Source of the DNA: an uncultured Poribacteria bacterium | Lineage (GTDB): Bacteria; Poribacteria; WGA-4E; WGA-3G | DNA length: 64,000 bases | Direction of reading: 5' to 3' | Assembly (NCBI GenBank): GCA_951812525.1 | Contig: OX638316.1 | Span: 964,653 to 1,028,652 of the forward strand | In this document: one piece after another, positions 1-64,000 of the stretch | How positions within the stretch are numbered: position 1 is the first letter of the stretch | Layout of the letters: each line of letters opens with the position of its first letter | The notes under the pieces: generated by a model | The model's database searches: none | Seen by the model: only the letters and a program-made list of their open reading frames with translations | Told to the model about the DNA's origin: nothing | Program-made: the position numbers and the translations under genes

Positions 1-458
1 CGTGTCGTCGGCGCAATAGCGATATAACCTTCCTCGACGGCTGCCTGCCGCGCGATGTCCCGCTCACCTTCCAGCATGTGTGCCTCTTCTGCTTCCGTAT
101 GCGCAATACCAGCGTAAAGATGCGGATGGTTATGTCCGTGCGGGGCGAGTATCAGTGGTAGTTTGCCTTTGATTTCCTTGGGACGAAGGAGGTAGAAGGG
201 CAACGGCACCGTCGGCTCTACCCACAGATACCAACTCTCACGAAAATGGTTGTCCATGTCCAAGACTTCCAGCTGTTCAGCCCTTGGGATATAGTCTGCC
301 AGATCGGATTCCATATTGTCTAAACCGAGGATTTCCCGCAGCTTCGGACGAAAAGCCGCTTGCCACGCCAAAAACCCTTCGCGTGAGGTTTCCCGAAATT
401 CATACTGTCTCGGAACAGTGGCATATAAGTTCTCAAAATGTGATACAGCATTATACAT
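1..458 (-). CDS. alpha/beta hydrolase family protein (dienelactone hydrolase/acetyl-xylan-esterase-like), 3' end outside the window
   Basis: Not in the ORF track; translated by hand from ATG at 458 (GGAGAGG RBS): MYNAVSHFENLY...WQAAFRPKLREILGL...PFYLLRPKEIKGKLPLILAPHGH...EEGYIAIAPTT, open to the window edge. Confidence 0.7.
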   Translation of the reverse strand, partial: MYNAVSHFENLYATVPRQYEFRETSREGFLAWQAAFRPKLREILGLDNMESDLADYIPRAEQLEVLDMDNHFRESWYLWVEPTVPLPFYLLRPKEIKGKLPLILAPHGHNHPHLYAGIAHTEAEEAHMLEGERDIARQAAVEEGYIAIAPTT

Positions 459-489
459 TGCAATCCTCTCCTCTATAGCGTCGGTTCGC

Positions 490-517
490 TTGACAAAATT
501 CGCTGCCGTGGTATAAT
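490..517 (+). promoter_or_regulatory. sigma70-type promoter
   Basis: TTGACA-16bp-TATAAT with extended TG, upstream of the epimerase gene. Confidence 0.6.
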
Positions 518-597
518 GTGCATAATCATAGACGACACCTGCAGACCTGTCAACTGAATTCAGTAAACCGTTGTACAGGGGCGTACGAAAGGTTTTT

Positions 598-1482
598 ATG
601 AAAATATTAATAACTGGCGCAAGCGGTAGACTTGGCACGTATGTAATTCGAGAATTGGCTGAAGAACACTCGCTGGTGCTCATGTCTCGCAGAAACCCAC
701 CCGATGAATTTGCACATCTCCCATTTATTCAAGGCGACCTGAACAATTTTGAGGACTGCCAACGCGCAGTTGAAGGTGTAGACGCAATCCAACACCTCGG
801 TGCACAACCCAACCCGGTCGATCATCCAGATTCACGGGCAGATGCAGCAGAAAAAGGTATTCCGTTCGATGCAACCTTCAAGACAAATATGCTCGGCACC
901 TATTACCTCTTGCAAGCCGCAATTGCTGCAGATGTCCACACTATCGTGATGTGCGGCAGTAATTGCGCATTAGGGCACGGCTTCCGCATTAGTAAAACCC
1001 ATATCCCAGTAGACTATCTACCCTTCGATGAAGAACATCCCTGTTACCCCGAAGATTCCTATAGCTTCTCCAAACGCTGCGGTGAGGATTTATTAGCAAG
1101 CTACACCCGTGCGTATGGCATCCGAACCTACGTTACGCGTCCCGCCGGTATCAGCCCAGAAGAACGGCGAAATCAGATGAAAGCAAACGCCAAACCAACA
1201 ACCAGTTGGACACCGTGGCTCTGGTGTTGGGTAGGAAGTGAAGACGTGGCGAGCGCACACCGCCTGCTCATGGAAAAAGCGGACACTCTACCGCCACACG
1301 ATGTCTATTTCCTGAACGCCGATGATACCTCAGCGTTGGAACCCTCTCAGGAGCTGGTCGAGCGTTTTAAACCCGATCTCCTTCCGAAAGTGCGAACACT
1401 TCAAGGGCACCAATCCTTTATCAATTGCGATAAACTCAAAGCCGCTGTCGGGTGGCGTCACGAAACATCATGGCGGGAATAG
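598..1482 (+). CDS. NAD-dependent epimerase/dehydratase (extended SDR)
   Basis: MKILITGASGRLG Rossmann motif, YSFSK catalytic YxxxK; ATG at 598 preferred. Confidence 0.85.
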   Translation: MKILITGASGRLGTYVIRELAEEHSLVLMSRRNPPDEFAHLPFIQGDLNNFEDCQRAVEGVDAIQHLGAQPNPVDHPDSRADAAEKGIPFDATFKTNMLGTYYLLQAAIAADVHTIVMCGSNCALGHGFRISKTHIPVDYLPFDEEHPCYPEDSYSFSKRCGEDLLASYTRAYGIRTYVTRPAGISPEERRNQMKANAKPTTSWTPWLWCWVGSEDVASAHRLLMEKADTLPPHDVYFLNADDTSALEPSQELVERFKPDLLPKVRTLQGHQSFINCDKLKAAVGWRHETSWRE

Positions 1483-1526
1483 AAAAGCATTAGCAGTCAG
1501 CATAATAACGATCAGCCATCAGCAGT

Positions 1527-1642
1527 TATGATGAATTATGAAAATACATATACATTTCAGGGCTCTTCTGTAGGAGGGATTTCCGAATCCCGACGTATGC
1601 TCACAGATGCCTAATGTATACGTAATTCTAAAATTCACCATA
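1527..1642. mobile_element. TA-ended MITE with ~30 bp imperfect terminal inverted repeats, containing a GTAG-REP hairpin
   Basis: Left TATGATGAATTATGAAAATACATATACATT vs reverse complement of right TATGGTGAATTTTAGAATTACGTATACATT (24/30); the right two-thirds is near-identical to 10255-10333. Confidence 0.6.
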
Positions 1643-1739
1643 GTAGGGCGTTGTCGATATTATAAACGTTCTAACGGCAACATACAAGTTACTGAAAGCC
1701 GACTGCTGACAGTCGAAAGCCAAAATTGGAGGAATCATC

Positions 1740-2822
1740 ATGGCAACCAGCGATAGAGTACGGATTGGTGTTGTCGGAGTCGGGAGCATCGCTGTGCGCG
1801 GCATTCTGCCACACCTCACACAAGACGATGTCCAAGATAGATTAGAAGTAACCGCCGTTTGTGACCCCGTTCCCGGTAGGGCACAAGCCGCATCTGAAAG
1901 ATTCGGTGTCCCCCACGCCTACGAAACATACGAGGCACTTTTAGAAGACGGACATGTAGACGCTGTCAGCATTGCATCACCTATCGGTCTTCATTACGGA
2001 CAGGGCAAACTCGCTATTGATCACGGGATCCATGCACATTTTAATAAAACGATGACAACCACTGTTGACGAAGCGGACGATCTCATCGAATCAGCAGCGC
2101 GCAACAGTGTAAAATTGGTGGCATCCCCAGGGGAAATGCTCCGTCCGATCCACCAAGAAATTCGCAGACGCATTGATGACGGTGCCATCGGAACGTTAAC
2201 TTGGGCAGCTGCCGGATCCGCATTCGGAAGATACCATGAAAACGAATCCGTTAGACACGGAGATGACCCACTCTCTAACATCAATCCGGCGTGGTATTTC
2301 CGTAAACCCGGTGGCGGACCGTTGTACGACATGACCGTTTATGGTTTGCATACAATGACAGGCATCCTCGGACCCGCGCAACGTGTAACGGCGTTTTCTG
2401 GTGTTCGTCTTAAAGAACGTGAATTCCGAGGCGAGATGCTTCCATGCGACATGGACGACAACACCTTTATTCTTGTTGACTTCGGCAAGGCGTTCTACGG
2501 CTTTGTCTACGGTGCTGCCGCCGGTTCTGTCGTCAGAGGTAGGTTAGCAATTCACGGCACTGCTGGTACAATTGAGGGAAATTTGTTGAACGGTGAACCC
2601 ATTGATGCACCAGACGGAGAATTACCACACGTTGTAGGACCCCATCGAGAGATCCAAGAATCCCACGTCTACGAAGACATTATGCAGTTAGTAGATTGGA
2701 TACGAGAAGACAAACCAACGATTGTTACAGCGGAGCATGCCCGGCATGTCATAGAGATTTTCGATGCCGGCTACAGGTCTGCCCAAACAGGCGAAGCGCA
2801 AGACTTGCGGACGACATTTTGA
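1740..2822 (+). CDS. Gfo/Idh/MocA family oxidoreductase
   Basis: RIGVVGVGSIA Rossmann motif, GGGPLYDMTVY, NKTM in place of EKP; GGAGG RBS. Confidence 0.88.
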   Translation: MATSDRVRIGVVGVGSIAVRGILPHLTQDDVQDRLEVTAVCDPVPGRAQAASERFGVPHAYETYEALLEDGHVDAVSIASPIGLHYGQGKLAIDHGIHAHFNKTMTTTVDEADDLIESAARNSVKLVASPGEMLRPIHQEIRRRIDDGAIGTLTWAAAGSAFGRYHENESVRHGDDPLSNINPAWYFRKPGGGPLYDMTVYGLHTMTGILGPAQRVTAFSGVRLKEREFRGEMLPCDMDDNTFILVDFGKAFYGFVYGAAAGSVVRGRLAIHGTAGTIEGNLLNGEPIDAPDGELPHVVGPHREIQESHVYEDIMQLVDWIREDKPTIVTAEHARHVIEIFDAGYRSAQTGEAQDLRTTF

Positions 2823-2835
2823 AGGAATAGTTTCT

Positions 2836-3786
2836 ATGCCAAAAGCTTTATGTATCGGTGAACTCCTCATCGACTTCGTGTCTACAACACCTGATGTAAC
2901 ACTCGCCGAAGCACCAGGGTTCGTTAAAGCCCCCGGCGGCGCGCCCGCCAACGTCGCTGTCGGCTTAGCCAAACTCGGTATAGACGCTGGATTTATCGGG
3001 AAAGTGGGGGCGGATGCATTCGGTAATTTCCTGAGCGAAACGCTGCAACAAAACAGCGTGGACACTGAATACCTCATCGCCGGAGAAACATCCCGGACCA
3101 CTCTGGCTTTCGTCGCCACACGTTCCGATGGCATGAAAGACATTACCTTCTACCGGCATCCAGGCGCCGATATCCAACTCTCTCCAGACGAAATCGATAC
3201 AAGTTACATCCAATCAGCAGAACTTTTTCACTACGGTTCCGTCAGCCTGAGCCATTCGCCGAGCCGTGAGGCAACACTCCACGCAATCCGGTCGGCAAAA
3301 GCAGGCGGCGCGATGCTTTCCTACGACCCGAACTTGCGGTTGATGTTATGGGACAACGCCGATGATGCCAAGCACTGGATCTGGGAGGTAATGCCCTACG
3401 CAGATGTCGTCAAAATATCAGAAGAAGAATGGGAATTTGTTACCGGAAACGCTGAACTAACAGGCGGGATTGAACGTATCCTTGGACTTGGCGTAACGTT
3501 GCTCGTTGTCACGTTAGGGGAGCGCGGATGCTATTACACGAACGGCACTGTTGACGGTTATGTTGACGGTTTCGCTGTTGACGTTGTGGATACACTCGGC
3601 GCAGGGGACGCATTCGTCGCCGCCATGCTCATGCAATTGATGCAGCACGAAGACCTTCAATCACTTGATGCATCTTTACTTGAGACAATCATGCGTTATG
3701 CGAACGCCGCAGGTGCGTTGGCAACACAAAAAGTAGGCGTAATTCCTGCATTGCCAACGTCGTCTGAGATTGAGCAGTTCCTATAG
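2836..3786 (+). CDS. PfkB family carbohydrate kinase (fructokinase-like)
   Basis: GELLID, GGAPANVA, YDPNLR, DTLGAGDAF signatures; ATG at 2836. Confidence 0.9.
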   Translation: MPKALCIGELLIDFVSTTPDVTLAEAPGFVKAPGGAPANVAVGLAKLGIDAGFIGKVGADAFGNFLSETLQQNSVDTEYLIAGETSRTTLAFVATRSDGMKDITFYRHPGADIQLSPDEIDTSYIQSAELFHYGSVSLSHSPSREATLHAIRSAKAGGAMLSYDPNLRLMLWDNADDAKHWIWEVMPYADVVKISEEEWEFVTGNAELTGGIERILGLGVTLLVVTLGERGCYYTNGTVDGYVDGFAVDVVDTLGAGDAFVAAMLMQLMQHEDLQSLDASLLETIMRYANAAGALATQKVGVIPALPTSSEIEQFL

Positions 3787-3803
3787 AAAAAAAGAGCGTC
3801 TAT

Positions 3804-5765
3804 CTACTGTAACGTTATCAATATCGGTTCAACGCCGAGCGTATCTTGAATACGTTGTCGAAGATCCGCCGCTTCTTCGCGTTCACTGAATTCCCCTATT
3901 GTTACGCGGTGCCTCGTTTTACCATCAACAGTGGCGATGTGTATAGCCACCTTCTGACTCGGATTTTGATGCTGCAGTTGCGCCTCCATCTGCTCAGCGT
4001 AGAAGGGCTCCACAAACGAACCTACCATGAGAGTCAGTTTGGGTTCTAACGCGCCTGATGGTTGATATTCTGCTTCAAAAGCTTCATGATCCTCTATTCC
4101 GAAATGCAATTCTACTTGTTGGGCACTCTGGTTGCCCGCTATATCCTCAACGCTCAGCTTACAAATATACGGGGCAAGTGGTTGTCCTTGTACCTCGATT
4201 AAAACGATCTCTGCTGGCGGTACACCATCCGCTTCCATCTGTTCAATTAGCACATTGTCCGTGTTATAAAGTTCCAGTCTCCAATGTGCAAGCGGATTAA
4301 GGTCCAAAGTTTTTATGCCGATGGTGGTTGATGCCTTCTTAAAGAGTTCTATTGTCGTCGGAATGAGATCCACCGTTACCTTCTTACTATCTCTGAGATC
4401 TGATCTCCCGTGTGCATCGAAAACATGCAACTGCGCTTCGTAGTCGCCATCGGGAACCAAGTCCCCAGTATCGGCGATACCATCCCAAGTGATACCTGCT
4501 GAAGGAGAACCGCTCCCCGATTGCTCCCAGACACTTTCAGTGTATGCATCAACGAGCATCAACAACCACTTATCATTTGCGTCAACCGCAAAGTGGAATG
4601 TGGTGGTATCCGCAAAGCCGTCATTATTCGGCGAAATTGCGGGTTTGGAGACCTGAAGTTTTCCAAAAGATACCTCGGACACGGTATCTGTTGTAAGTGT
4701 TGCCGGCATTAAAATAGGGACACCTTCATCGACATCAGCGGTCTCGGTTAGGATAGGCTCTGGTAGAGGAGCCGCGTCACTCGCACCCCAACGTAAAGTC
4801 GCCGAAATCCAATGGACAGATTGATCCAATTCCCTGCCAGTAACGTAGGCATAATCAAGTTGTCCCGATGAATTTCGGAAACTAAATCCGCGCGCCCATT
4901 CTCCACCCCAGAACCGCTCAGAAGCCGTTAGCGCAGTATACCCTACCCGTAGACCTACATGTCCATTAATCAGCCACCGTTCTGCACCGAGATGTAACCT
5001 GAGCCTGTCACCCCAACTCCCGTCGTTTTCACCGCGTACAGCAAGATCCGCAGAAAACAACGTTTCACCGCCTAACTGGTATGTCGTTCCAAAACGCGCC
5101 GCTAACGGAGGATCCTCAAGGAGTACACCGTCTACCCGAATCCCGTTACTCAATTCGGATAGATTCATGCCGACTGTCACTTCGTCGCCCCATTTCTCCA
5201 ACGGATAAGCAAATTGCATCCCCAAATCTACACTCCAGAGGAAGTTTGTTCTGATAGGCGTATTGTTTTGATAATACCGAAGGTTCGCTCCTGCCGACGC
5301 GCTCTGTCCTAACGCAAGTCCGTAGCCCAAGAGCACAATTTGTGTAGACTCAGTAGTATCACCCTTCCAACCGTCAAGCCAAGTAGCGAAGGATAGATTA
5401 CCGAGATTTCTATCCGTTAAACCGAAAGTATGTGGATTCGCAGCGACTGAAAATGCCTGCTCCAGTCCAGATGGTCCCCCGGAAAACGGCATGCCACCCA
5501 TATTCACTTCGACCCCATCCATAAATCCGAGTGAAGAGGGGTTCCAAAGAAATCCATTCGTTGCGGCGGGGCCCGCCGTAAATGCGCTCCCCATACCGAC
5601 AGCACGGGCACTTGCGCCAACAAAAATATCCCGTTGTCCTATTCCAGAAGCCCACGCAGCAGCGGAAACAATAAGAAAAACTATTATTATCAGACTCATG
5701 ACTTGTAAAATCCGGATCGACGGTTGCCTGGTAAATTTAAGAAAATTTAATTGCATTGGAAACAC
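3804..5765 (-). CDS. outer-membrane PorV/FadL-like barrel + FlgD/CHU_C Ig-like domain + SPOR domain protein
   Basis: Signal peptide; GASARAVGMGSAFTA...WNPSSLG; ISPNNDG...WDG...GDLVPDGDY; C-terminal VGSF...HRVTIGEFSEREEA. True start may be 5699. Confidence 0.7.
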   Translation of the reverse strand: MFPMQLNFLKFTRQPSIRILQVMSLIIIVFLIVSAAAWASGIGQRDIFVGASARAVGMGSAFTAGPAATNGFLWNPSSLGFMDGVEVNMGGMPFSGGPSGLEQAFSVAANPHTFGLTDRNLGNLSFATWLDGWKGDTTESTQIVLLGYGLALGQSASAGANLRYYQNNTPIRTNFLWSVDLGMQFAYPLEKWGDEVTVGMNLSELSNGIRVDGVLLEDPPLAARFGTTYQLGGETLFSADLAVRGENDGSWGDRLRLHLGAERWLINGHVGLRVGYTALTASERFWGGEWARGFSFRNSSGQLDYAYVTGRELDQSVHWISATLRWGASDAAPLPEPILTETADVDEGVPILMPATLTTDTVSEVSFGKLQVSKPAISPNNDGFADTTTFHFAVDANDKWLLMLVDAYTESVWEQSGSGSPSAGITWDGIADTGDLVPDGDYEAQLHVFDAHGRSDLRDSKKVTVDLIPTTIELFKKASTTIGIKTLDLNPLAHWRLELYNTDNVLIEQMEADGVPPAEIVLIEVQGQPLAPYICKLSVEDIAGNQSAQQVELHFGIEDHEAFEAEYQPSGALEPKLTLMVGSFVEPFYAEQMEAQLQHQNPSQKVAIHIATVDGKTRHRVTIGEFSEREEAADLRQRIQDTLGVEPILITLQ

Positions 5766-6142
5766 TCCATTTTTCTCACAGTTCGCTTACCTACGCGTAA
5801 GCCCTATATATCTTTATCTATAAAACCCATATCCCACAATACACCTACGAGCACGATTTTTTAAAACTTCTCTTCCACAAACGCTAAGCCTAAGTTTTGC
5901 CCACTATCTTTAACGCCAAATTCACAAAAATCGGTACACACCAGACAATAACACTGCAAGCAAGGAACACCAAAAACTTGTATCATCTTGCTGATTGCTA
6001 ACGTAAAAATAGATGTGCTTTTTGGCAACCAAAAACTGAAGCCCTTTATAACTTGAATCCAAAATTTGATTTAAAAATAGGTTTTTGCTATAATGCAGCT
6101 CAAAACAACACCTTCAGTGAAAAGTGAAAGGAGATTCCGGTC

Positions 6143-7021
6143 ATGCAAGATTTTGGGTATATTGCCGCGAAAACGGTATCAGAAGCCGTTGCTCTACTTG
6201 ACGAAAAAGGACAGACCGCACGCATCTTAGCTGGTGGTACCGACCTCATCGTCCAAGTCAGGGAAGCTCGGCGAGACGTTGACTGGATGATCGATATCAA
6301 ATCCATCCCCGAGGTCAATGTATTAGACTACAATGCAGACACCGGCTTAACGCTTGGTGCTGCTGTCGAATGTTTTAAGATTTATGCTGTTGATGAAATC
6401 TGCGATGCCTATCCAGGCTTAATTGATGCGACCAAAATTATTGGTGGCACTGCCATCCAAGGACGCGCCGGTGTCGGTGGTAACTTATGCAACGCTTCGC
6501 CCGCCGCAGATTGTATACCACCATTAATTGTGCTAAATGCCTCCTGTGTTATCGCCGGCCCAAATGGTGAACGCGAACTACCAGCCGAACAATTCTGTAC
6601 TGGACCTGGACAAACTGCGTTGGAAAACGGTGAGATGCTTGTCTCTCTGAAGATACCCGCACCCGCAAGCAATTCAAGCTCCTTCTACCTCCGGTTCATC
6701 CCGCGTAATGAGATGGATATCGCTGTCGTCGGTGCCGGTGCCTCTGTGACGCTTGACGACGCTAAGCAGACAATCGTTTCTGCTCGGATCGCGCTCGGTG
6801 CTGTTGCACCAACGCCGCTCTTCGCAGAAGAAGCAAGTGCGCTACTTACCGGTCGAGAAGTCTCTGATGCCACTATTGACGAAGCCGCACAAGCCGCACA
6901 AGCCATCGCACGTCCGATTAGCGATATGCGTGGCACGGCAGAACAGCGGACACACCTCGTTGGTGTGCTGACACGGCGTGCACTTAACGGCGCAATTCAG
7001 AGAATCCGAGACGCAGCATAA
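6143..7021 (+). CDS. xanthine dehydrogenase/CoxM family FAD-binding subunit
   Basis: LAGGTDL, GGNLCNASPAAD, ARIALGAVAPTP, PISDMRG. Confidence 0.9.
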   Translation: MQDFGYIAAKTVSEAVALLDEKGQTARILAGGTDLIVQVREARRDVDWMIDIKSIPEVNVLDYNADTGLTLGAAVECFKIYAVDEICDAYPGLIDATKIIGGTAIQGRAGVGGNLCNASPAADCIPPLIVLNASCVIAGPNGERELPAEQFCTGPGQTALENGEMLVSLKIPAPASNSSSFYLRFIPRNEMDIAVVGAGASVTLDDAKQTIVSARIALGAVAPTPLFAEEASALLTGREVSDATIDEAAQAAQAIARPISDMRGTAEQRTHLVGVLTRRALNGAIQRIRDAA

Positions 7022-7122
7022 GGTCTGCACGATCAGCAATTGGCACGGGTCGATTAACTTCTGCCTCTATAGGAAGGACAACAATTTTCCTTCTGGACTA
7101 AACGCGAAAGGAACTCATAACT

Positions 7123-7593
7123 ATGGCGAGAAAATCGCACGTTCAAACCACTATCAATGGTGAAACGGTGGAATTTCTCTGTGAATCCCGACAAAGTCTG
7201 TTGGAAGTTCTCAGAGATGAACTCCACCTCACAGGTGCTAAAGAGGGATGCAACAACGGAAATTGCGGTGCCTGTAGCGTCATTCTTGACGGCAGACTCG
7301 TCAATTCATGCCTCGTACTTGGTGTGGAAACTGAAGGCAAATCCGTCGAAACTATCGAAGGAGTCGCCGAACCTGACAAACTGCACCCCATCCAAGATGC
7401 TTTCCTCGAGAACGCCGCGCTCCAGTGTGGTATCTGTACACCCGGCTTTATTATGAGCACCAAGGCACTTCTGGATCAAAACCCAAACCCAACTGAACAT
7501 GAAATTCGATACTGGTTGGCTGGAAATTTGTGTCGCTGTACCGGTTACGATAAGATTGTTCGTGCTGTGCAAGACGCAGCTGAATCCATGTGA
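7123..7593 (+). CDS. xanthine dehydrogenase/CoxS family 2x[2Fe-2S] subunit
   Basis: GCNNGNCGAC, QCGICTPG, NLCRCTGY. Confidence 0.92.
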   Translation: MARKSHVQTTINGETVEFLCESRQSLLEVLRDELHLTGAKEGCNNGNCGACSVILDGRLVNSCLVLGVETEGKSVETIEGVAEPDKLHPIQDAFLENAALQCGICTPGFIMSTKALLDQNPNPTEHEIRYWLAGNLCRCTGYDKIVRAVQDAAESM

Positions 7594-7622
7594 AAGGAGC
7601 GTCTTTCGACGGGAGATTAAAA

Positions 7623-9878
7623 ATGACTGAAAACAAAGAATACAAAGTTGTTGGAACCCGCCCTATCCGCCATGACGGTGTTGATAAAGTCACGGGCAGG
7701 GCACTTTACGGAGCAGATTTCCAGATCGCAGGACTCCTTCATGGCAGGGTACTTCGGAGTCCGCACGCACACGCCCGAATTCTCTCAATTGACACCAGTC
7801 GTGCCGAGGCACTTCCGGGCGTAAAGGGTGTTGTCACTGCCGCAGACTTGCCTACCGCTGAGGACAGAATCGCAGACTTGGGCGAAGGTGCTGTCAATCT
7901 CAAATATCTCTGCGATAATATTTTCGCCAGTGATAAGGCACTGTACAAGGGGCACGCTGTCGCCGCTGTCGCTGCGACGAATCCGCATATCGCAGAAGAA
8001 GCTTGTACACTCATTGATGTCGAATACGAGGTGCTCCCACCTGTCTTAGAGGTGCGCCAAGCGATGGAGCCGGACGCACCGCTCCTCCACGAAAACATAA
8101 AAACCACCTCAATGGGCGAGACCGCTGAGGAACCGAGCAACGTCGCAAGCCATATCCAACACAAACTCGGTGATCCTGAAAAAGGGTTCGCTGAAGCGGA
8201 TATTGTCATTGAACGCGACTTCGTCACAGGCACCGTTCACCAAGGCTATATTGAACCACACAACGCCACAGCACATTTCAATCAGGATGGACAGCTGACC
8301 ATCTGGTGTAGCACGCAAGGGGCATTTACGGTTCGTGAACAGGTCGCCGAAATTCTTCAGCACCCGATTTCCAAAATTAAGGTTGTCCCGATGGAAATTG
8401 GTGGCGGTTTTGGTGGTAAGATCAGCGTCTACATTAAACCTGTCGCAGCACTACTCGCCAAGAAAACAGGGAAACCGGTCAAGGTCCTGATGAGTCGTAC
8501 GGACGTGTTCGAAGGGACGGGACCGACCCCAGCTTCTTACATTCGCGTCAAGATGGGTGCTACCAAAGCCGGAAAGATAACCGCTGCTGAGGCATACCTT
8601 GCTTTTGAGGCAGGTGCTTATCCCGGCTCGCCCGTTGGACCCGGAGCAATGTGTATCTTTGCACCCTATAACATTGAAAACGTCATCATCGACGGTTACG
8701 ATGTCGTTGTGAACAAACCGAAAACCGCTCCTTATCGCGCACCCGGGGCTCCAAACGCCGCTTTCGGTTCAGAGACAGTTCTCGATGAGATCGCCGAAGA
8801 ACTGGGCATTGATCCACTTGAAATCCGGTTAATCAACGCCGCAAAAGAAGGCGACCGCCGGGCAGACGGACCCATTCACCCGCGCATCGGTTTTATCGAA
8901 ACCGTTGAAGCTGCGAAATCGCATCCACACTATACCGCACCGAATGGGAAGAAGCACCACGGTCGCGGTATCGCTTCCGGGTACTGGTTCAATATCGGCT
9001 TGGAATCCAGCGTGACGATTAATGTCAACGCAGATGGAACGATTAACCTAATTGAAGGTTCAACAGACATCGGTGGCACGCGATCCTCCATCGCTATGCA
9101 GGCGGCAGAGGTCCTCGATATCCCCGCTGAATCGGTTAACCCAAGTGTTGTTGATACCAATTCTGTCGGTTACACTGCTGTGACCGGCGGCAGTCGCACA
9201 ACCTACGCAACTGGCTATGCCGCTTATGAAGCCGCACAAGATGTCAAGCGGAAGATGATTGAACGCGCTGCGAAACTTTGGGAAGTCGATGAATCCAACG
9301 TGCAGTTCGCAGATGGTGTGTTTTCATCTATCAACGGTAAAGAGGAACAGATTAGTTTCCGTGATCTGTGTGGTCGCCTCGGTGAAACCGGAGGACCAGT
9401 TGTCGGCAGCGGTACCGTAAATCCTGGGGGTGCCGGTGGTGCTTACGCAACTCACATTGTGGATGTGGTGGTAGACGAGGAAACAGGTAAGGTCGAGGTT
9501 CTTCGCTATACTGCGGTACAGGATGCCGGAAAAGCGATCCATCCGAGTTACGTTGAAGGACAAATCCAAGGCGGTGCCGTTCAAGGCATCGGCTGGGCAT
9601 TGAACGAGGAATATATCTACAATGACGAAGGCGAGATGACCAATGCCAGTTTCCTTGACTATCGAATGCCGACCTGCTTAGATTTACCCATGATTGACGC
9701 TGTTATCGTTGAGGTTCCGAATCCGGGGCATCCGTATGGTGTGCGTGGTGTCGGTGAAGTGCCGATTGTACCACCAATGGCTGCCATCGCCAACGCTATC
9801 TACGATGCAATCGGTATTCGGATGACAGAACTGCCGATGTCACCCAATCGACTCCTAAAAGCGATGGGTAAAATCTAA
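7623..9878 (+). CDS. xanthine dehydrogenase family molybdopterin-binding large subunit
   Basis: DKVTGRA, GGGFGGK, YRAPG, GSRT, GQIQGG, GVGE catalytic Glu; ATG at 7623. Confidence 0.9.
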   Translation: MTENKEYKVVGTRPIRHDGVDKVTGRALYGADFQIAGLLHGRVLRSPHAHARILSIDTSRAEALPGVKGVVTAADLPTAEDRIADLGEGAVNLKYLCDNIFASDKALYKGHAVAAVAATNPHIAEEACTLIDVEYEVLPPVLEVRQAMEPDAPLLHENIKTTSMGETAEEPSNVASHIQHKLGDPEKGFAEADIVIERDFVTGTVHQGYIEPHNATAHFNQDGQLTIWCSTQGAFTVREQVAEILQHPISKIKVVPMEIGGGFGGKISVYIKPVAALLAKKTGKPVKVLMSRTDVFEGTGPTPASYIRVKMGATKAGKITAAEAYLAFEAGAYPGSPVGPGAMCIFAPYNIENVIIDGYDVVVNKPKTAPYRAPGAPNAAFGSETVLDEIAEELGIDPLEIRLINAAKEGDRRADGPIHPRIGFIETVEAAKSHPHYTAPNGKKHHGRGIASGYWFNIGLESSVTINVNADGTINLIEGSTDIGGTRSSIAMQAAEVLDIPAESVNPSVVDTNSVGYTAVTGGSRTTYATGYAAYEAAQDVKRKMIERAAKLWEVDESNVQFADGVFSSINGKEEQISFRDLCGRLGETGGPVVGSGTVNPGGAGGAYATHIVDVVVDEETGKVEVLRYTAVQDAGKAIHPSYVEGQIQGGAVQGIGWALNEEYIYNDEGEMTNASFLDYRMPTCLDLPMIDAVIVEVPNPGHPYGVRGVGEVPIVPPMAAIANAIYDAIGIRMTELPMSPNRLLKAMGKI

Positions 9879-9953
9879 CCCGTAGCAAATTCTGTAGGGC
9901 GAGGTCTCGTGCCTCGCCCTCTTTATCCGCAATTACTGCGACCCCATTCAAAA

Positions 9954-10223
9954 ATGCCAACTGTAGCCATTCCATCCCTCATGCGTAATCTCACAGGCGG
10001 CGAAGAGAGTGTTACCGTTCCTGGTGCCACCGTTCGTGAAGTGATTGACAATTTGGAGAATCGCTATCCGGGCATGAAAGCCCGCTTGCGTGAAGGAGAC
10101 CGCCTTAAGCCCGGTGTTGCTGTGTATATCAACGGCTTGCTCACCCGAGGATCCATCCTCGAACGCGTTGACGCAGACGCAGAGATCCATTTCCTACCCG
10201 CCATCAGTGGTGGCACAACATAA
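9954..10223 (+). CDS. MoaD/ThiS family ubiquitin-like sulfur carrier
   Basis: MPTVAIPSLMRNLTGG...IHFLPAISGGTT; ATG at 9954. Confidence 0.85.
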   Translation: MPTVAIPSLMRNLTGGEESVTVPGATVREVIDNLENRYPGMKARLREGDRLKPGVAVYINGLLTRGSILERVDADAEIHFLPAISGGTT

Positions 10224-10252
10224 CACTCCCACTAAATCACCGCAGATACTTA

Positions 10253-10420
10253 GTTCTTCTGTAGGAGGGATTTCCCAATCCCGACGTATGCTCACAGATG
10301 CCTAATGTATACGTAATGCTAAAATTTACCATACTTCTTCTGTAGGAGGGGTTTCTAACCCCGACACGCTACGATGTCTAGGTAATGCTAAAATCTACCA
10401 TACTTCTTCTGTAGGACGGA
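10253..10420. repeat. tandem array of REP-hairpin + MITE right-end units
   Basis: TTCTTCTGTAGGA occurs three times (GTAG at 10261, 10342, 10411); the first two units end in GTAATGCTAAAAT(T/C)TACCATA. Confidence 0.7.
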
Positions 10421-10716
10421 ACTCCAAATTGTGTGCATAAAGCACAATTTGTCTTAGCTTTACATTTCCCGACTCCTCCGATCCCCGACCTTTCCGTATT
10501 AAGTGATCAAAGCAGAATTTCTGTAGTTAGATTTCGTTTTCAGTGTTTCACCTGCGTTTTGATGTAATAAACGCGCGCAGCATGCGCGAATTCGCGTAAA
10601 AATTAGGCAAAAATGGTGAAACTCCTTAAAGATGGCTTTATTTGCAAAAAAAAGTGATAAAATTGCCAAAAAACAGGTTTCAGGGTCAAAATTATGCTTT
10701 TTTTTTACAAATTAAT

Positions 10717-10745
10717 TTGACAAACATATATGCGGAGGGTATAAT
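10717..10745 (+). promoter_or_regulatory. 16S rRNA promoter
   Basis: Perfect TTGACA-17bp-TATAAT with AT-rich UP region; boxA-like TGTTCTTTGAAA at ~10777. Confidence 0.8.
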
Positions 10746-10865
10746 TAACATTACCTTTCAACAAGGAAGGTGAATTTGTTCTTTGAAAGTTAAATAGTGA
10801 ACGTGACGTGCCAATTTAATAGCTTGTGAGTACACTTCAATTTATTTGAAGGTGTGCTTCAATAC

Positions 10866-12427
<1,562 letters not shown>

Positions 12428-12656
12428 CATTAACAAATGGATTCTCACACAATTCATCTGTTCAAACGCTCTTTACCTTTTACAGACACGCACAAAAACT
12501 ATTTAGCTTTCAAGAACATTTTCTTACAAGATACAGCAATCACTTTGCTATACTCACCAATCCATTTCCCCTTTATTTTTCAATCTAACTCACCTTACCC
12601 AGCTTGTGATTTAAGACTGGCTCTCTCTGCCTTCTTATCTCCTTTAACAAATTAAC

Positions 12657-12685
12657 TTGACAAACCCTTTTTCAGGATGTATAAT
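12657..12685 (+). promoter_or_regulatory. promoter for tRNA-Ile (copy of the 16S promoter cassette)
   Basis: TTGACA-17bp-TATAAT with the same flanks as 10717 (ACAAATTAA..TTGACAAAC, GTATAATTAACATT). Confidence 0.75.
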
Positions 12686-12736
12686 TAACATTGCTCCTGA
12701 ACAAGAAATATCTCCCTTCTCCAAGACCCCTCTCGT

Positions 12737-12810
12737 GGGCTTATAGCTCAGACGGTTAGAGCGCGCGCCTGATAAGCGCGAGGTCCCTGGTTCGATTCCA
12801 GGTAAGCCCA
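12737..12810 (+). tRNA. tRNA-Ile(GAT)
   Basis: GGGCTTATAGCTCAG...CTGATAA...GGTTCGATTCC...AAGCCCA cloverleaf; CCA not encoded. Confidence 0.95.
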
Positions 12811-13103
12811 CTTTTTCATATCCCCTTTTTTACACTACTTTCAATTCTCCGAGTGTCTCCTCTCACATCCGACGTTAACAGGCGAAATTTGCATTTTTTC
12901 TCACCACAAATCCTTCCCGCTCCGAAGAAATGTTACTCAACAGCGACAGTGAGGCATAGAAAGAAATTTCACTGAAGAAAAAGCAGTAAATCAGGTTCTA
13001 ATAAAGTAGGACCATGGACTAAGATAGCTTTTCCCTAAGGGTTGTTTCGGGTTTCGTATTTGCCGAAAACGCGCAAGTTGGGAACTCGTACAAGGAAAAT
13101 ACC

Positions 13104-14609
13104 ATGCTAATCACACTCATCCGTCGAGAAATACTCGACAATCTGATGACATTCCGATTCGCTGCTGCAGTCTTCATTACACTGTTACTCGTTATTGCTA
13201 CCACCGTCGTGCTCATCAAGGATTACGAGCGGCGTTTGGCAGACTACAACACTGCTGTCAAAACGCATCATCAGCAATCGCTGGAGAAAAAAACCTATTC
13301 AGATGGAATATTTAACGTTGATCGACCGCCCAACCCGTTGAGTCTATTCAATGTAGGACTGGATAAACAACTCGGTAATCAAGTAGAGGTTTATCACGGT
13401 TTTGTGCCGACGCTGTGGGATGCTCAAATGCACGGCTCGGATAATCCGATCATGAATATCTTCTCTTCGATCGATATTGTTTTTATTTTTGAGGTAGTTC
13501 TCAGTTTATTGGCACTCATATTCGCCTACGATGCCCTCGCCGGGGAACGCGAGCGTGGTACACTACGCTTAGTGTTGACGCATGCTGTCAGTCGTGGATA
13601 CATTCTACTTGCCAAATATGTTAGCGCAATGATGTGTCTGCTCGTGCCGTTATTAATCAGTATGCTACTGGCAGTGATGCTGCTAACGACATCTACCTCT
13701 TTTTCTCTCAACGCTGATGATTTTCTCCGCATCGCTGGCATAATTTTTACTTCTATCGTTTATCTGTCCGTATTTTATCTCATCGGTATGCTCATTTCTG
13801 CAATGACGCGCCGGACCGCCACTGCCCTTATGCTCTCTATGTTCGTCTGGGGATTTTTGGTGCTGGTCTATCCAAATGTGATTCTCGCTGCGCTTACCCC
13901 TCACGATACTCCAGAAACGCGCACAGCATCCACCTTCAGTCAAATTGAACAATTATGGGAAGAATTCGACAGAGAACACAAACAATACCTTAAAAATGAT
14001 GCTGTGCCAGGAGAGAGTCCTGGTTTTAACATGGGCTGGGTCGGATCGTCTACAAGGCGTTTCACAAAAAATGCAGCAACATTAAAGTATTCCTATCAAA
14101 ATACTTTCCGCATAGAAAAACTCAATGAGAGATCTGAGCCCAAGGTGCCTCATGTCCAGAGTTATTACCAGTTTCTGGTACCGTTGACTCTCAACACGGC
14201 AAATCAAACCTGGCTCCTCCGAAAACCTGCCCTTGAGGAAATCTTTGTGAAGCCAGCGTTAGTCGATAGAATCCTTTTGAAGCTGTCACCAGTCGGGATG
14301 TACGATGCAGCAACACAAGCTTGGGCAGGGACAGATCTTTTTGGGATCGAAGACTTCTTCAGTGCTGCCCAACGTTACCGACAGACTGTGATCGATTACT
14401 TCTACGATAAAAAGGCATTTGCGTCTCGACAATGGTTCGCTGCAGATAAAGGCGCAGTGGACTGGAGCACACTCCCTCAATTCTTTTTTCAGAAAAGTGA
14501 TGTCGGCATAAACGCTAAGCGAGCATTGCCGGATGTGAGTCTTTTGCTGACGATTAATGTAGTTCTTTTCGTAGTTATATTTCTAATTTTCGTCAAAAGT
14601 GAAGTATAG
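13104..14609 (+). CDS. ABC-2 type permease, type A copy 1 (DUF3526-like large extracytoplasmic loops)
   Basis: LIRREILDNL, AGERERGTLRLVL ABC-2 coupling motif, ~6 TM segments. Confidence 0.85.
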   Translation: MLITLIRREILDNLMTFRFAAAVFITLLLVIATTVVLIKDYERRLADYNTAVKTHHQQSLEKKTYSDGIFNVDRPPNPLSLFNVGLDKQLGNQVEVYHGFVPTLWDAQMHGSDNPIMNIFSSIDIVFIFEVVLSLLALIFAYDALAGERERGTLRLVLTHAVSRGYILLAKYVSAMMCLLVPLLISMLLAVMLLTTSTSFSLNADDFLRIAGIIFTSIVYLSVFYLIGMLISAMTRRTATALMLSMFVWGFLVLVYPNVILAALTPHDTPETRTASTFSQIEQLWEEFDREHKQYLKNDAVPGESPGFNMGWVGSSTRRFTKNAATLKYSYQNTFRIEKLNERSEPKVPHVQSYYQFLVPLTLNTANQTWLLRKPALEEIFVKPALVDRILLKLSPVGMYDAATQAWAGTDLFGIEDFFSAAQRYRQTVIDYFYDKKAFASRQWFAADKGAVDWSTLPQFFFQKSDVGINAKRALPDVSLLLTINVVLFVVIFLIFVKSEV

Positions 14610-14657
14610 AATAGTTTTCAGTACCCAGTACTCAGTATCCAGTACCGATAACCAATT

Positions 14658-16064
14658 ATGATTTGGCATATTGCGAAACGCGAACTCTACGATAACCTGC
14701 ACAGTCTTCGATTTGCCCTAACCACTATACTGCTATTGGGGTTGATGCTAACCAATGCGGTTGTGCACATCAAAGAGCACCCGATTCGGACCCAGAAGTA
14801 TAATGCTTCAGTCACGGAATCTCTGAATGTTTTAAGGGATCGTGCAAACAATTTGTATGAACTCGCACGAGAGGGGCCCGGACTACTTCACAAAAAGCCA
14901 TCCGCACTTCACTTCTGTGCCGAAGGTGGCGAACCCTTTTTGTCAGACGTTGTTGGTGGTGCCTTTCTTTGGTCTACCAGCAGTGGTTTAAAGGGTTTCT
15001 GGCGGTTAGATTATCCATCCGCCACCCCTAATTTGACAAATATTCGCCCAAATATCACAAAGGTAGATTGGGTATTCATTATCTGCTATGCCCTGAGTCT
15101 GATTGCACTCCTGTTCACCTTTGACAGCATCTCCGGCGAACGCGAGCACGGCACGCTGAGATTGATGCTTGCAAATCCGATCCCACGTCACACTGTGTTG
15201 ATAGGCAAGTTCTTAGGAGCGTTGATAAGCATCAACATTCCCTTCACTCTTGCCGTATTGATGAATCTGCTGGTCATTTCTATGTCGACCGCCGTGCAAC
15301 TCGACGGCACTGCGTGGGGACGTTTAGGTATCATTTTGTTTATCGCTGTTCTGTACATAAGCCTTTTTCTGGCGTTAGGTCTATTAGTTTCTGCCCGTGT
15401 TTCGCAAAGTGCCGTGAGTCTTGTGACGCTTCTACTGATTTGGGTTACTTTCGTAATCTTTGTGCCGAGTACGCTCGCCTCCATTACGGGTGGATTCTCA
15501 TCGCCGATGTCCCGCGATGAATTTCGGAAACGTCGAGATGAACTATATTCGGAACGTTGGAAACGATACGACGATTATCTTTTTGAAGTGTTTGAACCAT
15601 CTAAAATAATACAATTCAAAGGTAAACATGTTACCGAGGAAGCGGCAGAACAGGAACGCTTGAGCGAAGAACACTTAATGCAACAGGTGCGTCAGGTTAA
15701 ATTCGCGCGCGCTACAACACAGATATCACCGGCAGCGATTTCCCAACACCTCTTTGAATCCTTGGCAGGAACGGGTTTCGAGCGGTATCTGCAATTCTTA
15801 GAGAATACTAAATCTTATGCCCAGCAATTTCGGGCATTCATCATTGACGCCGATAGGGGAGATCCAGAGAGTCTCCATATCATTGGCATCCGTGAGGGTA
15901 TGTCACAGAAACCTGTCAGTTCAGAGGCGATTCCAAAATTTGAAGATACGCTGAGTCTGAGTAAGGATTTCAATACCGCTGCTATAGAGTTGCTGCTGTT
16001 AGGGATGTTTTTCATAGTGCTTTTGTCAGGAGCGTATTTGGCATTTGTGCGCGTTGAGGTATAA
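14658..16064 (+). CDS. ABC-2 type permease, type B copy 1
   Basis: MIWHIAKRELYDNL, FDSISGEREHGTLRLML, LAGTG. Confidence 0.85.
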   Translation: MIWHIAKRELYDNLHSLRFALTTILLLGLMLTNAVVHIKEHPIRTQKYNASVTESLNVLRDRANNLYELAREGPGLLHKKPSALHFCAEGGEPFLSDVVGGAFLWSTSSGLKGFWRLDYPSATPNLTNIRPNITKVDWVFIICYALSLIALLFTFDSISGEREHGTLRLMLANPIPRHTVLIGKFLGALISINIPFTLAVLMNLLVISMSTAVQLDGTAWGRLGIILFIAVLYISLFLALGLLVSARVSQSAVSLVTLLLIWVTFVIFVPSTLASITGGFSSPMSRDEFRKRRDELYSERWKRYDDYLFEVFEPSKIIQFKGKHVTEEAAEQERLSEEHLMQQVRQVKFARATTQISPAAISQHLFESLAGTGFERYLQFLENTKSYAQQFRAFIIDADRGDPESLHIIGIREGMSQKPVSSEAIPKFEDTLSLSKDFNTAAIELLLLGMFFIVLLSGAYLAFVRVEV

Positions 16065-16067
16065 CAG

Positions 16068-17579
16068 ATGATGATGACACTTATACGTCGAGAGATCCTC
16101 GACAATCTGATGACATTCCGATTTGCTGCGGCAGTCTTCATTATGCTGCTACTTGTTGTCGCGAATACCGCTGTGCTTATTCAAGATTACGAGCGACGGT
16201 TGGCAGGGCACAACACCGCTGTTAAAATGCATCAGCGGCAACTCCATGAGAAAAAGACTTATTCCGCAGGGATGGAGAAATTATTGGTAGATCGTCCGCC
16301 GAATCCATTGAGCATTCTCAATGCCGGGTTCGATAAACGGCTCGGAAACGAGGTCTTGGCATCACACGGATATGTTCCGTCACTCTGGGACGCAAACATG
16401 CACGGATCGGACAATCCGTTTATGGATATGTTCGCTTCAATGAATATCGTCTTTATCCTTGAGGTTGTCCTTAGCCTATTAGCACTAATTTTCGCCTATG
16501 ACGCTTTTGCGGGAGAATATGAGAACGGCACATTACGTCTGGTCTTGACGCATCCAATCGGTCGTGGATATATCTTGTTCGCCAAATACATCGGTGCAAT
16601 GCTCTGTCTGATCGTCCCGCTGTTGATTAGTTTACTTCTCGCAGTAATTTTGCTGATGATGTCTACCTCTATTTCCCTGAGTACCGATGATTTCTTGCGA
16701 ATCGGCGGTATTATTTTCGCATCTATTGCCTATCTTTCCGTATTCTATCTCATCGGATTGTTGATTTCAGCGGCGACACGTCGGACCAGTACTGCATTGA
16801 TGCTGTCCATGTTCGTGTGGGGGTTTTTGGTGCTGGTGTATCCAAATGTGATTCTTGCCATGATCACGCGTCCTGATGCTTGGCAAGCACACACAGCATC
16901 CACTTTCAATAAAATTGAACAGATATGGGAAGAATTCGACAGAGAACGGAAGCACCTCCTTGCCACCGATGATTTCCCTGGGGAAGATTGGGGTTTCGAA
17001 CTAAGAGGATGGGGATCCCGCTACGCTTACCTTTGGGGTAACCCCCGGTCGCTACTGTACACCTATGAAAGTGTCATGGAGTTTCATGGGTTTGGTGAGA
17101 AAGATGAACACAAGATGCCTCACGCCCAGAATCATTTCCGTTTCTTAGGATCCGAGGTGATTAGCACAGCAGACCGAACATGGCTCATCCGAAAACCCGC
17201 ATTGGAAAATATCTACATCCAACCTGCAAATGTGAAGAGAACTTGGTTGAAACTCTCGCCAGTCGGACTCTATGATGCTACAACACAAGCATTGGCAGGC
17301 ACCGACTTACGAGGTATCAGGGATTTTTTCGACACTGCAAGACAATATAGGCAGCAAGTGGTCGATTATCTCTACGATAAAGAGGCATTCGGATCCCGAC
17401 AATGGTTCTCCTCGGACAAGGAAGCAGCAGATTGGAGCGGCTTATCCCAGTTTTCCTTTCAAAGAGTCAATGCAATCACAAACGCTAAGCGAGCATTGCC
17501 TGATGTGAGCCTGTTGCTGACGATTAATATCGCTCTTTTCATCCTGATATTTCTGATTTTCGTCAAAAGTGAAGTATAG
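16068..17579 (+). CDS. ABC-2 type permease, type A copy 2
   Basis: Paralog of 13104-14609; AGEYENGTLRLVL; ends FVKSEV. Confidence 0.85.
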   Translation: MMMTLIRREILDNLMTFRFAAAVFIMLLLVVANTAVLIQDYERRLAGHNTAVKMHQRQLHEKKTYSAGMEKLLVDRPPNPLSILNAGFDKRLGNEVLASHGYVPSLWDANMHGSDNPFMDMFASMNIVFILEVVLSLLALIFAYDAFAGEYENGTLRLVLTHPIGRGYILFAKYIGAMLCLIVPLLISLLLAVILLMMSTSISLSTDDFLRIGGIIFASIAYLSVFYLIGLLISAATRRTSTALMLSMFVWGFLVLVYPNVILAMITRPDAWQAHTASTFNKIEQIWEEFDRERKHLLATDDFPGEDWGFELRGWGSRYAYLWGNPRSLLYTYESVMEFHGFGEKDEHKMPHAQNHFRFLGSEVISTADRTWLIRKPALENIYIQPANVKRTWLKLSPVGLYDATTQALAGTDLRGIRDFFDTARQYRQQVVDYLYDKEAFGSRQWFSSDKEAADWSGLSQFSFQRVNAITNAKRALPDVSLLLTINIALFILIFLIFVKSEV

Positions 17580-17627
17580 AATAGTTTTCAGTACTCAGTA
17601 CTCAGGACCCACTACCCAGGACCCCCA

Positions 17628-19040
17628 ATGATTTGGCATATTGCGAAACGTGAACTCTATGATAATTTAAATAGTCTTCGATTTGCGCTTGCAACAATGT
17701 TACTGCTGGGCTTAATGTTGACCAACGCAATTACACATCTCCGAGAACACCCAGAGCGGGTTCAAAAATACCGTGATGCTGTTGCTAAACATCAAAGTCT
17801 CTTAACATCTCATGCCGAGAACAGTTTATATGAACTGGCGCAACAAGGACCTGGAAGGCTCTATAAACAGCCGTCTCCCCTCCGTTTCTGTGCTGAAGGC
17901 GGGGAAACCTTCTTGTCAGATCATGCAGAAGGCGGCTACCATCGTTGGAGCACCGACACATTAAAAAGTTTCTGGATACTGGTATATCCATCGGTTACGC
18001 CCAATGTGGACAATGTTCACCCAGAAGTCACCAAAGTGGATTGGAGCTTTATAATAGGGTACGTCTTAAGCCTGATCGCGCTTCTGTTTACTTTCGATTC
18101 GATCTCCAGCGAGCGCGAGCGAGGCACGCTGCGATTGACCTTAGCGAATTCAATTCCGCGCCACACCGTGTTGATTGGTAAGTTTTTGGGAGCATTGATA
18201 AGTATCAACATCCCGTTTATACTTGCTGTGCTGGTGAATCTGTTGGTGATCTCTACGTCAAGTAATGTTCATCTCGGTACTGAGGCGTGGGAACGTTTAG
18301 GTATTATCTTCATTATTGCGATCTTGTACATGTGCCTTTTTCTGGTATTGGGTTTGTTAGTATCGGCGCGTGTACAACGGAGTGCTGTAAGTCTTGTTAT
18401 ACTCCTGTTGGTTTGGGTCACATTTGTGGTTTTTATGCCGGGGACCCTTGCCTCTATTGCCGGTGGTTCCGCATCATCCGGACCCACTCGCGGATTTTAT
18501 GAATACTCTTGGCAAGTCCATAATGAACTGTCAGCTCAATATAGAAGTCGCCGACGTAACGCCAGCGAGAATTCAACCCAAAAAGTACAATCAGCGGGTG
18601 AGTACGTTATCAAAGATGCTGAACAGCAGGAACGGTTGCATGAAGAACGCTTAAAACAGCGGATTGATCAGGTGAATCGGGCGCGCATCATCACTCGTCT
18701 TTCGCCTGTTACGATTGCCCAGCACCTTCTTGAATCCTTCGCCGCAACTGGTTTTGAGCGGCATCTACAATTTTTAGAGAATGTTCAATCGTACGCCCGA
18801 CAATTCCGAGTATTCATTGCTGACTCCGATAAAGCCGATCCAGAGAGTCTCCATATCCTTGGCGTTCGGGCAGGCATGTCCGAGAAGCCTGTCAGTCCAG
18901 AAGCGGTCCCCAAATTTGAAGACGCGCTTAACCTCAGCAAAGACTTCAATATAGCTGCGACGGAGTTGATGCTGTTGATGCTGTTCGTTGTGGTGCTAAT
19001 GTCAGGAGCGTATCTTGCGTTTGTGCGCGCTGAGGTATAA
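17628..19040 (+). CDS. ABC-2 type permease, type B copy 2
   Basis: Paralog of 14658-16064; SERERGTLRL. Confidence 0.85.
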   Translation: MIWHIAKRELYDNLNSLRFALATMLLLGLMLTNAITHLREHPERVQKYRDAVAKHQSLLTSHAENSLYELAQQGPGRLYKQPSPLRFCAEGGETFLSDHAEGGYHRWSTDTLKSFWILVYPSVTPNVDNVHPEVTKVDWSFIIGYVLSLIALLFTFDSISSERERGTLRLTLANSIPRHTVLIGKFLGALISINIPFILAVLVNLLVISTSSNVHLGTEAWERLGIIFIIAILYMCLFLVLGLLVSARVQRSAVSLVILLLVWVTFVVFMPGTLASIAGGSASSGPTRGFYEYSWQVHNELSAQYRSRRRNASENSTQKVQSAGEYVIKDAEQQERLHEERLKQRIDQVNRARIITRLSPVTIAQHLLESFAATGFERHLQFLENVQSYARQFRVFIADSDKADPESLHILGVRAGMSEKPVSPEAVPKFEDALNLSKDFNIAATELMLLMLFVVVLMSGAYLAFVRAEV

Positions 19041-19043
19041 TAG

Positions 19044-20546
19044 ATGCTAATAACACTCATTCGTCGAGAACTGCTTGATAATCTAATGACATTTCGATTT
19101 GCGGTAGCAATCTTTATCATGTTACTGCTTGTCGTCGCAAATACCGCTGTGCTTCTCAAGGATTATGACAAACGATTAGCAAGTTACAACACAGCCGTCA
19201 AAAAGAATCGGCAGGAACTGCTGGAAACAAAAACCTATTCAGCAGGACACATAAGCCTTAACCGCGCCCCTAACCCGCTGAGTATCTTCAACATCGGTTT
19301 AGATAAACGACTGGGAAACGAGATTTGGATATCCTATGTATATATGCCGACACTCTGGGATGCCAACAAGCACGGGACAGATAATCCGTTTCTCAACCTC
19401 TTTACTTCCATTGATCTTGTTCTTATCTTTCAGAGTGTCCTCAGTTTGCTGGCACTGATCTTCGCCTACGACTCTCTTGCTGGAGAATACGAGCGTGGTA
19501 CACTGCGTTTAGTCCTGACACATCCCGTTGGTCGTGGGTATATCTTATTTGCCAAATACATCGGTGCGATGATCTGCCTTCTTGTGCCGCTGCTGATGAG
19601 CATACTCCTCTCTCTGATTTTGTTGACCACATCTCCTTCGATCTCCCTAAGTACCGATGATTTTCTCCGTATTGGTGGAATCGTGTTTACATCGCTGGTG
19701 TATCTCTCACTGTTTTACCTTATCGGCATGCTCATTTCCGCAATGACGCGCCGGACGAGTACCGCACTCATGCTGGCGATGTTCGTCTGGGGATTTTTGG
19801 TGCCTGTCTATCCAAACATGATTCTTACAGCAGTTGAAACCGCTCCGAAAATAGGGACAGAAGCCTCCGCTTACAATCAGATTAAACAGATATGGGAAAA
19901 ACATGACAGAGAACAAAAGCAGTTTCTCGCCAATGATGCTTTTCCCGGAGACGATTGGGATTTTAACCTGATTGGAACTGGCTACAGCTTTTGGGGTGGC
20001 GAAGATGACCCTTTAACATTGCACTATTACGACTACACCGGATCCCACCTTGAAACCCTTGAAGAGAAATACGAACTGCGAGTGCCACACGCCCAGAATT
20101 ATCACCACTTCCTCGGAACCAACATCATCAACACCGTAGAACGAGCGTGGCTCATCCGAAAACCAGCATTAGAGACTATCTACCTCCAGCCTGCAAGGAT
20201 TGGGAGAATGTTGTTAAAGGTTTCACCAGTTGGGTTGTATGATGGGGCAACCGAAGCCTGGGCAGGGACAGATCTCAAGAGTATCCAAGACTTTTTCTCA
20301 GCAGCGCAACGCCACCGACGAGCAATCGTTAACCATTTTTACGACAAAGAGATATTCGCATCTCGAAAATGGTTTACCGCCGACCAAGGCGCAGTTGACT
20401 GGAACACACTACCCCAATTCTCTTTTCAGAGAAGTGATATAGGTACAAATGCAAAGCGAGCGTTGCCAGATTTGTTTTTACTAATGATGATTAACATAAT
20501 CCTGTTCACAATAATTCTTCTGATTTTCGTCAAGAGCGAAGTGTAG
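19044..20546 (+). CDS. ABC-2 type permease, type A copy 3
   Basis: Paralog; AGEYERGTLRLVL; ends FVKSEV. Confidence 0.85.
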   Translation: MLITLIRRELLDNLMTFRFAVAIFIMLLLVVANTAVLLKDYDKRLASYNTAVKKNRQELLETKTYSAGHISLNRAPNPLSIFNIGLDKRLGNEIWISYVYMPTLWDANKHGTDNPFLNLFTSIDLVLIFQSVLSLLALIFAYDSLAGEYERGTLRLVLTHPVGRGYILFAKYIGAMICLLVPLLMSILLSLILLTTSPSISLSTDDFLRIGGIVFTSLVYLSLFYLIGMLISAMTRRTSTALMLAMFVWGFLVPVYPNMILTAVETAPKIGTEASAYNQIKQIWEKHDREQKQFLANDAFPGDDWDFNLIGTGYSFWGGEDDPLTLHYYDYTGSHLETLEEKYELRVPHAQNYHHFLGTNIINTVERAWLIRKPALETIYLQPARIGRMLLKVSPVGLYDGATEAWAGTDLKSIQDFFSAAQRHRRAIVNHFYDKEIFASRKWFTADQGAVDWNTLPQFSFQRSDIGTNAKRALPDLFLLMMINIILFTIILLIFVKSEV

Positions 20547-20593
20547 AATAGTTGTCAGTACCAGTACTCAATACCCAGCACCCATAACTAATT

Positions 20594-22003
20594 ATGATTT
20601 GGCATATTACAAAACGTGAAATCTACGACAACCTCAATAGCCTCCGATTCGCGCTAACAACCGGCTTGTTGATAGCACTGATGGCAACCAACGCCGTTAG
20701 GCATCTTCGAGAACATCCAAAACGGGTACAGAAATATCACGATGCTGTCGCTGCATCTGTAAATCTCATGAACTCTCATGCCAACGACAGCCTATATAAA
20801 CTCGCACAACAGGGACCCGGAAAACTCTACAAAAAGCCGTCTCCTCTTCACTTCTGCACAGAGGGCGGGGACCCTCTTTTACCCGACCGGGTTGAAGGTG
20901 GCAGCCCTTTCCAATATGCTGAACATTTAACAGGGGTCTGGAAACTGGAATACCCAGACGCTAACATAAATATGAAGAACGTTGGACCGGACGTTTCTCA
21001 AGTGGATTGGGCGTTTATTATCGGTTATGTCCTGAGTCTAATTGCCCTTCTCTTCACTTTTGATGCTCTTTCCGCGGAACGCGAGCGCGGCACACTTCGA
21101 TTGATGCTGGCAAATTCAATCCCACGCCACACCGTCCTTATCAGCAAGTATTTAGGAGCATTGATAAGTATTAATATCCCCTTTATACTTGCTGTGCTGT
21201 TGAACTTATTGATTATCTCCACCGCAAGCAGTGTTCACCTCAATACCGCAGCATGGGGACGCTTAGGCATCATCTTCCTTATAGCGCTTTTATACACGTC
21301 TCTGTTTCTGGCGTTAGGTCTGTTAGTGTCTGCGCGTGCGCAGCAGAGTGCTGTGAGTCTTGTAATACTTCTGTTGATGTGGGTCGCTCTTGTTATTTTT
21401 ATGCCCAGCACTTTTGCTTCAATTGCAAGTAGTTCCTCATCATCTATGTCACCCGATGAGTTTCTGAAACACCGCAGGCTACTTTACGATAAACTTTCGG
21501 ATGAATACCACGATCAGCTCTGGTCAGGTGAACTGGATGAAAAAACACTAACAGGTAAGAGTGAATTCTTCATCAAACATGCAGAAGGGAGAGAACGCTT
21601 AAATCAAGAATTCTTAGCTCAGCAGATTACACAAGTTCAACACGCCCGTTCTATCTCTCGGGTATCACCTGCGACGCTTCTTCAACATCTCCTTGAATCG
21701 TTCGCGGGGACGGGTTTCGAGCGGCATCTGCAATTCTTAGAGAATGTGAAAACTTACGCCCGACAATTGCGTCAATTCGTTGTTGACACGGATAGAGCCG
21801 ATCCACAAAGCCTTCATATTATCGGTGTTCGTGAGGGTATGACCAAGAGGAAGATCCTACCGAAGGCTATCCCGAAGTTTGAAGATACGTTCAGTTTTAG
21901 TAAGGACCTCAATACCAGAGCGATAGAGTTATTGCTGCTGGCGTTGTTTGTTGTAGCGCTGCTGGCGGGTGCGTATTTAGCCTTCGTACGCGTTGAAATT
22001 TGA
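20594..22003 (+). CDS. ABC-2 type permease, type B copy 3
   Basis: Paralog; AERERGTLRLML. Confidence 0.85.
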   Translation: MIWHITKREIYDNLNSLRFALTTGLLIALMATNAVRHLREHPKRVQKYHDAVAASVNLMNSHANDSLYKLAQQGPGKLYKKPSPLHFCTEGGDPLLPDRVEGGSPFQYAEHLTGVWKLEYPDANINMKNVGPDVSQVDWAFIIGYVLSLIALLFTFDALSAERERGTLRLMLANSIPRHTVLISKYLGALISINIPFILAVLLNLLIISTASSVHLNTAAWGRLGIIFLIALLYTSLFLALGLLVSARAQQSAVSLVILLLMWVALVIFMPSTFASIASSSSSSMSPDEFLKHRRLLYDKLSDEYHDQLWSGELDEKTLTGKSEFFIKHAEGRERLNQEFLAQQITQVQHARSISRVSPATLLQHLLESFAGTGFERHLQFLENVKTYARQLRQFVVDTDRADPQSLHIIGVREGMTKRKILPKAIPKFEDTFSFSKDLNTRAIELLLLALFVVALLAGAYLAFVRVEI

Positions 22004-22020
22004 ATCTATTTTCTCTTCCT

Positions 22021-22045
22021 GTAGGAGCGATCTTCTGACCGCGAC
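22021..22045 (+). repeat. GTAG-REP hairpin between convergent genes
   Basis: GTAGGAGCGATCTTCTGACCGCGAC, same family as 28245, 28277, 44044. Confidence 0.65.
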
Positions 22046-22055
22046 TTTCTAACTT

Positions 22056-22844
22056 CTACGGAAAATATGTTATCTCTTTTCCAACTGACTCTGACGCTGC
22101 AACGTATTTAGCCAAATCACGCAACGCAATAACGGTACAACCCGTGTCTCGAAGATAATCCATATAGGTCTTAAATATCTCAGGTGGAACATCAACCCAC
22201 GGATGTTCAAGCGCAGGCACTCCGTGAAACGTCAGGACAGCGATCTTCCCATCCTTCGCTTGCTCAACCGCCCAGACCAGATCCTCGAACCCCCAGTTCG
22301 GACCAGCTACGCCTGTTGACGGAATGACCAATGGGTGATAGACATCTGGATCGTAAACCGGTCCACGTCCACCCTCCCTATGATGTGGAAACTCCGGTCC
22401 AATGCCCCGCCGTGCGAAATGATACCCTTTTTCTGACAACACCTCTATCGTTTCCGGTCCGCGACAATCCGCCGGATAGCCAAAGGTCTCAGGCACAGGG
22501 ATACCGTATTCCTCACACCGCCTATCAATATGTATCAAGTCTGCCAACAACTCTTCTTTCGATTGTGTGTTGGCGTGCTTATGATGACGGGTATGGTTAC
22601 CTATCTCAAAGCCGTCCTCGTGCAGCGCACGGACTTCTTCCCACGTGACGTAGTGCGTTTTGCTGTTGAGAAAATTTAGACCTTCGGTGATATAAAACGT
22701 CGCCCCAAAACCGTAAGACTTCAACAACGGTCCAACATAGGTATAATCCGACTTGTTACCGTCATCAAAGGTGAGAACAACCAACCGGTCAGGGATAGGT
22801 TGCAAGACCTCAGCTTCAGATGAACCGTGATTCTCTTTTTGCAT
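22056..22844 (-). CDS. polysaccharide deacetylase (NodB/CE4) family
   Basis: VVLTFDDG, EIGNHTRHH, FGYP, LTFHG. Confidence 0.88.
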   Translation of the reverse strand: MQKENHGSSEAEVLQPIPDRLVVLTFDDGNKSDYTYVGPLLKSYGFGATFYITEGLNFLNSKTHYVTWEEVRALHEDGFEIGNHTRHHKHANTQSKEELLADLIHIDRRCEEYGIPVPETFGYPADCRGPETIEVLSEKGYHFARRGIGPEFPHHREGGRGPVYDPDVYHPLVIPSTGVAGPNWGFEDLVWAVEQAKDGKIAVLTFHGVPALEHPWVDVPPEIFKTYMDYLRDTGCTVIALRDLAKYVAASESVGKEITYFP

Positions 22845-22870
22845 TTTTCACTCCTAACGGTTTTTAGCAT

Positions 22871-23767
22871 CTATCCGTCAGCGGATTTTCTCCTACGGCG
22901 ATGGTAAGACGGCTGGACATTCATATCGACCGAGTTCCAATAATACTTCAACCAATCGTCCGTTTCCCACCCCGAATAGACCTCTTCCCATTTCGCACAG
23001 CCCAGATGAACGGTGAGCGCATCTTCATCAACAGGTTCACTGACCGACTGGTACCTGGCACTCGTTGCGAGCCGTATGCGATCCTTAGTCACGTTGTCAC
23101 GACCTCGGTGAATCGTTAAACTGTGAAACATGAGAACATCGCCACACTTAAAAGGGTTCGAGACCCATTCCGTACTATCTTCAATCAACTCCCACGAACG
23201 GACACCGTTGTCTTTTAGGAACCCGCGACGGTTCGACCCACGTGCAATCGCCAAACCACCCAACTCGGTATCACAGTCTCCCAGCGGTGTCCACACCGTC
23301 CATGTATCCTGTGTACCGCGAACCGGATGGAAGTCCTGATGTGGAGGGGTGGTATACTGATGTTCTCCTGGAAAGATGACGTGACAAATGTGACGCGGAT
23401 GGATGAGAACCGAATCGCCGAACAGGACTTCCAGAATCTGCACAATACGCTCGTGATGCGGAAGGACGTGGAAAAGTCGAAGTTTCTGGACGTCAATGTA
23501 AAAATTTCTGAAAGTCTCGGATCCGTCTTGCTCACAGATGAAGACGCCTTCTCTACGGATACCAGCATCAAGATGGGTCCCAAGTTCAAGAAGCTCGTGC
23601 TGATCTGCAACACGGAGCACCTGCTGACGTAGTTCAAGCACCGGCTCTACGGGGAGCAGCCCGGGAAAAAAGAGATACCCGTTCTGGTGACTATGCTCAA
23701 GTAGTCCAGCACGATCTGCAATCAAGTCTGTGCAGTCTGTGAATGGAGATTCGGTGCGCATTAGCAT
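22871..23767 (-). CDS. phytanoyl-CoA dioxygenase (PhyH) family
   Basis: GYLFFPGLL, PPHQD, TVWTPLGD, GDVLMFHSLTIH. Confidence 0.88.
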   Translation of the reverse strand: MLMRTESPFTDCTDLIADRAGLLEHSHQNGYLFFPGLLPVEPVLELRQQVLRVADQHELLELGTHLDAGIRREGVFICEQDGSETFRNFYIDVQKLRLFHVLPHHERIVQILEVLFGDSVLIHPRHICHVIFPGEHQYTTPPHQDFHPVRGTQDTWTVWTPLGDCDTELGGLAIARGSNRRGFLKDNGVRSWELIEDSTEWVSNPFKCGDVLMFHSLTIHRGRDNVTKDRIRLATSARYQSVSEPVDEDALTVHLGCAKWEEVYSGWETDDWLKYYWNSVDMNVQPSYHRRRRKSADG

Positions 23768-23782
23768 TGTTCCTTCTCAACT

Positions 23783-24478
23783 TTACGGGCCCGTCTTGAG
23801 TTCTCCCCATGTGACGGTCAGAGCATTCTCAGGATTCACCGCAAAACTGTGCCCCACGGTTGTAACCAACACATTGTCATACAGAGAATGTTCATCATTC
23901 CAAGCTCTGAAACCTATACCGCCCTTGTCATTAGTGTCATCTTCCCATGTGCAAGATAAGCCGAGTTCCTCTCCCTGCTCACCCAAGTAGAGATCATAAC
24001 GCTCACCTTCGACAACAATCTTTATCGTATACCACTTGCCAAGTTCAGGGTGAATACCTGATTCATTGTCCAACTTACCGTCATCATTAACGATATACCC
24101 ACCGCCGACTCTCGTAAACCACCAAAATTGATTACGATTATCTGCCACAATTTGAACCAGCGTACAATTGTTTACGTCTTTCGCACGCACAACCCAATTC
24201 GATGCCCATAGCGGGCTTACCATGTGAAAATCAACGTAGAACTCAAAGTCAGTAAAGTCATCTCTGACACTAATCCCAACTTCTCCGCCGTGAACCTCCA
24301 GTTCCCCGCCATCCAAGTCCCAGCCTGCTGAAGGTGTCCATTTACTTTTGTCAATTTCTGCTTTATCAAAGTCATCCTCAAACAGCACTTCGCTAACACA
24401 AAGCGGTGCATATACTGAAGTAAGTATGAACAAAAAGAGGGTAAAGGTACTGAGTCTCACTGCTGCTGATCTCATCAT
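23783..24478 (-). CDS. secreted DUF1080/ConA-like lectin-fold protein with C-terminal TWG tail
   Basis: Signal peptide; LFEDDF, WYTIKIVVEG, GGIGF; tail SFAVNPENALTVTWGELK. Confidence 0.7.
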   Translation of the reverse strand: MMRSAAVRLSTFTLFLFILTSVYAPLCVSEVLFEDDFDKAEIDKSKWTPSAGWDLDGGELEVHGGEVGISVRDDFTDFEFYVDFHMVSPLWASNWVVRAKDVNNCTLVQIVADNRNQFWWFTRVGGGYIVNDDGKLDNESGIHPELGKWYTIKIVVEGERYDLYLGEQGEELGLSCTWEDDTNDKGGIGFRAWNDEHSLYDNVLVTTVGHSFAVNPENALTVTWGELKTGP

Positions 24479-24605
24479 AATTCCTCCTTTTTGGAAAGAT
24501 TATGTTTTTCTCAGTCATAGGGGTTGAGTGATCGTCCGTTCAGCAGGGAAAGAATAACACATCAGCGACAAACTGTCAATAACGGGCAAATTGTCCAAAC
24601 TACGC

Positions 24606-25508
24606 CTACGGTAACGGCTCACCTTGACTGGCAGTCAATTCCGCGTAAAGTTCCTGTAGTCGAGTCGTCACGGGACCGACGTCCCCACTTCCAATCTTTC
24701 TGCCGTCAACCTCCAAGACCGGACTCAGTTCACCCACAGTCCCAGTCGTGAAAACTTCGTCTGCGGTATAGACTTCAGTCAATGAGACATTCCGTTCTGT
24801 TAACGGGACGCCAGCGTCGCGAGCAATTTGGATGACCGTACCCCGTGTGATCCCCGGTAGGCAGCTATCGGCGTGTGGTGTTAGTACCTCACCACGTTTC
24901 ACGAGAAACATATTTGTTGCGTTGGTCTCTGAAACATACCCGTAGATGTCAAGCATAATCGCATCGTCCACACCAGCGACGTTCGCCTCAATCTTAGCGA
25001 GGATGTTATTAATCAGATTATTGTGATGGATTTTAGAGTCAACACACTGTGGCGGATTCCGTCGGATTGCCGAGGTGATTAAACGGACACCGCTGCTGGC
25101 ATAGATAGGCGGTTTCCACTCAGCAATCACAATTAAGGTGGTCCCGTACTGATTGACGCGTGCGTCCATGCTGGACGTGACCTTTTTCCCCCGGCTGAGC
25201 GTTAAGCGAATGTGGGCACCGTCCCGCATACCGTTGGCTTCGAGCGTCTCAAAGATCGCTGTTTTAACTTCATCGCGTGTCGGAATGCCTGCGAATGCCA
25301 TAGCGTGTGCTGAATCCATGAGCCGATCAAGATGGGCATCCAACGCGAAGATTGTTCCGTTATAGACACGCAATCCCTCCCATACGCCGTCTCCACCTTG
25401 GACGAGGCTATCGAACACAGAGACTTTCGCGTCCTCGCGAGGCAGTAGTTCACCGTTGACGTGGATTAAAATGTTTTCGTTTCTTGCATCAGGTAATTTA
25501 GGTTCCAT
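24606..25508 (-). CDS. class IV PLP aminotransferase (branched-chain/D-amino acid type)
   Basis: GDGVWEGLR, SKIHHNN, ETNATN, LPGITR, ADEVFTTGT. Confidence 0.88.
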   Translation of the reverse strand: MEPKLPDARNENILIHVNGELLPREDAKVSVFDSLVQGGDGVWEGLRVYNGTIFALDAHLDRLMDSAHAMAFAGIPTRDEVKTAIFETLEANGMRDGAHIRLTLSRGKKVTSSMDARVNQYGTTLIVIAEWKPPIYASSGVRLITSAIRRNPPQCVDSKIHHNNLINNILAKIEANVAGVDDAIMLDIYGYVSETNATNMFLVKRGEVLTPHADSCLPGITRGTVIQIARDAGVPLTERNVSLTEVYTADEVFTTGTVGELSPVLEVDGRKIGSGDVGPVTTRLQELYAELTASQGEPLP

Positions 25509-25649
25509 ATTCCCTCCTTAATGGCTATTGCAATCGGTCGATCGCTATGCTCACTTTTGGCTATCGGTTCTTTAACGCAATCCACTCGCCTAGGTCCAGT
25601 GCCGCATTTGAAAAATACCACAACCGACCACTGACAACCGATAGCCGCT

Positions 25650-26429
25650 CTACCATGTATCCCGAACGCTTACACCCTCATCCGTGAGATACGTTTTGAT
25701 GTTCTCGATTGTAAATTCGCCGTAGTGTGTGATAGAGGCGACAATTGCAGCATCTGCGTTACTTTCGACAAAGACATCCCGCAGGTGCTGTGGGTTTCCT
25801 GCACCACCAGAGGCGATAACCGGCACCGACACCAAATCAGCGATAGCACCCGTCAAATCGAGTTCATATCCTGCCTTCGTCCCGTCTGCATCGATACTAT
25901 TAACAACAATTTCACCTGCCCCCAAGTCAACACCGCGTGCTGACCACTCCAAGGCATCCCAACCGACCGGTGTTCTCCCACCATCTATGTAAATTTCATA
26001 ACCGCTGGGAATCTGTTCGCTTTTCGGGACCCGCTTCACTTGCATGCTCAACACGACGCATTGGCTGCCGAATGCCCGTGCGCCTTCCGCTATGATCTCA
26101 GGATTCCGCACAGCACCGGAGTCTATACTCACCTTCTCTGCACCGGCGAGTAGGACGCGACGCATATCCTCAAGTGTCCGCAACCCACCACCAACAGAAA
26201 AAGGTATAAAGATTTCAGCAGCGACAGCAGAGACAACATCTATCATTATATCACGTCGTTCATTGCTCGCCGTGATGTCGTAAAAGACGAGTTCATCGGC
26301 ACCACCTTCATAATAAAACCGTGCCATCTCAACTGGATCACCAACATCGACATTGCCCTGAAAGGCGATACCTTTCGTGACCTTTCCTGCGCGCACATCT
26401 AAACATGGAATTATGCGTTTTGTTAGCAT
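25650..26429 (-). CDS. hisF: imidazole glycerol phosphate synthase cyclase subunit
   Basis: [40 protein letters not shown]. Confidence 0.95.
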
Positions 26430-26565
26430 TTTTTAATTATCGACCTCGCTATGATTTTCTGGCAATTGATAACTATCATAAGTGATAAAAAAGGACCTGT
26501 ACCGCAAACTGTTAGTTTGCGATGCTTCCGAAGTTCATTCTCACGCCACAAACTAACAGCCAAAC

Positions 26566-28209
26566 TCAATTGCCGAGCCGTCGTTTGAATATACCCAAAA
26601 TATCGTCAAATTCCGAGACCTTCAGGAGTTTATACATTCCCGCGAGCGTTATCAGACTCAATCCGATCGGTGCAAACACGCCAACTAGGCGCGTCACTAT
26701 ACCCTCCGTGCCGAGCCAATCGCCTTCAATGAATCCATTTGCCAACCAACAGACAAACCCCATCACCGCTGATGCGACTAAGACTTTAAGCGTTAGCTGA
26801 CCTACTTGCTTCATTCCCAATCGTCCTACCTTGCGGCGGAGGAGTAGCAGTAGGACACCACAATTCAGTGTGACAGTCAAAACCGTTGAAAATACCACAG
26901 CACGCGGGTCCAAAAAGAGTTCGCGGTAGATAAACAGATAGTTGAGGCAGACGTTGAGTATAACGGCGCAGATACTGACGATGACGGGTGCGCGAATATC
27001 TTTGTAGGCGTAAAAACCGTCTGTAACAATCTTGAGAGCCGAAAATCCACACAAACCGAACGCATAAACGAACAGGACCCCAGCAGTCCCAACAGTATCC
27101 AACGCACCAGTCTCTCCTCGTTCGTACAAGAATCGACAGATAGGTGCCGATAACACCATCAATCCAACCGCCGCCGGGACTGTCAAGGTAAGCATCAGGC
27201 GGAGCGCGTAAGAGAGGGCGTCGCGAAAATTATCTGTATCCCTAGCTGTGGCGAATTTGGCAAGCTGAGGAAGTGCAACTGTTGAAATCGCCACACCGAA
27301 TATGCCAATCGGGAGATGCACAACGCGGTACGCACGGCTAATCCACGTCAACCAAGAAGATCCTGATGTAATAAAAAACGTATTCGTGAATTGATTTACC
27401 TGTACTGCGGCGACCCCTAATACGGCAGGTCCAACCAGATGAATGACTTGAAGTACCCTTGGATCACGTAGACTCAGCAGTGGACGATATCGAAAACCGA
27501 CGCGATACATAGACGGCACCTGAATCACAAATTGGGCGATACCTCCGATGAACACACCGATTGCCATCCCCGTCACTGGATGCATCCCCGCCAATGGACA
27601 CAAATAGTAACCACTTATGCCGACAACGAGGGAACTGATGTTAAAGAACGAGGAAGCGCACGCCGGAACGCCGAATCTCCCCTTACTGTTCAACAATCCC
27701 ATCGCAATCGCTGCCAGCGAAACAAAGAGCAGGTATGGAAACATTAATTGGGTAAGATAGATCGTTAATTCAACTTTAGTATCAAACCCGTAGTGATCAA
27801 CGGTATCCAACGTCTCGTCGAAATCCTGGCGCGCCAATACATCAATGATACTGGGAGCAAAAGCGATACCCAGTACCGTGATACCTATTAAAATGAGGAA
27901 CGTTAAATTAAAGACCCGGTTTGCAAGATTCCACGCTGCCGCTTCCCCGTCTTCAGCTTCCGTGGCAAGGAACGTCGTAATAAACGCCTTACTCAAGATA
28001 CCTTCGCCAAATAGGTCACGCAGGAAGTTTGGAATACGAAACGCCAAGTAAAAAGCGTCTCCACTGAGGTTCGACCGGAAATAGTATGCAATCGCGGCTT
28101 CGCGTGCAAGTCCCAATATCCGCGACCCCATCACAGCAACACTGACAATTCCCGCGGCACGAGTGACATCTTGATTATTTTTTTCTACGGATTTTGTTTC
28201 GTTTTCCAT
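26566..28209 (-). CDS. murJ: lipid II flippase
   Basis: SRILGLARE, AFRIPNFLRDLFGEG, LPIGIFGVAISTV. Confidence 0.93.
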   Translation of the reverse strand: MENETKSVEKNNQDVTRAAGIVSVAVMGSRILGLAREAAIAYYFRSNLSGDAFYLAFRIPNFLRDLFGEGILSKAFITTFLATEAEDGEAAAWNLANRVFNLTFLILIGITVLGIAFAPSIIDVLARQDFDETLDTVDHYGFDTKVELTIYLTQLMFPYLLFVSLAAIAMGLLNSKGRFGVPACASSFFNISSLVVGISGYYLCPLAGMHPVTGMAIGVFIGGIAQFVIQVPSMYRVGFRYRPLLSLRDPRVLQVIHLVGPAVLGVAAVQVNQFTNTFFITSGSSWLTWISRAYRVVHLPIGIFGVAISTVALPQLAKFATARDTDNFRDALSYALRLMLTLTVPAAVGLMVLSAPICRFLYERGETGALDTVGTAGVLFVYAFGLCGFSALKIVTDGFYAYKDIRAPVIVSICAVILNVCLNYLFIYRELFLDPRAVVFSTVLTVTLNCGVLLLLLRRKVGRLGMKQVGQLTLKVLVASAVMGFVCWLANGFIEGDWLGTEGIVTRLVGVFAPIGLSLITLAGMYKLLKVSEFDDILGIFKRRLGN

Positions 28210-28244
28210 TTTTTACGAGAGATTTCCATATCCCAACTTTCCCT

Positions 28245-28301
28245 GTAGGAGCGATCTCCTGATCGCGACTCTCCGTGTAGGAGCGATCTCCCGATCGCGA
28301 T
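28245..28301 (+). repeat. tandem doublet of GTAG-REP hairpins
   Basis: GTAGGAGCGATCTCCTGATCGCGAC and GTAGGAGCGATCTCCCGATCGCGAT, 32 bp period. Confidence 0.75.
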
Positions 28302-28480
28302 TCTTCATGCAACTGCCTGCAGAATGCCATACGCGCATTCTGATTTACGCGCATTCGGCGTTGATTCCCGCTGAAAACCTACGTTAGCGTGAAACTTCCT
28401 CTTGACATCGTCTCTAACTTAGTGTAAATTTTAGAGCGTTGCCTATAATAAATTTTTTAAATACACAAGGAGACCCAAAG

Positions 28481-28861
28481 ATGCAGGAAAAACGATATTT
28501 TACGCTCGAAGAAGCAAACCAATACATCCCGGAATTAGTCGATGAGATCTCACTATTAAGAGCAATAAGAAACGAACTCGCAATGTACCACGCAGAAATC
28601 ACACCACTCTTGGAGGTAGTTTCCTCTAACGGCGGCAGTAAATGGACACCCGCACTCCTTAAAGCAACAGCAAATTTTCAGGACGTCCTTGACCGGATCG
28701 CAAATATTGGCTGTCATCTGAAGGGACTTGATCCAGGATTAGTCGATTTCCCACACCTACGCGACGGCAAGGAGGTATATCTTTGCTGGCGGATGGGTGA
28801 AGCAAAAATTCGCTACTGGCATGAAATCGAGGACGGGTTTGAGGGACGGCAGCGGTTGTAA
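28481..28861 (+). CDS. DUF2203 family protein
   Basis: RYFTLEEAN...KGLDPGLVDFP...VYLCWRMGE...WHEIEDGFEGRQ; AGGAG RBS; TTGACA-17-TAAATT promoter at 28402. Confidence 0.85.
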   Translation: MQEKRYFTLEEANQYIPELVDEISLLRAIRNELAMYHAEITPLLEVVSSNGGSKWTPALLKATANFQDVLDRIANIGCHLKGLDPGLVDFPHLRDGKEVYLCWRMGEAKIRYWHEIEDGFEGRQRL

Positions 28862-28870
28862 TCAGTGCGC

Positions 28871-29653
28871 TTACGCCCGAAAAAAATGGTTTGTCGGTCC
28901 GTGTCCGTGTCCGATATCCAAAGCGTGCTGAATAGCACCTGTAATATATGCTTTCGCTATCCTGATAGCGTCAACTAAATCTTTACCGTGTGCGAGTTGT
29001 GTCGCAATTGCCGCCGAGTAGGTGCAACCTGTACCGTGTGTGTTTTCTGTTTCAACCCATTCCGCCTCAAAAAAAGTCCACTCCCCATTACAATAAAGCA
29101 CATCAGTAGCCGTATTTCCAGTAAGATGTCCGCCTTTAACGAGAACAGCGTGACAGCCAAGTTCGGCAATTGTTTCTGCAGCACTTTTTGCCGCATCCGT
29201 ATTTCGGATGTCCCGCTGTGCAAGCAATTCCGCCTCGTAAATATTCGGCGTAATCACCGTTGCAAGTGGAATCAACGCTGTCTTTAGACTATCAATCGCC
29301 TCTTCCTTCAAAAGTGGAAATTTGCTCTTGGAGATCATCACTGGGTCCACGACGATGGTTGACGGCGCATACGCTTTCAACTTCGCCGCAACCGCTTTGA
29401 CAATCGCTGGCGAAGAAAGCATCCCCGTTTTGACGCTCGCTACATCGAAATCTGTGAAAACAGCATCCAACTGCGCCTCAATTAGCGAGATAGGTAGATC
29501 AAACGCATCGGTCACAGCGACTGTATTCTGTGCCGTAACAGAGGTAATCGCCGACATGGCATAGCCGCCGTTTGCCGAGATTGCCTTGATATCCGCCTGT
29601 ATACCGGCACCACCGCCTGAATCTGAACCTGCAATCGTTAAAATCTGTTTCAT
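28871..29653 (-). CDS. thiD: hydroxymethylpyrimidine/phosphomethylpyrimidine kinase
   Basis: LTIAGSDSGGGAGIQADIK, DPVM, TPN, VKGGH, THGTGCT. Confidence 0.95.
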   Translation of the reverse strand: MKQILTIAGSDSGGGAGIQADIKAISANGGYAMSAITSVTAQNTVAVTDAFDLPISLIEAQLDAVFTDFDVASVKTGMLSSPAIVKAVAAKLKAYAPSTIVVDPVMISKSKFPLLKEEAIDSLKTALIPLATVITPNIYEAELLAQRDIRNTDAAKSAAETIAELGCHAVLVKGGHLTGNTATDVLYCNGEWTFFEAEWVETENTHGTGCTYSAAIATQLAHGKDLVDAIRIAKAYITGAIQHALDIGHGHGPTNHFFRA

Positions 29654-29672
29654 ATTTTTCGCACCTCCGTCC

Positions 29673-30290
29673 TTAAGATAGTGCCTCAAGATAGCGTCTC
29701 GCCTGTTTTCCGGCATCCTTCGGAGACATAACGTCTGACATCACAGCAACCCCAAAGGCTCCTGCCGCTAAACATTCAGTAGCTCGTGCCGCTGTAATGC
29801 CACCCAGAGCAAATACAGGCAACACAACGCGTGCTGTTATCTCAGTGAGACCCCCTATGCCGACCGCGGGACCATAGCCCGGTTTGCTGGCTGTCGGATA
29901 GATTGGACTATAAGTCACGAAATCAGCCCCTTCCGCTTCCCGTTTTTCTGCTGCATCACAGGAGTGCACCGAGCATCCGATATAGAAGTTACCATCTGTT
30001 TGTGCTCTCACATAATTCACGGATTCTATACTCGCAGGAAGGTGAATACCCGCAGCTCCTACATTGCGTGCAATGTGTATATCCGTATTCACAAAAAGTT
30101 TCGCCCCGTAGTTCCGACATAATTCCGCAATCGGTTGCGCCAAGTCCAGCAATTCGTCACCGCTTAAATCTTTTTCACGCAATTGGATAGCGGGAACCCC
30201 TACGTCCAGCAATTCGGAGATTACTTCAGTTAAAGGGGTGGTGGCACACTGGTGTCTGTCTGTAATGGCGTACAACCTGAAATCAATCAT
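29673..30290 (-). CDS. thiE: thiamine phosphate synthase (ThiE/TenI family)
   Basis: LYAITD, QLREK, SVHS, PIYPTASK, ALGGI; GIHLP is TenI-like, so activity is uncertain. Confidence 0.7.
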   Translation of the reverse strand: MIDFRLYAITDRHQCATTPLTEVISELLDVGVPAIQLREKDLSGDELLDLAQPIAELCRNYGAKLFVNTDIHIARNVGAAGIHLPASIESVNYVRAQTDGNFYIGCSVHSCDAAEKREAEGADFVTYSPIYPTASKPGYGPAVGIGGLTEITARVVLPVFALGGITAARATECLAAGAFGVAVMSDVMSPKDAGKQARRYLEALS

Positions 30291-30415
30291 TCTTTTTAAG
30301 AGTTGTCAGTTATCGGTTGTCGGTCAGAGGACACTTGGAACAAGCTGTCAACATTTTGGAGCACATCAAGAAGAATGAATTGTTACACCAAAGTCTCTTA
30401 ACTGAAAACTGACAA

Positions 30416-31801
30416 CTACTCCGTAGAGACCCGTCGGAGGCGTGCTGCGAACGCGCCGTCAACTCCGTGTTCATGTGGGAATGTTTGAACAAAGCCTTGT
30501 GGTGTTATCACACCGGGGGGAACATCTGGCAAAAAGCGTCGGGCATCTTCCACTGTATACATCGGGAAGTCTTTTAAAAATCGCTGAACGACCTCCTCAT
30601 TTTCCATCGGCTCAATGCTACAAGTGCTATAGACAAGGATGCCTCCCGGTTTGATGTACTGTGCGGCGTTTTTTAACAAATTATACTGCATTTCACTGAG
30701 GGCACGAACCTGCTTAAACGTTTTATTCCATCGGATGTCCGGATGCCGTCGAAGCGTTCCGAATCCTGAGCAGGGTGCATCGATAAGCACAGCATCTGCT
30801 GTTTTAATAAATTCAAGGTCTACTTTTGTGACATCAGCTACTTGGGTTTCAACGTTGTGCGCGCCGACACGCCGACAGTTTTTCTCTAACAACCCTATTT
30901 TTTCTGCTGACACATCCACGGCAATGAGTTTTCCAGCATTCCCCATGAGATGCGCCAAGTGTGTTGTCTTGCCACCCGGTGCGGCACAGAGATCTACGAT
31001 GCATTGCGCTTCCGCTGGGGAGAGAAGACGCGACACTAACATTGCACTTTCGTCTTGGACATAGATGTCCTCTCGACTGAGGACATCCTTTAAAGTCTTG
31101 TCACCAGTGGCATCAAAGGCAGTGATGGCGCGGTTTTCCAGCACCAATCCATCGGGTGCGATTTTGGAGGCAGTCGCCGTAATACCGCTCGCCTTCAGTG
31201 ATTGGCAAACTTCTTCGCGTTGTGTCAGGAGGGAATTTACGCGGAGTGCCAGTGGTGCGATCTGGTTGCTGGCACGACAGAACGCTAACGTCCATGAAAC
31301 GCCGTGTGTCTGGAGCCACTGCTTTATTAACCACGTGGGATAGGATAACGATATCGCGATATGTTCGGTCGGATTTTCATCGAGTGGTGGATAGGCTAAC
31401 GTTGCGCCTTCACGTTGTACGGAACGAAGTACGGCGTTGATAAAGCCTGCAGTTTTCCGTCCACGGGAAGATTTACGTAGGTGAGACGTGGCAAGTTGGA
31501 CGGTTTCATAAATCGCCGCGTGTGCGGGGATGCCGTCGAGATGCAGCAGCTGAAATGCACCGAGCCGCAGGATATTACGATGCCGAGCGTCTAACTGGAA
31601 TCTCGGATTGATAAACTGATTTAGTACCCAATCCAGCTGCCGCTGCCACCGGATAACGCCGTAGACAAGCCCATTTACCAATCGGCGTTCACGCCCATCA
31701 GTCGCGTAGCGTCCAAAGGCACTATCAACAACAGAGGCTATGGACGCACTGGCGTGAGAGAGGGTCATCAGACACTCTAAGGCAACTTTACGGGCGTTCA
31801 T
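30416..31801 (-). CDS. rsmB: 16S rRNA m5C967 methyltransferase
   Basis: NusB-like N-terminus, VQDES, DLCAAPGGKT, DAPCSG, YSTCS. Confidence 0.92.
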   Translation of the reverse strand: MNARKVALECLMTLSHASASIASVVDSAFGRYATDGRERRLVNGLVYGVIRWQRQLDWVLNQFINPRFQLDARHRNILRLGAFQLLHLDGIPAHAAIYETVQLATSHLRKSSRGRKTAGFINAVLRSVQREGATLAYPPLDENPTEHIAISLSYPTWLIKQWLQTHGVSWTLAFCRASNQIAPLALRVNSLLTQREEVCQSLKASGITATASKIAPDGLVLENRAITAFDATGDKTLKDVLSREDIYVQDESAMLVSRLLSPAEAQCIVDLCAAPGGKTTHLAHLMGNAGKLIAVDVSAEKIGLLEKNCRRVGAHNVETQVADVTKVDLEFIKTADAVLIDAPCSGFGTLRRHPDIRWNKTFKQVRALSEMQYNLLKNAAQYIKPGGILVYSTCSIEPMENEEVVQRFLKDFPMYTVEDARRFLPDVPPGVITPQGFVQTFPHEHGVDGAFAARLRRVSTE

Positions 31802-31894
31802 ATCTCGCGATAACGCGAGGTTCCGTGACTGAGTGTCCCGATGCCTCGCGAGTCTCCATCTTTTAGCAGCAAATTATTTAATACAACTCAAGAA

Positions 31895-32167
31895 TTACGC
31901 CGCTTCCGCCATCAGTGCGTGCAATTTGCTGATGAGTCTGGACTTTTGGCGATTTGCTGTCCCTTTTTTGATAACGCCTTTGCTGGCAGCTCTATCCAAG
32001 AGACTTGTCACGCTCTTGCACAACTCCTGTGCCGTTTCAACATTGCCTTCATCAAGTGCCGCCTCTGTCTGCTTAAGCACTGTCCGCAGCGTTGATTTGC
32101 GATGTCGATTGCGTATGCGTTTCTTTTCATCCGCACGCGCATGTTTCTTTGCAGATTGTCTATGCAA
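31895..32167 (-). CDS. rpsT: 30S ribosomal protein S20
   Basis: SAKKHAR...RNRHRKSTLRT...LDRAASKGVIKKGTANRQKSRL; AGGAG RBS, TTG start. Confidence 0.92.
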   Translation of the reverse strand: MHRQSAKKHARADEKKRIRNRHRKSTLRTVLKQTEAALDEGNVETAQELCKSVTSLLDRAASKGVIKKGTANRQKSRLISKLHALMAEAA

Positions 32168-32484
32168 AACTCCTACTCCTTTTGAGAACTTATGCTCTCG
32201 ATAATCTCACAAAAATCGAGGCGTCGAATATCTTTCACAATGCGTGTACTTAATGATACCATAAAATATTGGGTTTGTCTACTTTTTTTGTATTGGCTGT
32301 TAGCGATCAGCAGTCAGCAGAACGATCCAGTGGATTGTAGGTTTTGCTCAGAAAAACCTGCGCGGTTGGAAACATCGCCTTTCGATGGACAGCGGACACG
32401 AATGGTGAAAACCACATTGATTTCTCCCTGAAAAAGTATTAAAATATATAGCAAAATATACATCAATCAAAAGGAAATTCTTTA

Positions 32485-34257
32485 ATGAAATTGCTACAGC
32501 TTCTGTTGATTATTTCACTTGGCATCGGTGCTTACGCCCTTGTGGCAGCACCTCCAGACTTATCTACCACTCCCCCATGGCAACCCACAGGAAAATACAC
32601 ACATCCCCCTATCCAAGAGAGTTCCGGTATCGTTACAAGTCAGCAATTTGAAGGTGTCTATTGGACACTCAACGACTCTGGCAACCCTGCAGCACTTTAC
32701 GCTACAAAACTAAATGGTGAATTAATTCAAGAGATCGCTGTGAGCGGTTCGGGCAACTTCGACTGGGAAGCACTCGGTATCGACACACAGAACCAACTCT
32801 GGATCGGTGAAATCGGCAATAATAGCACGCTACGGCAAGACTTGAAAGTAGTCGTCGTTGCAGAACCGGACCCGTTCACTGAAACAGAGGTGGAAGTCAT
32901 CGCAAGTTACCCGTATCGCTATCCAAACGAGAATGTGGATGCTGAAGGGCTCTTTATCGCCGGAGGTATCCCCTACATCGTCTCTAAGGAGCGGGAACGT
33001 GCTGTACTCTATCGATTTCCAACACTACAACCTGATACAAAACAGGTTTTAGAACGTGTTGGTGAATTCGCTGATGCAAAATTCGTGACAGGTGCAGGAT
33101 TGTCTGAAGACGGGACGAGGCTTGCTGTCTGTACCTACGACGCACTCTGGGTGTATCAGGGCACAGCGGATAATTTCGCACAGATGATTCAGAGCACACC
33201 GTGGCACCTATCACATAGTTTTTATGGAGAGGCGGTTTGCTTTGACGGTTATGATCTTGTCCTAACGAATGAAGGGCGTGACCTCTACAGTTTACCACAA
33301 TTTTGGTACGAGAAAGAGTGGGAGCTGCCTCCAAAAAACACACAATCGGCAGTCTCTCTCCTACCTAAAGCAACAACACATAACGCATCAGCGCAAGTAG
33401 AAAGCTACCGCACAACGGGCATAACTATAGATGGAAGCTATGTAGCACTGATACCGGAAACTGCTGAAGAGACCGGATCCTTAACTGTTCCAATTGAAGC
33501 TCCTTACAGAGATGTTTATGAAATTAGTGCTATTTTAGCGCGTGGACCGGAATACGCCCAAGTTGAACTATCAGCGAACGGCACTGTAGTCGGCACATCC
33601 TACAACAGTTATTTTCCTGAACCGATAGCCGGGACGTTGGTTTCATTTGGTACCGCTCCCCTGAATGCTGGGACAAACCAAATTATGCTTAGGGTCGTCG
33701 GGAAAGCAGCCGAAGGGAAAAGTTACAAAATCGGTATCAATTCCTATCAGGTGCTGCATGCCTCTCCATTTGTTGAACGTTACATGGTACTCGGTCCATT
33801 TCCCAACACAGATGTTGAGACGATTGATAAGCTGCTGCACTCTGAAAGCCCGTTAAACTCAGAGGCAACTTACACAGGTACGCATGGCAAAACAGTCCAT
33901 TGGCAGGAAGGGACTGCAGGCGCAGGCGGTTACCTCGATTTACGTACAAACCTTAGTTTTGAGCCACAGGTTGTTGGATACACGCTAGTGTACGTCCACG
34001 CCTCGAAAATAACCGATTCTGTGATGCTGATTGGGAGCGATGACGAAATCACTGTCTGGCTAAACGGAACCGAAATTCACCGGAACAGTATTGACGCTGG
34101 AGCGTCGGTAGATAGAGATGCGGTTCCGTGCCAATTGAAAGCAGGATGGAACACGGTTCTGTGCCAAAAAGTGGATCTCGGTTGGTCGTGGGGGCTTTAT
34201 CTACGGTTTACGGATGCGGATGGGGATCTTCGGTATAGTCTACAGCCAGAAGAATAA
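32485..34257 (+). CDS. secreted protein: beta-propeller-like N-domain + jelly-roll/PA14-like C-domains
   Basis: Signal peptide; ESSG, LNDSGN, DWEA, DAEG, GEAV repeats; C-terminal GSDD...VWLNG...LKAGWN. Confidence 0.6.
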   Translation: MKLLQLLLIISLGIGAYALVAAPPDLSTTPPWQPTGKYTHPPIQESSGIVTSQQFEGVYWTLNDSGNPAALYATKLNGELIQEIAVSGSGNFDWEALGIDTQNQLWIGEIGNNSTLRQDLKVVVVAEPDPFTETEVEVIASYPYRYPNENVDAEGLFIAGGIPYIVSKERERAVLYRFPTLQPDTKQVLERVGEFADAKFVTGAGLSEDGTRLAVCTYDALWVYQGTADNFAQMIQSTPWHLSHSFYGEAVCFDGYDLVLTNEGRDLYSLPQFWYEKEWELPPKNTQSAVSLLPKATTHNASAQVESYRTTGITIDGSYVALIPETAEETGSLTVPIEAPYRDVYEISAILARGPEYAQVELSANGTVVGTSYNSYFPEPIAGTLVSFGTAPLNAGTNQIMLRVVGKAAEGKSYKIGINSYQVLHASPFVERYMVLGPFPNTDVETIDKLLHSESPLNSEATYTGTHGKTVHWQEGTAGAGGYLDLRTNLSFEPQVVGYTLVYVHASKITDSVMLIGSDDEITVWLNGTEIHRNSIDAGASVDRDAVPCQLKAGWNTVLCQKVDLGWSWGLYLRFTDADGDLRYSLQPEE

Positions 34258-34325
34258 TGCTACTATGTGCAAGTAGACTTGCATATAGTAGCACTATTTG
34301 TCAAGTCCGCTTGCATATAGTAGCG
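34258..34325. repeat. long palindrome with a duplicated arm between convergent genes (possible terminator)
   Basis: TGCTACTATGTGCAAGT-AG-ACTTGCATATAGTAGCA followed by a second CTTGCATATAGTAGC. Confidence 0.55.
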
Positions 34326-34470
34326 TTTTTCTGTCGTGCAGCGTGCGCGAGGTGATTTTTAAAGATGAATGCTTCAGAGGCATTCAGTTCTTCTGTAGGA
34401 GGGATTTCCAATCCCCACTGTCAATTGCTAACCGCCAATTGCCAATCACCAACCAGCAAAGATAGATGCT

Positions 34471-37400
34471 TTAGACCTGCTCAACACTCAAAGTTGCCGG
34501 TTCACCATTCAGTTTTTGTGCAACGGTGAATGCGTTTCCACTGGGAGATTGGGCAACAGTTGTCGTCAGTGTTTCTCGCAGGATGTAGTCTCGATGTGCT
34601 TCAAACGCTTCCTCGACAAGCGATGATGGTGTTTCCAGACTGAGTTTAATCCGATCTGCGACGTTAAAATCGGCATCCTTCCGCATATTTTGGATTTTGT
34701 TGACGAGTTCGCGCGCCAATCCCTCAAGCGTTAATTCGTGTGTCAGTTCCGTTGACAATGCAACGAACTTCTTAGCGTCCATCTCCACAAAGAAACCTTC
34801 CCGATTCTGCGTTTGCACGTCGATGTCTGACTGCTCAAGGGTGTACGTCTCTCCCGACGCTTCAACCTGTAAACTGCCTGTTGCTTCCAATTCCGCCTTC
34901 ATCTGCACTGCATCTCCCGTAGCAAGTGCCTTTGCGATGGCTTGTACGCCTTTGCCATACTTCGGTCCCAGCACCCTGAAGTTGGGCTTAAGCGTCACCT
35001 GTGCAAATGCGTCGAGATCCTCCGTAAAGACAACAGCCTTGACGTTGAGTTCATCGTGTACGAATTCCGCCAAACGGTTAACGGTCTGTTTTTCTGGATC
35101 AGAGATGCCGCCGAGGGTGAATTCAGCAAGCGGTTGACGCGTTTTAATGCCCGACCGGTTCCGTGCAGCATGTCCCATACTGATTACGTCGCGCGTGAAA
35201 GCCATATCGGTTTCGAGTTGTGCATCCTTCAACGAGACATCTGCAACTGGGTATTCCGCAAGATGCACACTGGCAGGTGCGTCCGGATCAAGCGAGCATA
35301 CCAAGTTTCGGTAGAGTTCGTCCGCCAAAAACGGCATGAACGGTGCGGCGAGTTTCGCAACGGTTACAAGCACCTCATAAAGCGTAGCATACGCAGCTTG
35401 CTTGTCAAGTCCGGCTTCAGCACCCCAGAATCGGTCGCGGGATCGACGGACGTACCAGTTGCTGAGATCGTCCACAAATTCCTCAATGGCGCGCGGAGCA
35501 TTCGTGAGATGGTAATTTTCCATGTCGCCGCGCACGCTGTCGATGAGGGTATGAAGCCGTGATAAGATCCATCTGTCCACGATAGCGCGCTCCGCAACCG
35601 GCGGTACCTCCTTCAATACATCAACCTGCTCTAAGTTGGCATACATAACGAAGAAACCATAAACGTTGTAAAGGGTTCCCATGAACTTCTTCAACGCTTC
35701 ATCAATGCCCTCCGGTTTGAAAGTGCGTGGTGTCCACGGCGTGGTTGCGGTGAACATATACCAACGCATCGCATCCGCGCCTTGCTTGTTGAGGATTGTC
35801 CACGGATCCACCGTGTTCCCCCGGCTCTTACTCATCTTTTGACCGTCGGGTCCCATAATTAACTCAAGGCAGAGGCAGTTTTTGTAAGCCGGTTTATCGT
35901 AGAGGAGTGTACCCGTCGCCAAGAGACTATAGAACCAACCGCGTGTCTGATCAATGGCTTCGGAGATGAAATCGGCAGGATACGCCTGTTCCAGCATCTC
36001 CTTGTTTTCAAACGGGTAATGCCACTGTGCGGTGTGCGCGCAGCCGGAGTCAAACCAGCAGTCAATTACATCTTGCACGCGACGCATCGGACCACTGCAC
36101 TTGTCGCAGTTGAGGACAACATCGTCCACGTATGGACGGTGGAGCTCAATATCATCTGGAACGTCAGTACCAAGCTCCTGCAGTTCGGCGATGCTACCCA
36201 CACAGTGCTGATGTCCACAGTCGTCACAGATCCAGACCGGCAGTGGTGTTCCCCAATAACGCTCACGACTCAATCCCCAGTCGATGTTGTTTTCCAACCA
36301 ATTGCCGAACCTTCCATCCTTGATATGCTCTGGATACCAGTTAATCTCCTGGTTGTGCTGGTGCATCTGATCGCGGATAGCGGTCGTGCGGATAAACCAC
36401 GATTCGCGCGCATAGTAGAGCAGCGGATTATCACACCGCCAACAAAACGGATATTGGTGAGTATATTCGGCAGCTTTGAACAACAGACCGCGCCCATCTA
36501 AGTTCTCGATGATTTGTGGATCTGCGTCTTTAACGTATTCACCTGCCCACGGTTCTTTAACCTCTGGTACAAACCTACCATCATCACCGACCACTTGCAC
36601 GAGCGGCATGTTGTGTTTCTGTCCGATCTCGTAGTCATCTTGCCCAAAAGCAGGAGCGATGTGGACTAAGCCGCTACCCTCTGTCGTCGTCACGAAATCC
36701 GCTGTAACGACGTAATGCGCTTTTTCTGGATGCTGTCCGCTATCAAACAACGGTTCGTATTCCCAATTGCGGAGGTCGCTGCCCTTATAGCTTTCGACAA
36801 CCTGCGGGGATTCATCACCAAACAGACTGGACATACACTCCTTGGCGAGAATGAGATGCCGTCCGTTATCTTCAACAGCGACATAGTCGTAATCCTCACC
36901 GACAGCCACGGCAACGTTAGACGGCAACGTCCACGGTGTCGTTGTCCAGACGAGTAGATAGGTATTCTCTCTGTCCTTCAACTGGAACCGAACAAAGATA
37001 GACGGATCGGCGACCTCTTGGTAACCCAAGGCGACTTCATGGCTCGCCAAGGTTGTACCGCATCGATAGCAATACGGTTGCACCTTATGTCCCTGATACA
37101 GCAGTTCCTTATCCCACGCCTGCCGAAGGACCCACCAGACGCTCTCAATGTAATCATTGGACAACGTGATATAGGCATCGTCGAGGTTGACCCAAAATCC
37201 GATGCGCTCGGTCATTTCTCGCCAATCCTGCTCGTATTGGAACACGTTCTCCTTACACTTCTCGATAAAGTTTTGAACGCCGTAAGCCTCCAACTCTGCC
37301 TTGTTTGTAATATTCAGCTGCTTTTCGACCTGATACTCAACGGGGAGTCCGTGCGTATCCCAACCTGCTTTTCTGTGAACATAATGCCCTGTCATCGTTT

Positions 37401-37614
37401 TGTAGCGACAAACAGCATCCTTCATGACGCGAGCGAGGACGTGATGGACACCCGGCGGTGCATTCGCAAACGGGGGTCCCTCTAAAAAGACAAATGGCAC
37501 TGCGTCCTTGCGCAGCTCCATGCTCTTCTGAAAAATGTCATTTTCACGCCAGAACTCTAAGGTCTGTTTTTCCTTGTCAGCAAACGTGAATTGCGGTGAT
37601 ACCTCTTCAAACAT
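34471..37614 (-). CDS. ileS: isoleucine--tRNA ligase, type 2
   Basis: EGPPFAN, GVHH signature, GWDTHGLP, WTTTPWTLP, SRERYWGTP, DQTRGWF, KMSKS; type-2 C-terminus; ATG at 37614 with GAGGG RBS. Confidence 0.96.
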   Translation of the reverse strand: MFEEVSPQFTFADKEKQTLEFWRENDIFQKSMELRKDAVPFVFLEGPPFANAPPGVHHVLARVMKDAVCRYKTMTGHYVHRKAGWDTHGLPVEYQVEKQLNITNKAELEAYGVQNFIEKCKENVFQYEQDWREMTERIGFWVNLDDAYITLSNDYIESVWWVLRQAWDKELLYQGHKVQPYCYRCGTTLASHEVALGYQEVADPSIFVRFQLKDRENTYLLVWTTTPWTLPSNVAVAVGEDYDYVAVEDNGRHLILAKECMSSLFGDESPQVVESYKGSDLRNWEYEPLFDSGQHPEKAHYVVTADFVTTTEGSGLVHIAPAFGQDDYEIGQKHNMPLVQVVGDDGRFVPEVKEPWAGEYVKDADPQIIENLDGRGLLFKAAEYTHQYPFCWRCDNPLLYYARESWFIRTTAIRDQMHQHNQEINWYPEHIKDGRFGNWLENNIDWGLSRERYWGTPLPVWICDDCGHQHCVGSIAELQELGTDVPDDIELHRPYVDDVVLNCDKCSGPMRRVQDVIDCWFDSGCAHTAQWHYPFENKEMLEQAYPADFISEAIDQTRGWFYSLLATGTLLYDKPAYKNCLCLELIMGPDGQKMSKSRGNTVDPWTILNKQGADAMRWYMFTATTPWTPRTFKPEGIDEALKKFMGTLYNVYGFFVMYANLEQVDVLKEVPPVAERAIVDRWILSRLHTLIDSVRGDMENYHLTNAPRAIEEFVDDLSNWYVRRSRDRFWGAEAGLDKQAAYATLYEVLVTVAKLAAPFMPFLADELYRNLVCSLDPDAPASVHLAEYPVADVSLKDAQLETDMAFTRDVISMGHAARNRSGIKTRQPLAEFTLGGISDPEKQTVNRLAEFVHDELNVKAVVFTEDLDAFAQVTLKPNFRVLGPKYGKGVQAIAKALATGDAVQMKAELEATGSLQVEASGETYTLEQSDIDVQTQNREGFFVEMDAKKFVALSTELTHELTLEGLARELVNKIQNMRKDADFNVADRIKLSLETPSSLVEEAFEAHRDYILRETLTTTVAQSPSGNAFTVAQKLNGEPATLSVEQV

Positions 37615-37673
37615 GTGAATTCCCTCATGTAGCCTTAAGTCCAGATTCAAGGCTTAGTCTGCTACCTACTGTT

Positions 37674-37720
37674 AAAAAAGAAAACGCCCCACCGAAATCG
37701 ATCGTTTCAGTGATGGGCGT
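37674..37720 (-). terminator. attenuator terminator upstream of ileS
   Basis: ACGCCCATCACTGAAA-CGATCGA-TTTCGGTGGGGCGT-TTTCTTTTTT on the minus strand. Confidence 0.8.
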
Positions 37721-37749
37721 CGGAATAAAAGCTGCGTATCTACCTGCGA

Positions 37750-37896
37750 TTAGCCCACCACAGCACGACGGATAGCAATAATAATGGATATGGCGCGCGA
37801 ACCCACGACAGCACGAAGGCTATCTTGATGCAGGGTATTGTAGCGCACAGGTTCTCCATATTGCGACGTCAATGTGGTAAGCGATTTTTTGTCCAT
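37750..37896 (-). CDS. putative ileS leader (attenuator) peptide
   Basis: Hand translation MDKKSLTTLTSQYGEPVRYNTLHQDSLRAVVGSRAISIIIAIRRAVVG*; 5 Ile in 7 codons near the stop; alternative GTG start at 37848 with GGAG RBS. Confidence 0.75.
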   Translation of the reverse strand: MDKKSLTTLTSQYGEPVRYNTLHQDSLRAVVGSRAISIIIAIRRAVVG

Positions 37897-37975
37897 GTCT
37901 CGTTTAAACAATGCGTGATACTATTATAAATCTATATTGGTTAAAACCTATTTTAGAAACCGACTTGTTAATATT

Positions 37976-38005
37976 ATGATAACATATCCTATGAGGAAAT
38001 GTCAA
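37976..38005 (-). promoter_or_regulatory. promoter of the ileS leader
   Basis: TTGACA-18bp-TATCAT with extended TG on the minus strand. Confidence 0.55.
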
Positions 38006-38131
38006 ATCTTTTTTACTCCGCATTAAGATCATTCAGTACTGGAAAAGGCACCCGTCAAACAACTACAAACTGTTAGTTTGTGGCATTTGCGAAATCTCCA
38101 CACCCCACTCCCCACTGATAATAGGTATCGC

Positions 38132-40366
38132 TTAAAAACGTCGCACCATTTCCATACTCCAAAACCGGGGTTCATTGACATAACCGGTTAGATTGTTGAA
38201 ATCAATACCGCCGGTGGGCGATGTATCGTTGAGGATGTTGCGTCCGACAAGTGCTACCTCTATGTCGGCATAGGGCAGTAAGCACGCAAGACGGACACCG
38301 CCTTGCAAGAGCCAATCATCGGCGTATTCCACAGATTCGTAGAGAAAGAATCTCACGCGGCTGCGATATGCCCAATCCGTAGATGCGATGAGGCGTGTCC
38401 CTCCGGGAAGGGCGAGAACGTAGTGGAGCGTTATATCTGCGATCCAACCGGGTGCTTGTGGCAGGCTATTACCGTTGATAGAAAAAGTGCCCGGAGCAGA
38501 AGCGCGCGGATCCAGCATCGTACACGGAGCACCGCAGCCCTGTATCGCTAAATTCGGATCGTCAATGCGGGTCTGGTTGTAACTAAGTCCTGCTGAGATC
38601 TCCAGCGACGTAATTGGTGCGAAACTCAACTCTGCCTCAATGCCTCGTCCGATGGTGCCTTCAGCGTTCACCAACCGATTGAAATTAGTTTCTCCACCCA
38701 CCGCAGTGAGCTGCTGGTCTTGCATAAAGTATTGGAACGCGCTCATATTTAGGTGCAACCGCTGTTGCCACAGGCGTAACTTCGTGCCACCTTCAACAGA
38801 GAGAATGGTCTCCGTATCCGCCATCGTGACAGCATCGCCAAACAGCAAGCGTCCCTGAATGCTGGGTGCACGGAACCCTCGCGCGGCGCGTAAATAGGTC
38901 TGGACGGTAGGTGTTACGCTATAACGGAGACTCAGATCTCCACTCCACACCGTATCCTGAGGATTCCGATGGATAGGACCGAGTTTGCCTGCTCCGGTCA
39001 CAGCAGGTGCCTCGTCACGCCACGCTGTATAGTCCTTCGCATCGTGAGACAGTCGTAAGCCGGCACCCAATTCGAGATCCTCAAGGCACTGGAAGGTCAT
39101 CGCCGCAAATGCCGCTTGTGCCGTAGCCGTCTGCTCTTGGCGCGTCTTGCCATCCGCGGTACCCCCTGCCAGCGTATTGTAGTTATAATCCTCCATCTCT
39201 ACAAACTCATGAAAATAGTACATCCCAAACTGATAGACGAGACGGCGCGCTTCTGGACTCATTAAACGGATTTCTTGGCTGAACTGGCGCAGCGCAGGAA
39301 TGCCGGATGCGGTTTCGGAAGGAAAGGGAATTTCGCCGGGACCGCTCGGTGGGCTGAACACAGCACCGTACCCGCCGTCAATGTCTCCGCGTGAAAAGTT
39401 GGTGAGTTGCTCCAGCCCTGTGAGCGAAACCAGTTGGAAGTTCCCAATATCGTAGCGGACTTCACCGACCAAACCTTGCGTCCTCAGGGTTTGCTCATTG
39501 CGTCCGTCGTGCGCAATGCTGTCACGAGCAAAGTCTTGAATCAGAGCCGCTTCACCCTTTGACAAGATGTTAGCGCGGAACAGGCGTGCGGTGCCGTCGA
39601 GATCACGCGCTTGGAACTTGATCCACGCTTCCAGTTCCGGTATAGGTGTCCACAATAGCTGCAAACGTCCAGCCAAGTCCCGATGCCCGCCAAGGACATT
39701 CTCTTCACCGGTATGTTCGTTATCCACCCAATCATCTCGCCACTGCGCAAGCAGTGAAAGCCTCGCGGAAAGCACAGACGAAACAAGCGGACCCGATACC
39801 GCGCCCTCAAAATTACTAGTGTTGAACTGCCCGTAACTGAGTCGTCCGTATCCTTCCAATGTTTGTGTAGGACGTGCCGATTCAAACTTTACAATGCCAG
39901 CAGGTGTATTACGTCCAAACAGCGTGCCTTGTGGTCCGCGCAGCACCTCAATCCGATCAAGGTCAAAGGCAGGATACCCTTTCAACATTGCGTTTTCAAG
40001 TACAACCCCATCGTAGAGCACCGAAACCGGCTGCGAAGCGTTGAGGTCAAAGTCTGTATTGCCCAAGCCGCGAATAAAAAAGCGTGGAAAGATACGCCCA
40101 AACGAGGATTCCATCTGTAAACTGGGGGTACGATTCGACAAAAAACGTACATCCATACCTGACGAACGTAAGGCATCGAATTTCTCACCTTGGACTGTCG
40201 ATACCGAGAGTGGCACTTCAAAAGAGCGTTGTTCGCGCTTGCGGGCGGTAACCACGATGTCTTCCATCACAACAACATCTTCGGTTTCCTCATCGGCAAC
40301 GACTGTCAGAGATATAGATAACAGGACCAAGAAAATCAAAGCATAAAACTGTTTATTAAAGTTCAT
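38132..40366 (-). CDS. TonB-dependent receptor
   Basis: Signal peptide, DIVVTARKRE TonB box region, plug IEVLRGPQGTLFGRNTPAG, C-terminal Phe. Confidence 0.92.
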   Translation of the reverse strand: MNFNKQFYALIFLVLLSISLTVVADEETEDVVVMEDIVVTARKREQRSFEVPLSVSTVQGEKFDALRSSGMDVRFLSNRTPSLQMESSFGRIFPRFFIRGLGNTDFDLNASQPVSVLYDGVVLENAMLKGYPAFDLDRIEVLRGPQGTLFGRNTPAGIVKFESARPTQTLEGYGRLSYGQFNTSNFEGAVSGPLVSSVLSARLSLLAQWRDDWVDNEHTGEENVLGGHRDLAGRLQLLWTPIPELEAWIKFQARDLDGTARLFRANILSKGEAALIQDFARDSIAHDGRNEQTLRTQGLVGEVRYDIGNFQLVSLTGLEQLTNFSRGDIDGGYGAVFSPPSGPGEIPFPSETASGIPALRQFSQEIRLMSPEARRLVYQFGMYYFHEFVEMEDYNYNTLAGGTADGKTRQEQTATAQAAFAAMTFQCLEDLELGAGLRLSHDAKDYTAWRDEAPAVTGAGKLGPIHRNPQDTVWSGDLSLRYSVTPTVQTYLRAARGFRAPSIQGRLLFGDAVTMADTETILSVEGGTKLRLWQQRLHLNMSAFQYFMQDQQLTAVGGETNFNRLVNAEGTIGRGIEAELSFAPITSLEISAGLSYNQTRIDDPNLAIQGCGAPCTMLDPRASAPGTFSINGNSLPQAPGWIADITLHYVLALPGGTRLIASTDWAYRSRVRFFLYESVEYADDWLLQGGVRLACLLPYADIEVALVGRNILNDTSPTGGIDFNNLTGYVNEPRFWSMEMVRRF

Positions 40367-41105
40367 AATCTGCCTTTCAAACTAAAGTGCGATGTGTTCT
40401 ATGTAAAATAGGGATATGGTACGGAAAACCTCACATCTAATGCTAAATGAATAGTAATATTTTAACATACCGAAACCCGAAAAGCAATTTTGGTCTAATG
40501 TGGAGATTTATTGTCTGAATCAGGATTTACAGGATTAGAGGATTTGCAAGATTCACTTACGATCAAAATGCAAGAGGGGTTTGATCTATTCCTAGATCAA
40601 AGCATGCCCTACTACGAACCAGGCAGGAATTCCGATTTTATTTAGGGGCAATTCACGGAGGCTTCACGGAGCTTTCATCCGTAGTAGGCAGCCATTGACT
40701 TCGTAAGATCGAAAAAACGCACTCTCCGTGAAAAGCAATTTTTAGCCGAATAAAAAAGCACATATAAACGTATCCTCGGAGTTTGTGATTGCAGGCTTAG
40801 CACAGGCAGTTGAGAAAGCACAAGATCTAGTTGCAGTATCAACAAGCGAACACTTTGATAAGCAATCGCAGGTGTTGATATCGTTATCGGCAGCTTTGCA
40901 TAAGATTTTGCGTGATGAAAAGCAGTCCTGAGGAAAAGGGATGGAATTTAAAGCGTATTATGGAATGAAAGATTAGGGATTGTGGATTTATTTTTTATAA
41001 TTTGGTTTCTACCAGACACGCGGTAAATACGAAGCGATAGAAGAATAATGGTTGTGTTGTTCTCCTTATCGCTTTTTGATCTGTGCATATTGTCCGAATC
41101 GCGGA

Positions 41106-42815
41106 TTACATAGATTCACTGCATTTACCGCTGAGTTTGCCACTCTGCACAACAGAAATGAGGAAATCAACTGTATCCAAAGCCTGTTCGAGAATTGCAA
41201 TGAACGCTTCTTGCTGCCCCAAGCTATCAACTCCGAAGTACTTAGCAATCTTTTGATAGCCGCGACCTTTCCTATGACCGCTACCCTCGGACCGCAACGC
41301 CTGAAGTTTTTGTAAAAAAGAAATTCGGCGATCTGCATCCTCAATAGAATAGAAACTAAGGACCTCGCCAAGAATTTCAATGCTCCGTTTAACTTTAAGA
41401 TTCGCCTTCTCCGGCGCGGGTAAAAGTCTCTTTAGTGATTTTACATTTATTGATTCAATTAATATCGTTTGGAGATCCTGAACTAAGTCATCAAAATGAC
41501 ATTGTTCGTTATTAACCGGAACTCTCAGGCGTTGGAAGCGGTACTCATCTTCAGAACCCAGCGATCTCAGCAATTGCCACCCCAGACGCTCATCACATGC
41601 TTTTTGTAACTGCTCATAACTTTGTTTGAACAAGATATCAGGTTGATCTGAACTTGCCCACTTTCCCTGAACCATACGTCTGTAAAAGGTTTCACTCACA
41701 CCACCTTCTGGTGGGATATTGTACTGCGGTTGACTCCAGTGACATTGTTCGGCATAAGGTAGGGATATCCCAAGTTCGTCTAAACACACACAAACTTTGT
41801 CAGAAGAATGATGGTTGTCAATCTTCATACTCCACAATCCACAACGCACTATTGAATCGCTAACGGTGTATTTACTGGGTTCGCTATAGTATTTATCCAA
41901 GACCCGCTTACGGAAATGCACAGGTGTAAAGTCCCAAGGCGCATTTGGATTTTTACCAGAAACAACTCTCAACTCACGTGGATTGCATGTATGGTAAACT
42001 TCATCTCCATTCTCGTCAACATCAACGATGAATTCGGCATACTTTGGTTCCTCAGCGAAATCCCCGAAACCGCTCTTAGATTTCGGTAACGGTTTGATAA
42101 GTCTTCTTCCTCTCAGCCAACTGGCTGATTGAAATTCTTGGCACCAAGGGTCGCCATAATGATTATATTTCCAACACATAAAACCATCGCGCTTTGACTC
42201 ACGTCTGAAATCAAGTGGTTCATCGTCGCTGAGTCCGAGTTCTTGAAGGGAATGTTCGGAATACTCATTGAATTCAAATAGCATTGACAGATACATCTCT
42301 TTGACAGCTAAGAATTGCCGAATTTCCTTGAGCCTTATCTGTACCTCATTAGACTTAACAGTAGCGACTGTTTCTTCATTTCCAGCGTCATCAATTTTGA
42401 TGTACGTATCCGTTTTTCTGTCGTGATAGAGGTTATGGAAAAGTCGGAATTCCTCAGAGATCTCAAAATAATTTTCCTTCATTTTACTAAATTGACGACC
42501 GATAACCAGTGGTTCCGTCCCATACACATCTTCATCAACACCCCAGCGAAAGTATATAACCGGACTTTCTCGATCAGAACGGTAAGCCGCAGGTTCGGGC
42601 CACATGTTTTCTACTACACCAGAAATATGTTGTTCAGAAAGGGCTTCATCAACCAAATCGTATGGAATCAACCCGCTAAAAATGAAGTAGTCGCCTCTAA
42701 AATCTTCGGGATTCCACCGGGACACGGTTACCATCTCGGTCGCTCCCAGGTCACGCCCAATCCACTTCAGATTATGTTCTTGCAGTAACCGTTCTCGATC
42801 TGATTCAATAATCAT
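41106..42815 (-). CDS. uncharacterised 569-aa cytoplasmic protein, candidate HEPN-like (RxxxxxH) defence protein
   Basis: Long AT-rich ORF with own promoter; C-terminal helical region LQALRSEGSGHRKG; function is inference. Confidence 0.6.
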   Translation of the reverse strand: MIIESDRERLLQEHNLKWIGRDLGATEMVTVSRWNPEDFRGDYFIFSGLIPYDLVDEALSEQHISGVVENMWPEPAAYRSDRESPVIYFRWGVDEDVYGTEPLVIGRQFSKMKENYFEISEEFRLFHNLYHDRKTDTYIKIDDAGNEETVATVKSNEVQIRLKEIRQFLAVKEMYLSMLFEFNEYSEHSLQELGLSDDEPLDFRRESKRDGFMCWKYNHYGDPWCQEFQSASWLRGRRLIKPLPKSKSGFGDFAEEPKYAEFIVDVDENGDEVYHTCNPRELRVVSGKNPNAPWDFTPVHFRKRVLDKYYSEPSKYTVSDSIVRCGLWSMKIDNHHSSDKVCVCLDELGISLPYAEQCHWSQPQYNIPPEGGVSETFYRRMVQGKWASSDQPDILFKQSYEQLQKACDERLGWQLLRSLGSEDEYRFQRLRVPVNNEQCHFDDLVQDLQTILIESINVKSLKRLLPAPEKANLKVKRSIEILGEVLSFYSIEDADRRISFLQKLQALRSEGSGHRKGRGYQKIAKYFGVDSLGQQEAFIAILEQALDTVDFLISVVQSGKLSGKCSESM

Positions 42816-42842
42816 AATCTTAATTGCTTCTTGTTTTTTAAC

Positions 42843-42968
42843 TATGGTAAAACCTAGAAATAAATGGACATCTTTGTAGCATAAACTGTTAGTTTCTGCC
42901 AGTGTGAATGCTCATTAGTGGCATTCACACTCTTTAAGAATGTCCAATTAATTCTAATATCTACCATA
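42843..42968. mobile_element. TA-ended MITE containing a GTAG hairpin
   Basis: Left TATGGTAAAACCTAGAAATAAATGGACAT; right end reverse complement TATGGTAGATATTAGAATTAAATTGGACAT; internal GTAGCATAAACTGTTAGTTTCTGC. Confidence 0.6.
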
Positions 42969-43052
42969 ATAATAGGGCACGAAGCACAACCGCTAGGAAC
43001 CTTGGTATACCTCAAACCCGATGTTTTAATTTATGTTAATTTATGTTAAAAT

Positions 43053-43080
43053 AGTATACCACGCAATTCACGTTTGTCAA
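43053..43080 (-). promoter_or_regulatory. promoter for 41106-42815
   Basis: TTGACA-16bp-TATACT with extended TG on minus; direct repeat TTAATTTATG x2 just downstream. Confidence 0.55.
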
Positions 43081-43367
43081 CGGAAAGGCGCATACCCTTA
43101 GAATTACTTACAGCAAAGACTACAATTATGGACTATAACCCACTAGCATGCAATGGTGAGGTTTCCTAACCTCGCCAGCAGAGAACAGCAAATTCATTTG
43201 TCATAAGAGACGGTCAGTATGTTTTCAAGGTGGGACAGTTTTGTAATAAATACCTACTTCCAAATCATGGATGAATAGAAGTATAGACTTTCTGTAGTTC
43301 GGAACTTTTCCTATAGTAGGATTATCAGACTATTTTCTCACACACAAAACTTGTAATTTCTAATGAG

Positions 43368-43604
43368 CTAAGGACTCATAACCATGATTGGGACAGATAT
43401 TCTTTCTGGTGCAGTATCGCTGTTCTGCGCCAAGGTATCAAGCTGGTCGAGTGTAGCTGCGGCGTAATATCGCTGCCCACACTCTTGGCAGACATCCACT
43501 GGTACATCCTTAATAATTACCAATTTGCCTTCATACGAATGATTAACGGTAACCTTTTTCGGGCGGATCTCGCCACTACAATATTCGCATTCAAAAGCAT
43601 TCAT
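43368..43604 (-). CDS. YgiT-type zinc-finger protein (MqsA-like antitoxin)
   Basis: CEYC...IIKDVPVDVCQECGQRYY; 4-bp ATGA overlap with the upstream gene. Confidence 0.85.
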   Translation of the reverse strand: MNAFECEYCSGEIRPKKVTVNHSYEGKLVIIKDVPVDVCQECGQRYYAAATLDQLDTLAQNSDTAPERISVPIMVMSP

Positions 43605-43969
43605 TGTTGTATCTCCTCTGTTGCATACACTGTTATAATTCGCAATACTTCAGAATCCAGAATGCGACAGATCACATTGATTTCCCTCCCATCGCGAGCA
43701 GGTCCTGTGAGCCTATATCGAGGACCTCTCCGATCGCGAGTAAATCTCTGAACTATTTTACCTCTCCGAATTGCATGCTTCACATCGGGCGTTGATAGCA
43801 TGTCCTTTCGCATTTCATCTAACGCATGTTGAGTTACTTGATAGGTGTTCTGAATGACTTTCTGTTGAATTGATTGGAGAACCCGACTTCTTCTTACCCC
43901 TACCGCCTTTCCTATAAGCACACCCCACGGGTTCTGAAGAACGTGGTCTGCGCCTACTTTGCGTAACAT
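43601..43969 (-). CDS. DUF4258 family protein (putative RNase toxin)
   Basis: YQVTQHALDEM...RGPRYRLTG...GREINVIC...RIITVY; start uncertain; promoter TTGACT-17-TATACT at 44007-43979. Confidence 0.8.
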   Translation of the reverse strand: MLRKVGADHVLQNPWGVLIGKAVGVRRSRVLQSIQQKVIQNTYQVTQHALDEMRKDMLSTPDVKHAIRRGKIVQRFTRDRRGPRYRLTGPARDGREINVICRILDSEVLRIITVYATEEIQQ

Positions 43970-44043
43970 ATACTTCAAAGTATATCACAAATTCGGCGAA
44001 AAGTCAAAGATCCCATATCAGAAACCGTCAGCTGTAGATGTGA

Positions 44044-44121
44044 GTCGCGAACAGGAACTCGCTCCTACAGAAAGAGGATAAGGATGAAACTGAGGTGTCG
44101 GGATTTGGAAATCCCTCCTAC
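44044..44121 (-). repeat. two GTAG-REP hairpins
   Basis: Minus strand GTAGGAGGGATTTCCAAATCCCGAC and GTAGGAGCGAGTTCCTGTTCGCGAC. Confidence 0.7.
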
Positions 44122-44282
44122 AGGAAGAGGTTTCGAGTAGGAAATCAAAAGTATAGGCGGATTAAATCACTCATATTAGTAATAACAAATCGCTTTACAT
44201 TCTCCTAAATTGCGTGTTATAATTAGAGGTAAAACACAACAAAAGAGTAGGGTTCTCTCTACTTCAACGGAGCATATATTTT

Positions 44283-45689
44283 ATGGAACTTTTTGAAGCC
44301 GTCAGTCCACTGGATTTTAGATATTATGGCGGTGATTCCAATTTTATGAAGCGGTTGCTGCCCTATGTCTCTGAGGCAGGATATGTTACATATCAGGCAA
44401 AGGTAGAGGCGGCACTCGTGCGGACCTTGGCAAACTACGGTGTCTGCTCGTCAGCGATCGCTGATGAGGTGGAAGCAGCGGTTGATCTCGTAACGGCAGA
44501 AGAGGTATACGAAGAACAGTCCCGTATTCGGCATAACATCCGTTCACTTGTCAATGTGATCCGACGGAAGATTAGTCCCGAAGCGCGTCCTTATGTCCAC
44601 CTGTTTGCGACCTCTGCCGACATTTTGGATACCGCTACCGCTTTGCGGTTCAAAGCACTGACCGAAAACGTCATTGTTCCCGATCTGGTTGCTTTGGAAC
44701 AACAACTGATTGCACTGGCACGTGAACACGCAGAAACAGTACAAATCGGTAGGACACACGGTCAACACGCCGAACCGACAACGTTCGGTTATGCACTGGC
44801 ACTCTATGTGAGTCGCCTCGGCACCCGACTTGAGAAGATTCATGAGGCAGGGAAAAATCTCCGTGGTCAATTCTCAGGTGCAGTCGGTGCGTTTAACGGA
44901 CTCACGCTGATTCATGAACACCCAGAACGAATTGAGGCTGACTTTCTCGAACTGCTCGGTTTGAAACCGGCTGATACGCACACATCAACACAGTGCGTGG
45001 AACCCGAATTCATCTCCGACTTGGCATACGAGATCACGGCGGCGTACACGGTGCTTGCGAACTTCGCAGACGATATGCGACACCTCTATCGCACTGAGAT
45101 CGCTGAGGTCGGTCGAAAATACAACCCGCAACTGGTAGGTTCCTCAACGATGCCACACAAGGTGAATCCAGAGGCGTATGAGAATATCAAAAGTTTGTGG
45201 AAGGCTTTTGTGCCGCGTATGCAGACGGTTTTCATGGATAGTATTTTAGAACACCAACGTGATCTGACGAATTCGGCATCAAGCCGTTTCGTGACGGAAT
45301 TGTTTACAGCATTTGACTATGCGATCTACCGACTTCGGCGTGCGTTGGATGAGATGGATGTAAAGGCGGATAATATGCTGCGTAATCTCGCTCTGAGCGC
45401 GGAGGATACGATTGCAGAACCGATCTATTTGTTGATGGCGTATTACGGGTTTCCCGATGCGTATGATCACACTCGTAAGTTAATCGGACAGGTGCATCAG
45501 ACTGGAAAGAGCTTGACAACGCTGTTGTGGGAAGATGAGACGTTTCGTCCGTTCCTCGACAAACTAACAGAACCGCAGCGTGAGGCACTCCGGGATCCAA
45601 CGAATTATATCGGTGCTGCCGTCCGACTCACGCACGCGACGTGTGATGCGTGGGAGAAGCGGATTACTAATTACGGTGACGGTGGTTAA
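44283..45689 (+). CDS. purB: adenylosuccinate lyase
   Basis: SPLDFRY, HLFATSADI, GRTHGQHAEPTT, GSSTMPHKVNP, HQRDLTNSA. Confidence 0.92.
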   Translation: MELFEAVSPLDFRYYGGDSNFMKRLLPYVSEAGYVTYQAKVEAALVRTLANYGVCSSAIADEVEAAVDLVTAEEVYEEQSRIRHNIRSLVNVIRRKISPEARPYVHLFATSADILDTATALRFKALTENVIVPDLVALEQQLIALAREHAETVQIGRTHGQHAEPTTFGYALALYVSRLGTRLEKIHEAGKNLRGQFSGAVGAFNGLTLIHEHPERIEADFLELLGLKPADTHTSTQCVEPEFISDLAYEITAAYTVLANFADDMRHLYRTEIAEVGRKYNPQLVGSSTMPHKVNPEAYENIKSLWKAFVPRMQTVFMDSILEHQRDLTNSASSRFVTELFTAFDYAIYRLRRALDEMDVKADNMLRNLALSAEDTIAEPIYLLMAYYGFPDAYDHTRKLIGQVHQTGKSLTTLLWEDETFRPFLDKLTEPQREALRDPTNYIGAAVRLTHATCDAWEKRITNYGDGG

Positions 45690-45779
45690 TAAATCGTTGC
45701 GACTGCAATGTTAGTGTCAGAGTTGATAAACCGTAGCACGTGATTTGAGGTTTGAAAACTAAACAGCGGTGATAAGGCG

Positions 45780-47297
45780 ATGTTGCTGACACTTATTCGG
45801 CGAGAATTGCTTGCTAATCTTATGACATTTCGGTTTTCCGTCGCGATGGTCGTTACACTGTTGCTGGTCGTCGCGAATACCGTCGTCCTGATTACCGATT
45901 ACGAACGTCGCCTGATAAGCTACAATACTGCAGTAAAGCAACACCACGCGCGGATTTCAGACGCCAGGACCTACTCGAAGTTGCAGAACGAGACCATCGT
46001 GGACCGACCACCCAACCCGCTGAGCATTTTCAATGCGGGTCTGGATCGACGACTCGGCAACTCTATCAAGGTCAGCCATATCCTTGTACCAACCCTCTGG
46101 GACACCCAATCTCACAGTGCTGATAACCCTTTTCTTAACCTATTTTCCAGTGTCGATCTGATTATGATTTTTCAGGTAATTCTCAGTCTACTGGCACTGC
46201 TTTTTGCGCACGACGCGATCGCTGGCGAACGGGAAGCAGGCACGCTCCGGTTGACGATGACAAATCCTATCAGTCGCCCCGTTATTCTGATAGCAAAATA
46301 CATTAGTGCGATGGTTTGTCTGATTCTGCCAGTAGTCATGAGTCTGCTACTCGCGCTAATCCTATTCTCTGTATCGGGGTCAATTGCGCTTAGCGTTGAT
46401 GATTGGCTCCGAATCGGTGGCATTTTGCTGACATCAATCATTTATCTCTCGGTATTCTACCTGATAGGATTGCTTATCTCGACGATCACTCGTCGAACAG
46501 CGACTGCCTTGATGTTGGCAATGGTAATATGGAGTACCGTAGTTCTGATTTATCCGAGCCTCAGTGTATTCGCCGTCAATAGACTTTGGCAAGCCCCTTC
46601 TCGATTGGAAGCGGCTTATGGTGAAATTGAGCAGATCTGGGAGGCGTTTGAAAGAGAACGCATAAATTTCTTGAAAAACGATGGCGTCGAGGGAGAAGAC
46701 CCGAATTTTAATGTGAAGACGCCAGGTGACGGGAGTGTACCCGATTGGACCAATTCGACCCGGACGATACTCCAGTATTTTAAGCCAGCATATCGGGAAA
46801 TGACACGTATCGAGCCGGATTCAGAACCGCAGATCCCTTATGTCAAAGCCTACTATCAATTCTCAGAACCACAACGGATCCGTGCGGCAGAGAGAACGTG
46901 GTTGGTCCGTCAGAAAACCTTGGATCAAATTCACGTCCACAAAGCAGACGTGGCGAAGATTCTGATGCGTTTTTCACCGGCAGCGATGTACGATCTCGCA
47001 ACCGAAGCGTGGGCAGGAACAGATTTCCACAGCATTACGGATTTTATCACGGCAGTCCAGCAGTACCGGCAAACGATTATCGATTATTTCTATGATAAGG
47101 GAGCCTTTTCTTCGCGGCAATGGTTCGCTAGTGACCACGGCATTGTCGAATGGAGCGACTTACCTCGGTTTTCTTATCGCCGGACAAATATAGCGACCAG
47201 CGTCCAGCACGCCAGCGGCGATATTGCCTGCCTGCTACTCATCAATGTTGTGCTGTTCATGACGACGTTTCTCATCTTTGTGCGTCAAGAAGTGTAG
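45780..47297 (+). CDS. ABC-2 type permease, type A copy 4
   Basis: MLLTLIRRELLANLMTFRF, AGEREAGTLRL; paralog of the 13-22 kb array. Confidence 0.85.
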   Translation: MLLTLIRRELLANLMTFRFSVAMVVTLLLVVANTVVLITDYERRLISYNTAVKQHHARISDARTYSKLQNETIVDRPPNPLSIFNAGLDRRLGNSIKVSHILVPTLWDTQSHSADNPFLNLFSSVDLIMIFQVILSLLALLFAHDAIAGEREAGTLRLTMTNPISRPVILIAKYISAMVCLILPVVMSLLLALILFSVSGSIALSVDDWLRIGGILLTSIIYLSVFYLIGLLISTITRRTATALMLAMVIWSTVVLIYPSLSVFAVNRLWQAPSRLEAAYGEIEQIWEAFERERINFLKNDGVEGEDPNFNVKTPGDGSVPDWTNSTRTILQYFKPAYREMTRIEPDSEPQIPYVKAYYQFSEPQRIRAAERTWLVRQKTLDQIHVHKADVAKILMRFSPAAMYDLATEAWAGTDFHSITDFITAVQQYRQTIIDYFYDKGAFSSRQWFASDHGIVEWSDLPRFSYRRTNIATSVQHASGDIACLLLINVVLFMTTFLIFVRQEV

Positions 47298-47345
47298 AAT
47301 AGTTTTCACTACTCAATACCCAGTACTCAGCACCCAAAACTAATT

Positions 47346-48776
47346 ATGATTTGGCATATCACAAAACGAGAACTCTATGACCATCTGAACAGCCTGCGAT
47401 TTGCTTTCACAACTGTTTTGATTATTGCCTTGATGATTGTCAACGCAATTGGGTATCTTGGCGAACACAAAGCGCAGTCGGTGGCATATCAACAAAAGGT
47501 CTCAGAGTCTTTAGATAAGATGAGATCAAACGCAGATAATCTCTATAATCTGCTTATAGAAGGACCGGGCAACCTCTACAAAAAGCCTTCTTCACTTTCG
47601 TTTTGTGCAAGCAGCGGTGAAGCATTTATACCCGAATCCGCTGAGAGTGTAGGTCGCTCCTGGGGTCTAACAGTTCCCGGACACTTTGAAGCCTGGGCGA
47701 TATGGCGCATGCAATATCCGCAGTCCAATCCAAACTTGTGGGACATTATGCCAGATTATACCAACGTTGATTGGGGTGCTATCATTTCTGTGGTGCTGAG
47801 TATGATAGCGATTCTATTCACTTTCGACGCGATCTCCTCAGAGCAAGAACACGGTACATTGCGACTGACATTGTCCAACAGCATTTCACGTGGCACCGTA
47901 TTGGTCAGCAAGTTCCTTGCAGCATTGATCGCGATCGGCATTCCTTTCCTGATTGCGGCGTTAATTAACCTCTTTCTACTTTACACTTCAGGAAGTATTC
48001 CGTTGGGACCCAGTGAATGGGGACGATTAGGAGTTATTGTTCTTACCGCTTTTGTTTATATATCAATTTTTCTCGCGTTGGGGCTGCTCATATCCGCTCG
48101 TGTGAGCAACTCGTCAACAAGTCTCACGATTCTCTTACTGATTTGGACTGTTTGGGTGGTTCTGCTGCCTTCTACGCTCGGCGCACTTACCAGCGGTCTA
48201 CAGCCGACGATGACCAGTAATGAGTTGGATAGACGACAAAGGGATTTGAGTGGAAACCTTCATAATCAATACATGGAATTTTTCGTCATCCCCTCACGAG
48301 AGATTCCAGCAACAAAAGAGACGTTATTGTGGTCAGAATATCTCATGGAAGACGCGATACGTCACGAGCGTTTGAATGAAGAACACTTGAACGCTCAGAT
48401 TGCTCAGATTCAACTTGCAAGATCCATAACCCGTATATCGCCAGCGTCGGGTGTCCGATATGCCATCGAATCTCTTGCCGGAACGGGTTTCACACGGCAC
48501 GTTCAATTTTTAGCGCAAATACCCCGATACGCCAATGAATTCAGAGCGTTTCTCATCGAAATTGATCTTGCTGACCCAGAAAGTCCACATGCCATGGGTC
48601 CCGAGGAAGGCACTTCACAAAAACCAGTGCACTTTGAATCAATCCCGAAATTTGAAGATCATATCAGTTTCAGTGGGGCATACAATGCTGCAGTTACAGA
48701 CTTCATGTTATTATTGCTATTTTTTGTGGTGTTGTTTGCAGGTGCGTTTCTTTCTTTTTTACGCGCTGATGTTTAG
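47346..48776 (+). CDS. ABC-2 type permease, type B copy 4
   Basis: MIWHITKRELYDHL, SEQEHGTLRL, LAGTG. Confidence 0.85.
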   Translation: MIWHITKRELYDHLNSLRFAFTTVLIIALMIVNAIGYLGEHKAQSVAYQQKVSESLDKMRSNADNLYNLLIEGPGNLYKKPSSLSFCASSGEAFIPESAESVGRSWGLTVPGHFEAWAIWRMQYPQSNPNLWDIMPDYTNVDWGAIISVVLSMIAILFTFDAISSEQEHGTLRLTLSNSISRGTVLVSKFLAALIAIGIPFLIAALINLFLLYTSGSIPLGPSEWGRLGVIVLTAFVYISIFLALGLLISARVSNSSTSLTILLLIWTVWVVLLPSTLGALTSGLQPTMTSNELDRRQRDLSGNLHNQYMEFFVIPSREIPATKETLLWSEYLMEDAIRHERLNEEHLNAQIAQIQLARSITRISPASGVRYAIESLAGTGFTRHVQFLAQIPRYANEFRAFLIEIDLADPESPHAMGPEEGTSQKPVHFESIPKFEDHISFSGAYNAAVTDFMLLLLFFVVLFAGAFLSFLRADV

Positions 48777-48813
48777 AGAATCTCTAATCCTACGAATTCA
48801 GGTTAACTAAAAA

Positions 48814-50160
48814 ATGTTTGATATTACCTATTTAGGACGGCGGTGCTTTCGTTTTATCGGACGCTATCCGCGCACATCAATAGTGGTTGGTCTCCTATTA
48901 GTCTTATGTATCGGCATTTGGGTAGGTAGAAAAAGTCCGCCTTGGCTTCGTGGAAGCACAGTCGTCAATTATGTCCGCTCCCATTTTGCTTCCGAACGAA
49001 GCGATACGACAAAATCGGTCGCGCGGGGAATTACCCACCGGCAGATATTAGATAGTGGTGTACTGACGAACATCCTTTCGGTCTCGCCAGATGCCGTTGA
49101 TATTCGTCCGTATCGAGCGTTGAGTGCAGGGATTGGTACGGAATCGTTGGTGTCGCTTGCGCGACGGTATAAGGCACTCGCTGCGATAAATGGCGGTTTC
49201 TTTGAAATGGTCGGGACGTTTCGTGGAGAGTCCGTCGGTGCGCTGAAGATTGACGGTGAATGGGTAAGCGAACCCGAACAGGGCAGAGCAGTGATTGGAC
49301 TCCGAACCGTTGATGGAAAGATCGAAGCGTCCATTGACCGGATTGTTCTGCGACAGGCACTGGTTTTACCGAGCGGAGAGACACTCCAGATTAACGGTAT
49401 GAATCGGAGTCGTGGCAAAGACGAATTAATAATTTATCGCCCACACTTCCATACGGTGACACTGACGATGCCGGATGGTGTGGAAGCTGTTGTGAGAAAT
49501 GGTGAAGTAACCGACATCCGTGACAGAGAAGGCAGCTCGCGTATTCCTGCTGATGGGTACATCTTGTCAGCAAGTGGTAAGAAACGTAAGGATCTGCTAG
49601 CACATATCGCAGAAGGTGATGCGGTGCAGGTTCGTGAGACGGTTATTCCTGAACGCGTTGGGGATAGCAATTTGTGGGCGAGTTTTGCGCACATTATTGG
49701 CGGTGGTCCGTTGTTACTGCAAGATGGTACCGCGACACCCACACAAGCGTACGGGCGCGAAGGATTTGATCAGGCGTTCCACAGTTTTTGGCATCCGCGC
49801 ACGGCAATCGGTAAAAAGGGGGACGGCACCCTTCTATTTGTCACGGTAACGGCGGCAGAGGCAGGTGTTCGACGCGGTGTTAAGTTAGCACGGCTTGCGG
49901 AACTCTTTCTGGAATGGGGTGCAACGGACGCTCTTAATCTTGACGGCGGCAATTCATCAATGCTGATCATTCAAGACAAAGTCGTGAGTGTTAAGGAGAA
50001 AGAATCTCGGCGTGTGAAGCCGGCGGATAAAGCAGAACCGAAAAAGGCAGGTGCAGAGAAAAACACAAAGACCGCTCGTGGTAATCGCCGAATTCGTCCG
50101 CTACCGAGGCAGCAGGGACGCGCTATTGCGGATGCCATCTTGATTTTTTCGCGGTTTTAG
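48814..50160 (+). CDS. phosphodiester glycosidase (NAGPA) family protein
   Basis: AAINGGFF, IGGGPLLL, HPRTAIG, ALNLDGGNSS; N-terminal TM. Confidence 0.85.
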   Translation: MFDITYLGRRCFRFIGRYPRTSIVVGLLLVLCIGIWVGRKSPPWLRGSTVVNYVRSHFASERSDTTKSVARGITHRQILDSGVLTNILSVSPDAVDIRPYRALSAGIGTESLVSLARRYKALAAINGGFFEMVGTFRGESVGALKIDGEWVSEPEQGRAVIGLRTVDGKIEASIDRIVLRQALVLPSGETLQINGMNRSRGKDELIIYRPHFHTVTLTMPDGVEAVVRNGEVTDIRDREGSSRIPADGYILSASGKKRKDLLAHIAEGDAVQVRETVIPERVGDSNLWASFAHIIGGGPLLLQDGTATPTQAYGREGFDQAFHSFWHPRTAIGKKGDGTLLFVTVTAAEAGVRRGVKLARLAELFLEWGATDALNLDGGNSSMLIIQDKVVSVKEKESRRVKPADKAEPKKAGAEKNTKTARGNRRIRPLPRQQGRAIADAILIFSRF

Positions 50161-50235
50161 GTTATAATAGAGCAATAAGGTCTTTAGATGTAATAGATAG
50201 TCGCCCGTGGGCATTGGAATAGGAGGAGAAAATTT

Positions 50236-51165
50236 ATGTTACGCAAGAGCAGCCCACTCAAATCTATTGAAAAAATGGATGCCAGTAACGAGCATCGGAA
50301 ACTCAGATCCAATATAGCATCGAAAGAGGCTTCACTGTCGCGACGCACCTTTTTGAAAGGCTCCGTTGGGCTTGCTGCCTCTGCGCTCGCGGCAGGTGGA
50401 TTAATTCTGCCTGCAGACGCACAGTGGGGTTTTCGAGAGTATATCCCTTATAACGCCGCAGAAGATTTTCACTACGGCACACGATACGGAAGAATTGAAC
50501 ATCACTATCCCGAAATGAATCCTACAGGTGAGAAATTCACGTTTGTGCGACTCAAGTACCCGGGTGGCGATTGGTACACAAACATCGTTAACTATTACCG
50601 GTGGCCATCGGATTTGAAGTTCACAGAGATTCTCGCTGAAAATACGACAATTGATGTTGAGGTGCGTGAGCATCCGCAGTATGTCGATATCGACGATGAA
50701 GGGTTATTTGCCTATCCGTTCCTATATATGACTGGACACAGGGGGATTCGACTTTCCCCAGAACAGGTGCGAAAGATGAGGGATTACTTTGAACGTGGCG
50801 GTTTTCTCCACGTCGAAGATTGTGATGCACGCCTGAATAACTATCAAGGCGGCTTGCGTCGGTATATCTATGAGATGACTCGGCAGATTTATCCAGAAAA
50901 GAAGTTTGAACGGTTGGAGATGAGCCACCCGATTTATCACACACTCTACCAACACGATGAATACCTCGGTGGCGATAAACGCATCAAAAACATATCTGAC
51001 TATGACGAAGCGATCATGGATGACGACCGTGTGATCATCTACTTCTGTCCGAGCGATCTGAACTGCGCATGGGAAGGTAGACCCTGTGAACCGGGTGGTG
51101 AGGAACAGCGGACGTGGGCATTTAAACAGGGAATGAATGTTGTGGCGTATGCGTTGACGCGGTGA
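50236..51165 (+). CDS. DUF4159 family protein with Tat signal
   Basis: SRRTFLK twin-arginine; FTFVRLKY.GGDW, YPFLYMTGH, GGFLHVED, GMNVVAYALT. Confidence 0.8.
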   Translation: MLRKSSPLKSIEKMDASNEHRKLRSNIASKEASLSRRTFLKGSVGLAASALAAGGLILPADAQWGFREYIPYNAAEDFHYGTRYGRIEHHYPEMNPTGEKFTFVRLKYPGGDWYTNIVNYYRWPSDLKFTEILAENTTIDVEVREHPQYVDIDDEGLFAYPFLYMTGHRGIRLSPEQVRKMRDYFERGGFLHVEDCDARLNNYQGGLRRYIYEMTRQIYPEKKFERLEMSHPIYHTLYQHDEYLGGDKRIKNISDYDEAIMDDDRVIIYFCPSDLNCAWEGRPCEPGGEEQRTWAFKQGMNVVAYALTR

Positions 51166-51185
51166 GGGTGGTCGCGAGATCACTC

Positions 51186-52439
51186 CTACAGATGTGCGAG
51201 GAGTTTTTCGCGGAGGCGTTCATAAGCGAGGCTTGCACCGGCGATGTTGCCTGAGGCGGGACCTATCTGAAGTTGCGCGATAGTGCCAGAGCCGAATAGA
51301 TTTTGGACTGGATAGAGTTGTAAATTTGCATCAAGGTGCGGTAATCCGCATACAAGTGGAATCCGGTGCTGTGCGATCAACTCTCTCAAAAACCCGTAAC
51401 GGCGAAGATTGAATTGATACCCAGTTGCGAGGATAATACGCGAGACATTCATAATGTCCCCACGGTCTGTTGTAACGTTCAACCTTTGTGTTGGACCACC
51501 TTCCCCTACCGAGACAATATTCTGGATACGGGTCTCAGGATAAATATTAATGTTTACGGCATCCGTCAACGCTTCCATAATATCGGGCGTAATACTTCCT
51601 TCACCCCTATTTTGCTGAATGATCTCATAACGCCTCTGAAAATCGGTCTCACTTGCGAATTCGGCGAGTGCCTTGGGACCTAACCACACCGGTGGAAAAT
51701 CAAACTGCTCTGTTTTCAACTGTTTTCGAGCAATTAGTGCTACGCTATGTCCGCGTTCGCTGAGACTTCTCGCGAGCGTCCCTGCTGTTAACCCTCCGCC
51801 AACGATAACAAAAGATTCTTCACTGTCTTCTTCATCCTGATAATCCACAGTAAATTCGGAGGCGTGCAAAATCCTGTCAGGATACTGGCACCGCCATTGG
51901 ACAAATTCCGCCGGTACGTAAGCACAATCGTCAACACCGACGGCGAGAACGACACAACGACTCCGAAATCCGACATTGTCTTTCGAGATCAGGCGGAACG
52001 GAAATTGACCTGCGCCTCTGTCCCACCGTAATTTTGCGACTTCAAACTGATAATAGACTCGGTGTTGCTCAAGCTCAGTAAGCGTATCGTTACAGTAATC
52101 CCAAAAAAGCTGCGTAGAGGGTTGCGAATAGGGTGGTGCTAACTCTCCTGTTCGGTTGTGGCGTTCGGCGTATTCAACGATGCCGAGTGCATCAGAGGAG
52201 ATATGATGGACAGCAGGCGAACGCAGAAACATCATACCTTGGCGTTCTGTTTTATCCCGCCATTGGGTAAGGGGCTGTGGGTGCCGATCGACAATAGCGA
52301 TATGTCTCGCCATTGTCGGTGCTTCGCGAAGGAGCCGAATCGCGATAGATACGCCGTGTATTCCGCCACCGATGATGGTAATGGGGATGTTGCGGTGGGC
52401 CAAACGGCTGTCAGCCGCTAATACCTGCTGCTTATTCAT
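51186..52439 (-). CDS. FAD/NAD(P)-binding oxidoreductase (N-hydroxylase-like family)
   Basis: IIGGGIHG, LRSPAVHH, IVGGGLTA, ILATGY. Confidence 0.8.
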   Translation of the reverse strand: MNKQQVLAADSRLAHRNIPITIIGGGIHGVSIAIRLLREAPTMARHIAIVDRHPQPLTQWRDKTERQGMMFLRSPAVHHISSDALGIVEYAERHNRTGELAPPYSQPSTQLFWDYCNDTLTELEQHRVYYQFEVAKLRWDRGAGQFPFRLISKDNVGFRSRCVVLAVGVDDCAYVPAEFVQWRCQYPDRILHASEFTVDYQDEEDSEESFVIVGGGLTAGTLARSLSERGHSVALIARKQLKTEQFDFPPVWLGPKALAEFASETDFQRRYEIIQQNRGEGSITPDIMEALTDAVNINIYPETRIQNIVSVGEGGPTQRLNVTTDRGDIMNVSRIILATGYQFNLRRYGFLRELIAQHRIPLVCGLPHLDANLQLYPVQNLFGSGTIAQLQIGPASGNIAGASLAYERLREKLLAHL

Positions 52440-52451
52440 TAGACTGATAAC

Positions 52452-53363
52452 TTAATCGGCACTCGGTACCGTCAAATGCGCGCTCTTGAGTGCGAAGGTT
52501 TGCGCGGAGAATGCATCAGTGGCGCGATAACGGTTGTACCGATATTGGACGATCCCAATCGATGGTGCAACCCAATAAATTGCGGGCGGACTAATCAAAA
52601 AGATCGACGGATCCTCGCTATCTCCATAAACTACCTCTTCCTGAACGACATAAGTCGTGAAGGTGCCTGCCGGAACGGTAATTTGTGCATCTTTCTCCAC
52701 TACATAGCGTGTGACGGTGACCGGTGAGCCGACGGTTTTTTCAAAAACTGTCCACTGCTTGCCAACTTCCAATGGAAAATCCCATAGTGTCCGTGGCGGA
52801 AAATGCTTTGCGTGAAATACGGGATTCTCAATAGGGAGGTAAATGTCGAAGGCGGATTCTATCAACGCCTGTGAGGTCTTGTAAAAGTAGGTTGCTAAAA
52901 CCGGAAAAGGGAATACGTCATAAAATTCTGTGTTTAATCGAAAGTAATAGGCGTTCGCGGATAGGTGGTCAATAGCCTCGTAGTTGAATTGGTCGGGTTC
53001 AACTGGACTAATGTCGCTGACAGTCATCTGCCGATGCGTTGTTCCACTGATATCGCGTGTGCCTCCGATCCGGAGTGTGAATTCCTGATTCGTGTCAACG
53101 TTGATATAGGTCCATGAAGAGCCTGGACCTGTCGGGAAGTCGATGGCACGGAGACCACCTGTTGTATGAGGTGTGGGAATCGTGGTTTCACCGTGTGGAT
53201 CCACTAACCCTTCATCTCCACAACTTATGAGGCATAGTAAGAAAAGTATAATAGCAATAGTAATTGGCAGATTGGTGATCAGTGGTCGGAAATAAGGATC
53301 TGAACTTCCCTTTTGATTACTGACTGCTATTTCTCTGATTGCTGACTGCTGAGTGCTACTCAT
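52452..53363 (-). CDS. putative lipoprotein
   Basis: Hydrophobic stretch ending LISC lipobox; FP...GSSWTY, ITVPAGTF, YWVAPSIGIV; ATG overlaps the upstream stop (TAATG); start uncertain. Confidence 0.65.
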   Translation of the reverse strand: MSSTQQSAIREIAVSNQKGSSDPYFRPLITNLPITIAIILFLLCLISCGDEGLVDPHGETTIPTPHTTGGLRAIDFPTGPGSSWTYINVDTNQEFTLRIGGTRDISGTTHRQMTVSDISPVEPDQFNYEAIDHLSANAYYFRLNTEFYDVFPFPVLATYFYKTSQALIESAFDIYLPIENPVFHAKHFPPRTLWDFPLEVGKQWTVFEKTVGSPVTVTRYVVEKDAQITVPAGTFTTYVVQEEVVYGDSEDPSIFLISPPAIYWVAPSIGIVQYRYNRYRATDAFSAQTFALKSAHLTVPSAD

Positions 53364-55966
53364 TATTTTACCACACAGAATTTGCCGGTACTTTGGAAAC
53401 CGTTTCCGTCGGTTGCCCGGAAAAAGTAGAGTCCGGTGCAGACCATTTCGCCGCGCGCATTTGTGCAATCCCATTGCGATGCATTGTTTAGCACTTTAAT
53501 TAAATTTCCCATCGCATCGTAGATTTCAACGGTTAATCCCTTCGGATAGAAGGTCAGATGTTTACCTTGTCCGGCGCGAAGTGGATTCGGCGCGACTGCG
53601 ACACTTTGATTCGCGCGACTCGCGACATAACTAAAGGTTTGACCTTGCCAAATTCGGGTGCCGGTCGCACCGGCAGAGGTCTGTCCACGAATTTTATAGA
53701 GATAGATACCTGTCGGAGGAAATCCGTTTGTCCGGAGTGTTCCGAGCCACCTTGTTTCGGTTTGTTGCGTTAGAAAGATGGTATATCCGTCTCTGTTAGG
53801 ACTTTCTACTGTTAGGTGCGGTGGGCTTTGTAGGGGCTGCGTGCTTTGTACTTCAACATTCCACTCACCCGTGCCGTGGGGATGTGTATGAATAAAGAAA
53901 GCAGGTGCACCGCTCGCTGCGTCAAGGCGCGGTGTGATGCTGTTTGGCACAATATTGGGGGTACCCATAAGCCCCATTGCACTAACAGGCACAACGGCGT
54001 AGTAATAGTGTAGATTGTTGGGATCAAACAACTCACTGTTGACATCGATACTTTCAAAGACAGTTGTGTCTTCAAATCGCGTTTGGGTAATGTCTACACG
54101 TCCGACAACAGTTATATCGTTATCAGGGATGCCGTCGTCGTTTCGATCTGCGGCGGCGAGGACTTCATCAGAGGTTTGAAAAGGTTGTGGAACATCTGTC
54201 TCATTCTGTATCGTGTAACGTTTTCGGACGATTGCGACTTCCCGTATACCGGTTGGATCGTCAATATTCCACGTCACAAGCGGTCCGTTGGAGCCTTGAG
54301 AGACCTGTGCGTTCGAGAGCCTCCCTGCTGGCGGTGTGCCCGCCATATAACTGACATTGCCGCCGAAACTTCCACCCGGAATTATTACGCGCTCAACATC
54401 TGGGTGCATATTAATCATGACGAGAGCAATCTCTTGAATATCTCCGCCGAAATCTTTGAATGTCATCTGCGCCTCTTGGGAACGTTGATAGGTGAATGCT
54501 TCCCTGATTTCGGTAGTGCCATCGCGTTTCTTGACGATAAATTTGGCAGCCCATCCACGTAAACCCGTATTGTTGAGTCGTTGCAGTTCTCTCTGAATAT
54601 CATCATGGTCTTCAGGTGGCAGACGGCGGAGGTCTACCGGTGCGATATCTGCGCCGTCAATTTTGATTGCGAACTCTGGCATAATACCTGTAGGGCGGAA
54701 AACAATATACCGTGCTGAAAAATGCTCAGGCATGGATTCGGAATCGAAATCTGTACGGACTGGATAACTGGCGTGAACATCGGTCGGATGAATGGCGACC
54801 GGTGGGAAACGGTGCGCATTCTTGTACCCGCGTATTTCAGTCGTCGTATTGGCGCGGGTGTGTGTGAAATAATTCCATACAGTGAAGGTCTTGAACGCCT
54901 CGGCGAGGGTTGTGCCGTTATCTATAAAGACATCGAAAAAATTTCCCATCTCTCGATAACTACCGTCTGTAGTATTGCCGTAAAACTGACGTACAATATC
55001 GTAGCCAAACCGTTCTGCCATATACAGTGTCCAAATAACGGATCCGTATTCGTGGTCGCCGATGCGGCTTTCAAGGGAGATATCTGGGATTTGGAACCAA
55101 CGGCGGAGTTGATGGATGTAGTAGTTATAGGCATTGGTTTCGTTAGGTTCATCTGGATCGGGGATAGTATCGCCATCATCAATTTCTCCGCCATCGTAGG
55201 TTATCACTTCGATCCACGTTGCGGATGCTTCCATGAACCATGTTGGCATATAGGCGTTGTATCCGAACTGGACACCGTGTAGGAATTCGTGGGTGCAAGT
55301 TGTCTCCAGATAGCGAATCCCCTCCATTCTTCCCACATAATCGTAGATGCGGGAGTTGATCATAAAATAGGGCGCGACAGTCAACGCCGTGGACAAGACG
55401 CGTCCCTCAAACCAATCTGCGGTTGTGATACCGAGTGCGGGGAAGACAAAGATGTAGACATCATATTTATGATTGCCGCCGTTCTGCGCCGCCCAAAAAT
55501 CGATGTAAGGAACCTTGAAGCCCATCAGGTCAATTTGGACGCGATAGGCGCGTTCCATTGCATCGGCACAGAGATCAACGTAATCTGGGACTCCGTTGCG
55601 CGGGTGGAAATCTTCGAGGGGCGGTGCGTGTGGTCCGACGCGCGTATAGTGGAATCTGAAGTGCGGTGTGGTGAAGTGTTCTGACAACTGGATCTCACCG
55701 AAGAAGCTACCCGGAAGTCCGGGACGTAGGAAAATAGGTTTGAGTTCCTGCCGATATATCGAGGGCAAGTTGTGCCAATTCTTAGCGAGTGTGACAAAAC
55801 TGTCGGTTGCACACTCTGTTATTTCGTTGATGGTGTACCTCGGTTTGAGGTTTTTGAATTTGCGTGCAGTCTGGATTGCGCTTTGGAGCTCAGGATCAGG
55901 AGGGAGCGCGTGCACAGCAAACAGGCACGTTATAAAGAGCGTGATAGTGATAAGCGATAATTTCAT
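53363..55966 (-). CDS. secreted zinc metalloprotease (MXAN_6640-like) with T9SS/FlgD-like C-terminal domain
   Basis: Signal peptide; HFRFHYT...NGVPDYVD, HEFLHGVQFGY...WFMEASATW; C-terminal APNP...IYDAMGNLIK...WD...GLYFF...GKFCVVK. Confidence 0.75.
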   Translation of the reverse strand: MKLSLITITLFITCLFAVHALPPDPELQSAIQTARKFKNLKPRYTINEITECATDSFVTLAKNWHNLPSIYRQELKPIFLRPGLPGSFFGEIQLSEHFTTPHFRFHYTRVGPHAPPLEDFHPRNGVPDYVDLCADAMERAYRVQIDLMGFKVPYIDFWAAQNGGNHKYDVYIFVFPALGITTADWFEGRVLSTALTVAPYFMINSRIYDYVGRMEGIRYLETTCTHEFLHGVQFGYNAYMPTWFMEASATWIEVITYDGGEIDDGDTIPDPDEPNETNAYNYYIHQLRRWFQIPDISLESRIGDHEYGSVIWTLYMAERFGYDIVRQFYGNTTDGSYREMGNFFDVFIDNGTTLAEAFKTFTVWNYFTHTRANTTTEIRGYKNAHRFPPVAIHPTDVHASYPVRTDFDSESMPEHFSARYIVFRPTGIMPEFAIKIDGADIAPVDLRRLPPEDHDDIQRELQRLNNTGLRGWAAKFIVKKRDGTTEIREAFTYQRSQEAQMTFKDFGGDIQEIALVMINMHPDVERVIIPGGSFGGNVSYMAGTPPAGRLSNAQVSQGSNGPLVTWNIDDPTGIREVAIVRKRYTIQNETDVPQPFQTSDEVLAAADRNDDGIPDNDITVVGRVDITQTRFEDTTVFESIDVNSELFDPNNLHYYYAVVPVSAMGLMGTPNIVPNSITPRLDAASGAPAFFIHTHPHGTGEWNVEVQSTQPLQSPPHLTVESPNRDGYTIFLTQQTETRWLGTLRTNGFPPTGIYLYKIRGQTSAGATGTRIWQGQTFSYVASRANQSVAVAPNPLRAGQGKHLTFYPKGLTVEIYDAMGNLIKVLNNASQWDCTNARGEMVCTGLYFFRATDGNGFQSTGKFCVVK

Positions 55967-56030
55967 CTTTTTAACTATTGGGTTCTTGCTCGGCTTGCTG
56001 CCGTTGTCGCAAGCCGGTCTCTGACTAATA

Positions 56031-56128
56031 TATAGTAAATTTTAGAATTAAAGATATATTGTAAACTGGCGAGGTTACAAACCTCGCCTACCGAGTATGG
56101 GTTTTTCGCGGTTGGAAACCGCACCTAC
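56031..56128. repeat. solo MITE end plus two GTAG-REP hairpins
   Basis: TATAGTAAATTTTAGAATTA; GGCGAGGTTACAAACCTCGCCTAC; GCGGTTGGAAACCGCACCTAC. Confidence 0.6.
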
Positions 56129-56153
56129 GTCGATTTTGGATTCGTATAAGCTG

Positions 56154-56693
56154 CTAAGCGAAGCGGGTGGGTTTTCCATCAAGACTAGTGTGGTTGGTTT
56201 CTTTCCAATATGCCTCAACGCCGTCTTCACCCTTCTTTTCTGCCCATGTATTTAGCTGCTCCCTTTCACCGACATAATCATAAAGAGGAACAGCCATCCC
56301 ACAAGAGGTTTGCACGAGGTCAATATTGAGATCAAAGATTTGTCGTGCTCCTGGCAGGGGTGTGAACAGGGGGAAGAGTAGTTGCCATTCGGCATCGTCT
56401 TTGTGGATAGCCTTTGCAGTACCATAGAGTCGGAGGATCACGGGGTCATTTTCAAATGCCGTAAACATAAGCGTCATGCGAGGGTTTTCTTGAACGTGTG
56501 CAGCGGTCTCGTTTCCGCTGCCCGTTACGTTTAACCATGCAACGCGGTTTGGACCAAGGACGCGTAAGGAATCCATGCCCTTCGGAGATAGATTGATTCT
56601 GCCATCAGCTATTGCGGTTGCGACAAAGAAGATTTTTTGGTTTTCGATGAATCGTTGTAATCTTTGCGGAATATCGGTGTACAACTTTGCCAT
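56154..56693 (-). CDS. pyridoxamine 5'-phosphate oxidase family protein
   Basis: FIENQKIFFVATA, NLSPKG, TGSGNETAAH, VQTSCG; ATG at 56693 with GGAGG RBS. Confidence 0.88.
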   Translation of the reverse strand: MAKLYTDIPQRLQRFIENQKIFFVATAIADGRINLSPKGMDSLRVLGPNRVAWLNVTGSGNETAAHVQENPRMTLMFTAFENDPVILRLYGTAKAIHKDDAEWQLLFPLFTPLPGARQIFDLNIDLVQTSCGMAVPLYDYVGEREQLNTWAEKKGEDGVEAYWKETNHTSLDGKPTRFA

Positions 56694-56755
56694 AATGTTA
56701 GATTCCTCCATTCGGGAAGGCGACCGGATATGATTCGGCCGCCTATACGAACAAT

Positions 56756-57538
56756 TTAGTGCGCTTTGATAGCACCCCATGTGACAGCGAGTTTCCCCGC
56801 GGGTTCAACATCAAAGGCGATCTGGTAATTTTCTTTGACCTCTTTGTCATCTAAGGCGCGATGATAAACAGCAACATCGTCAATTTCACCCTCAAAATAG
56901 AAGGGCTTGATAAAGGCGTTGCGGTCGTGTCCGACTGCGACAACGACGTGACTGCGCGTATCCCGACTGTTTATGACCCCGTCTGCCTCGGCATCAAGTT
57001 CACCGTTGATGTAGAGGAATTTTTTCTCGTCATCGGCGTTGGTGACAAATGTGATGTGTGTCCATTCTCCGGCTGTGACAGGGGTCGTTGTTTTGAAAAC
57101 ACCGAACCCGTCGCCAGCTCTCTGGGTTTGTACCGTTCCGTCTGCCAAGAGTTCCAACCACGAGTCGCCACCACCCTGGGGGTCATCGTCCCAGATGATG
57201 ACTTTTGGACCGCCGGGGAGGGCTGCGACTTTAATCCACATTGCGTAGGTAAGATCTTGTCCTGTAGTGGCGGGACCCATGACGATATAATCCTCTTTGC
57301 CGTTGAAACTGAGTGCCTCTCCGACAATGCCTTCTACACTCTGCGGTGCACCTTTGATTTCCCCATCGTTTTCGCCGAGGGCATCCTTGGCGACCTTTGC
57401 ATCAGTATCGCTCTTATCAAAGGTCCAGTACCCTCCCAATCCATCTTCAATGGATTGCGCGTACGCTATTTGTGTGTAAGCCGACGCGAAACTAATGAGT
57501 ACCGCGCAGACAAGTATAAGGAATAGCCTGAATTTCAT
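56756..57538 (-). CDS. secreted LamG-like jelly-roll protein with C-terminal TWG tail
   Basis: GYWTFD, GEALSFNG, WTHITF, LYINGE, FEGEIDDVAVYHRAL; tail FDVEPAGKLAVTWGAIK. Confidence 0.85.
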   Translation of the reverse strand: MKFRLFLILVCAVLISFASAYTQIAYAQSIEDGLGGYWTFDKSDTDAKVAKDALGENDGEIKGAPQSVEGIVGEALSFNGKEDYIVMGPATTGQDLTYAMWIKVAALPGGPKVIIWDDDPQGGGDSWLELLADGTVQTQRAGDGFGVFKTTTPVTAGEWTHITFVTNADDEKKFLYINGELDAEADGVINSRDTRSHVVVAVGHDRNAFIKPFYFEGEIDDVAVYHRALDDKEVKENYQIAFDVEPAGKLAVTWGAIKAH

Positions 57539-57784
57539 CGGTTCACCTCCTAGGTGCTATGAACCCACAATGTGCATTGTGTTCTTCTGGTAGCAGCATA
57601 AATGCTCACTACTCCTATTGACACTGACGTATATTATATATCGTTTTGGGGGTATATGCAAGGGAAATGGTTGGGGAATGGCGATTGGTGGTTGGTAGTT
57701 AGCGATTGGTTTAGGAAAGCCGGTGCAGTTAAAAACCGCACCTACAAGGGTTTTCAATCAAAAGTCGGGATTCGAGGGTTGTTT

Positions 57785-58429
57785 TTACAAGTCTTTGAGT
57801 GTCGCCCATGTAGTTGTCAGTTTATTTGTGAGTTCAACGGATTGGGGTTCAGCATCTTCGATGTCGCTGACGAATTCGCCTTCGTAGACACGGATATGGT
57901 CAAACCAGACATCAACCTTTTGTGACCCCATAATGATGTCGGCACGAGAACTTACGTCATCTGCGGGCATTTTGAATGTCACGAAAAACTCTTTCCACGC
58001 TTCAGAAAGATTGATTTGTTTGTTGGCGTATTCATTCCAAGGATCCCCTTGATGAAGAATGCGCATTTTGACGGTTCTCGGCACTTCGCTCTTCGCCCAC
58101 AAACTGTAAGTATAGGTCGTGCCTTTCTCTAAGGTGAAAGGCTGCTGATAGAGTTGGACGTGCCATACAGCGTTGCCTGCTTTGCTGATTTTGACGTAGA
58201 TGACTTTTTTACCGACGATGGGTTCGGCTTTTTTGCCTTCGGTTTGGAAGAGTGCGGTGGCGGTTTCGTGCGTCCAGTGGTGCCACCCTTCAAGATTGAG
58301 GTCGAAATCACCATTTTTGAGGATGTTTTCGGGCGGTTTCGCGGTATATGCGAGTGTTGCAACGCCAAACAGCCCTACCAAAATAAGCAAACAACAGATG
58401 TAAATCGGAATACGGTTAGTTGTGTTCAT
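57785..58429 (-). CDS. secreted CBM_4_9-like carbohydrate-binding protein with C-terminal TW tail
   Basis: NILKNGDF, WHVQLYQ, YTYSLWAKS, VWFDHI; tail SVELTNKLTTTWATLK; ATG at 58429. Confidence 0.8.
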   Translation of the reverse strand: MNTTNRIPIYICCLLILVGLFGVATLAYTAKPPENILKNGDFDLNLEGWHHWTHETATALFQTEGKKAEPIVGKKVIYVKISKAGNAVWHVQLYQQPFTLEKGTTYTYSLWAKSEVPRTVKMRILHQGDPWNEYANKQINLSEAWKEFFVTFKMPADDVSSRADIIMGSQKVDVWFDHIRVYEGEFVSDIEDAEPQSVELTNKLTTTWATLKDL

Positions 58430-58877
58430 TTCCGTCTTCTCTGTCATGTTCGCCGTTACCATGTTCGCTGTTGCTATGTTCACCACTGCCAACTTCAGCA
58501 TGCGCCGTCCATCCGTCAAAGTCTGTGCTCGTTGCGATAAGTTGGACATCATTTTTTTCACCGGGTGCGAGGTCTACTGCGAGTGTTGGACCGAGTTCTT
58601 TCCCGTTCGATAAGTGGACTTCAACTCGGACCTGTTTCAAAGTTTCGTCTGTAGTGTTCTCCACTGTCCCGTTGAAGGCGTTGCTCTGGGCATCGTAAGT
58701 CAAAATCAGTCGTGCTCCATTTCGGACCTGATCGTAACTATCATTGAGTGCGAGTTCAGTATTTGATTCTTCGCCTTCTTCAGCAGTAAGTTGTTCGTTC
58801 GTCCTTGAACAACCATTAACAACAAAGACCACCAACACGATAACAATTGCGGCAAGAACTCTATGTATTTGATTCAT
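58416..58877 (-). CDS. small lipoprotein with Ig-like domain and His/Glu-rich tail
   Basis: VNGC lipobox; GTVENTT...VRVEVHL...DLAPGE; tail GEHSNSEHGNGEHDREDGNEHN. Confidence 0.7.
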   Translation of the reverse strand: MNQIHRVLAAIVIVLVVFVVNGCSRTNEQLTAEEGEESNTELALNDSYDQVRNGARLILTYDAQSNAFNGTVENTTDETLKQVRVEVHLSNGKELGPTLAVDLAPGEKNDVQLIATSTDFDGWTAHAEVGSGEHSNSEHGNGEHDREDGNEHN

Positions 58878-58987
58878 GAATGCCTTCTTTCCAAATTAAT
58901 TTCCATATTGCAGAGGTTGCTTTGCTCGAAAAGAGCAGGTATATTCAAGACGAGAAATTATGCTACCAAAAGCGGAAACATGTCAAG

Positions 58988-59016
58988 AAAAAGGGCAGGT
59001 AAGAAACCTGCCCTTT
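58988..59016 (-). terminator. rRNA operon intrinsic terminator
   Basis: AAAGGGCAGGT-TTCTT-ACCTGCCCTTT followed by a T-run on minus. Confidence 0.8.
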
Positions 59017-59023
59017 GAGAAGA

Positions 59024-59142
59024 TTCCCGGCAGCGACCTACTTTCCCACGGGGTTGCCCCCGAAGTATCATCAGCGCTGAAGGGCTTAACTACCGTGTTC
59101 GGGATGGGTACGGGTGGTTCCCCTCCGCTATAGCCACCGGAA
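59024..59142 (-). rRNA. rrf: 5S rRNA
   Basis: CCGGTGGCTATAGCGGAGGGGAACCACCCGTACCCATCCCGAACACGG...AGTAGGTCGCTGCCGG. Confidence 0.95.
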
Positions 59143-59239
59143 AATTGTTCGTCCGGCTCAGTGTAATAGTGTATCTGAGCCGCACCAAGAATATTTGACA
59201 ATTGTATATGTATTGAGGGGTCGGTAGAAAGAAAAGTAA

Positions 59240-62215
<2,976 letters not shown>

Positions 62216-62292
62216 AGGTGATATTATTTCTACCGATTTACCCTCTATATACAATTGTCAAAGAACAACGCCTATTTTTTAGTTATAGGCGA

Positions 62293-62365
62293 TGGAGATG
62301 AGCGGAGTTGAACCGCTGACCTACTGCGTGCAAAGCAGTCGCTCTCCCAACTGAGCTACACCCCC
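62293..62365 (-). tRNA. tRNA-Ala(TGC)
   Basis: GGGGGTGTAGCTCAGTTGGGAGAGCG...TTTGCAC...GGTTCAACTCC; G3:U70; CCA not encoded. Confidence 0.95.
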
Positions 62366-62381
62366 ACGTGGCATGCTTTTA

Positions 62382-62690
62382 AGTATACCACAATCACGAT
62401 ACTAATGTCAAATTTATTTTCAAAAAATCGACCAAGAGAGGATTTGCACCTCTCCTTCGGTTTTTTTAACCGATGCTCCTACTTTTTGAGCGGTTGGTCC
62501 ATAATAGCGAATTTTAAGTATACCCTAAAAATCTGTAAATGTCAAATTTATTTTTCAGAAATTTTCCAAAAAGTTGATTTCGCTGGTTTGCCACTCACAC
62601 GATAGAGTTTAAGTATACTATAAAATTCCAGAAATGTCAAATTTATTTTGCAACAATATGTAGAATATCACAGAAAATGACGTTTGTCAA
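62382..62690 (-). promoter_or_regulatory. four tandem sigma70 promoters upstream of tRNA-Ala/23S/5S
   Basis: TTGACA at 62411, 62545, 62640, 62690, with TATACT/TATACT/TATACT/TATTCT at 17-18 bp spacing. Confidence 0.75.
62428..62500 (-). ncRNA. non-canonical tRNA-like cloverleaf RNA
   Basis: GACCAA/TTGGTC, GCTC/GAGC, TCGGT/ACCGA, GAGAGG-TGCAAAT-CCTCTC stems folded by hand. Confidence 0.6.
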
Positions 62691-62895
62691 AGAGAAATTA
62701 CGATTTTTTCATTTTTATTTTCCTAAACTGCCTCATATGTAGGTAACAATAGCAATCAGCGATCCGCGAGAGTCCCGAATCAGAAATCGCCAGGAGAACT
62801 GAATGGCTACCGAATAGGTTGATTTTGCGATGGTATATAGGATATTATAGGACATGAGAGACGTTGAACTTACTTTTGGAGGAGAAAATCTATTG

Positions 62896-63849
62896 ATGCA
62901 ACATAAATTTTCTTATCTGTTACTACTGGTGTCAAGTCTATTCGCGATGAATGCCTGGAGCATAGGGACTATTTCTTTTACCTCCGATCGAGCCGGGAAT
63001 CTTGACATTTATATCATAGATACAAATGGCGAAAATCTTGCCAATCTAACGAACCACGCAGCTGACGACTATTCACCTACATGGTCGCCGGATGGACGCT
63101 CTGTGGCGTATGTTTCCGAACGGGACGGAAATCCAGAGATTTATGTGATGGAGCTAAATACAAAGGAACAACGACGACTGACAGACCATAAGGCGACTGA
63201 TCTCGATCCCGCTTGGTCCCCAGATGGTCGTTCAATCGCATTCGCATCTAACTTAGCACGCGACCACGCCGCAGATACAGATATCTACACAATGGATGTG
63301 AACGGAAAGAAGGTTCAGAAACTCACAAACAAAGGTGGTAATAATTCAAACCCAACATGGTCGCCGGACGGAGAATGGATCGCATTCCGCTCGACACTGG
63401 ATGGTATTGGCGGCATACATGTGATGACTGCTGATGGTGAAAAACAGCGCGCACTGACGCAGGTGTCTGCTACACATCCGGCTTGGTCCCCTAACGGGAA
63501 ACAGATTTGCTTCTCAAGCGAGAAACTTGCGGGTGTGGCGACACAGACACTGTTCACCGCGGATATTGATGGGAAAAATGTTAAAAAATTGACGGACGGT
63601 ACGCGGGCAAGTGAAGATCCGTCGTGGGCACCCGATGGACAATCAATTGTTTATGTATCCGTGGAAGACGGAAGCCAAATGCTCTACGTTATTAAAATCG
63701 CAGGGGGTGAGCCTCGTCAATTGACGGAGATCGTAGGTTTAGATTTTTCGCCAGCATGGGGACCGACAGCGTTCTCCGTCGCGCCGGGATCAAATACACG
63801 TTTGATGCGATGGGGAGTGTTGAAACGAACAGGACGCGTCAACAGGTGA
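62896..63849 (+). CDS. secreted TolB-like PD40 beta-propeller with degenerate C-terminal WG tail
   Basis: Repeated P.WSPDG motifs, FTSDRAGNLDIY; GGAGGAG RBS; tail FSVAPGSNTRLMRWGVLK. Confidence 0.85.
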   Translation: MQHKFSYLLLLVSSLFAMNAWSIGTISFTSDRAGNLDIYIIDTNGENLANLTNHAADDYSPTWSPDGRSVAYVSERDGNPEIYVMELNTKEQRRLTDHKATDLDPAWSPDGRSIAFASNLARDHAADTDIYTMDVNGKKVQKLTNKGGNNSNPTWSPDGEWIAFRSTLDGIGGIHVMTADGEKQRALTQVSATHPAWSPNGKQICFSSEKLAGVATQTLFTADIDGKNVKKLTDGTRASEDPSWAPDGQSIVYVSVEDGSQMLYVIKIAGGEPRQLTEIVGLDFSPAWGPTAFSVAPGSNTRLMRWGVLKRTGRVNR

Positions 63850-64000
63850 AGGATATTTCCAACGAGAAGGAAATCTTCGGGATATGTTACGTCTAATTTC
63901 CGCCGAGTGGTGTCTCTTGATTGGTATTTCCGGGATTTCCAAGCCAGAGCTTGATAGCAGGACTACTGGCGATGCGACGCCGACCAACGGACGCATTGAT

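Follow-up and report, generated by a model that had tools for sequence, protein, structure and literature searches.

The window analysed here, a stretch of 64,000 nucleotides from an uncultured sponge-symbiotic Poribacteria bacterium, contains six ABC-2/DUF3526 permease ORFs in the tandem order A1-B1-A2-B2-A3-B3 (13104-22003) and a separate fourth pair at 45780-48776 (Table 1). The cassette period in the array is 2964 and 2976 bp, with 3 bp between B and A and 47-48 bp between A and B, and these coordinates agree with an initial annotation that had described three tandem A+B cassettes of about 2.97 kb, 3-bp B-to-A gaps and a fourth pair at 45.8 kb. All eight window permeases match PF12679 (ABC2_membrane_2; Pfam, E 1e-28 to 1e-34) and exceed the gathering score of PF12040 (DUF3526). 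Identities within the window are 50-67% among A copies, 47-64% among B copies and 27% between A and B.

The source genome as a whole carries 19 full-length permease paralogues, arranged as eight A/B pairs and three singles, and the ORFs of all 19 are intact. There is also a 221-aa permease fragment at genome position 2,905,115, and split permease ORFs occur at some of 74 related Poribacteria loci. Array positions show birth-and-death turnover between species; the divergence of the paralogues is old (31-67% identity), and the copies have nevertheless been kept. Metatranscriptome contigs that are about 99% identical cover parts of A1, B1, A2, B2 and B3 (two libraries from one study, in which DNA carry-over is possible).

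The conserved upstream neighbours of the array are a 16S rRNA gene and tRNA-Ile, and a 16S gene lies immediately upstream of a permease array at 17 of the 74 related loci. A perfect sigma-70 consensus precedes the tRNA gene and could conceivably act as a common promoter for tRNA-Ile and the array. No terminator-like site was found on the + strand between tRNA-Ile and A1, and the exact consensus is kept at 4 of the 17 16S-linked loci.

This type of locus is already present on the 2006 Poribacteria fosmid 64K2, whose 501-aa protein P0059 is 69% identical to A1. The fosmid, reportedly described by Fieseler et al. in 2006 (Environ Microbiol), is said to carry an unlinked 16S rRNA gene, a molybdenum oxidoreductase and eight unusual transporter- or pore-like ORFs, in a gene order that we take to be that of window positions 6143-22003. 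To our knowledge, that report did not connect these ORFs with an ATPase, note their pairing or describe a genome-wide expansion. A later paper cites fosmid 64K2 for a phyH-like gene.

Table 1. Permease genes, sequence elements within them and upstream features of the array (window positions)
Feature	Position	Strand	Evidence
A1, A-type ABC-2/DUF3526 permease, 501 aa	13104..14609	+	PF12679 E 5.9e-30, PF12040
B1, B-type ABC-2/DUF3526 permease, 468 aa, predicted A1 partner	14658..16064	+	Pfam; predicted complex
A2 permease, 503 aa	16068..17579	+	Pfam; 67% identity with A1
B2 permease, 470 aa	17628..19040	+	Pfam; 64% identity with B1
A3 permease, 500 aa	19044..20546	+	Pfam; 64% identity with A1
B3 permease, 469 aa	20594..22003	+	Pfam; 62% identity with B1
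A4 permease (fourth pair), 505 aa	45780..47297	+	Pfam; 54% identity with A1
B4 permease (fourth pair), 476 aa	47346..48776	+	Pfam; 49% identity with B1
A1 residues 147-156 (GERERGTLRL), conserved cytoplasmic TM2-TM3 loop	13542..13571	+	entropy 0.5-0.6
A1 residues 305-345, fast-evolving periplasmic beta-hairpin (variable segment of the initial annotation)	14016..14138	+	entropy 2.69 bits, dN/dS 0.33
B1 residues 96-130, variable patch 1, first periplasmic loop	14943..15047	+	entropy up to 3.0 bits at 101-110, dN/dS 0.25
B1 residues 281-330, variable patch 2, immediately after TM5	15498..15647	+	entropy 2.3-3.0 bits, dN/dS 0.28
16S rRNA (10866-12419) and tRNA-Ile (12737-12811), conserved upstream neighbours	10866..12811	+	Rfam, ARAGORN
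Sigma-70 consensus TTGACA-17-TATAAT, upstream of tRNA-Ile and array	12657..12685	+	12/12 matches

Fold, pairing and conservation of the permeases

The AF2 model of A1 (pLDDT 87, pTM 0.83) has six TM helices, with residues 265-470 forming a periplasmic domain. Its best structural match is NosY of the NosDFY complex (Z 27.3, rmsd 2.7 A, 253 residues, 25% identity), followed by a second match at only Z 20.1, and NosY is also matched by Foldseek (E 1e-5). The top NCBIfam match of both A1 (E 2e-7) and B1 (E 5e-8) is GldF, at scores of 31-33 bits that fall far below the equivalog cut-off of 288.

The pairing of A with B is obligate. In a count of neighbouring permease genes separated by at most 600 bp, covering 320 full-length ORFs of 430-560 aa with shorter and split ORFs excluded, the transitions were AB 142, BA 58, SA 6 and SS 2 (S, single-type), with AA and BB both at 0; within pairs, A and B diverge in step. 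The predicted A1-B1 complex gave ipSAE values of 0.75, 0.75 and 0.74 against 0.00 for the best control, with a partner pLDDT of 81-82 and contacts that agree by at least 95% between runs. Solved complexes attained that score level in 116 of 157 cases and mismatched pairs in 2 of 215 (approximate counts, with our own alignments), and the A1-B1 score may stem from resemblance to solved type V dimers. Each A+B pair would form a heterodimeric type V (ABC-2, NosY-like) transmembrane unit, in which each subunit probably places about 280 residues in a helical periplasmic domain bearing fast-diverging surface patches.

The strong conservation of the TM helices and of an E(R/Y)ExGTLRL motif, remarked on in the initial annotation, is borne out by the alignments: the E-x-E-x-GTLRL motif is present in all eight window permeases, and TM helix entropy is 0.7-1.2. 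G152 and T153 are invariant across 40 paralogues and homologues, E148 is at least 90% conserved, and E9 and R18 are invariant across A, B and S copies. The most conserved parts are the cytoplasmic N-helix and the TM2-TM3 loop (entropy 0.5-0.8), and the A1 model has short helices at 146-151 and 153-158 between TM2 and TM3. By analogy with type V ABC exporters, this loop is probably the NBD coupling helix.

The least conserved parts are the periplasmic patches (entropy 2.3-3.0). Variability is therefore far from uniform along the proteins: in 159 A sequences, column entropy is 2.69 bits at A1 305-345, as compared with 0.73 for the cytoplasmic coupling loop and 0.7-1.2 across the TM helices. The two variable patches noticed earlier in B reappear as two entropy peaks, at residues 101-110 and 281-320 (147 B sequences). 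The variable segments do face outward as had been proposed, being periplasmic and structured in the models, neither cytoplasmic nor disordered; in A1 they form a hairpin with strands 312-323 and 328-340, over which ten-residue pLDDT blocks average 88-89. In the predicted dimer, only residues 325-326 within A1 305-345 contact B1, and B1 residues 282-288, in patch 2, fall in the A-B interface.

The patches evolve about three times faster than the core, with dN/dS of 0.25-0.33 versus 0.10 (62 disjoint A pairs and 54 disjoint B pairs), values that indicate purifying selection on the permease genes, patches included. At short distances, patch identity matches overall identity (89% in each case). 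The loop of about 40 aa in A that had been called hypervariable and almost unrelated between copies is indeed an entropy peak, but it reflects old paralogue divergence rather than ongoing hypermutation. Nor is there a surplus of strain polymorphism in the A1 patch: of the 15 strain differences listed for A1, 1 falls in its 123 nt, which make up 8% of the gene.

A candidate ATPase and its distribution in Poribacteria

The initial annotation had reported 64 kb with neither an ABC ATPase nor a binding protein, and both searches of the window came back empty. A six-frame PF00005 search of the whole genome gave no match within the window, the match lying nearest to A1 being SufC, 24 kb upstream, and a scan of 33 further window ORFs (32 of at least 150 aa and one of 104 aa) found no binding-protein family. 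None of the 19 genome paralogues is adjoined by a cognate ATPase; the ATPases nearest to any of them are ZnuC, two fused 613-aa exporters and the candidate described below.

A 244-aa ATPase is encoded next to the permease arrays at 11 of the 74 related loci in Poribacteria. All 11 of these match one ORF of the source genome at 85-95% identity, with the next-best match at 35-38%. This candidate is a DrrA-type ATPase at genome position 1,407,800-1,408,534, about 430 kb from the array, and GldA is among its NCBIfam matches. It shares no operon with any A/B pair in the source genome, the closest permeases being a single-type gene at 3.6 kb on the upstream side and a convergent pair at 3.8 kb on the downstream side. 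It does adjoin genes for a 794-aa periplasm-spanning protein and a TolC-like protein, and the order of ATPase followed by the 794-aa protein and an OEP gene recurs at all 9 of the 11 loci that reach far enough. The 794-aa protein has an inner-membrane anchor at both ends and an alpha-hairpin followed by about seven beta-sandwich domains in a weak model (pLDDT 65, pTM 0.29); it matches NPCBM_assoc and no HlyD/membrane-fusion-protein or GldG family.

The phyletic pattern was analysed in 61 Poribacteria genomes, with presence called at E <= 1e-30 for permeases and E <= 1e-70 for the ATPase orthologue. Permeases occur in 37 genomes, 36 of which also have the ATPase orthologue, and 24 genomes have neither; G003 has a single weak permease match and no ATPase. 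The 794-aa protein is found in 35 of the same genomes and adjoins the ATPase in all of them. Two control ABC-2-type ATPases from the same source genome occur in 61/61 and 54/61 genomes, regardless of permeases, and the within-genus identity of the candidate is 91-96%, versus 80-83% and 72-77% for the controls. The ATPase is present in one copy per genome (two in G050), with permease matches ranging from 1 to at least 26 per genome across Poribacteria and PF12679 matches from 27 to 60 in each of five same-genus genomes. The count of paralogues against ATPases that had been proposed as a check thus gives 1 to 60 permease genes for a single ATPase, with a second ATPase copy in just one genome.

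A proposed shared motor and the alternatives

Gene content, pairing order, fold, topology, co-occurrence and adjacency are established directly. On the comparative sequence evidence, we consider it fairly probable that the array consists of interchangeable membrane modules of one ABC machine, whose pairs most likely share the ATPase at 1,407,800-1,408,534. The earlier proposal that many A/B heterodimers share one distant ATPase is supported by the single orthologue, its adjacency at 11/74 loci, its co-occurrence in 36/37 genomes and the different behaviour of the controls. Because the comparative tests agree and the variable segments are periplasmic and structured, we see neither an ATPase for each pair, nor uniform variability, nor cytoplasmic or disordered variable segments.

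The pairs might instead use other ATPases of the genome, such as those at 892304-893341 (GldA-like) and 375285-376058 (DrrA-like), or several promiscuously. Both belong to the DrrA/GldA subfamily, whose NBDs are structurally similar, and a crude hydropathy count found no TM-rich gene on the same strand within 4 kb of either. This arrangement is nevertheless unlikely, since their orthologues, in 61/61 and 54/61 genomes, cover most or all of the 24 permease-free genomes, the second is not found in permease-bearing G043, G046 and G004, and neither adjoins arrays at the 74 loci, where the sole other NBD match is a 500-aa protein in L092. Slightly less probable again is that orphan pairs need no ATPase and serve as passive channels, as scaffolds or as envelope sensors that might signal to an ECF sigma factor, and that only ATPase-adjacent pairs transport. 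At 5 of the 11 loci with the ATPase, an ECF-sigma gene does precede the permease genes; in the source genome, an ECF sigma-M61 fusion is encoded immediately upstream of the A5/B5 pair, and NosFY, the nearest solved relative, is reportedly a mechanotransducer rather than a classical transporter. Against this, no part of the A, B and S copies is better conserved than the cytoplasmic elements that touch the NBD in type V transporters, a pattern that is hard to reconcile with most copies never docking an ATPase, and the permease family and the ATPase vanish jointly in 24/61 genomes.

Two further readings concern the copies and their patches. The array could be an antigenic or receptor variation repertoire, driven by an arms race (phage receptor or host immune escape) or by targeted hypermutation; the patches are exposed in the periplasm with high entropy among paralogues, and copy number ranges from 8 to 60 within the genus. 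We regard this as very unlikely, as patch dN/dS is well below 1, patch identity follows overall identity at short distance, strain differences in A1 are not concentrated in the patch, and no reverse transcriptase family was found among the scanned window ORFs. The patches would also lie in a diderm periplasm, not at the cell surface, according to the model topology and the presence of OEP and TonB receptor genes. Evasion of recognition by phage or host, which the initial annotation had offered as one cause of diversification, is therefore unsupported. Least probable of all is that the majority of copies lack a function of their own, being redundant or decaying duplicates. Birth-and-death turnover, the 221-aa fragment and the split ORFs at some loci fit such decay, but all 19 full-length copies are intact, core dN/dS is 0.10, and the paralogues are old yet kept, with several covered by RNA-library contigs.

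In the shared-motor model, the pairs, which have no ATPase genes of their own, would all be energised by the single DrrA-type ATPase about 430 kb away, docking through cytoplasmic elements that, with the TM core, appear conserved in every pair. Encoded in a conserved module with the 794-aa inner-membrane-anchored protein and the TolC-like outer-membrane protein, this one motor, and probably one envelope-spanning conduit, would be common to eight heterodimers and three single-type permeases. A single ATPase gene would then have to supply 11 membrane units, a stoichiometry that is problematic unless expression of the pairs is selective. Transport would presumably be export or extraction toward the outer membrane. 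The conduit role of the 794-aa protein is the least secure step, because of its weak model and the missing membrane-fusion-protein family match. Each pair would present a different periplasmic surface and may therefore have a different substrate or client.

Several known systems share parts of this layout. Canonical DUF3526 operons (TonB-dependent receptor, ABC ATPase and two DUF3526 permeases), as on Hymenobacter volaticus and Spirosoma oryzicola plasmids, have the same PF12679 + PF12040 architecture, adjacent permease pair and small ABC ATPase, and the architecture also occurs in Acidobacteriota, Pseudomonadota and Aminicenantota clusters. In the canonical operons, each pair is encoded alongside an ATPase of its own, whereas Poribacteria have one ATPase per 1 to 60 permease genes, mostly in arrays unlinked to it, and join it to the 794-aa bitopic protein and TolC-like gene instead of a TonB-dependent receptor. 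NosFY of the NosDFY(L) copper-delivery complex (PDB 7o0y, 7znq) is the nearest solved fold of the A1 TM core and likewise combines an ABC-2/type V permease with an ATPase from a separate gene. However, NosY has 270 aa, forms a homodimer, lacks a large periplasmic domain and is partnered by periplasmic NosD, whereas A and B, at about 470-500 aa, form heterodimers and have a helical domain of about 200 residues between TM5 and TM6; no nosD, nosF, nosL or nosZ context was found among the scanned window ORFs. GldA/GldF/GldG of Bacteroidota gliding combines an ABC-2 permease, a DrrA/GldA-like ATPase and a large accessory protein that has an extensive periplasmic part flanked by TM helices at both ends, but lacks the permease expansion, and the 794-aa protein matches NPCBM_assoc rather than the GldG family. 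MacAB-TolC resembles the proposed machine in its inner-membrane ABC unit with a periplasmic domain, elongated alpha-hairpin partner and co-encoded TolC-family protein; the MacB permease is of the FtsX/MacB type (only Z 7.3 versus A1), not ABC-2, and the 794-aa protein differs from the MacAB-TolC-type partner in having no HlyD/MFP match and another domain order.

Many ATPase-less membrane modules draw on one shared ATPase in MsiK/MsmK-type importers and in group II ECF transporters. These are importers of other folds (type I and ECF S-components), whereas the Poribacteria modules are exporter-type ABC-2 heterodimers. Literature searches found no account of ATPase sharing for the ABC-2 exporter-type fold and no paper mentioning "DUF3526". 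The protein family itself is already known, yet uncharacterised (DUF3526); the layout with a putatively shared ATPase appears to be new. Permease pairs without a motor gene and one remote ATPase make a modular arrangement that is unusual for an exporter-type ABC system, and in close relatives up to about 30 pairs may depend on each motor.

A tandem array of paired permeases

The tandem array in the window is made up of six permease ORFs of two alternating types, encoding proteins of about 500 aa (A1, A2 and A3) and about 470 aa (B1, B2 and B3). It repeats with a period of 2964-2976 bp, with a gap of 47-48 bp from A to B and of 3 bp from B to the next A. All eight permeases of the window, including the fourth pair (A4/B4), match ABC2_membrane_2 (PF12679; E 1e-28 to 1e-34, 100-118 bits against a Pfam cut-off of 27.2), and in all eight the segment between TM5 and TM6 matches DUF3526 (PF12040; 28-37 bits, cut-off 25). 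Identity is 50-67% among the A proteins, 47-64% among the B proteins and 27% between the two types. Close homologues all carry the label Candidatus Poribacteria, among them a 501-aa protein of fosmid clone 64K2 that is 69% identical to A1. Searched in six frames with the ATPase profile PF00005, the 5.06-Mb genome as a whole gave 63 matches above the family cut-off (71 at E <= 0.001), but none inside the window; the match nearest to A1 is SufC, 24 kb upstream. Neither an ATPase nor a TonB-dependent receptor lies beside the arrays of the window. The initial annotation had described an A/B array and a fourth pair without an ATPase in the 64 kb, and these sequence features are real, as judged from the ORF layout, the Pfam matches and the whole-genome PF00005 search.

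The AF2 model of A1 (pLDDT 87, pTM 0.83) has an N-terminal amphipathic helix and six TM helices. In this model TM1 runs on past the membrane as a long helix that enters the periplasm; after it come a first loop on the periplasmic side (about 80 residues), TM2 to TM5, a domain of about 200 residues that consists of long helices and a beta-hairpin (residues 312-340), and finally TM6. The best structural match of the TM core is NosY of NosDFY (Z 27.3, rmsd 2.7 A over 253 residues, 25% identity), and the next matches are ABCA, ABCG, PmtCD, CcmB and Wzm subunits (Z 12-20). A PF12679 match above threshold, six predicted TM helices and a superposable fold are consistent with a type V membrane subunit. 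The searches with the full A1 model gave matches spanning about 250 residues of the TM core and no fold match for the periplasmic domain; because the whole model was used, we make no claim of a new fold for that domain.

The array begins 293 bp downstream of the 16S rRNA-tRNA-Ile unit, and 17 of 74 related loci likewise have a permease array immediately behind a 16S gene. The rRNA genes form a split operon whose two parts lie 46 kb apart on opposite strands (see table), and both 16S and 23S are single-copy in the genome. A perfect sigma-70 consensus is found upstream of tRNA-Ile, and 4 of the 17 16S-linked loci have the same exact consensus; from tRNA-Ile to A1 there is no terminator-like site on the + strand. 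Parts of A1, B1, A2, B2 and B3 are matched at about 99% identity by contigs from two metatranscriptome libraries, both of a single study, and one of these contigs begins 47 nt upstream of A1. This is a hint of expression rather than proof of transcription; parts of A3 and B3 are uncovered, which does not show that they are silent. In one contig of run X8, position 19237 (in A3) is fused to 21399 (in B3), so that 2161 nt are missing; this may be a deleted or recombinant form of the array from another host sample, or else an artefact of assembly.

Several other genes of the window lie close to the permeases. A 2006 paper on fosmid 64K2 reportedly described eight ORFs for unusual transporter-like proteins together with a molybdenum oxidoreductase and an unlinked 16S gene, a gene order that we take to be that of window positions 6143-22003, with the same molybdenum gene neighbour. 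Downstream, the array is adjoined by a gene for a PhyH-family dioxygenase. In Poribacteria phyH genes are highly abundant, and one is located on fosmid 64K2 (PMC3909097). The NAGPA and DUF4159 genes that follow B4 are possibly co-transcribed with the fourth pair.

Features of the window and of the candidate ATPase locus (L018) in the host genome
Feature	Position	Strand	Remark
CoxM/S/L-like molybdenum hydroxylase set and ThiS-like gene	window 6143-10223	+	directly upstream of 16S
16S rRNA and tRNA-Ile	window 10866-12811	+	one part of split rRNA operon
TTGACA-17-TATAAT, perfect sigma-70 consensus	window 12657-12685		between 16S and tRNA-Ile
Array A1-B1-A2-B2-A3-B3	window 13104-22003
PhyH-family dioxygenase gene	window 22871-23767	-	adjoins array
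Sizeable ORF	window 32485-34257	+	no Pfam family
TonB receptor gene	window 38132-40366		strand opposite to arrays, 16 kb away
Low-GC stretch	window 40001-44000		GC 0.41-0.42, against 0.48-0.50 around
569-aa ORF in low-GC stretch	window 41106-42815	-	no Pfam match
Fourth pair A4/B4	window 45780-48776
NAGPA phosphodiester-glycosidase gene and DUF4159 gene	window 48814-51165	+	NAGPA gene starts 37 bp after B4; DUF4159 gene follows it
Sizeable ORF	window 52452-53474	-	no Pfam family
867-aa protein	window 53363-55966	-	C-terminus CHU_C (type IX secretion signal)
tRNA-Ala, 23S and 5S rRNA	window 59025-62366	-	other part of split rRNA operon
Candidate ATPase (244 aa, DrrA-type)	genome 1,407,800-1,408,534		between S-type permease and convergent A/B pair
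Four secreted or membrane-anchored proteins (307, 298, 239, 249 aa)	L018:2841-8594	+	no clear family
994-aa ORF, ECF sigma (residues 1-190) and M61 glycyl-aminopeptidase domain	L018:16406-19390 (genome 1,415,406-1,418,390)	-	directly upstream of A5/B5 permease pair

A candidate ATPase encoded elsewhere

With a profile of the eight window proteins, 19 full-length paralogues and one 221-aa fragment were found in the host genome, the 19 consisting of eight A/B pairs and three proteins of a third, single type (S). None of the 19 has an adjacent ATPase in this genome, and an NBD occurs within 10 kb of a paralogue at only three loci. At one of these it is ZnuC, part of a znuABC operon, and at another it is a pair of fused 613-aa exporters; all of these were rejected as permease partners. 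The third is the candidate ATPase of the table. Several membrane modules thus have no ATPase gene of their own, with 19 permease genes in the host genome against one orthologue of the array-linked ATPase.

The case for this ATPase comes from other species. We collected 74 Poribacteria loci around A-type homologues, with arrays of 2 to 10 permease genes; the scan for A-type loci gave Poribacteria only, and contexts in other phyla came from plasmids only. A 244-aa ATPase is encoded beside the array in 11 of the 74 loci, directly downstream on the same strand in seven and divergently in four. All 11 are 85-95% identical to the candidate ATPase, the next best match in the host genome being 35-38% identical. 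In each of the nine loci (of the 11) that are sufficiently long, two genes come after that of the ATPase, one for an orthologue of a 794-aa protein and one of the TolC family (OEP), as in the host genome, where the latter matches PF02321 with E 2.4e-33.

The 794-aa protein has family matches only to Ig-like domains of the NPCBM_assoc/CARDB type, and the family profile searches gave no HlyD/MFP match. Sequence searches returned one chance-level PDB match and NPCBM_assoc/COG1470-like clusters. Its structural model is weak and predicts an inner-membrane anchor at both ends, an alpha-hairpin (residues 71-150) and then about seven beta-sandwich domains; a fold search with it gave generic matches to tandem Ig/macroglobulin domains only. 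The four small proteins of L018 surround the S-type permease and the ATPase; one of them is weakly DUF4097/LiaG-like, and relatives of the four recur in the modules of other species. In 5 of the 11 loci with the ATPase, ECF-sigma genes lie ahead of permease genes.

The count of paralogues against ATPases proposed in the initial annotation was run on 61 Poribacteria genomes at least 85% complete; only counts are given, because related genomes are not independent. The permease profile (E <= 1e-30) detects matches in 37 of the genomes and the ATPase orthologue (E <= 1e-70) is present in 36, all within those 37, while 24 genomes have neither. The sole permease genome without the ATPase (G003) has a single weak permease match. 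Of the genomes with the ATPase, 35 also encode the 794-aa protein, in every case next to the ATPase gene. The ATPase is present in one copy per genome, except that G050 has two, each with its own 794-aa gene. Permease matches number from 1 to at least 26 per genome, and five genomes of the same genus as the host genome have 27-60 PF12679 matches each, so that across the 36 genomes one ATPase copy (two in G050) stands against 1 to 60 permease genes. Within one genus (g2) 14 of 24 genomes carry the system, which shows that it comes and goes as a unit. Two ATPases of the same subfamily that served as controls, both without an obvious permease neighbour (ORFs 892304-893341, GldA-like, and 375285-376058, DrrA-like, of the host genome), are found in 61 and 54 of the 61 genomes, regardless of the permeases.

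Within the genus the candidate ATPase is 91-96% identical, as compared to 80-83% and 72-77% for the controls; across the scanned species, the best match to A1 in each of the 74 loci is 62-79% identical. This unusual constraint on the ATPase sequence fits a protein that has to dock many partners. Array adjacency in relatives and co-occurrence in the 61 genomes support the earlier proposal that many A/B heterodimers share one ATPase, and they single out the 244-aa protein as the candidate cognate NBD of the window pairs.

Pairing and the variable periplasmic patches

The permeases appear to work as A/B pairs. The permease ORFs of full length (320 of 430-560 aa, with shorter and split ones dropped) were classified as 159 A, 147 B and 14 S, and among neighbours within 600 bp the transitions were AB 142, BA 58, SA 6 and SS 2, with AA and BB never seen. 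The A and B members of pairs diverge in step. A predicted A1-B1 complex scored ipSAE 0.75, 0.75 and 0.74 (best control 0.00; partner pLDDT 81-82), with the runs agreeing in at least 95% of contacts. Of 157 solved complexes 116 reach this score level, as do 2 of 215 mismatched pairs; the calibration is rough because own alignments were used, and the result may owe something to solved type V dimers.

Sequence entropy over the 159 A proteins is highest (2.69 bits) at residues 305-345, the hairpin, and lowest (0.5-0.8) in the N-helix and the loop from TM2 to TM3 with its E-x-E-x-GTLRL motif; in the B proteins it peaks at residues 101-110 and 281-320. The predicted A1-B1 interface is formed by TM1, TM2, TM5 and conserved periplasmic segments. 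On A, the hairpin contacts B through residues 325-326 alone, and on B the second patch contributes only 282-288; with so few interface contacts, the patches are probably largely exposed near the periplasmic exit.

The loops had been called hypervariable at the outset, which could point to targeted diversification by a retroelement, to hypermutation or to an arms race. Patch identity among A1 homologues does drop about twice as fast as that of the rest of the protein, and dN/dS, estimated from 62 disjoint A pairs and 54 disjoint B pairs at 80-97% identity, is 0.33 for the A hairpin and 0.25 and 0.28 for the B patches, against 0.10 for TM and cytoplasmic parts and 0.14 for other periplasmic parts. 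At short range, however, the patch tracks the rest of the protein (rest against patch, 89% against 89% and 80% against 68%), and it holds 1 of the 15 listed strain differences in A1 from four public runs. Hypermutation and arms-race readings were rejected on these identities, strain differences and dN/dS values. A diversity-generating retroelement was rejected on the single strain difference, the dN/dS of 0.33 and the Pfam scan of window ORFs, in which no reverse transcriptase family was seen. What stands of the original description is that the loops are fast-evolving, ordered and periplasmic; mechanistic hypervariability does not, and we have lowered the verdict from hypervariable loops to fast-evolving, ordered periplasmic specificity patches.

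A proposed machine with one motor

Beyond gene content, fold, pairing order and co-occurrence, the steps that follow are what we infer from them. Taken together, a conserved docking face and TM core, divergent periplasmic surfaces, a single co-inherited ATPase and the 794-aa and TolC-like partners point to a single ATP-driven machine whose heterodimeric membrane units would be exchangeable. It would export various periplasmic or membrane substrates or clients, or extract them, towards the outer membrane. It is conceivable, if somewhat short of probable, that a single motor, one periplasm-spanning protein and one TolC-like duct take up to about 30 interchangeable ABC-2 heterodimers, with each conserved TM core performing identical mechanical work, each diversified periplasmic domain choosing a different client or substrate, and non-cognate A/B combinations possibly adding specificities, as an exporter-side counterpart of ECF/MsiK.

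As a rule, the membrane and ATPase subunits of an ABC exporter are encoded as a fixed set. Sharing is familiar from the MsiK/MsmK importers and the group II ECF transporters, in which many modules rely on a shared ATPase; the principle resembles that of the Poribacteria arrays, but the fold class is different. MacAB-TolC pumps likewise have a TolC/OEP factor encoded with the pump, although they use an HlyD/MFP adaptor and an FtsX-type permease where the Poribacteria have the Ig-like 794-aa protein and ABC-2 permeases. The window permeases belong to the DUF3526 ABC-2 family, which is widespread and uncharacterised, and whose canonical operon, seen on two Bacteroidota plasmids, combines a TonB-dependent receptor, an ATPase and two permeases. 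What sets the Poribacteria form apart is its one-to-many ratio, its unlinked arrays and its other accessory genes. A literature search found no description of ATPase sharing for this fold and no mention of DUF3526.

One ATPase against 8 to 60 permease genes would extend the shared-motor logic of some importers to the ABC-2/type V fold. If the proposed machine is real, type V ABC exporters would have their first shared-motor system, and the sponge-symbiont Poribacteria a major envelope trait. The A/B copies offer a natural panel for separating the determinants of ATPase docking (conserved) from those of substrate or client choice (variable), and the DUF3526 family gains a testable set of partners in the ATPase, the 794-aa protein and the OEP. 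For the sponge symbionts this is a large accessory system, often directly behind the only 16S rRNA gene and amounting to an estimated 1.5% or so of the most copy-rich genome (60 genes of about 1.5 kb in 6.1 Mb), and it may underlie envelope or host-interaction functions.

Follow-up and report, generated by a model that had tools for sequence, protein, structure and literature searches.

The DNA ahead of ileS in the window (by which we mean the whole stretch of 64,000 nucleotides, from an uncultured Poribacteria bacterium, that was analysed) raises the question of whether a small open reading frame and the hairpin that follows it make up a regulatory leader for this aminoacyl-tRNA synthetase gene and, if so, what that leader senses. 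The reading we favour, at a probability of roughly 85%, is that the element is a ribosome-mediated, Ile-sensing transcription attenuator of ileS, tied to the supply of charged tRNA-Ile. The same interpretation was put forward in the original prediction, and it is now supported by a frame that has been kept open through both indels and substitutions. It is drawn from comparison of genome sequences and builds on the anatomy of the locus, its conservation, the constraint on the frame and the potential for pairing, all of which were observed directly.

Every element lies on the minus strand, and all of the coordinates assigned to them at first reading proved to be correct. The most upstream feature, at 38005-37976, resembles a promoter and reads TTGACA-18-TATCAT, the -10 box being preceded by a TG extension (11/12 matches in a site scan). 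This site is part of the first ~45 query bases, for which there are matches upstream of the leader in several genomes of the same genus, and in leaders of sister genera a TATCAT or TATTAT box is found about 45-50 nt ahead of the leader ATG. Judging by the promoter-like site, transcription probably starts near 37976. The leader ORF, with 48 codons plus TAA, runs from the ATG at 37896 to the stop codon at 37752-37750 and is translated as MDKKSLTTLTSQYGEPVRYNTLHQDSLRAVVGSRAISIIIAIRRAVVG. An alternative, in-frame GTG start at 37848-37846 is preceded, at a distance of 5 nt, by GGAG (37857-37854) and would specify a leader of 32 codons. All five Ile codons of the ORF are confined to a cluster of seven, ATA TCC ATT ATT ATT GCT ATC, at 37791-37771.

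Four regions of the leader RNA, numbered 1 to 4 and named in pairs for the helices that they can form, are central to what follows. Region 1 (GCTTACCACA, 37873..37882) is the 5' strand of a long hairpin and may act as an anti-antiterminator with region 2. Region 2 (GTGGTGGGC, 37761-37753) consists of the last three sense codons of the ORF and can pair with either region 1 or region 3. Region 3 (GCCCATCAC, 37718-37710) supplies the terminator with its 5' arm and the antiterminator with its 3' arm, and is complementary to GTGGTGGGC with a single G:U pair. The intrinsic terminator occupies 37674..37719. In its stem, 37719-37705 pairs with 37697-37685 around a loop of 7 nt, and the T tract lies at 37684-37674; the inner stem was listed by the site scan, and the hairpin in the window folds at -19.0 kcal/mol. 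The ileS gene (34471..37626, including the ribosome-binding site GAGGGA at 37626-37621) begins with an ATG at 37614, 60 nt past the terminator, and has 1047 codons. Its product scores 963 bits against TIGR00392 (cut-off 621), and the start of the protein, ATGTTTGAAGAG, is common to orthologues.

In the 1.1-kb scan the numbers of promoter-like sites (2, versus 2.0 in shuffled sequences) and terminator-like sites (3 versus 1.2) were not above those of the shuffles, so that single-sequence counts prove nothing. These counts suit the view that the ORF arose by chance beside an ordinary terminator, for example that of the upstream gene for a TonB-dependent receptor. That gene, however, is complete by 38132, and about 410 nt, which include the promoter-like site, separate it from the hairpin. 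In relatives, moreover, the element is always ahead of ileS, and the conservation and frame tests given below contradict a chance ORF, which we regard as scarcely credible.

Under the attenuator reading, transcription would begin at the promoter near 37976 and the leader would be translated from the ATG at 37896 or the GTG at 37848. When Ile-tRNA is plentiful, the ribosome would reach the TAA at 37752-37750 and cover region 2, leaving region 3 to pair with region 4 to form the terminator, and RNA polymerase would halt at the T tract, 60 nt short of ileS. With Ile-tRNA in short supply, the ribosome would stall on ATT ATT ATT with its front edge short of region 2, keeping the lower part of the long hairpin open; the free region 2 would pair with region 3 once this had been transcribed, no terminator would form and ileS would be transcribed. 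In the absence of translation, the leader would zip up into a hairpin of about 130 nt closed by the 1:2 helix, with region 2 sequestered, so termination would be the default. Three of these steps, namely ribosome stalling, the timing with which the RNA folds and a response to isoleucine, we infer from this layout. Contigs assembled from RNA libraries of two studies overlap the leader, and two of them reach from the end of the leader across the terminator into ileS; one covers 37524-37761 and differs at 1 letter, the other covers 37577-37785 and differs at 14. They hint that the joined form exists as a transcript, and are of a kind that gives no 3' ends, strand or level and could stem from DNA. 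A gap in contig cover, 37924-38300, was considered as evidence for the start of the transcript and was discarded, absent cover being uninformative.

Control of ileS by T-boxes is well known, and at first reading no T-box had been seen here. A search of Rfam release 15 with 37400-38300, on both strands and with E values up to 10, returned no T-box, leader or other family, and at the gathering score neither a T-box nor any other family was found in 12 related loci. The lack of any match in the window excludes a recognisable T-box.

To gather related leaders, the leader DNA (37919-37671 of the window) was used as a BLASTn query, and 23 of the other 24 genomes of the same genus gave a match (74–87% identity). 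None of the 16 genomes of other genera did so; the search was too insensitive at that distance, as homologous leaders do exist in other genera. When ileS was located instead by its N-terminal 150 residues (found in 60/61 genomes of the order) and the upstream DNA was then examined, a homologous leader preceded ileS in all 20 of the further family loci examined. A strict motif (ORF end, stop, spacer and region 3) was also scanned against one genome per species for 185,579 species, giving 67 matches, all 67 in records titled Candidatus or uncultured Poribacteria, the phylum assumed at first reading. After pooling and removal of duplicates, the leader set comprised 75 distinct regions, 74 of which are complete and form the 74-row alignment used for the counts given below.

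The proposal that an alignment of upstream regions across Poribacteria would reveal a conserved Ile run and covarying stems was borne out for the first of these. The Ile cluster is conserved in 72 of the 74 distinct leaders at a density of at least four Ile in seven codons, while the other two leaders have three, and the length changes seen in the run among leaders are of whole codons. Two-sided covariation of the 2:3 helix within the family (74 leaders), on the other hand, was absent. A further suggestion had been that the repeat CGTGCTGT(C/G)GTGGG, present in two copies (37815-37802 and 37767-37754) that each specify RAVVG and flank the Ile run, might offer an alternative pairing. The first copy is carried by a genus-specific insertion of 18 nt, or six codons (37798..37815 in the window), which is absent from the 28 leaders without this block and is missing in sister genera. 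It also varies freely among the leaders that have it (GTCGTGGGT, GTCACGGGT, GTCTCGGGT and others). Being both genus-specific and variable, the duplication was ruled out as a conserved pairing partner.

Whether the leader frame is actually read can be judged from how it has changed. In frame 0, none of the 74 leaders contains a stop, compared with 49/74 and 61/74 in the other two frames. The length of the leader is divisible by three in 73 of the 74, and takes 11 different whole-codon values, from 36 to 50. Of the 20 gap blocks that the alignment has within the ORF, 15 are multiples of three in length, and the ORF blocks include indels of 18, 15, 9, 6 and 3 nt; the count is 9 of 66 outside it (3/35 between the stop codon and the terminator, and 6/31 upstream of the start). 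Substitutions point the same way. For 28 representatives sharing less than 85% identity, the substitutions of each relative to its nearest neighbour were shuffled, and the frame is open in all 28, where the random expectation was 0.15-0.75 for each; the product of these values, 1e-8, overstates the case since relatives are not independent. A separate count of stop-creating variants placed in the consensus context (5 versus 4.8 expected) was set aside as invalid, as it ignores changes that occur together within a codon.

The leader's stop codon is TAA in 71 cases, TGA in two and TAG in one. The start is less uniform. The aligned start column has ATG in 69 of 74 leaders and other codons in five, and a canonical Shine-Dalgarno (SD) core precedes the aligned ATG in only 21/74 leaders, and in none of the 37 in the class to which the window belongs. 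In one leader (L079), a 1-nt insertion places the ATG out of frame with the Ile run. The lack of a canonical SD core before the ATG at 37896, together with the non-ATG codons in start columns, makes the start site uncertain. The in-frame GTG with its GGAG, noted at first reading as a second candidate, is present in the window, where it has a better SD than the ATG at 37896 and may be the real start. The candidate fares less well in the alignment, in which that column has an NTG codon in only 48/74 leaders (GTG 34, CTG 8, ATG 4 and TTG 2). The two possible starts in the window are in the same frame. Distinct variants are spread evenly over the three codon positions (56/57/60 and 39/55/54), and such a flat distribution indicates that the peptide sequence itself is not selected; this suits a leader peptide and provides no coding signal.

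The pairing of region 2 with the terminator arm, proposed at the outset as the antiterminator, is almost invariant, the 2:3 helix being paired in 665 of 666 cells of the alignment. All 28 of the cells that have changed and yet remain paired are one-sided wobble changes, and when the partners were slid by 1-3 columns only 33–66% of cells could pair. In the 1:2 helix, which joins GCTTACCACA to TGTGGTGGGC, 95.9% of cells are paired, again with one-sided changes only, and one pair of the helix is broken in 15/74 leaders. For the terminator the value is just 86.9% across the 74 leaders, as two variants differ in the register of the outer stem; the inner eight pairs are kept. Folded one leader at a time, the 74 terminators range from -14.6 to -25.7 kcal/mol (mean -19.6) and are followed by a T tract. 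The long hairpin is 85.2% paired, a value equalled in 215 of 500 column shuffles, so that it is conserved without proof from covariation, and the z-score of the whole-leader fold (-1.16) is not significant.

Mean duplex energies over the 74 leaders are -14.9 kcal/mol for 1:2 and -17.0 kcal/mol for 2:3, and by these calculated values the 1:2, 2:3 and 3:4 helices would be near-equal competitors. In classical attenuators the competing helices are near-equal in energy. The spacing also allows for a switch of this kind, with 18 nt from the second ATT, taken as the A-site codon of the stalled ribosome, to region 2. Counting against the reading, region 1 lies about 110 nt ahead of region 2 and would not be covered by the stalled ribosome, as it is in classical attenuators. 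The states of the switch were modelled by folding truncated transcripts with a ribosome masked at given positions. It had been proposed that both conformers be folded, and the sequence of the window follows the model: 1:2 forms with no ribosome, 2:3 forms with all nine pairs (9/9) when the ribosome is on the Ile run, and the antiterminator is absent when the ribosome is at the stop. Across the 74 leaders the outcome was mixed. With a ribosome on the Ile run, 2:3 forms in 44 and 1:2 persists in 23; when the ribosome is left out, the figures are 41 for 1:2 and 27 for 2:3. In minimum-energy folds of the full-length leader with a masked ribosome, the terminator is always the lowest state; the switch must therefore be kinetic, and equilibrium folding is no test of a kinetic switch.

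Beyond the family of the window, 34 more ileS upstream regions from across the phylum were combined with nine from the order set to give 43 outlying loci. These were searched using a fold-based terminator scan and a criterion for Ile density of at least four Ile in 10 codons. An Ile-dense frame ending within 100 nt of a terminator-like hairpin was found in 26/43 loci, representing 9 of 17 genus groups. The other 17 loci have no such frame, and some leaders contain only 2-3 Ile codons. In two genomes of one sister genus, and in one of another family, the leader is entirely absent while the promoter and ileS are present, which shows that the leader is dispensable. The outlying leader peptides are unrelated to that of the window, and include MLTITVIISSVLISIIILIDGGQKA as well as others ending in SIGIISIIIIASRGGGLMETK, SIGIAILIIIIR, INIIIIIRLLYSVVGKRVSS and DDIIIIRLLQTMVGAEISS; those ending in SIGIISIIIIASRGGGLMETK start with GTG or ATG and share a conserved GGAG. 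In two outlying families, the IleRS is only 34% identical to that of the window over 646 residues, so the leader accompanies two deeply divergent forms of ileS.

What these leaders share is an RNA core, consisting of region 2, (G/A)(A)UGGUGGGC, region 3, GCCCAYCAUC, region 4, G(A/G)UG(A/G)UGGGC, and a U tract. The core is not tied to one frame, as region 2 is read GTG GTG GGC in the family of the window and GAT GGT GGG CTG in two others. The stop codon directly follows region 2, follows it after 10 or 16 nt, or precedes it by about 3 nt, depending on the family, and by position each of these placements would put a terminating ribosome over region 2. The Ile codons are found about 10-30 nt upstream of region 2 across families. 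Across the same families, a C in GCCCACCATC always faces G in regions 2 and 4, and an A opposite occurs only with U. The co-occurrence of C with G and of U with A fits a three-way constraint, which explains the slow change of the core.

A core that is conserved across the phylum more than the peptides are (regions 2, 3 and 4) might instead belong to a ribosome-independent switch, binding tRNA-Ile in the manner of a very divergent T-box, or IleRS, or a small molecule, with the open frame as a by-product. The missing codon-position signal and the frequent lack of an SD agree with this, as does the resemblance of region 3 (GCCCAYCA, often after AA) to the 3' end of the tRNA-Ile(GAU) of this genome (...TAAGCCC-A plus CCA), regions 2 and 4 (UGGUGGGC) being its complement. 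A mimic of CCA, however, needs a C where most lineages have U, and the Rfam searches described above gave no match at all. Binding by RNA alone also leaves unexplained why indels preserve the frame, why stops are avoided, and why dense Ile codons recur in unrelated peptides, in different frames, around the same core. We consider it very unlikely. A hybrid can also be envisaged, in which the core responds to a stalled ribosome and also to uncharged tRNA-Ile, through the free 3' end of the latter (...AAGCCC-A-CCA), or serves as an acceptor-arm decoy for IleRS. This is a highly speculative idea to which we give little credence; if true, it would form a bridge between leader-peptide attenuators and T-boxes, and would explain how the core has persisted while the peptide and the form of IleRS were both exchanged.

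Specificity for isoleucine was examined in the 5.06-Mb genome that contains the window, in which 6.45% of the residues of long frames are Ile. Of the 759 terminator-like hairpins found there, the one in the ileS leader alone is preceded by a short frame in which a stretch of seven codons contains five or more for Ile, and a genome-wide search for runs of His, Trp, Thr, Leu or other codons before terminators gave no other convincing leader-peptide attenuator. A profile of the 74 leaders detected a single further copy in the genome (E 7.8e-15), located at 4921362-4921587 of the contig, where it precedes a DUF5916/CBM9-like gene. This paralogous leader, which is conserved across about 20 same-genus genomes, retains the start, the terminator and an ORF ending near its own region 2, but the Ile run is absent (MFYLSLTKLMHENYLSTATGFGAMLLAIPMYRQEWAYN). 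The Ile run thus goes with ileS and not with the scaffold.

The paralogue can also be read differently. A scaffold that is maintained before the DUF5916/CBM9 gene with no Ile run, in the same genus, along with lineages that have just two or three Ile codons, would suit a translated leader that controls termination and reports the general speed of translation or the supply of ribosomes. Against this, the Ile run is tied to the ileS copy, and it recurs in unrelated leaders before the two divergent forms of ileS. A related view, that the Ile-rich peptide is itself functional, is countered by a sequence that is unconserved between families outside the run and by codon positions that vary equally. 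Together these views of a translated leader are unlikely, and Ile-sensing attenuation remains the preferred reading.

Several known systems provide points of comparison. The pheM-pheST locus of E. coli has a leader-peptide attenuator and, like the Poribacteria leader, features a short ORF rich in cognate codons, followed by a terminator and a competing antiterminator, ahead of an aminoacyl-tRNA synthetase gene. It differs in amino acid and gene and has no sequence relation to the Poribacteria leader, which is 32-48 codons long, has its regulatory codons in the 3' strand of a hairpin of ~130 nt rather than in region 1, and has its region 1 ~110 nt before region 2. In enterobacteria, the ilvL (ilvGMEDA) and ivbL (ilvBN) leaders mix Ile, Val and Leu codons and precede biosynthesis operons. 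There too, Ile codons act as the sensor in a terminator/antiterminator switch, whereas the Poribacteria leader controls a synthetase, its run is of Ile only, and it matches no leader in Rfam.

Attenuation of pheST is described as established in gamma-proteobacteria in PMC1262725, and PMC4117421 describes a leader of ilvBN in which Ile and Val codons stand in tandem. The latter paper also reports an 'ileS leader CDS' (CCNA_03934) of Caulobacter crescentus, detected by ribosome profiling. This is likewise a small translated ORF before ileS in a Gram-negative organism, the likeness being one of description, and the passage that names it gives no mechanism, Ile-codon content or terminator. According to PMC1262725, T-boxes control ileS in Firmicutes and, acting on translation, also in Actinobacteria. 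Gene and signal (charging of tRNA-Ile) are the same as those proposed here, and the Firmicutes form described there shares the terminator/antiterminator logic. T-boxes, in contrast, bind uncharged tRNA directly and do not need translation, and the Poribacteria leader has no T-box match. The same paper predicts classical attenuators for trpS and leuS in Streptomyces, which, as described there, are comparison-based predictions of leader-peptide attenuation before synthetase genes outside the proteobacteria, in a different phylum and for different genes. Our literature search found no Ile-codon leader-peptide attenuator of ileS, of which a prior prediction may exist elsewhere, and nothing on attenuation in Poribacteria. 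Attenuation of synthetase genes is already known, and the Poribacteria ileS leader is accordingly a new, conserved example and not a new mechanism.

The finding adds a regulatory element for an uncultured candidate phylum, the source genome being sponge-associated. It also has practical consequences. Automated gene calling will overlook the leader ORF or give it a wrong name, and metatranscriptome reads that end at the terminator are not to be taken for a small RNA. The ileS leader is absent from Rfam and could become a family, for which the 74 sequences and the outlying forms provide a seed alignment. For the evolution of such elements, it offers a case in which a core under three-way constraint has been kept across the phylum while the peptide, the reading frame of the core and the position of the stop have changed. 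The form of IleRS that is controlled differs as well (34% identity), and a duplicated copy of the leader, from which the Ile run has been lost, now lies ahead of a DUF5916 gene of the outer-membrane type. Poribacteria appear to gauge the charging of tRNA-Ile by means of the translating ribosome, a role that in Gram-positive bacteria belongs to T-boxes.

The ileS leader is flanked upstream by a gene for a TonB-dependent receptor with Plug and beta-barrel domains (38132-40366, minus strand), while downstream of ileS, on the opposite strand, lies an ORF of 590 residues (32485-34257, plus strand) to which no Pfam match was found. A second, paralogous copy of the leader is present in the same genome outside the window, upstream of a gene for a DUF5916/CBM9-like protein (G000:C1:4921330-4921644, on the contig of the window's own genome; positions 130-445 of locus L118). 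It has a promoter-like site of its own, an ORF beginning MFYLSLT..., a region 2 (the segment that pairs with region 3 in the antiterminator) and the same terminator as the ileS leader. The run of Ile codons is absent. This paralogous leader is kept in about 20 genomes of the window's genus, and in every case its ORF ends near region 2.

At three Poribacteria loci, L157 and L158 from a sister genus in the window's family and L180 from another family, the ileS ribosome-binding site follows the promoter almost immediately. Leader and terminator are both absent, and these loci therefore represent natural variants without the attenuator. In one Poribacteria chromosome record (L079), the leader carries a 1-nt insertion that shifts the Ile run out of the reading frame of the ATG; this is explained either by an error of assembly or by loss of Ile sensing in this leader.

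Region 3 (37710-37718), and its counterpart in other lineages, reads GCCCAYCA, often preceded by AA, and is similar to the acceptor stem's 3' strand in tRNA-Ile, with the discriminator and CCA included; the tRNA-Ile(GAU) gene lies at G000:C1:977389-977463 (about 12737-12811 of the window). The likeness is probably a chance one within a GC-rich terminator stem, since most lineages have a U where CCA requires a C. A genome scan for amino-acid runs also returned a terminator-like hairpin at about 56986-57020 (G000:C1:1021638-1021672, plus strand), which has a short frame with the ending ...PTATTT in front of it and an ORF of 156 codons behind it; this arrangement is probably due to chance.

The same attenuator core (regions 2, 3 and 4) is found in two other families of the order (loci L050 and L160-L182) upstream of a divergent IleRS, only 34% identical to that of the window over 646 residues, with one ileS match per genome. 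In these families, the leader may have survived an exchange of the downstream gene, or may itself have moved.

What the first reader, a model, noticed from the sequence alone, without database searches (positions are those of the whole stretch)
62428..62500. Non-canonical tRNA-like RNA (6/6 acceptor/T-stem, poly-A anticodon loop) with its own promoter in the 23S leader
Seen on minus: G-GACCAA-CC-GCTC-AAAAAGTAG-GAGC-A-TCGGT-TAAAAAA-ACCGA-AG-GAGAGG-TGCAAAT-CCTCTC-TTGGTC-GA-TTTTTT. All four stems pair perfectly in cloverleaf order over 73 nt. It begins ~10 nt after the predicted TSS of a TTGACA-17-TATACT promoter and sits where tRNA-Ile would precede tRNA-Ala. It is not canonical: 6-bp acceptor + 6-bp T stem (still 12 bp stacked), no U8, no D-loop GG, T-loop UGCAAAU, no U33, AAA at the anticodon position, 2-nt variable loop. 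Intact pairing despite loss of invariant bases argues against simple decay. Inference: a structural tRNA mimic, for example an RNase P/Z processing signal for the split operon, a decoy for anticodon nucleases, or a regulatory RNA.
Basis: partly seen in the sequence, partly recalled or inferred. Interest (0 to 1): 0.75.

Follow-up and report, generated by a model that had tools for sequence, protein, structure and literature searches.

The report
Conserved tRNA-like module in rRNA leader
A decayed copy of what was most likely a tryptophan tRNA gene sits just upstream of the 23S rRNA operon in one family of sponge-associated Poribacteria, still folds as a cloverleaf, has its own promoter, and most likely acts as a self-folding, cuttable spacer, not a decoding tRNA.

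Summary
Window 62500-62428 (-) folds into the four-arm cloverleaf as its minimum-energy structure (z -4.24). It lies about 10 nt behind a TTGACA-17-TATACT promoter and ahead of a third promoter, tRNA-Ala, 23S and 5S. ARAGORN and Rfam do not call it a tRNA.

It is not a chance fold. 43 of 65 same-genus genomes carry it at 68 bits or more, and a sister genus carries it too. In 50 copies, 12 of 20 pairs show changes on both sides, which 0 of 500 shuffles reach.

It is closest to tRNA-Trp, not tRNA-Ile. One relative keeps a UCCAAAA anticodon loop and has two copies between tRNA-Ile and tRNA-Ala. The anticodon loop is free in length and sequence, and the whole arm is reduced or missing in 6 copies. 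Contigs from RNA libraries bridge the element, the next promoter and tRNA-Ala.

Best reading (0.5): a domesticated pseudo-tRNA kept as a self-folding spacer, processed like a tRNA, in a tandem-promoter leader, like the 't-elements' of plant mitochondria. This is a new variant of a known kind, of moderate interest.

The parts
62612..62640 (-). Promoter P1 (TTGACA-17-TATACT), the first of three near-identical tandem promoters
   Evidence: 11 of 12 matches. It is near-invariant in 42 same-genus leaders.
62546..62611 (-). P1-P2 spacer. It is poorly conserved and may be an internally deleted copy of the element. It ends in a T-run plus GAAAA.
   Evidence: column identity mostly 0.0-0.4. One RNA-library contig ends in adapter letters at 62593.
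62517..62545 (-). Promoter P2, the element's own promoter
   Evidence: A promoter of this form lies 8-11 nt ahead of the model's first position in 48 of 50 copies.
62501..62510 (-). Predicted short 5' leader between the P2 start site and the acceptor stem
   Evidence: Inferred from the distance to the -10 box. No 5' end was mapped.
62428..62500 (-). tRNA-like element. Acceptor 62499-62494 with 62435-62430; D arm 62491-62475; anticodon arm 62473-62457; T arm 62454-62436 with T loop UGCAAAU.
   Evidence: Covariation. Model R1 scores it 96.2 bits. Not called by ARAGORN or Rfam.
62422..62427 (-). T6 run two bases after the acceptor stem. It may be a tRNA-type AU-rich trailer, a weak terminator tract or the upstream A/T element of P3.
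   Evidence: A T-run of 4 or more is present in 47 of 50 copies and absent in G075. RNA-library contigs run across it.
62382..62411 (-). Promoter P3 (TTGACA-18-TATACT with TG), directly ahead of tRNA-Ala
   Evidence: A downstream promoter is found in 50 of 50 copies.
62291..62366 (-). tRNA-Ala(UGC), a canonical tRNA
   Evidence: Rfam gives 67.6 bits.
62255..62290 (-). Hairpin (62290-62269) and boxA-like tgttctttgacaa (62267-62255) between tRNA-Ala and 23S
   Evidence: Read and near-invariant. The boxA label is my own reading from general knowledge of rrn antitermination.
59025..62215 (-). 23S rRNA (59240-62215) and 5S rRNA (59025-59141)
10866..12810 (+). The other half of the split operon: 16S (10866-12419), then an own promoter (12657-12685) and tRNA-Ile(GAU) (12737-12810)
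   Evidence: There is a single 16S in the genome.

Best explanation
The element is a domesticated pseudo-tRNA. A copy of a tRNA gene, most likely tRNA-Trp, came to lie in the rRNA spacer ahead of tRNA-Ala in an ancestor of two genera of one Poribacteria family. It lost decoding: the anticodon loop decayed, and G18G19, U33 and U55 are gone. The cloverleaf shape was kept by selection, above all the acceptor/T-arm stack and the D arm.

It is transcribed from its own rRNA-type promoter P2, and from P1 upstream. The transcript runs on through the T-run and promoter P3 into tRNA-Ala-23S-5S. I infer that the fold acts in cis as a compact, self-contained unit. It keeps the long, highly transcribed leader from mispairing with tRNA-Ala. 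It is cut out like a spacer tRNA: by RNase P at its 5' side, and by an endonuclease in the AU-rich trailer at its 3' side.

Shown: existence, conservation, covariation, likeness to tRNA-Trp, the conserved own promoter, and contigs from RNA libraries that bridge the element to tRNA-Ala.

Inferred: the cleavages, and the benefit to the cell.
For: (1) Real and conserved. Model R1 finds it at 68-104 bits in 43 of 65 genomes of the genus. Forms without the anticodon arm occur in 3 more: G047, G058, G069. It is in both genomes of sister genus g10, G116 and G101.

(2) Structure under selection. On 50 copies (49 distinct rows), 91.7% of cells pair. 12 of 20 pairs have changes on both sides, in 69 cells. 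The shuffled mean is 5.8 pairs and 24.6 cells, and 0 of 500 shuffles reach the observed values. With partners slid by 1-3 columns, at most 6 pairs covary and at most 51% of cells pair. 5 of 6 acceptor pairs and 3 of 4 D-stem pairs covary. The MAFFT alignment, which was not fitted to the structure, points the same way: 6 pairs against 2.6, 0 of 500.

(3) More conserved than neutral neighbours. In 42 leaders the D 3' strand, anticodon stem and T arm have column identity about 0.9. The P1-P2 spacer and the 5' leader are at 0.0-0.4.

(4) The acceptor sequence is free while its shape is kept. The first pair is G-C in 28 rows and U-A in 14. That fits enzymes that read shape.

(5) The anticodon arm is dispensable. 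The loop is 4-9 nt. The arm is missing in G058, G047, G069 and two G003 copies, and reduced to 6 nt in G101. RNase P-type recognition needs the acceptor/T stack and elbow, not that arm (general knowledge).

(6) A short 5' leader behind a conserved promoter in 48 of 50 copies.

(7) RNase P RNA is present in the genome at 296 bits.

(8) Contigs in two RNA libraries bridge the parts. X1 record 5 covers 62344-62593. X1 records 7 and 8 cover 62346-62426 and run on into a relative's element. X7 record 20 covers 62297-62436 and runs on likewise.

(9) Precedent. The tRNA-like t-elements of plant mitochondria direct RNase P and RNase Z cuts (PMC1920247, passages).
Against: tRNA-Ala itself already gives an RNase P site that would remove any leader, so the need for a second tRNA-shaped unit is not obvious.

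The element is absent from the tRNA-Ala leader in G024, G006 and G004, where tandem promoters remain. It is also absent at that locus in the three genus-g9 genomes examined, where a short hairpin holds the slot. So it is dispensable over evolutionary time.

The anticodon stem and T arm are conserved in sequence, not only in pairing. That is more than shape recognition needs and could point to a specific binding partner.

No RNA ends were mapped.

The RNase Z family model is not met in this genome: best 81 bits against a cut-off of 293. The 3' nuclease is therefore unknown.

RNAalifold on the MAFFT alignment predicts the D, anticodon and T arms but not the acceptor stem.
Confidence: 0.5

Rival explanations
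1. It is a stand-alone, trans-acting tRNA-like small RNA. P2 is its dedicated promoter, and the acceptor stem plus U-run ends a share of the transcripts. The processed RNA of about 73 nt mimics the upper half of a tRNA and binds or titrates a tRNA-handling factor, in step with rRNA synthesis.
For: It has its own conserved promoter in 48 of 50 copies, and the spacer sequence of P2 is conserved apart from that of P3. A T-run of 4 or more follows in 47 of 50 copies. The anticodon stem, the D 3' strand and the T arm, including the UGC of the T loop, are conserved in sequence. The same UGC/UGU change marks staphylococcal tRNAGly species that stay out of translation (PMC7826273, passages). A tRNA-like RNA with a Trp anticodon acts as a regulator in Bacillus cereus (PMC3399842, passages).
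Against: RNA-library contigs run across the T-run into P3 and tRNA-Ala. The T-run is missing in G075. The U-tract starts 2 nt after a 6-bp stem of 50% G+C that closes a multiloop, which is a poor intrinsic terminator. The element has been lost in several lineages. No target is known. The free acceptor sequence argues against charging by a specific synthetase.
Confidence: 0.2
2. It is a relic without function. A duplicated tRNA gene is decaying between tandem promoters. It hitch-hikes on selection for extra promoters, and its apparent structural conservation reflects shared ancestry.
For: It is lost, or lacks an arm, in many lineages. Copy number varies: two identical copies in G116, and two in one contig of G003. 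Tandem promoters exist without it in g9 and in G024. It is flanked by direct promoter repeats that would favour gain and loss by recombination. Shuffle controls overstate support among kin (the caveat printed).
Against: 12 of 20 pairs have double-sided changes, in 69 cells. The neighbouring spacer has diverged to identity 0.0-0.4 while blocks of the element stay at about 0.9. The element has persisted across two genera. The slid-partner control, which keeps relatedness, gives at most 6 pairs.
Confidence: 0.15
3. It is a transcriptional control element. The folded element plus U-run acts as an attenuator or insulator. It either limits read-through from P1/P2 into P3 (avoiding promoter occlusion), or stands in for the hairpin ahead of a boxA-like antitermination site.
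For: The terminator-like scan lists the T-arm hairpin with its tail. In genus g9 the same slot holds a hairpin followed by gttctttgaaaa, and the element's trailer gattttttgaaaa resembles that. An alternative extended T hairpin is possible: 90.4% of its cells pair.
Against: Contigs bridge the site. The two extra pairs of the alternative hairpin show 0 double-sided changes, while the competing acceptor pair shows 19. A plain hairpin would do the job, so the conserved D arm and four-way junction are left unexplained.
Confidence: 0.1
4. It is a working tRNA, or an assembly error of one.
For: Cloverleaf order; the genome's other tRNA genes also lack an encoded CCA.
Against: It is not called by ARAGORN or by Rfam at E<=10. 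No copy is called in the 15 relatives' loci scanned. The anticodon loop is 4-9 nt or absent. A DNA contig confirms the sequence. The genome has its own tRNA-Trp.
Confidence: 0.01

Closest known systems
t-elements of plant mitochondria, tRNA-like processing signals (Forner et al. 2007, PMC1920247; I read passages)
   Same: A non-canonical cloverleaf with a well-kept T arm, embedded in a longer transcript. It does not decode. It is thought to be recognised by the tRNA end-processing enzymes.
   Different: t-elements are organellar and flank mRNAs. They keep the canonical T-arm motif, whereas here U55 is G in all but one or two copies. They have no promoter of their own. No homology is implied. 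Cleavage at the Poribacteria element has not been tested.
Spacer tRNAs (tRNA-Ile, tRNA-Ala) of bacterial rrn operons (textbook knowledge)
   Same: Position in the 16S-23S spacer, as in G116. Co-transcription with rRNA. Excision by tRNA-processing enzymes separates the rRNA precursors.
   Different: Those are working tRNAs. This element has no usable anticodon, a 6-bp acceptor stem with a terminal mismatch, and its own promoter.
tRNA-Other of Bacillus cereus, a pseudo-tRNA with a regulatory role (Rogers et al. 2012, PMC3399842; I read passages)
   Same: A tRNA-like RNA related to tRNA-Trp that does not serve translation.
   Different: tRNA-Other keeps a Trp anticodon, and a role in T-box control of trpS1 was tested. 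It flanks a genomic island. Here the anticodon is lost and the gene lies in the rRNA leader. No T-box link was tested.
Non-proteogenic tRNAGly of staphylococci (Rietmeyer et al. 2020, PMC7826273; I read passages)
   Same: TGC or TGT in place of TTC in the T loop, and altered D and T loops, which go with poor use by EF-Tu and the ribosome.
   Different: Those tRNAs keep a working anticodon and are charged by GlyRS as amino-acid donors. Here the anticodon arm is dispensable and the acceptor sequence is not conserved.
tRNA-linked repeats, and promoter-plus-partial-tRNA modules upstream of tRNA genes (earlier scan notes e1-2103262 and e1-3692605; unchecked)
   Same: Tandem modules of a promoter-like box plus tRNA-derived sequence ahead of a real tRNA gene.
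   Different: Those are partial tRNA copies (5' halves or front parts). This is a full four-arm fold with covariation across two genera.

Membership tests
tRNA (Rfam RF00005; ARAGORN) | Reaches the family's covariance-model gathering score (29 bits), or is called by a tRNA finder | tested here: not met
   No RF00005 match at E<=10 on 62380-62800. ARAGORN calls only tRNA-Ala. No element copy is called in 15 relatives' loci.
tRNA (Rfam RF00005; ARAGORN) | 7-nt anticodon loop with U33 and a conserved anticodon | tested here: not met
   The loop is UAAAAAA here. It is 4-9 nt with free sequence in relatives, and the arm is missing or reduced in 6 copies.
tRNA (Rfam RF00005; ARAGORN) | Invariant elbow bases: G18G19 in the D loop and U54-U55-C56 in the T loop | tested here: not met
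   The D loop has no GG. The T loop reads UGC in 49 of the 50 aligned copies and UUC only in G101. The G069 copy, outside that alignment, reads CGC.
tRNA (Rfam RF00005; ARAGORN) | Four helices in cloverleaf order, kept by compensatory change | tested here: met
tRNA-Trp descent (origin, not function) | Closer to tRNA-Trp than to any other tRNA of the genome | tested here: met
   In G000, R1's only other match at E<=0.01 is tRNA-Trp, at 43 bits. In pairwise alignment, 35 of 50 copies are closest to tRNA-Trp among 47 tRNAs; the other 15 are closest to Arg, Met, Thr or Phe. G116's loop is UCCAAAA against CUCCAAA in tRNA-Trp. This makes the origin likely, not proven.
t-element-like processing signal | A tRNA-like fold embedded in a longer transcript | tested here: inconclusive
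   Contigs of two RNA libraries bridge the element, P3 and tRNA-Ala. Contigs do not prove a single transcript, and DNA carry-over was not excluded.
t-element-like processing signal | RNA ends that coincide with the RNase P and 3'-nuclease sites of the fold | not testable with these tools
   Only contigs were on hand, and they show no ends.
Intrinsic (Rho-independent) terminator | A G+C-rich hairpin directly followed by a U-tract that ends transcripts | tested here: inconclusive
   The scan lists the T-arm hairpin, but the T-run starts 6 nt after it (2 nt after the acceptor stem). RNA-library contigs cross it. The T-run is absent in G075.
B. cereus tRNA-Other type regulator | A Trp anticodon that can be read by a T-box specifier | tested here: not met
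   No CCA anticodon in G000 or in most copies. T-boxes were not searched for.
Non-proteogenic aminoacyl carrier tRNA (staphylococcal tRNAGly type) | Keeps synthetase identity elements (anticodon and acceptor) while the T loop is altered | tested here: not met
   The T loop UGC is met. The anticodon is lost, and the acceptor pairs and the base after the stem vary freely.

The most novel reading that the evidence does not exclude
The element is a trans-acting 'half-tRNA' decoy made from a growth-rate-type rRNA promoter. After excision, its conserved acceptor/T/D upper half mimics uncharged tRNA. That upper half carries the invariant UGC T loop, also seen in staphylococcal tRNAs that avoid the ribosome. 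The RNA would bind a tRNA-handling protein or RNA, such as RNase P, the CCA-adding enzyme, a tRNA-targeting toxin or a ribosomal tRNA site. In this way tRNA metabolism or defence would be tied to rRNA synthesis in a bacterium with a single rRNA operon.
Probability: 0.15. Interest if true: 0.75.

Novelty: new variant of a known kind. Interest (0 to 1): 0.5.

Why it matters
The finding gives a dated, multi-genome series for the decay of a tRNA gene. The series runs from a form close to tRNA-Trp in G116, through a cloverleaf with a free anticodon loop, to a three-arm form without the anticodon arm. It shows which parts of a tRNA remain under selection once decoding is lost: the acceptor/T stack, the D arm and C56, but not the anticodon arm. 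That is what the substrate rules of RNase P predict.

If the processing role holds, it would be a bacterial counterpart of the mitochondrial t-elements. It would also show how rRNA leaders with several promoters are kept tidy in organisms with one split rRNA operon.

For annotation, it is a family-specific non-coding RNA, about 70-90 nt long, that no current tool or Rfam family reports.

Nothing like it turned up in the paper searches. That library holds open-access papers only.

Tried and rejected
- Rfam at E<=10 gave only weak chance-level matches: patAB 21 bits against a gathering score of 92, LOOT, snoRNAs.
- No second copy exists in the window's own genome. Apart from the locus itself, only short promoter-like matches turned up.
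- The exact-pattern scan of 185,579 species' genomes gave 33 stretches. 30 are records titled Poribacteria. The 3 others (Paenibacillus, a Spirochaetes MAG, an Actinomycetes MAG) have no R1 match above 9.1 bits and no tRNA. I take them as chance, with about 0.7 expected by my own estimate.
- The order-wide model search (151 genomes) found nothing above tRNA level in families f2, f3 and f4 (47 genomes) or in genus g9 (38 genomes). Those matches of 44-55 bits and 87-90 nt look like tRNA-Trp. I confirmed that only for G000 and G059.
- At the tRNA-Ala loci of 3 g9 genomes, one f3 genome and one f2 genome, R1 with filters off matched only tRNA-Ala and tRNA-Ile.
- RNAalifold on the MAFFT alignment did not return the acceptor stem. 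It extended the T hairpin instead. That alternative has no double-sided change in its two extra pairs.
- The RNase Z family model is not met, so I do not name RNase Z as the 3' nuclease.
- RNA runs: X9 covers only tRNA-Ala. In X1 no contig covers 62664-62760, and 62592-62663 has at most a trace.
- The single X1 contig end with adapter-like letters at 62593 is too thin to call an RNA 5' end. The identification of those letters as adapter is recalled.
- The amino-acid carrier idea is rejected because the acceptor sequence is free. The anticodon-nuclease decoy idea is rejected because the anticodon arm is the least conserved part.
- Earlier scan notes by place and by sequence gave nothing.

Full report
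WHAT IS THERE. On the minus strand the window holds, in order:
- a weaker promoter-like site (62690-62662);
- promoter P1 (62640-62612);
- a spacer of about 65 nt;
- promoter P2 (62545-62517);
- the reported element (62500-62428) followed by T6 (62427-62422);
- promoter P3 (62411-62382);
- tRNA-Ala(UGC) (62366-62291);
- a hairpin and a boxA-like string;
- 23S (62215-59240) and 5S (59141-59025).

The three promoters each match the sigma-70 consensus in 11 of 12 positions and share their A/T-rich upstream stretch. The scan found 8 promoter-like sites in 2 kb, against 3.6 +/- 1.9 in shuffles. The only 16S gene of the genome lies about 50 kb away on the other strand (window 10866-12419). It is followed by a promoter of its own and tRNA-Ile(GAU) (12737-12810). 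So the operon is split between tRNA-Ile and the element.

Folded without constraints, 62500-62422 gives a four-way junction with the same four arms. Its energy is -27.3 kcal/mol, z -4.24, and 0 of 200 shuffles fold as well. It is not a tRNA by any detector. ARAGORN reports only tRNA-Ala. Rfam's tRNA model gives nothing even at E<=10. A DNA-run contig agrees with 62293-62760 letter for letter, though it may come from the assembly's own source.

IT IS CONSERVED AND COVARIES. A DNA search of 24 genomes of the same genus found the whole leader in 17 of them, at 74-90% identity. It found nothing comparable in 16 genomes of three other families. A covariance model built from 18 copies (R1) finds the element at 68-104 bits in 43 of 65 genomes of the genus. 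In an order-wide sample of 151 genomes, it scores above tRNA level only in this genus and in genus g10 of the same family. An exact-pattern scan of one genome for each of 185,579 species returned 33 stretches. 30 of them are in records titled Poribacteria, and the other 3 are chance matches.

On 50 copies aligned to the model (49 distinct rows), 91.7% of cells form standard pairs. 12 of 20 pairs show changes on both sides, in 69 cells. Neither value is reached in any of 500 shuffles. Sliding the 3' partners by 1-3 columns gives at most 6 such pairs and at most 51% pairing. The acceptor stem (5 of 6 pairs) and the D stem (3 of 4 pairs) carry most of the covariation. Two caveats apply: this alignment is fitted to the structure, and the sequences are kin. 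The unfitted MAFFT alignment gives the same direction: 6 pairs against 2.6 +/- 0.8, 0 of 500. RNAalifold on that alignment recovers the D, anticodon and T arms but not the acceptor. The alternative it offers, a longer T hairpin, has no double-sided change in its two extra pairs, whereas the competing acceptor pair has 19. A loose end in a sponge metatranscriptome contig shows a further relative with T stem GACAGG/CCUGUC against GAGAGG/CCUCUC here.

Across 42 leaders of the genus, the promoters and tRNA-Ala are almost invariant. The element's D 3' strand, anticodon stem and T arm have column identity about 0.9. Its acceptor stem is at about 0.4-0.6 but stays paired. The P1-P2 spacer and the element's 5' leader are at 0.0-0.4.

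WHERE IT CAME FROM. In the window's genome, the model's only other match at E<=0.01 is the single tRNA-Trp(CCA) gene, at 43 bits. Matches of 44-55 bits and 87-90 nt recur in nearly every genome searched. I confirmed their identity as tRNA-Trp only in G000 and G059. In pairwise alignment against the 47 tRNAs of the genome, tRNA-Trp is the best match for this copy and for 35 of 50 copies. The other 15 are mostly forms that lack the anticodon arm or have a TGCCAA acceptor, and they fall to Arg, Met, Thr or Phe.

In G116 (genus g10) the operon is still linked: 16S, tRNA-Ile, then two identical promoter-plus-element units, then promoter, tRNA-Ala and 23S. Its element has the anticodon loop UCCAAAA, against CUCCAAA in tRNA-Trp. 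G101, of the same genus, has a canonical UUCGAUU T loop and an anticodon arm shrunk to 6 nt. So the element is an extra unit between tRNA-Ile and tRNA-Ala. It is probably a tRNA-Trp gene copy, and it is older than the split of the operon in this genus.

Families f2 and f3 keep the classical 16S-Ile-Ala-23S order, with 8-9 nt between the tRNAs and no internal promoters. Three genomes of genus g9 have a split operon with two or three tandem promoters, and a short hairpin plus boxA-like string where the element would be.

WHAT IS KEPT AND WHAT IS NOT.
Kept:
- a 6-bp acceptor stem with a mismatch where pair 1-72 would be;
- the D arm, with a conserved AG before its 3' strand;
- the core of the T stem;
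- the T loop U-G-C-R-A, with G in place of U55 in 49 of the 50 aligned copies. G101 has U. The G069 copy, which is outside that alignment, has CGC.

Not kept:
- The anticodon loop is 4-9 nt with free sequence, rich in A at the 3' side.
- The whole anticodon arm is absent in G058, G047, G069 and two copies in G003.
- The element is missing from the leader in G024, G006 and G004, which still have tandem promoters.

A promoter of the same form lies 8-11 nt ahead of the model's first position in 48 of 50 copies. A second promoter lies behind in 50 of 50. tRNA-Ala follows within 190 nt in 48 of 50. A T-run of 4 or more follows in 47 of 50. The spacers of P2 and P3 are each conserved in their own right, so these are old promoters kept separately.

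RNA. Only contigs of public runs could be laid, so no ends and no levels can be read, and DNA carry-over was not excluded. In a size-fractionated metatranscriptome (X1), a 269-nt contig covers 62344-62593. That span holds the first bases of tRNA-Ala, P3, the T-run, the element and P2. Two further contigs cover 62346-62426 and run on into the 3' half of a relative's element. In a sponge metatranscriptome (X7), a 197-nt contig covers 62297-62436 and likewise runs on into a relative's element, and others join P2 to the 5' part of an element. This fits transcription from P1/P2 through the element and the T-run into tRNA-Ala. It argues against an efficient terminator.

HOW IT MOST LIKELY WORKS. I commit to a cis-acting, tRNA-shaped spacer (0.5). 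It is transcribed at a high rate from rRNA-type promoters. It folds on its own, which keeps about 130 nt of leader from pairing with tRNA-Ala. It is cut out by the tRNA machinery. RNase P RNA is present. The 3' cut would fall in the AU-rich trailer, by an enzyme I cannot name, because the RNase Z model is not met.

The pattern of constraint fits enzymes that read the shape of the acceptor/T stack and elbow: shape kept, acceptor sequence free, anticodon arm dispensable.

Weak points:
- tRNA-Ala already supplies an RNase P site.
- The element has been lost repeatedly.
- The sequence-level conservation of the anticodon stem and T arm hints at a specific partner.

Rivals are a trans-acting tRNA-like small RNA (0.2), a relic without function (0.15), a transcriptional attenuator or antitermination hairpin (0.1), and a working tRNA or assembly error (0.01).

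COMPARISON WITH WHAT IS KNOWN.
- It works most like the t-elements of plant mitochondria. These are non-canonical cloverleaves with a kept T arm that direct RNase P and RNase Z cuts in longer transcripts (PMC1920247, passages).
- It also resembles the ordinary spacer tRNAs of rrn operons.
- It shares a likeness to tRNA-Trp and a non-translational status with tRNA-Other of Bacillus cereus, which keeps its Trp anticodon (PMC3399842, passages).
- It shares the UGC T loop with the staphylococcal tRNAGly species that avoid EF-Tu and the ribosome (PMC7826273, passages).
- It is a member of none of these. It fails the defining tests of a tRNA, and it has no Rfam family.

Paper searches for Poribacteria with rRNA operon and tRNA, for pseudo-tRNA or tRNA-like with rRNA operon, and for tRNA-like processing signals returned nothing that describes it (listings only, apart from the three papers above). 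Two earlier notes of this scan describe promoter-plus-partial-tRNA modules ahead of tRNA genes in other phyla. I did not check them.

VERDICT. This is a real, conserved, structured RNA element specific to one family. It is a new variant of the known kind 'tRNA-derived structural element'. Its function is inferred, not shown. Interest 0.5.

Noticed in passing
window 10717-10745 (+), 12657-12685 (+), 62517-62545 (-), 62382-62411 (-): Every stable-RNA gene of the split operon has its own near-consensus promoter with an A/T-rich upstream stretch: 16S, tRNA-Ile, the element and tRNA-Ala. The tRNA-Ile promoter lies inside what used to be the 16S-23S spacer.
   Followed up: partly
window 62255-62290 (-) and 10776-10789 (+): A hairpin plus boxA-like string (tgttctttgacaa) lies after tRNA-Ala and before 23S. 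A similar string (ttgttctttgaaag) lies in the 16S leader. RNA polymerase would therefore meet the antitermination signal only after passing the element and tRNA-Ala.
   Followed up: no
L133, L134, L135 (genus g9), about 100-180 nt upstream of tRNA-Ala: In three genomes of the sister genus g9, a short hairpin followed by gttctttgaaaa sits between tandem promoters, where this genus has the tRNA-like element followed by gattttttgaaaa. The element's trailer may be a decayed boxA-like site.
   Followed up: partly
window 62546-62611 (-): The P1-P2 spacer is poorly conserved, but its ends resemble the element's 5' leader/acceptor start and its 3' trailer. It may be an internally deleted second copy. 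One RNA-library contig ends with adapter-like letters at 62593.
   Followed up: partly
L060 738-959 (G116) and L074 436-629 (G003): The promoter-plus-element unit is tandemly duplicated in some genomes. G116 has two identical copies. G003 has one copy with and one without the anticodon arm. This suggests gain and loss by recombination between the repeated promoters.
   Followed up: partly
G000:C1:4847566-4847637: A second tRNA-Ile(GAU) gene lies far from both rRNA loci.
   Followed up: no
G000 whole genome: The RNase Z family model TIGR02651 is not met (best 81 bits, cut-off 293), although the tRNA genes read here (Ile, Ala, Trp) lack an encoded CCA. The 3' maturation route of tRNAs in this organism is therefore open.
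   Followed up: partly
window 62854-63849 (+): A 331-aa ORF with repeated 'DG...I.F.S.R.G..DIY' units diverges from the rRNA leader. It looks like a TolB/WD40-like beta-propeller by eye. It was not searched.
   Followed up: no
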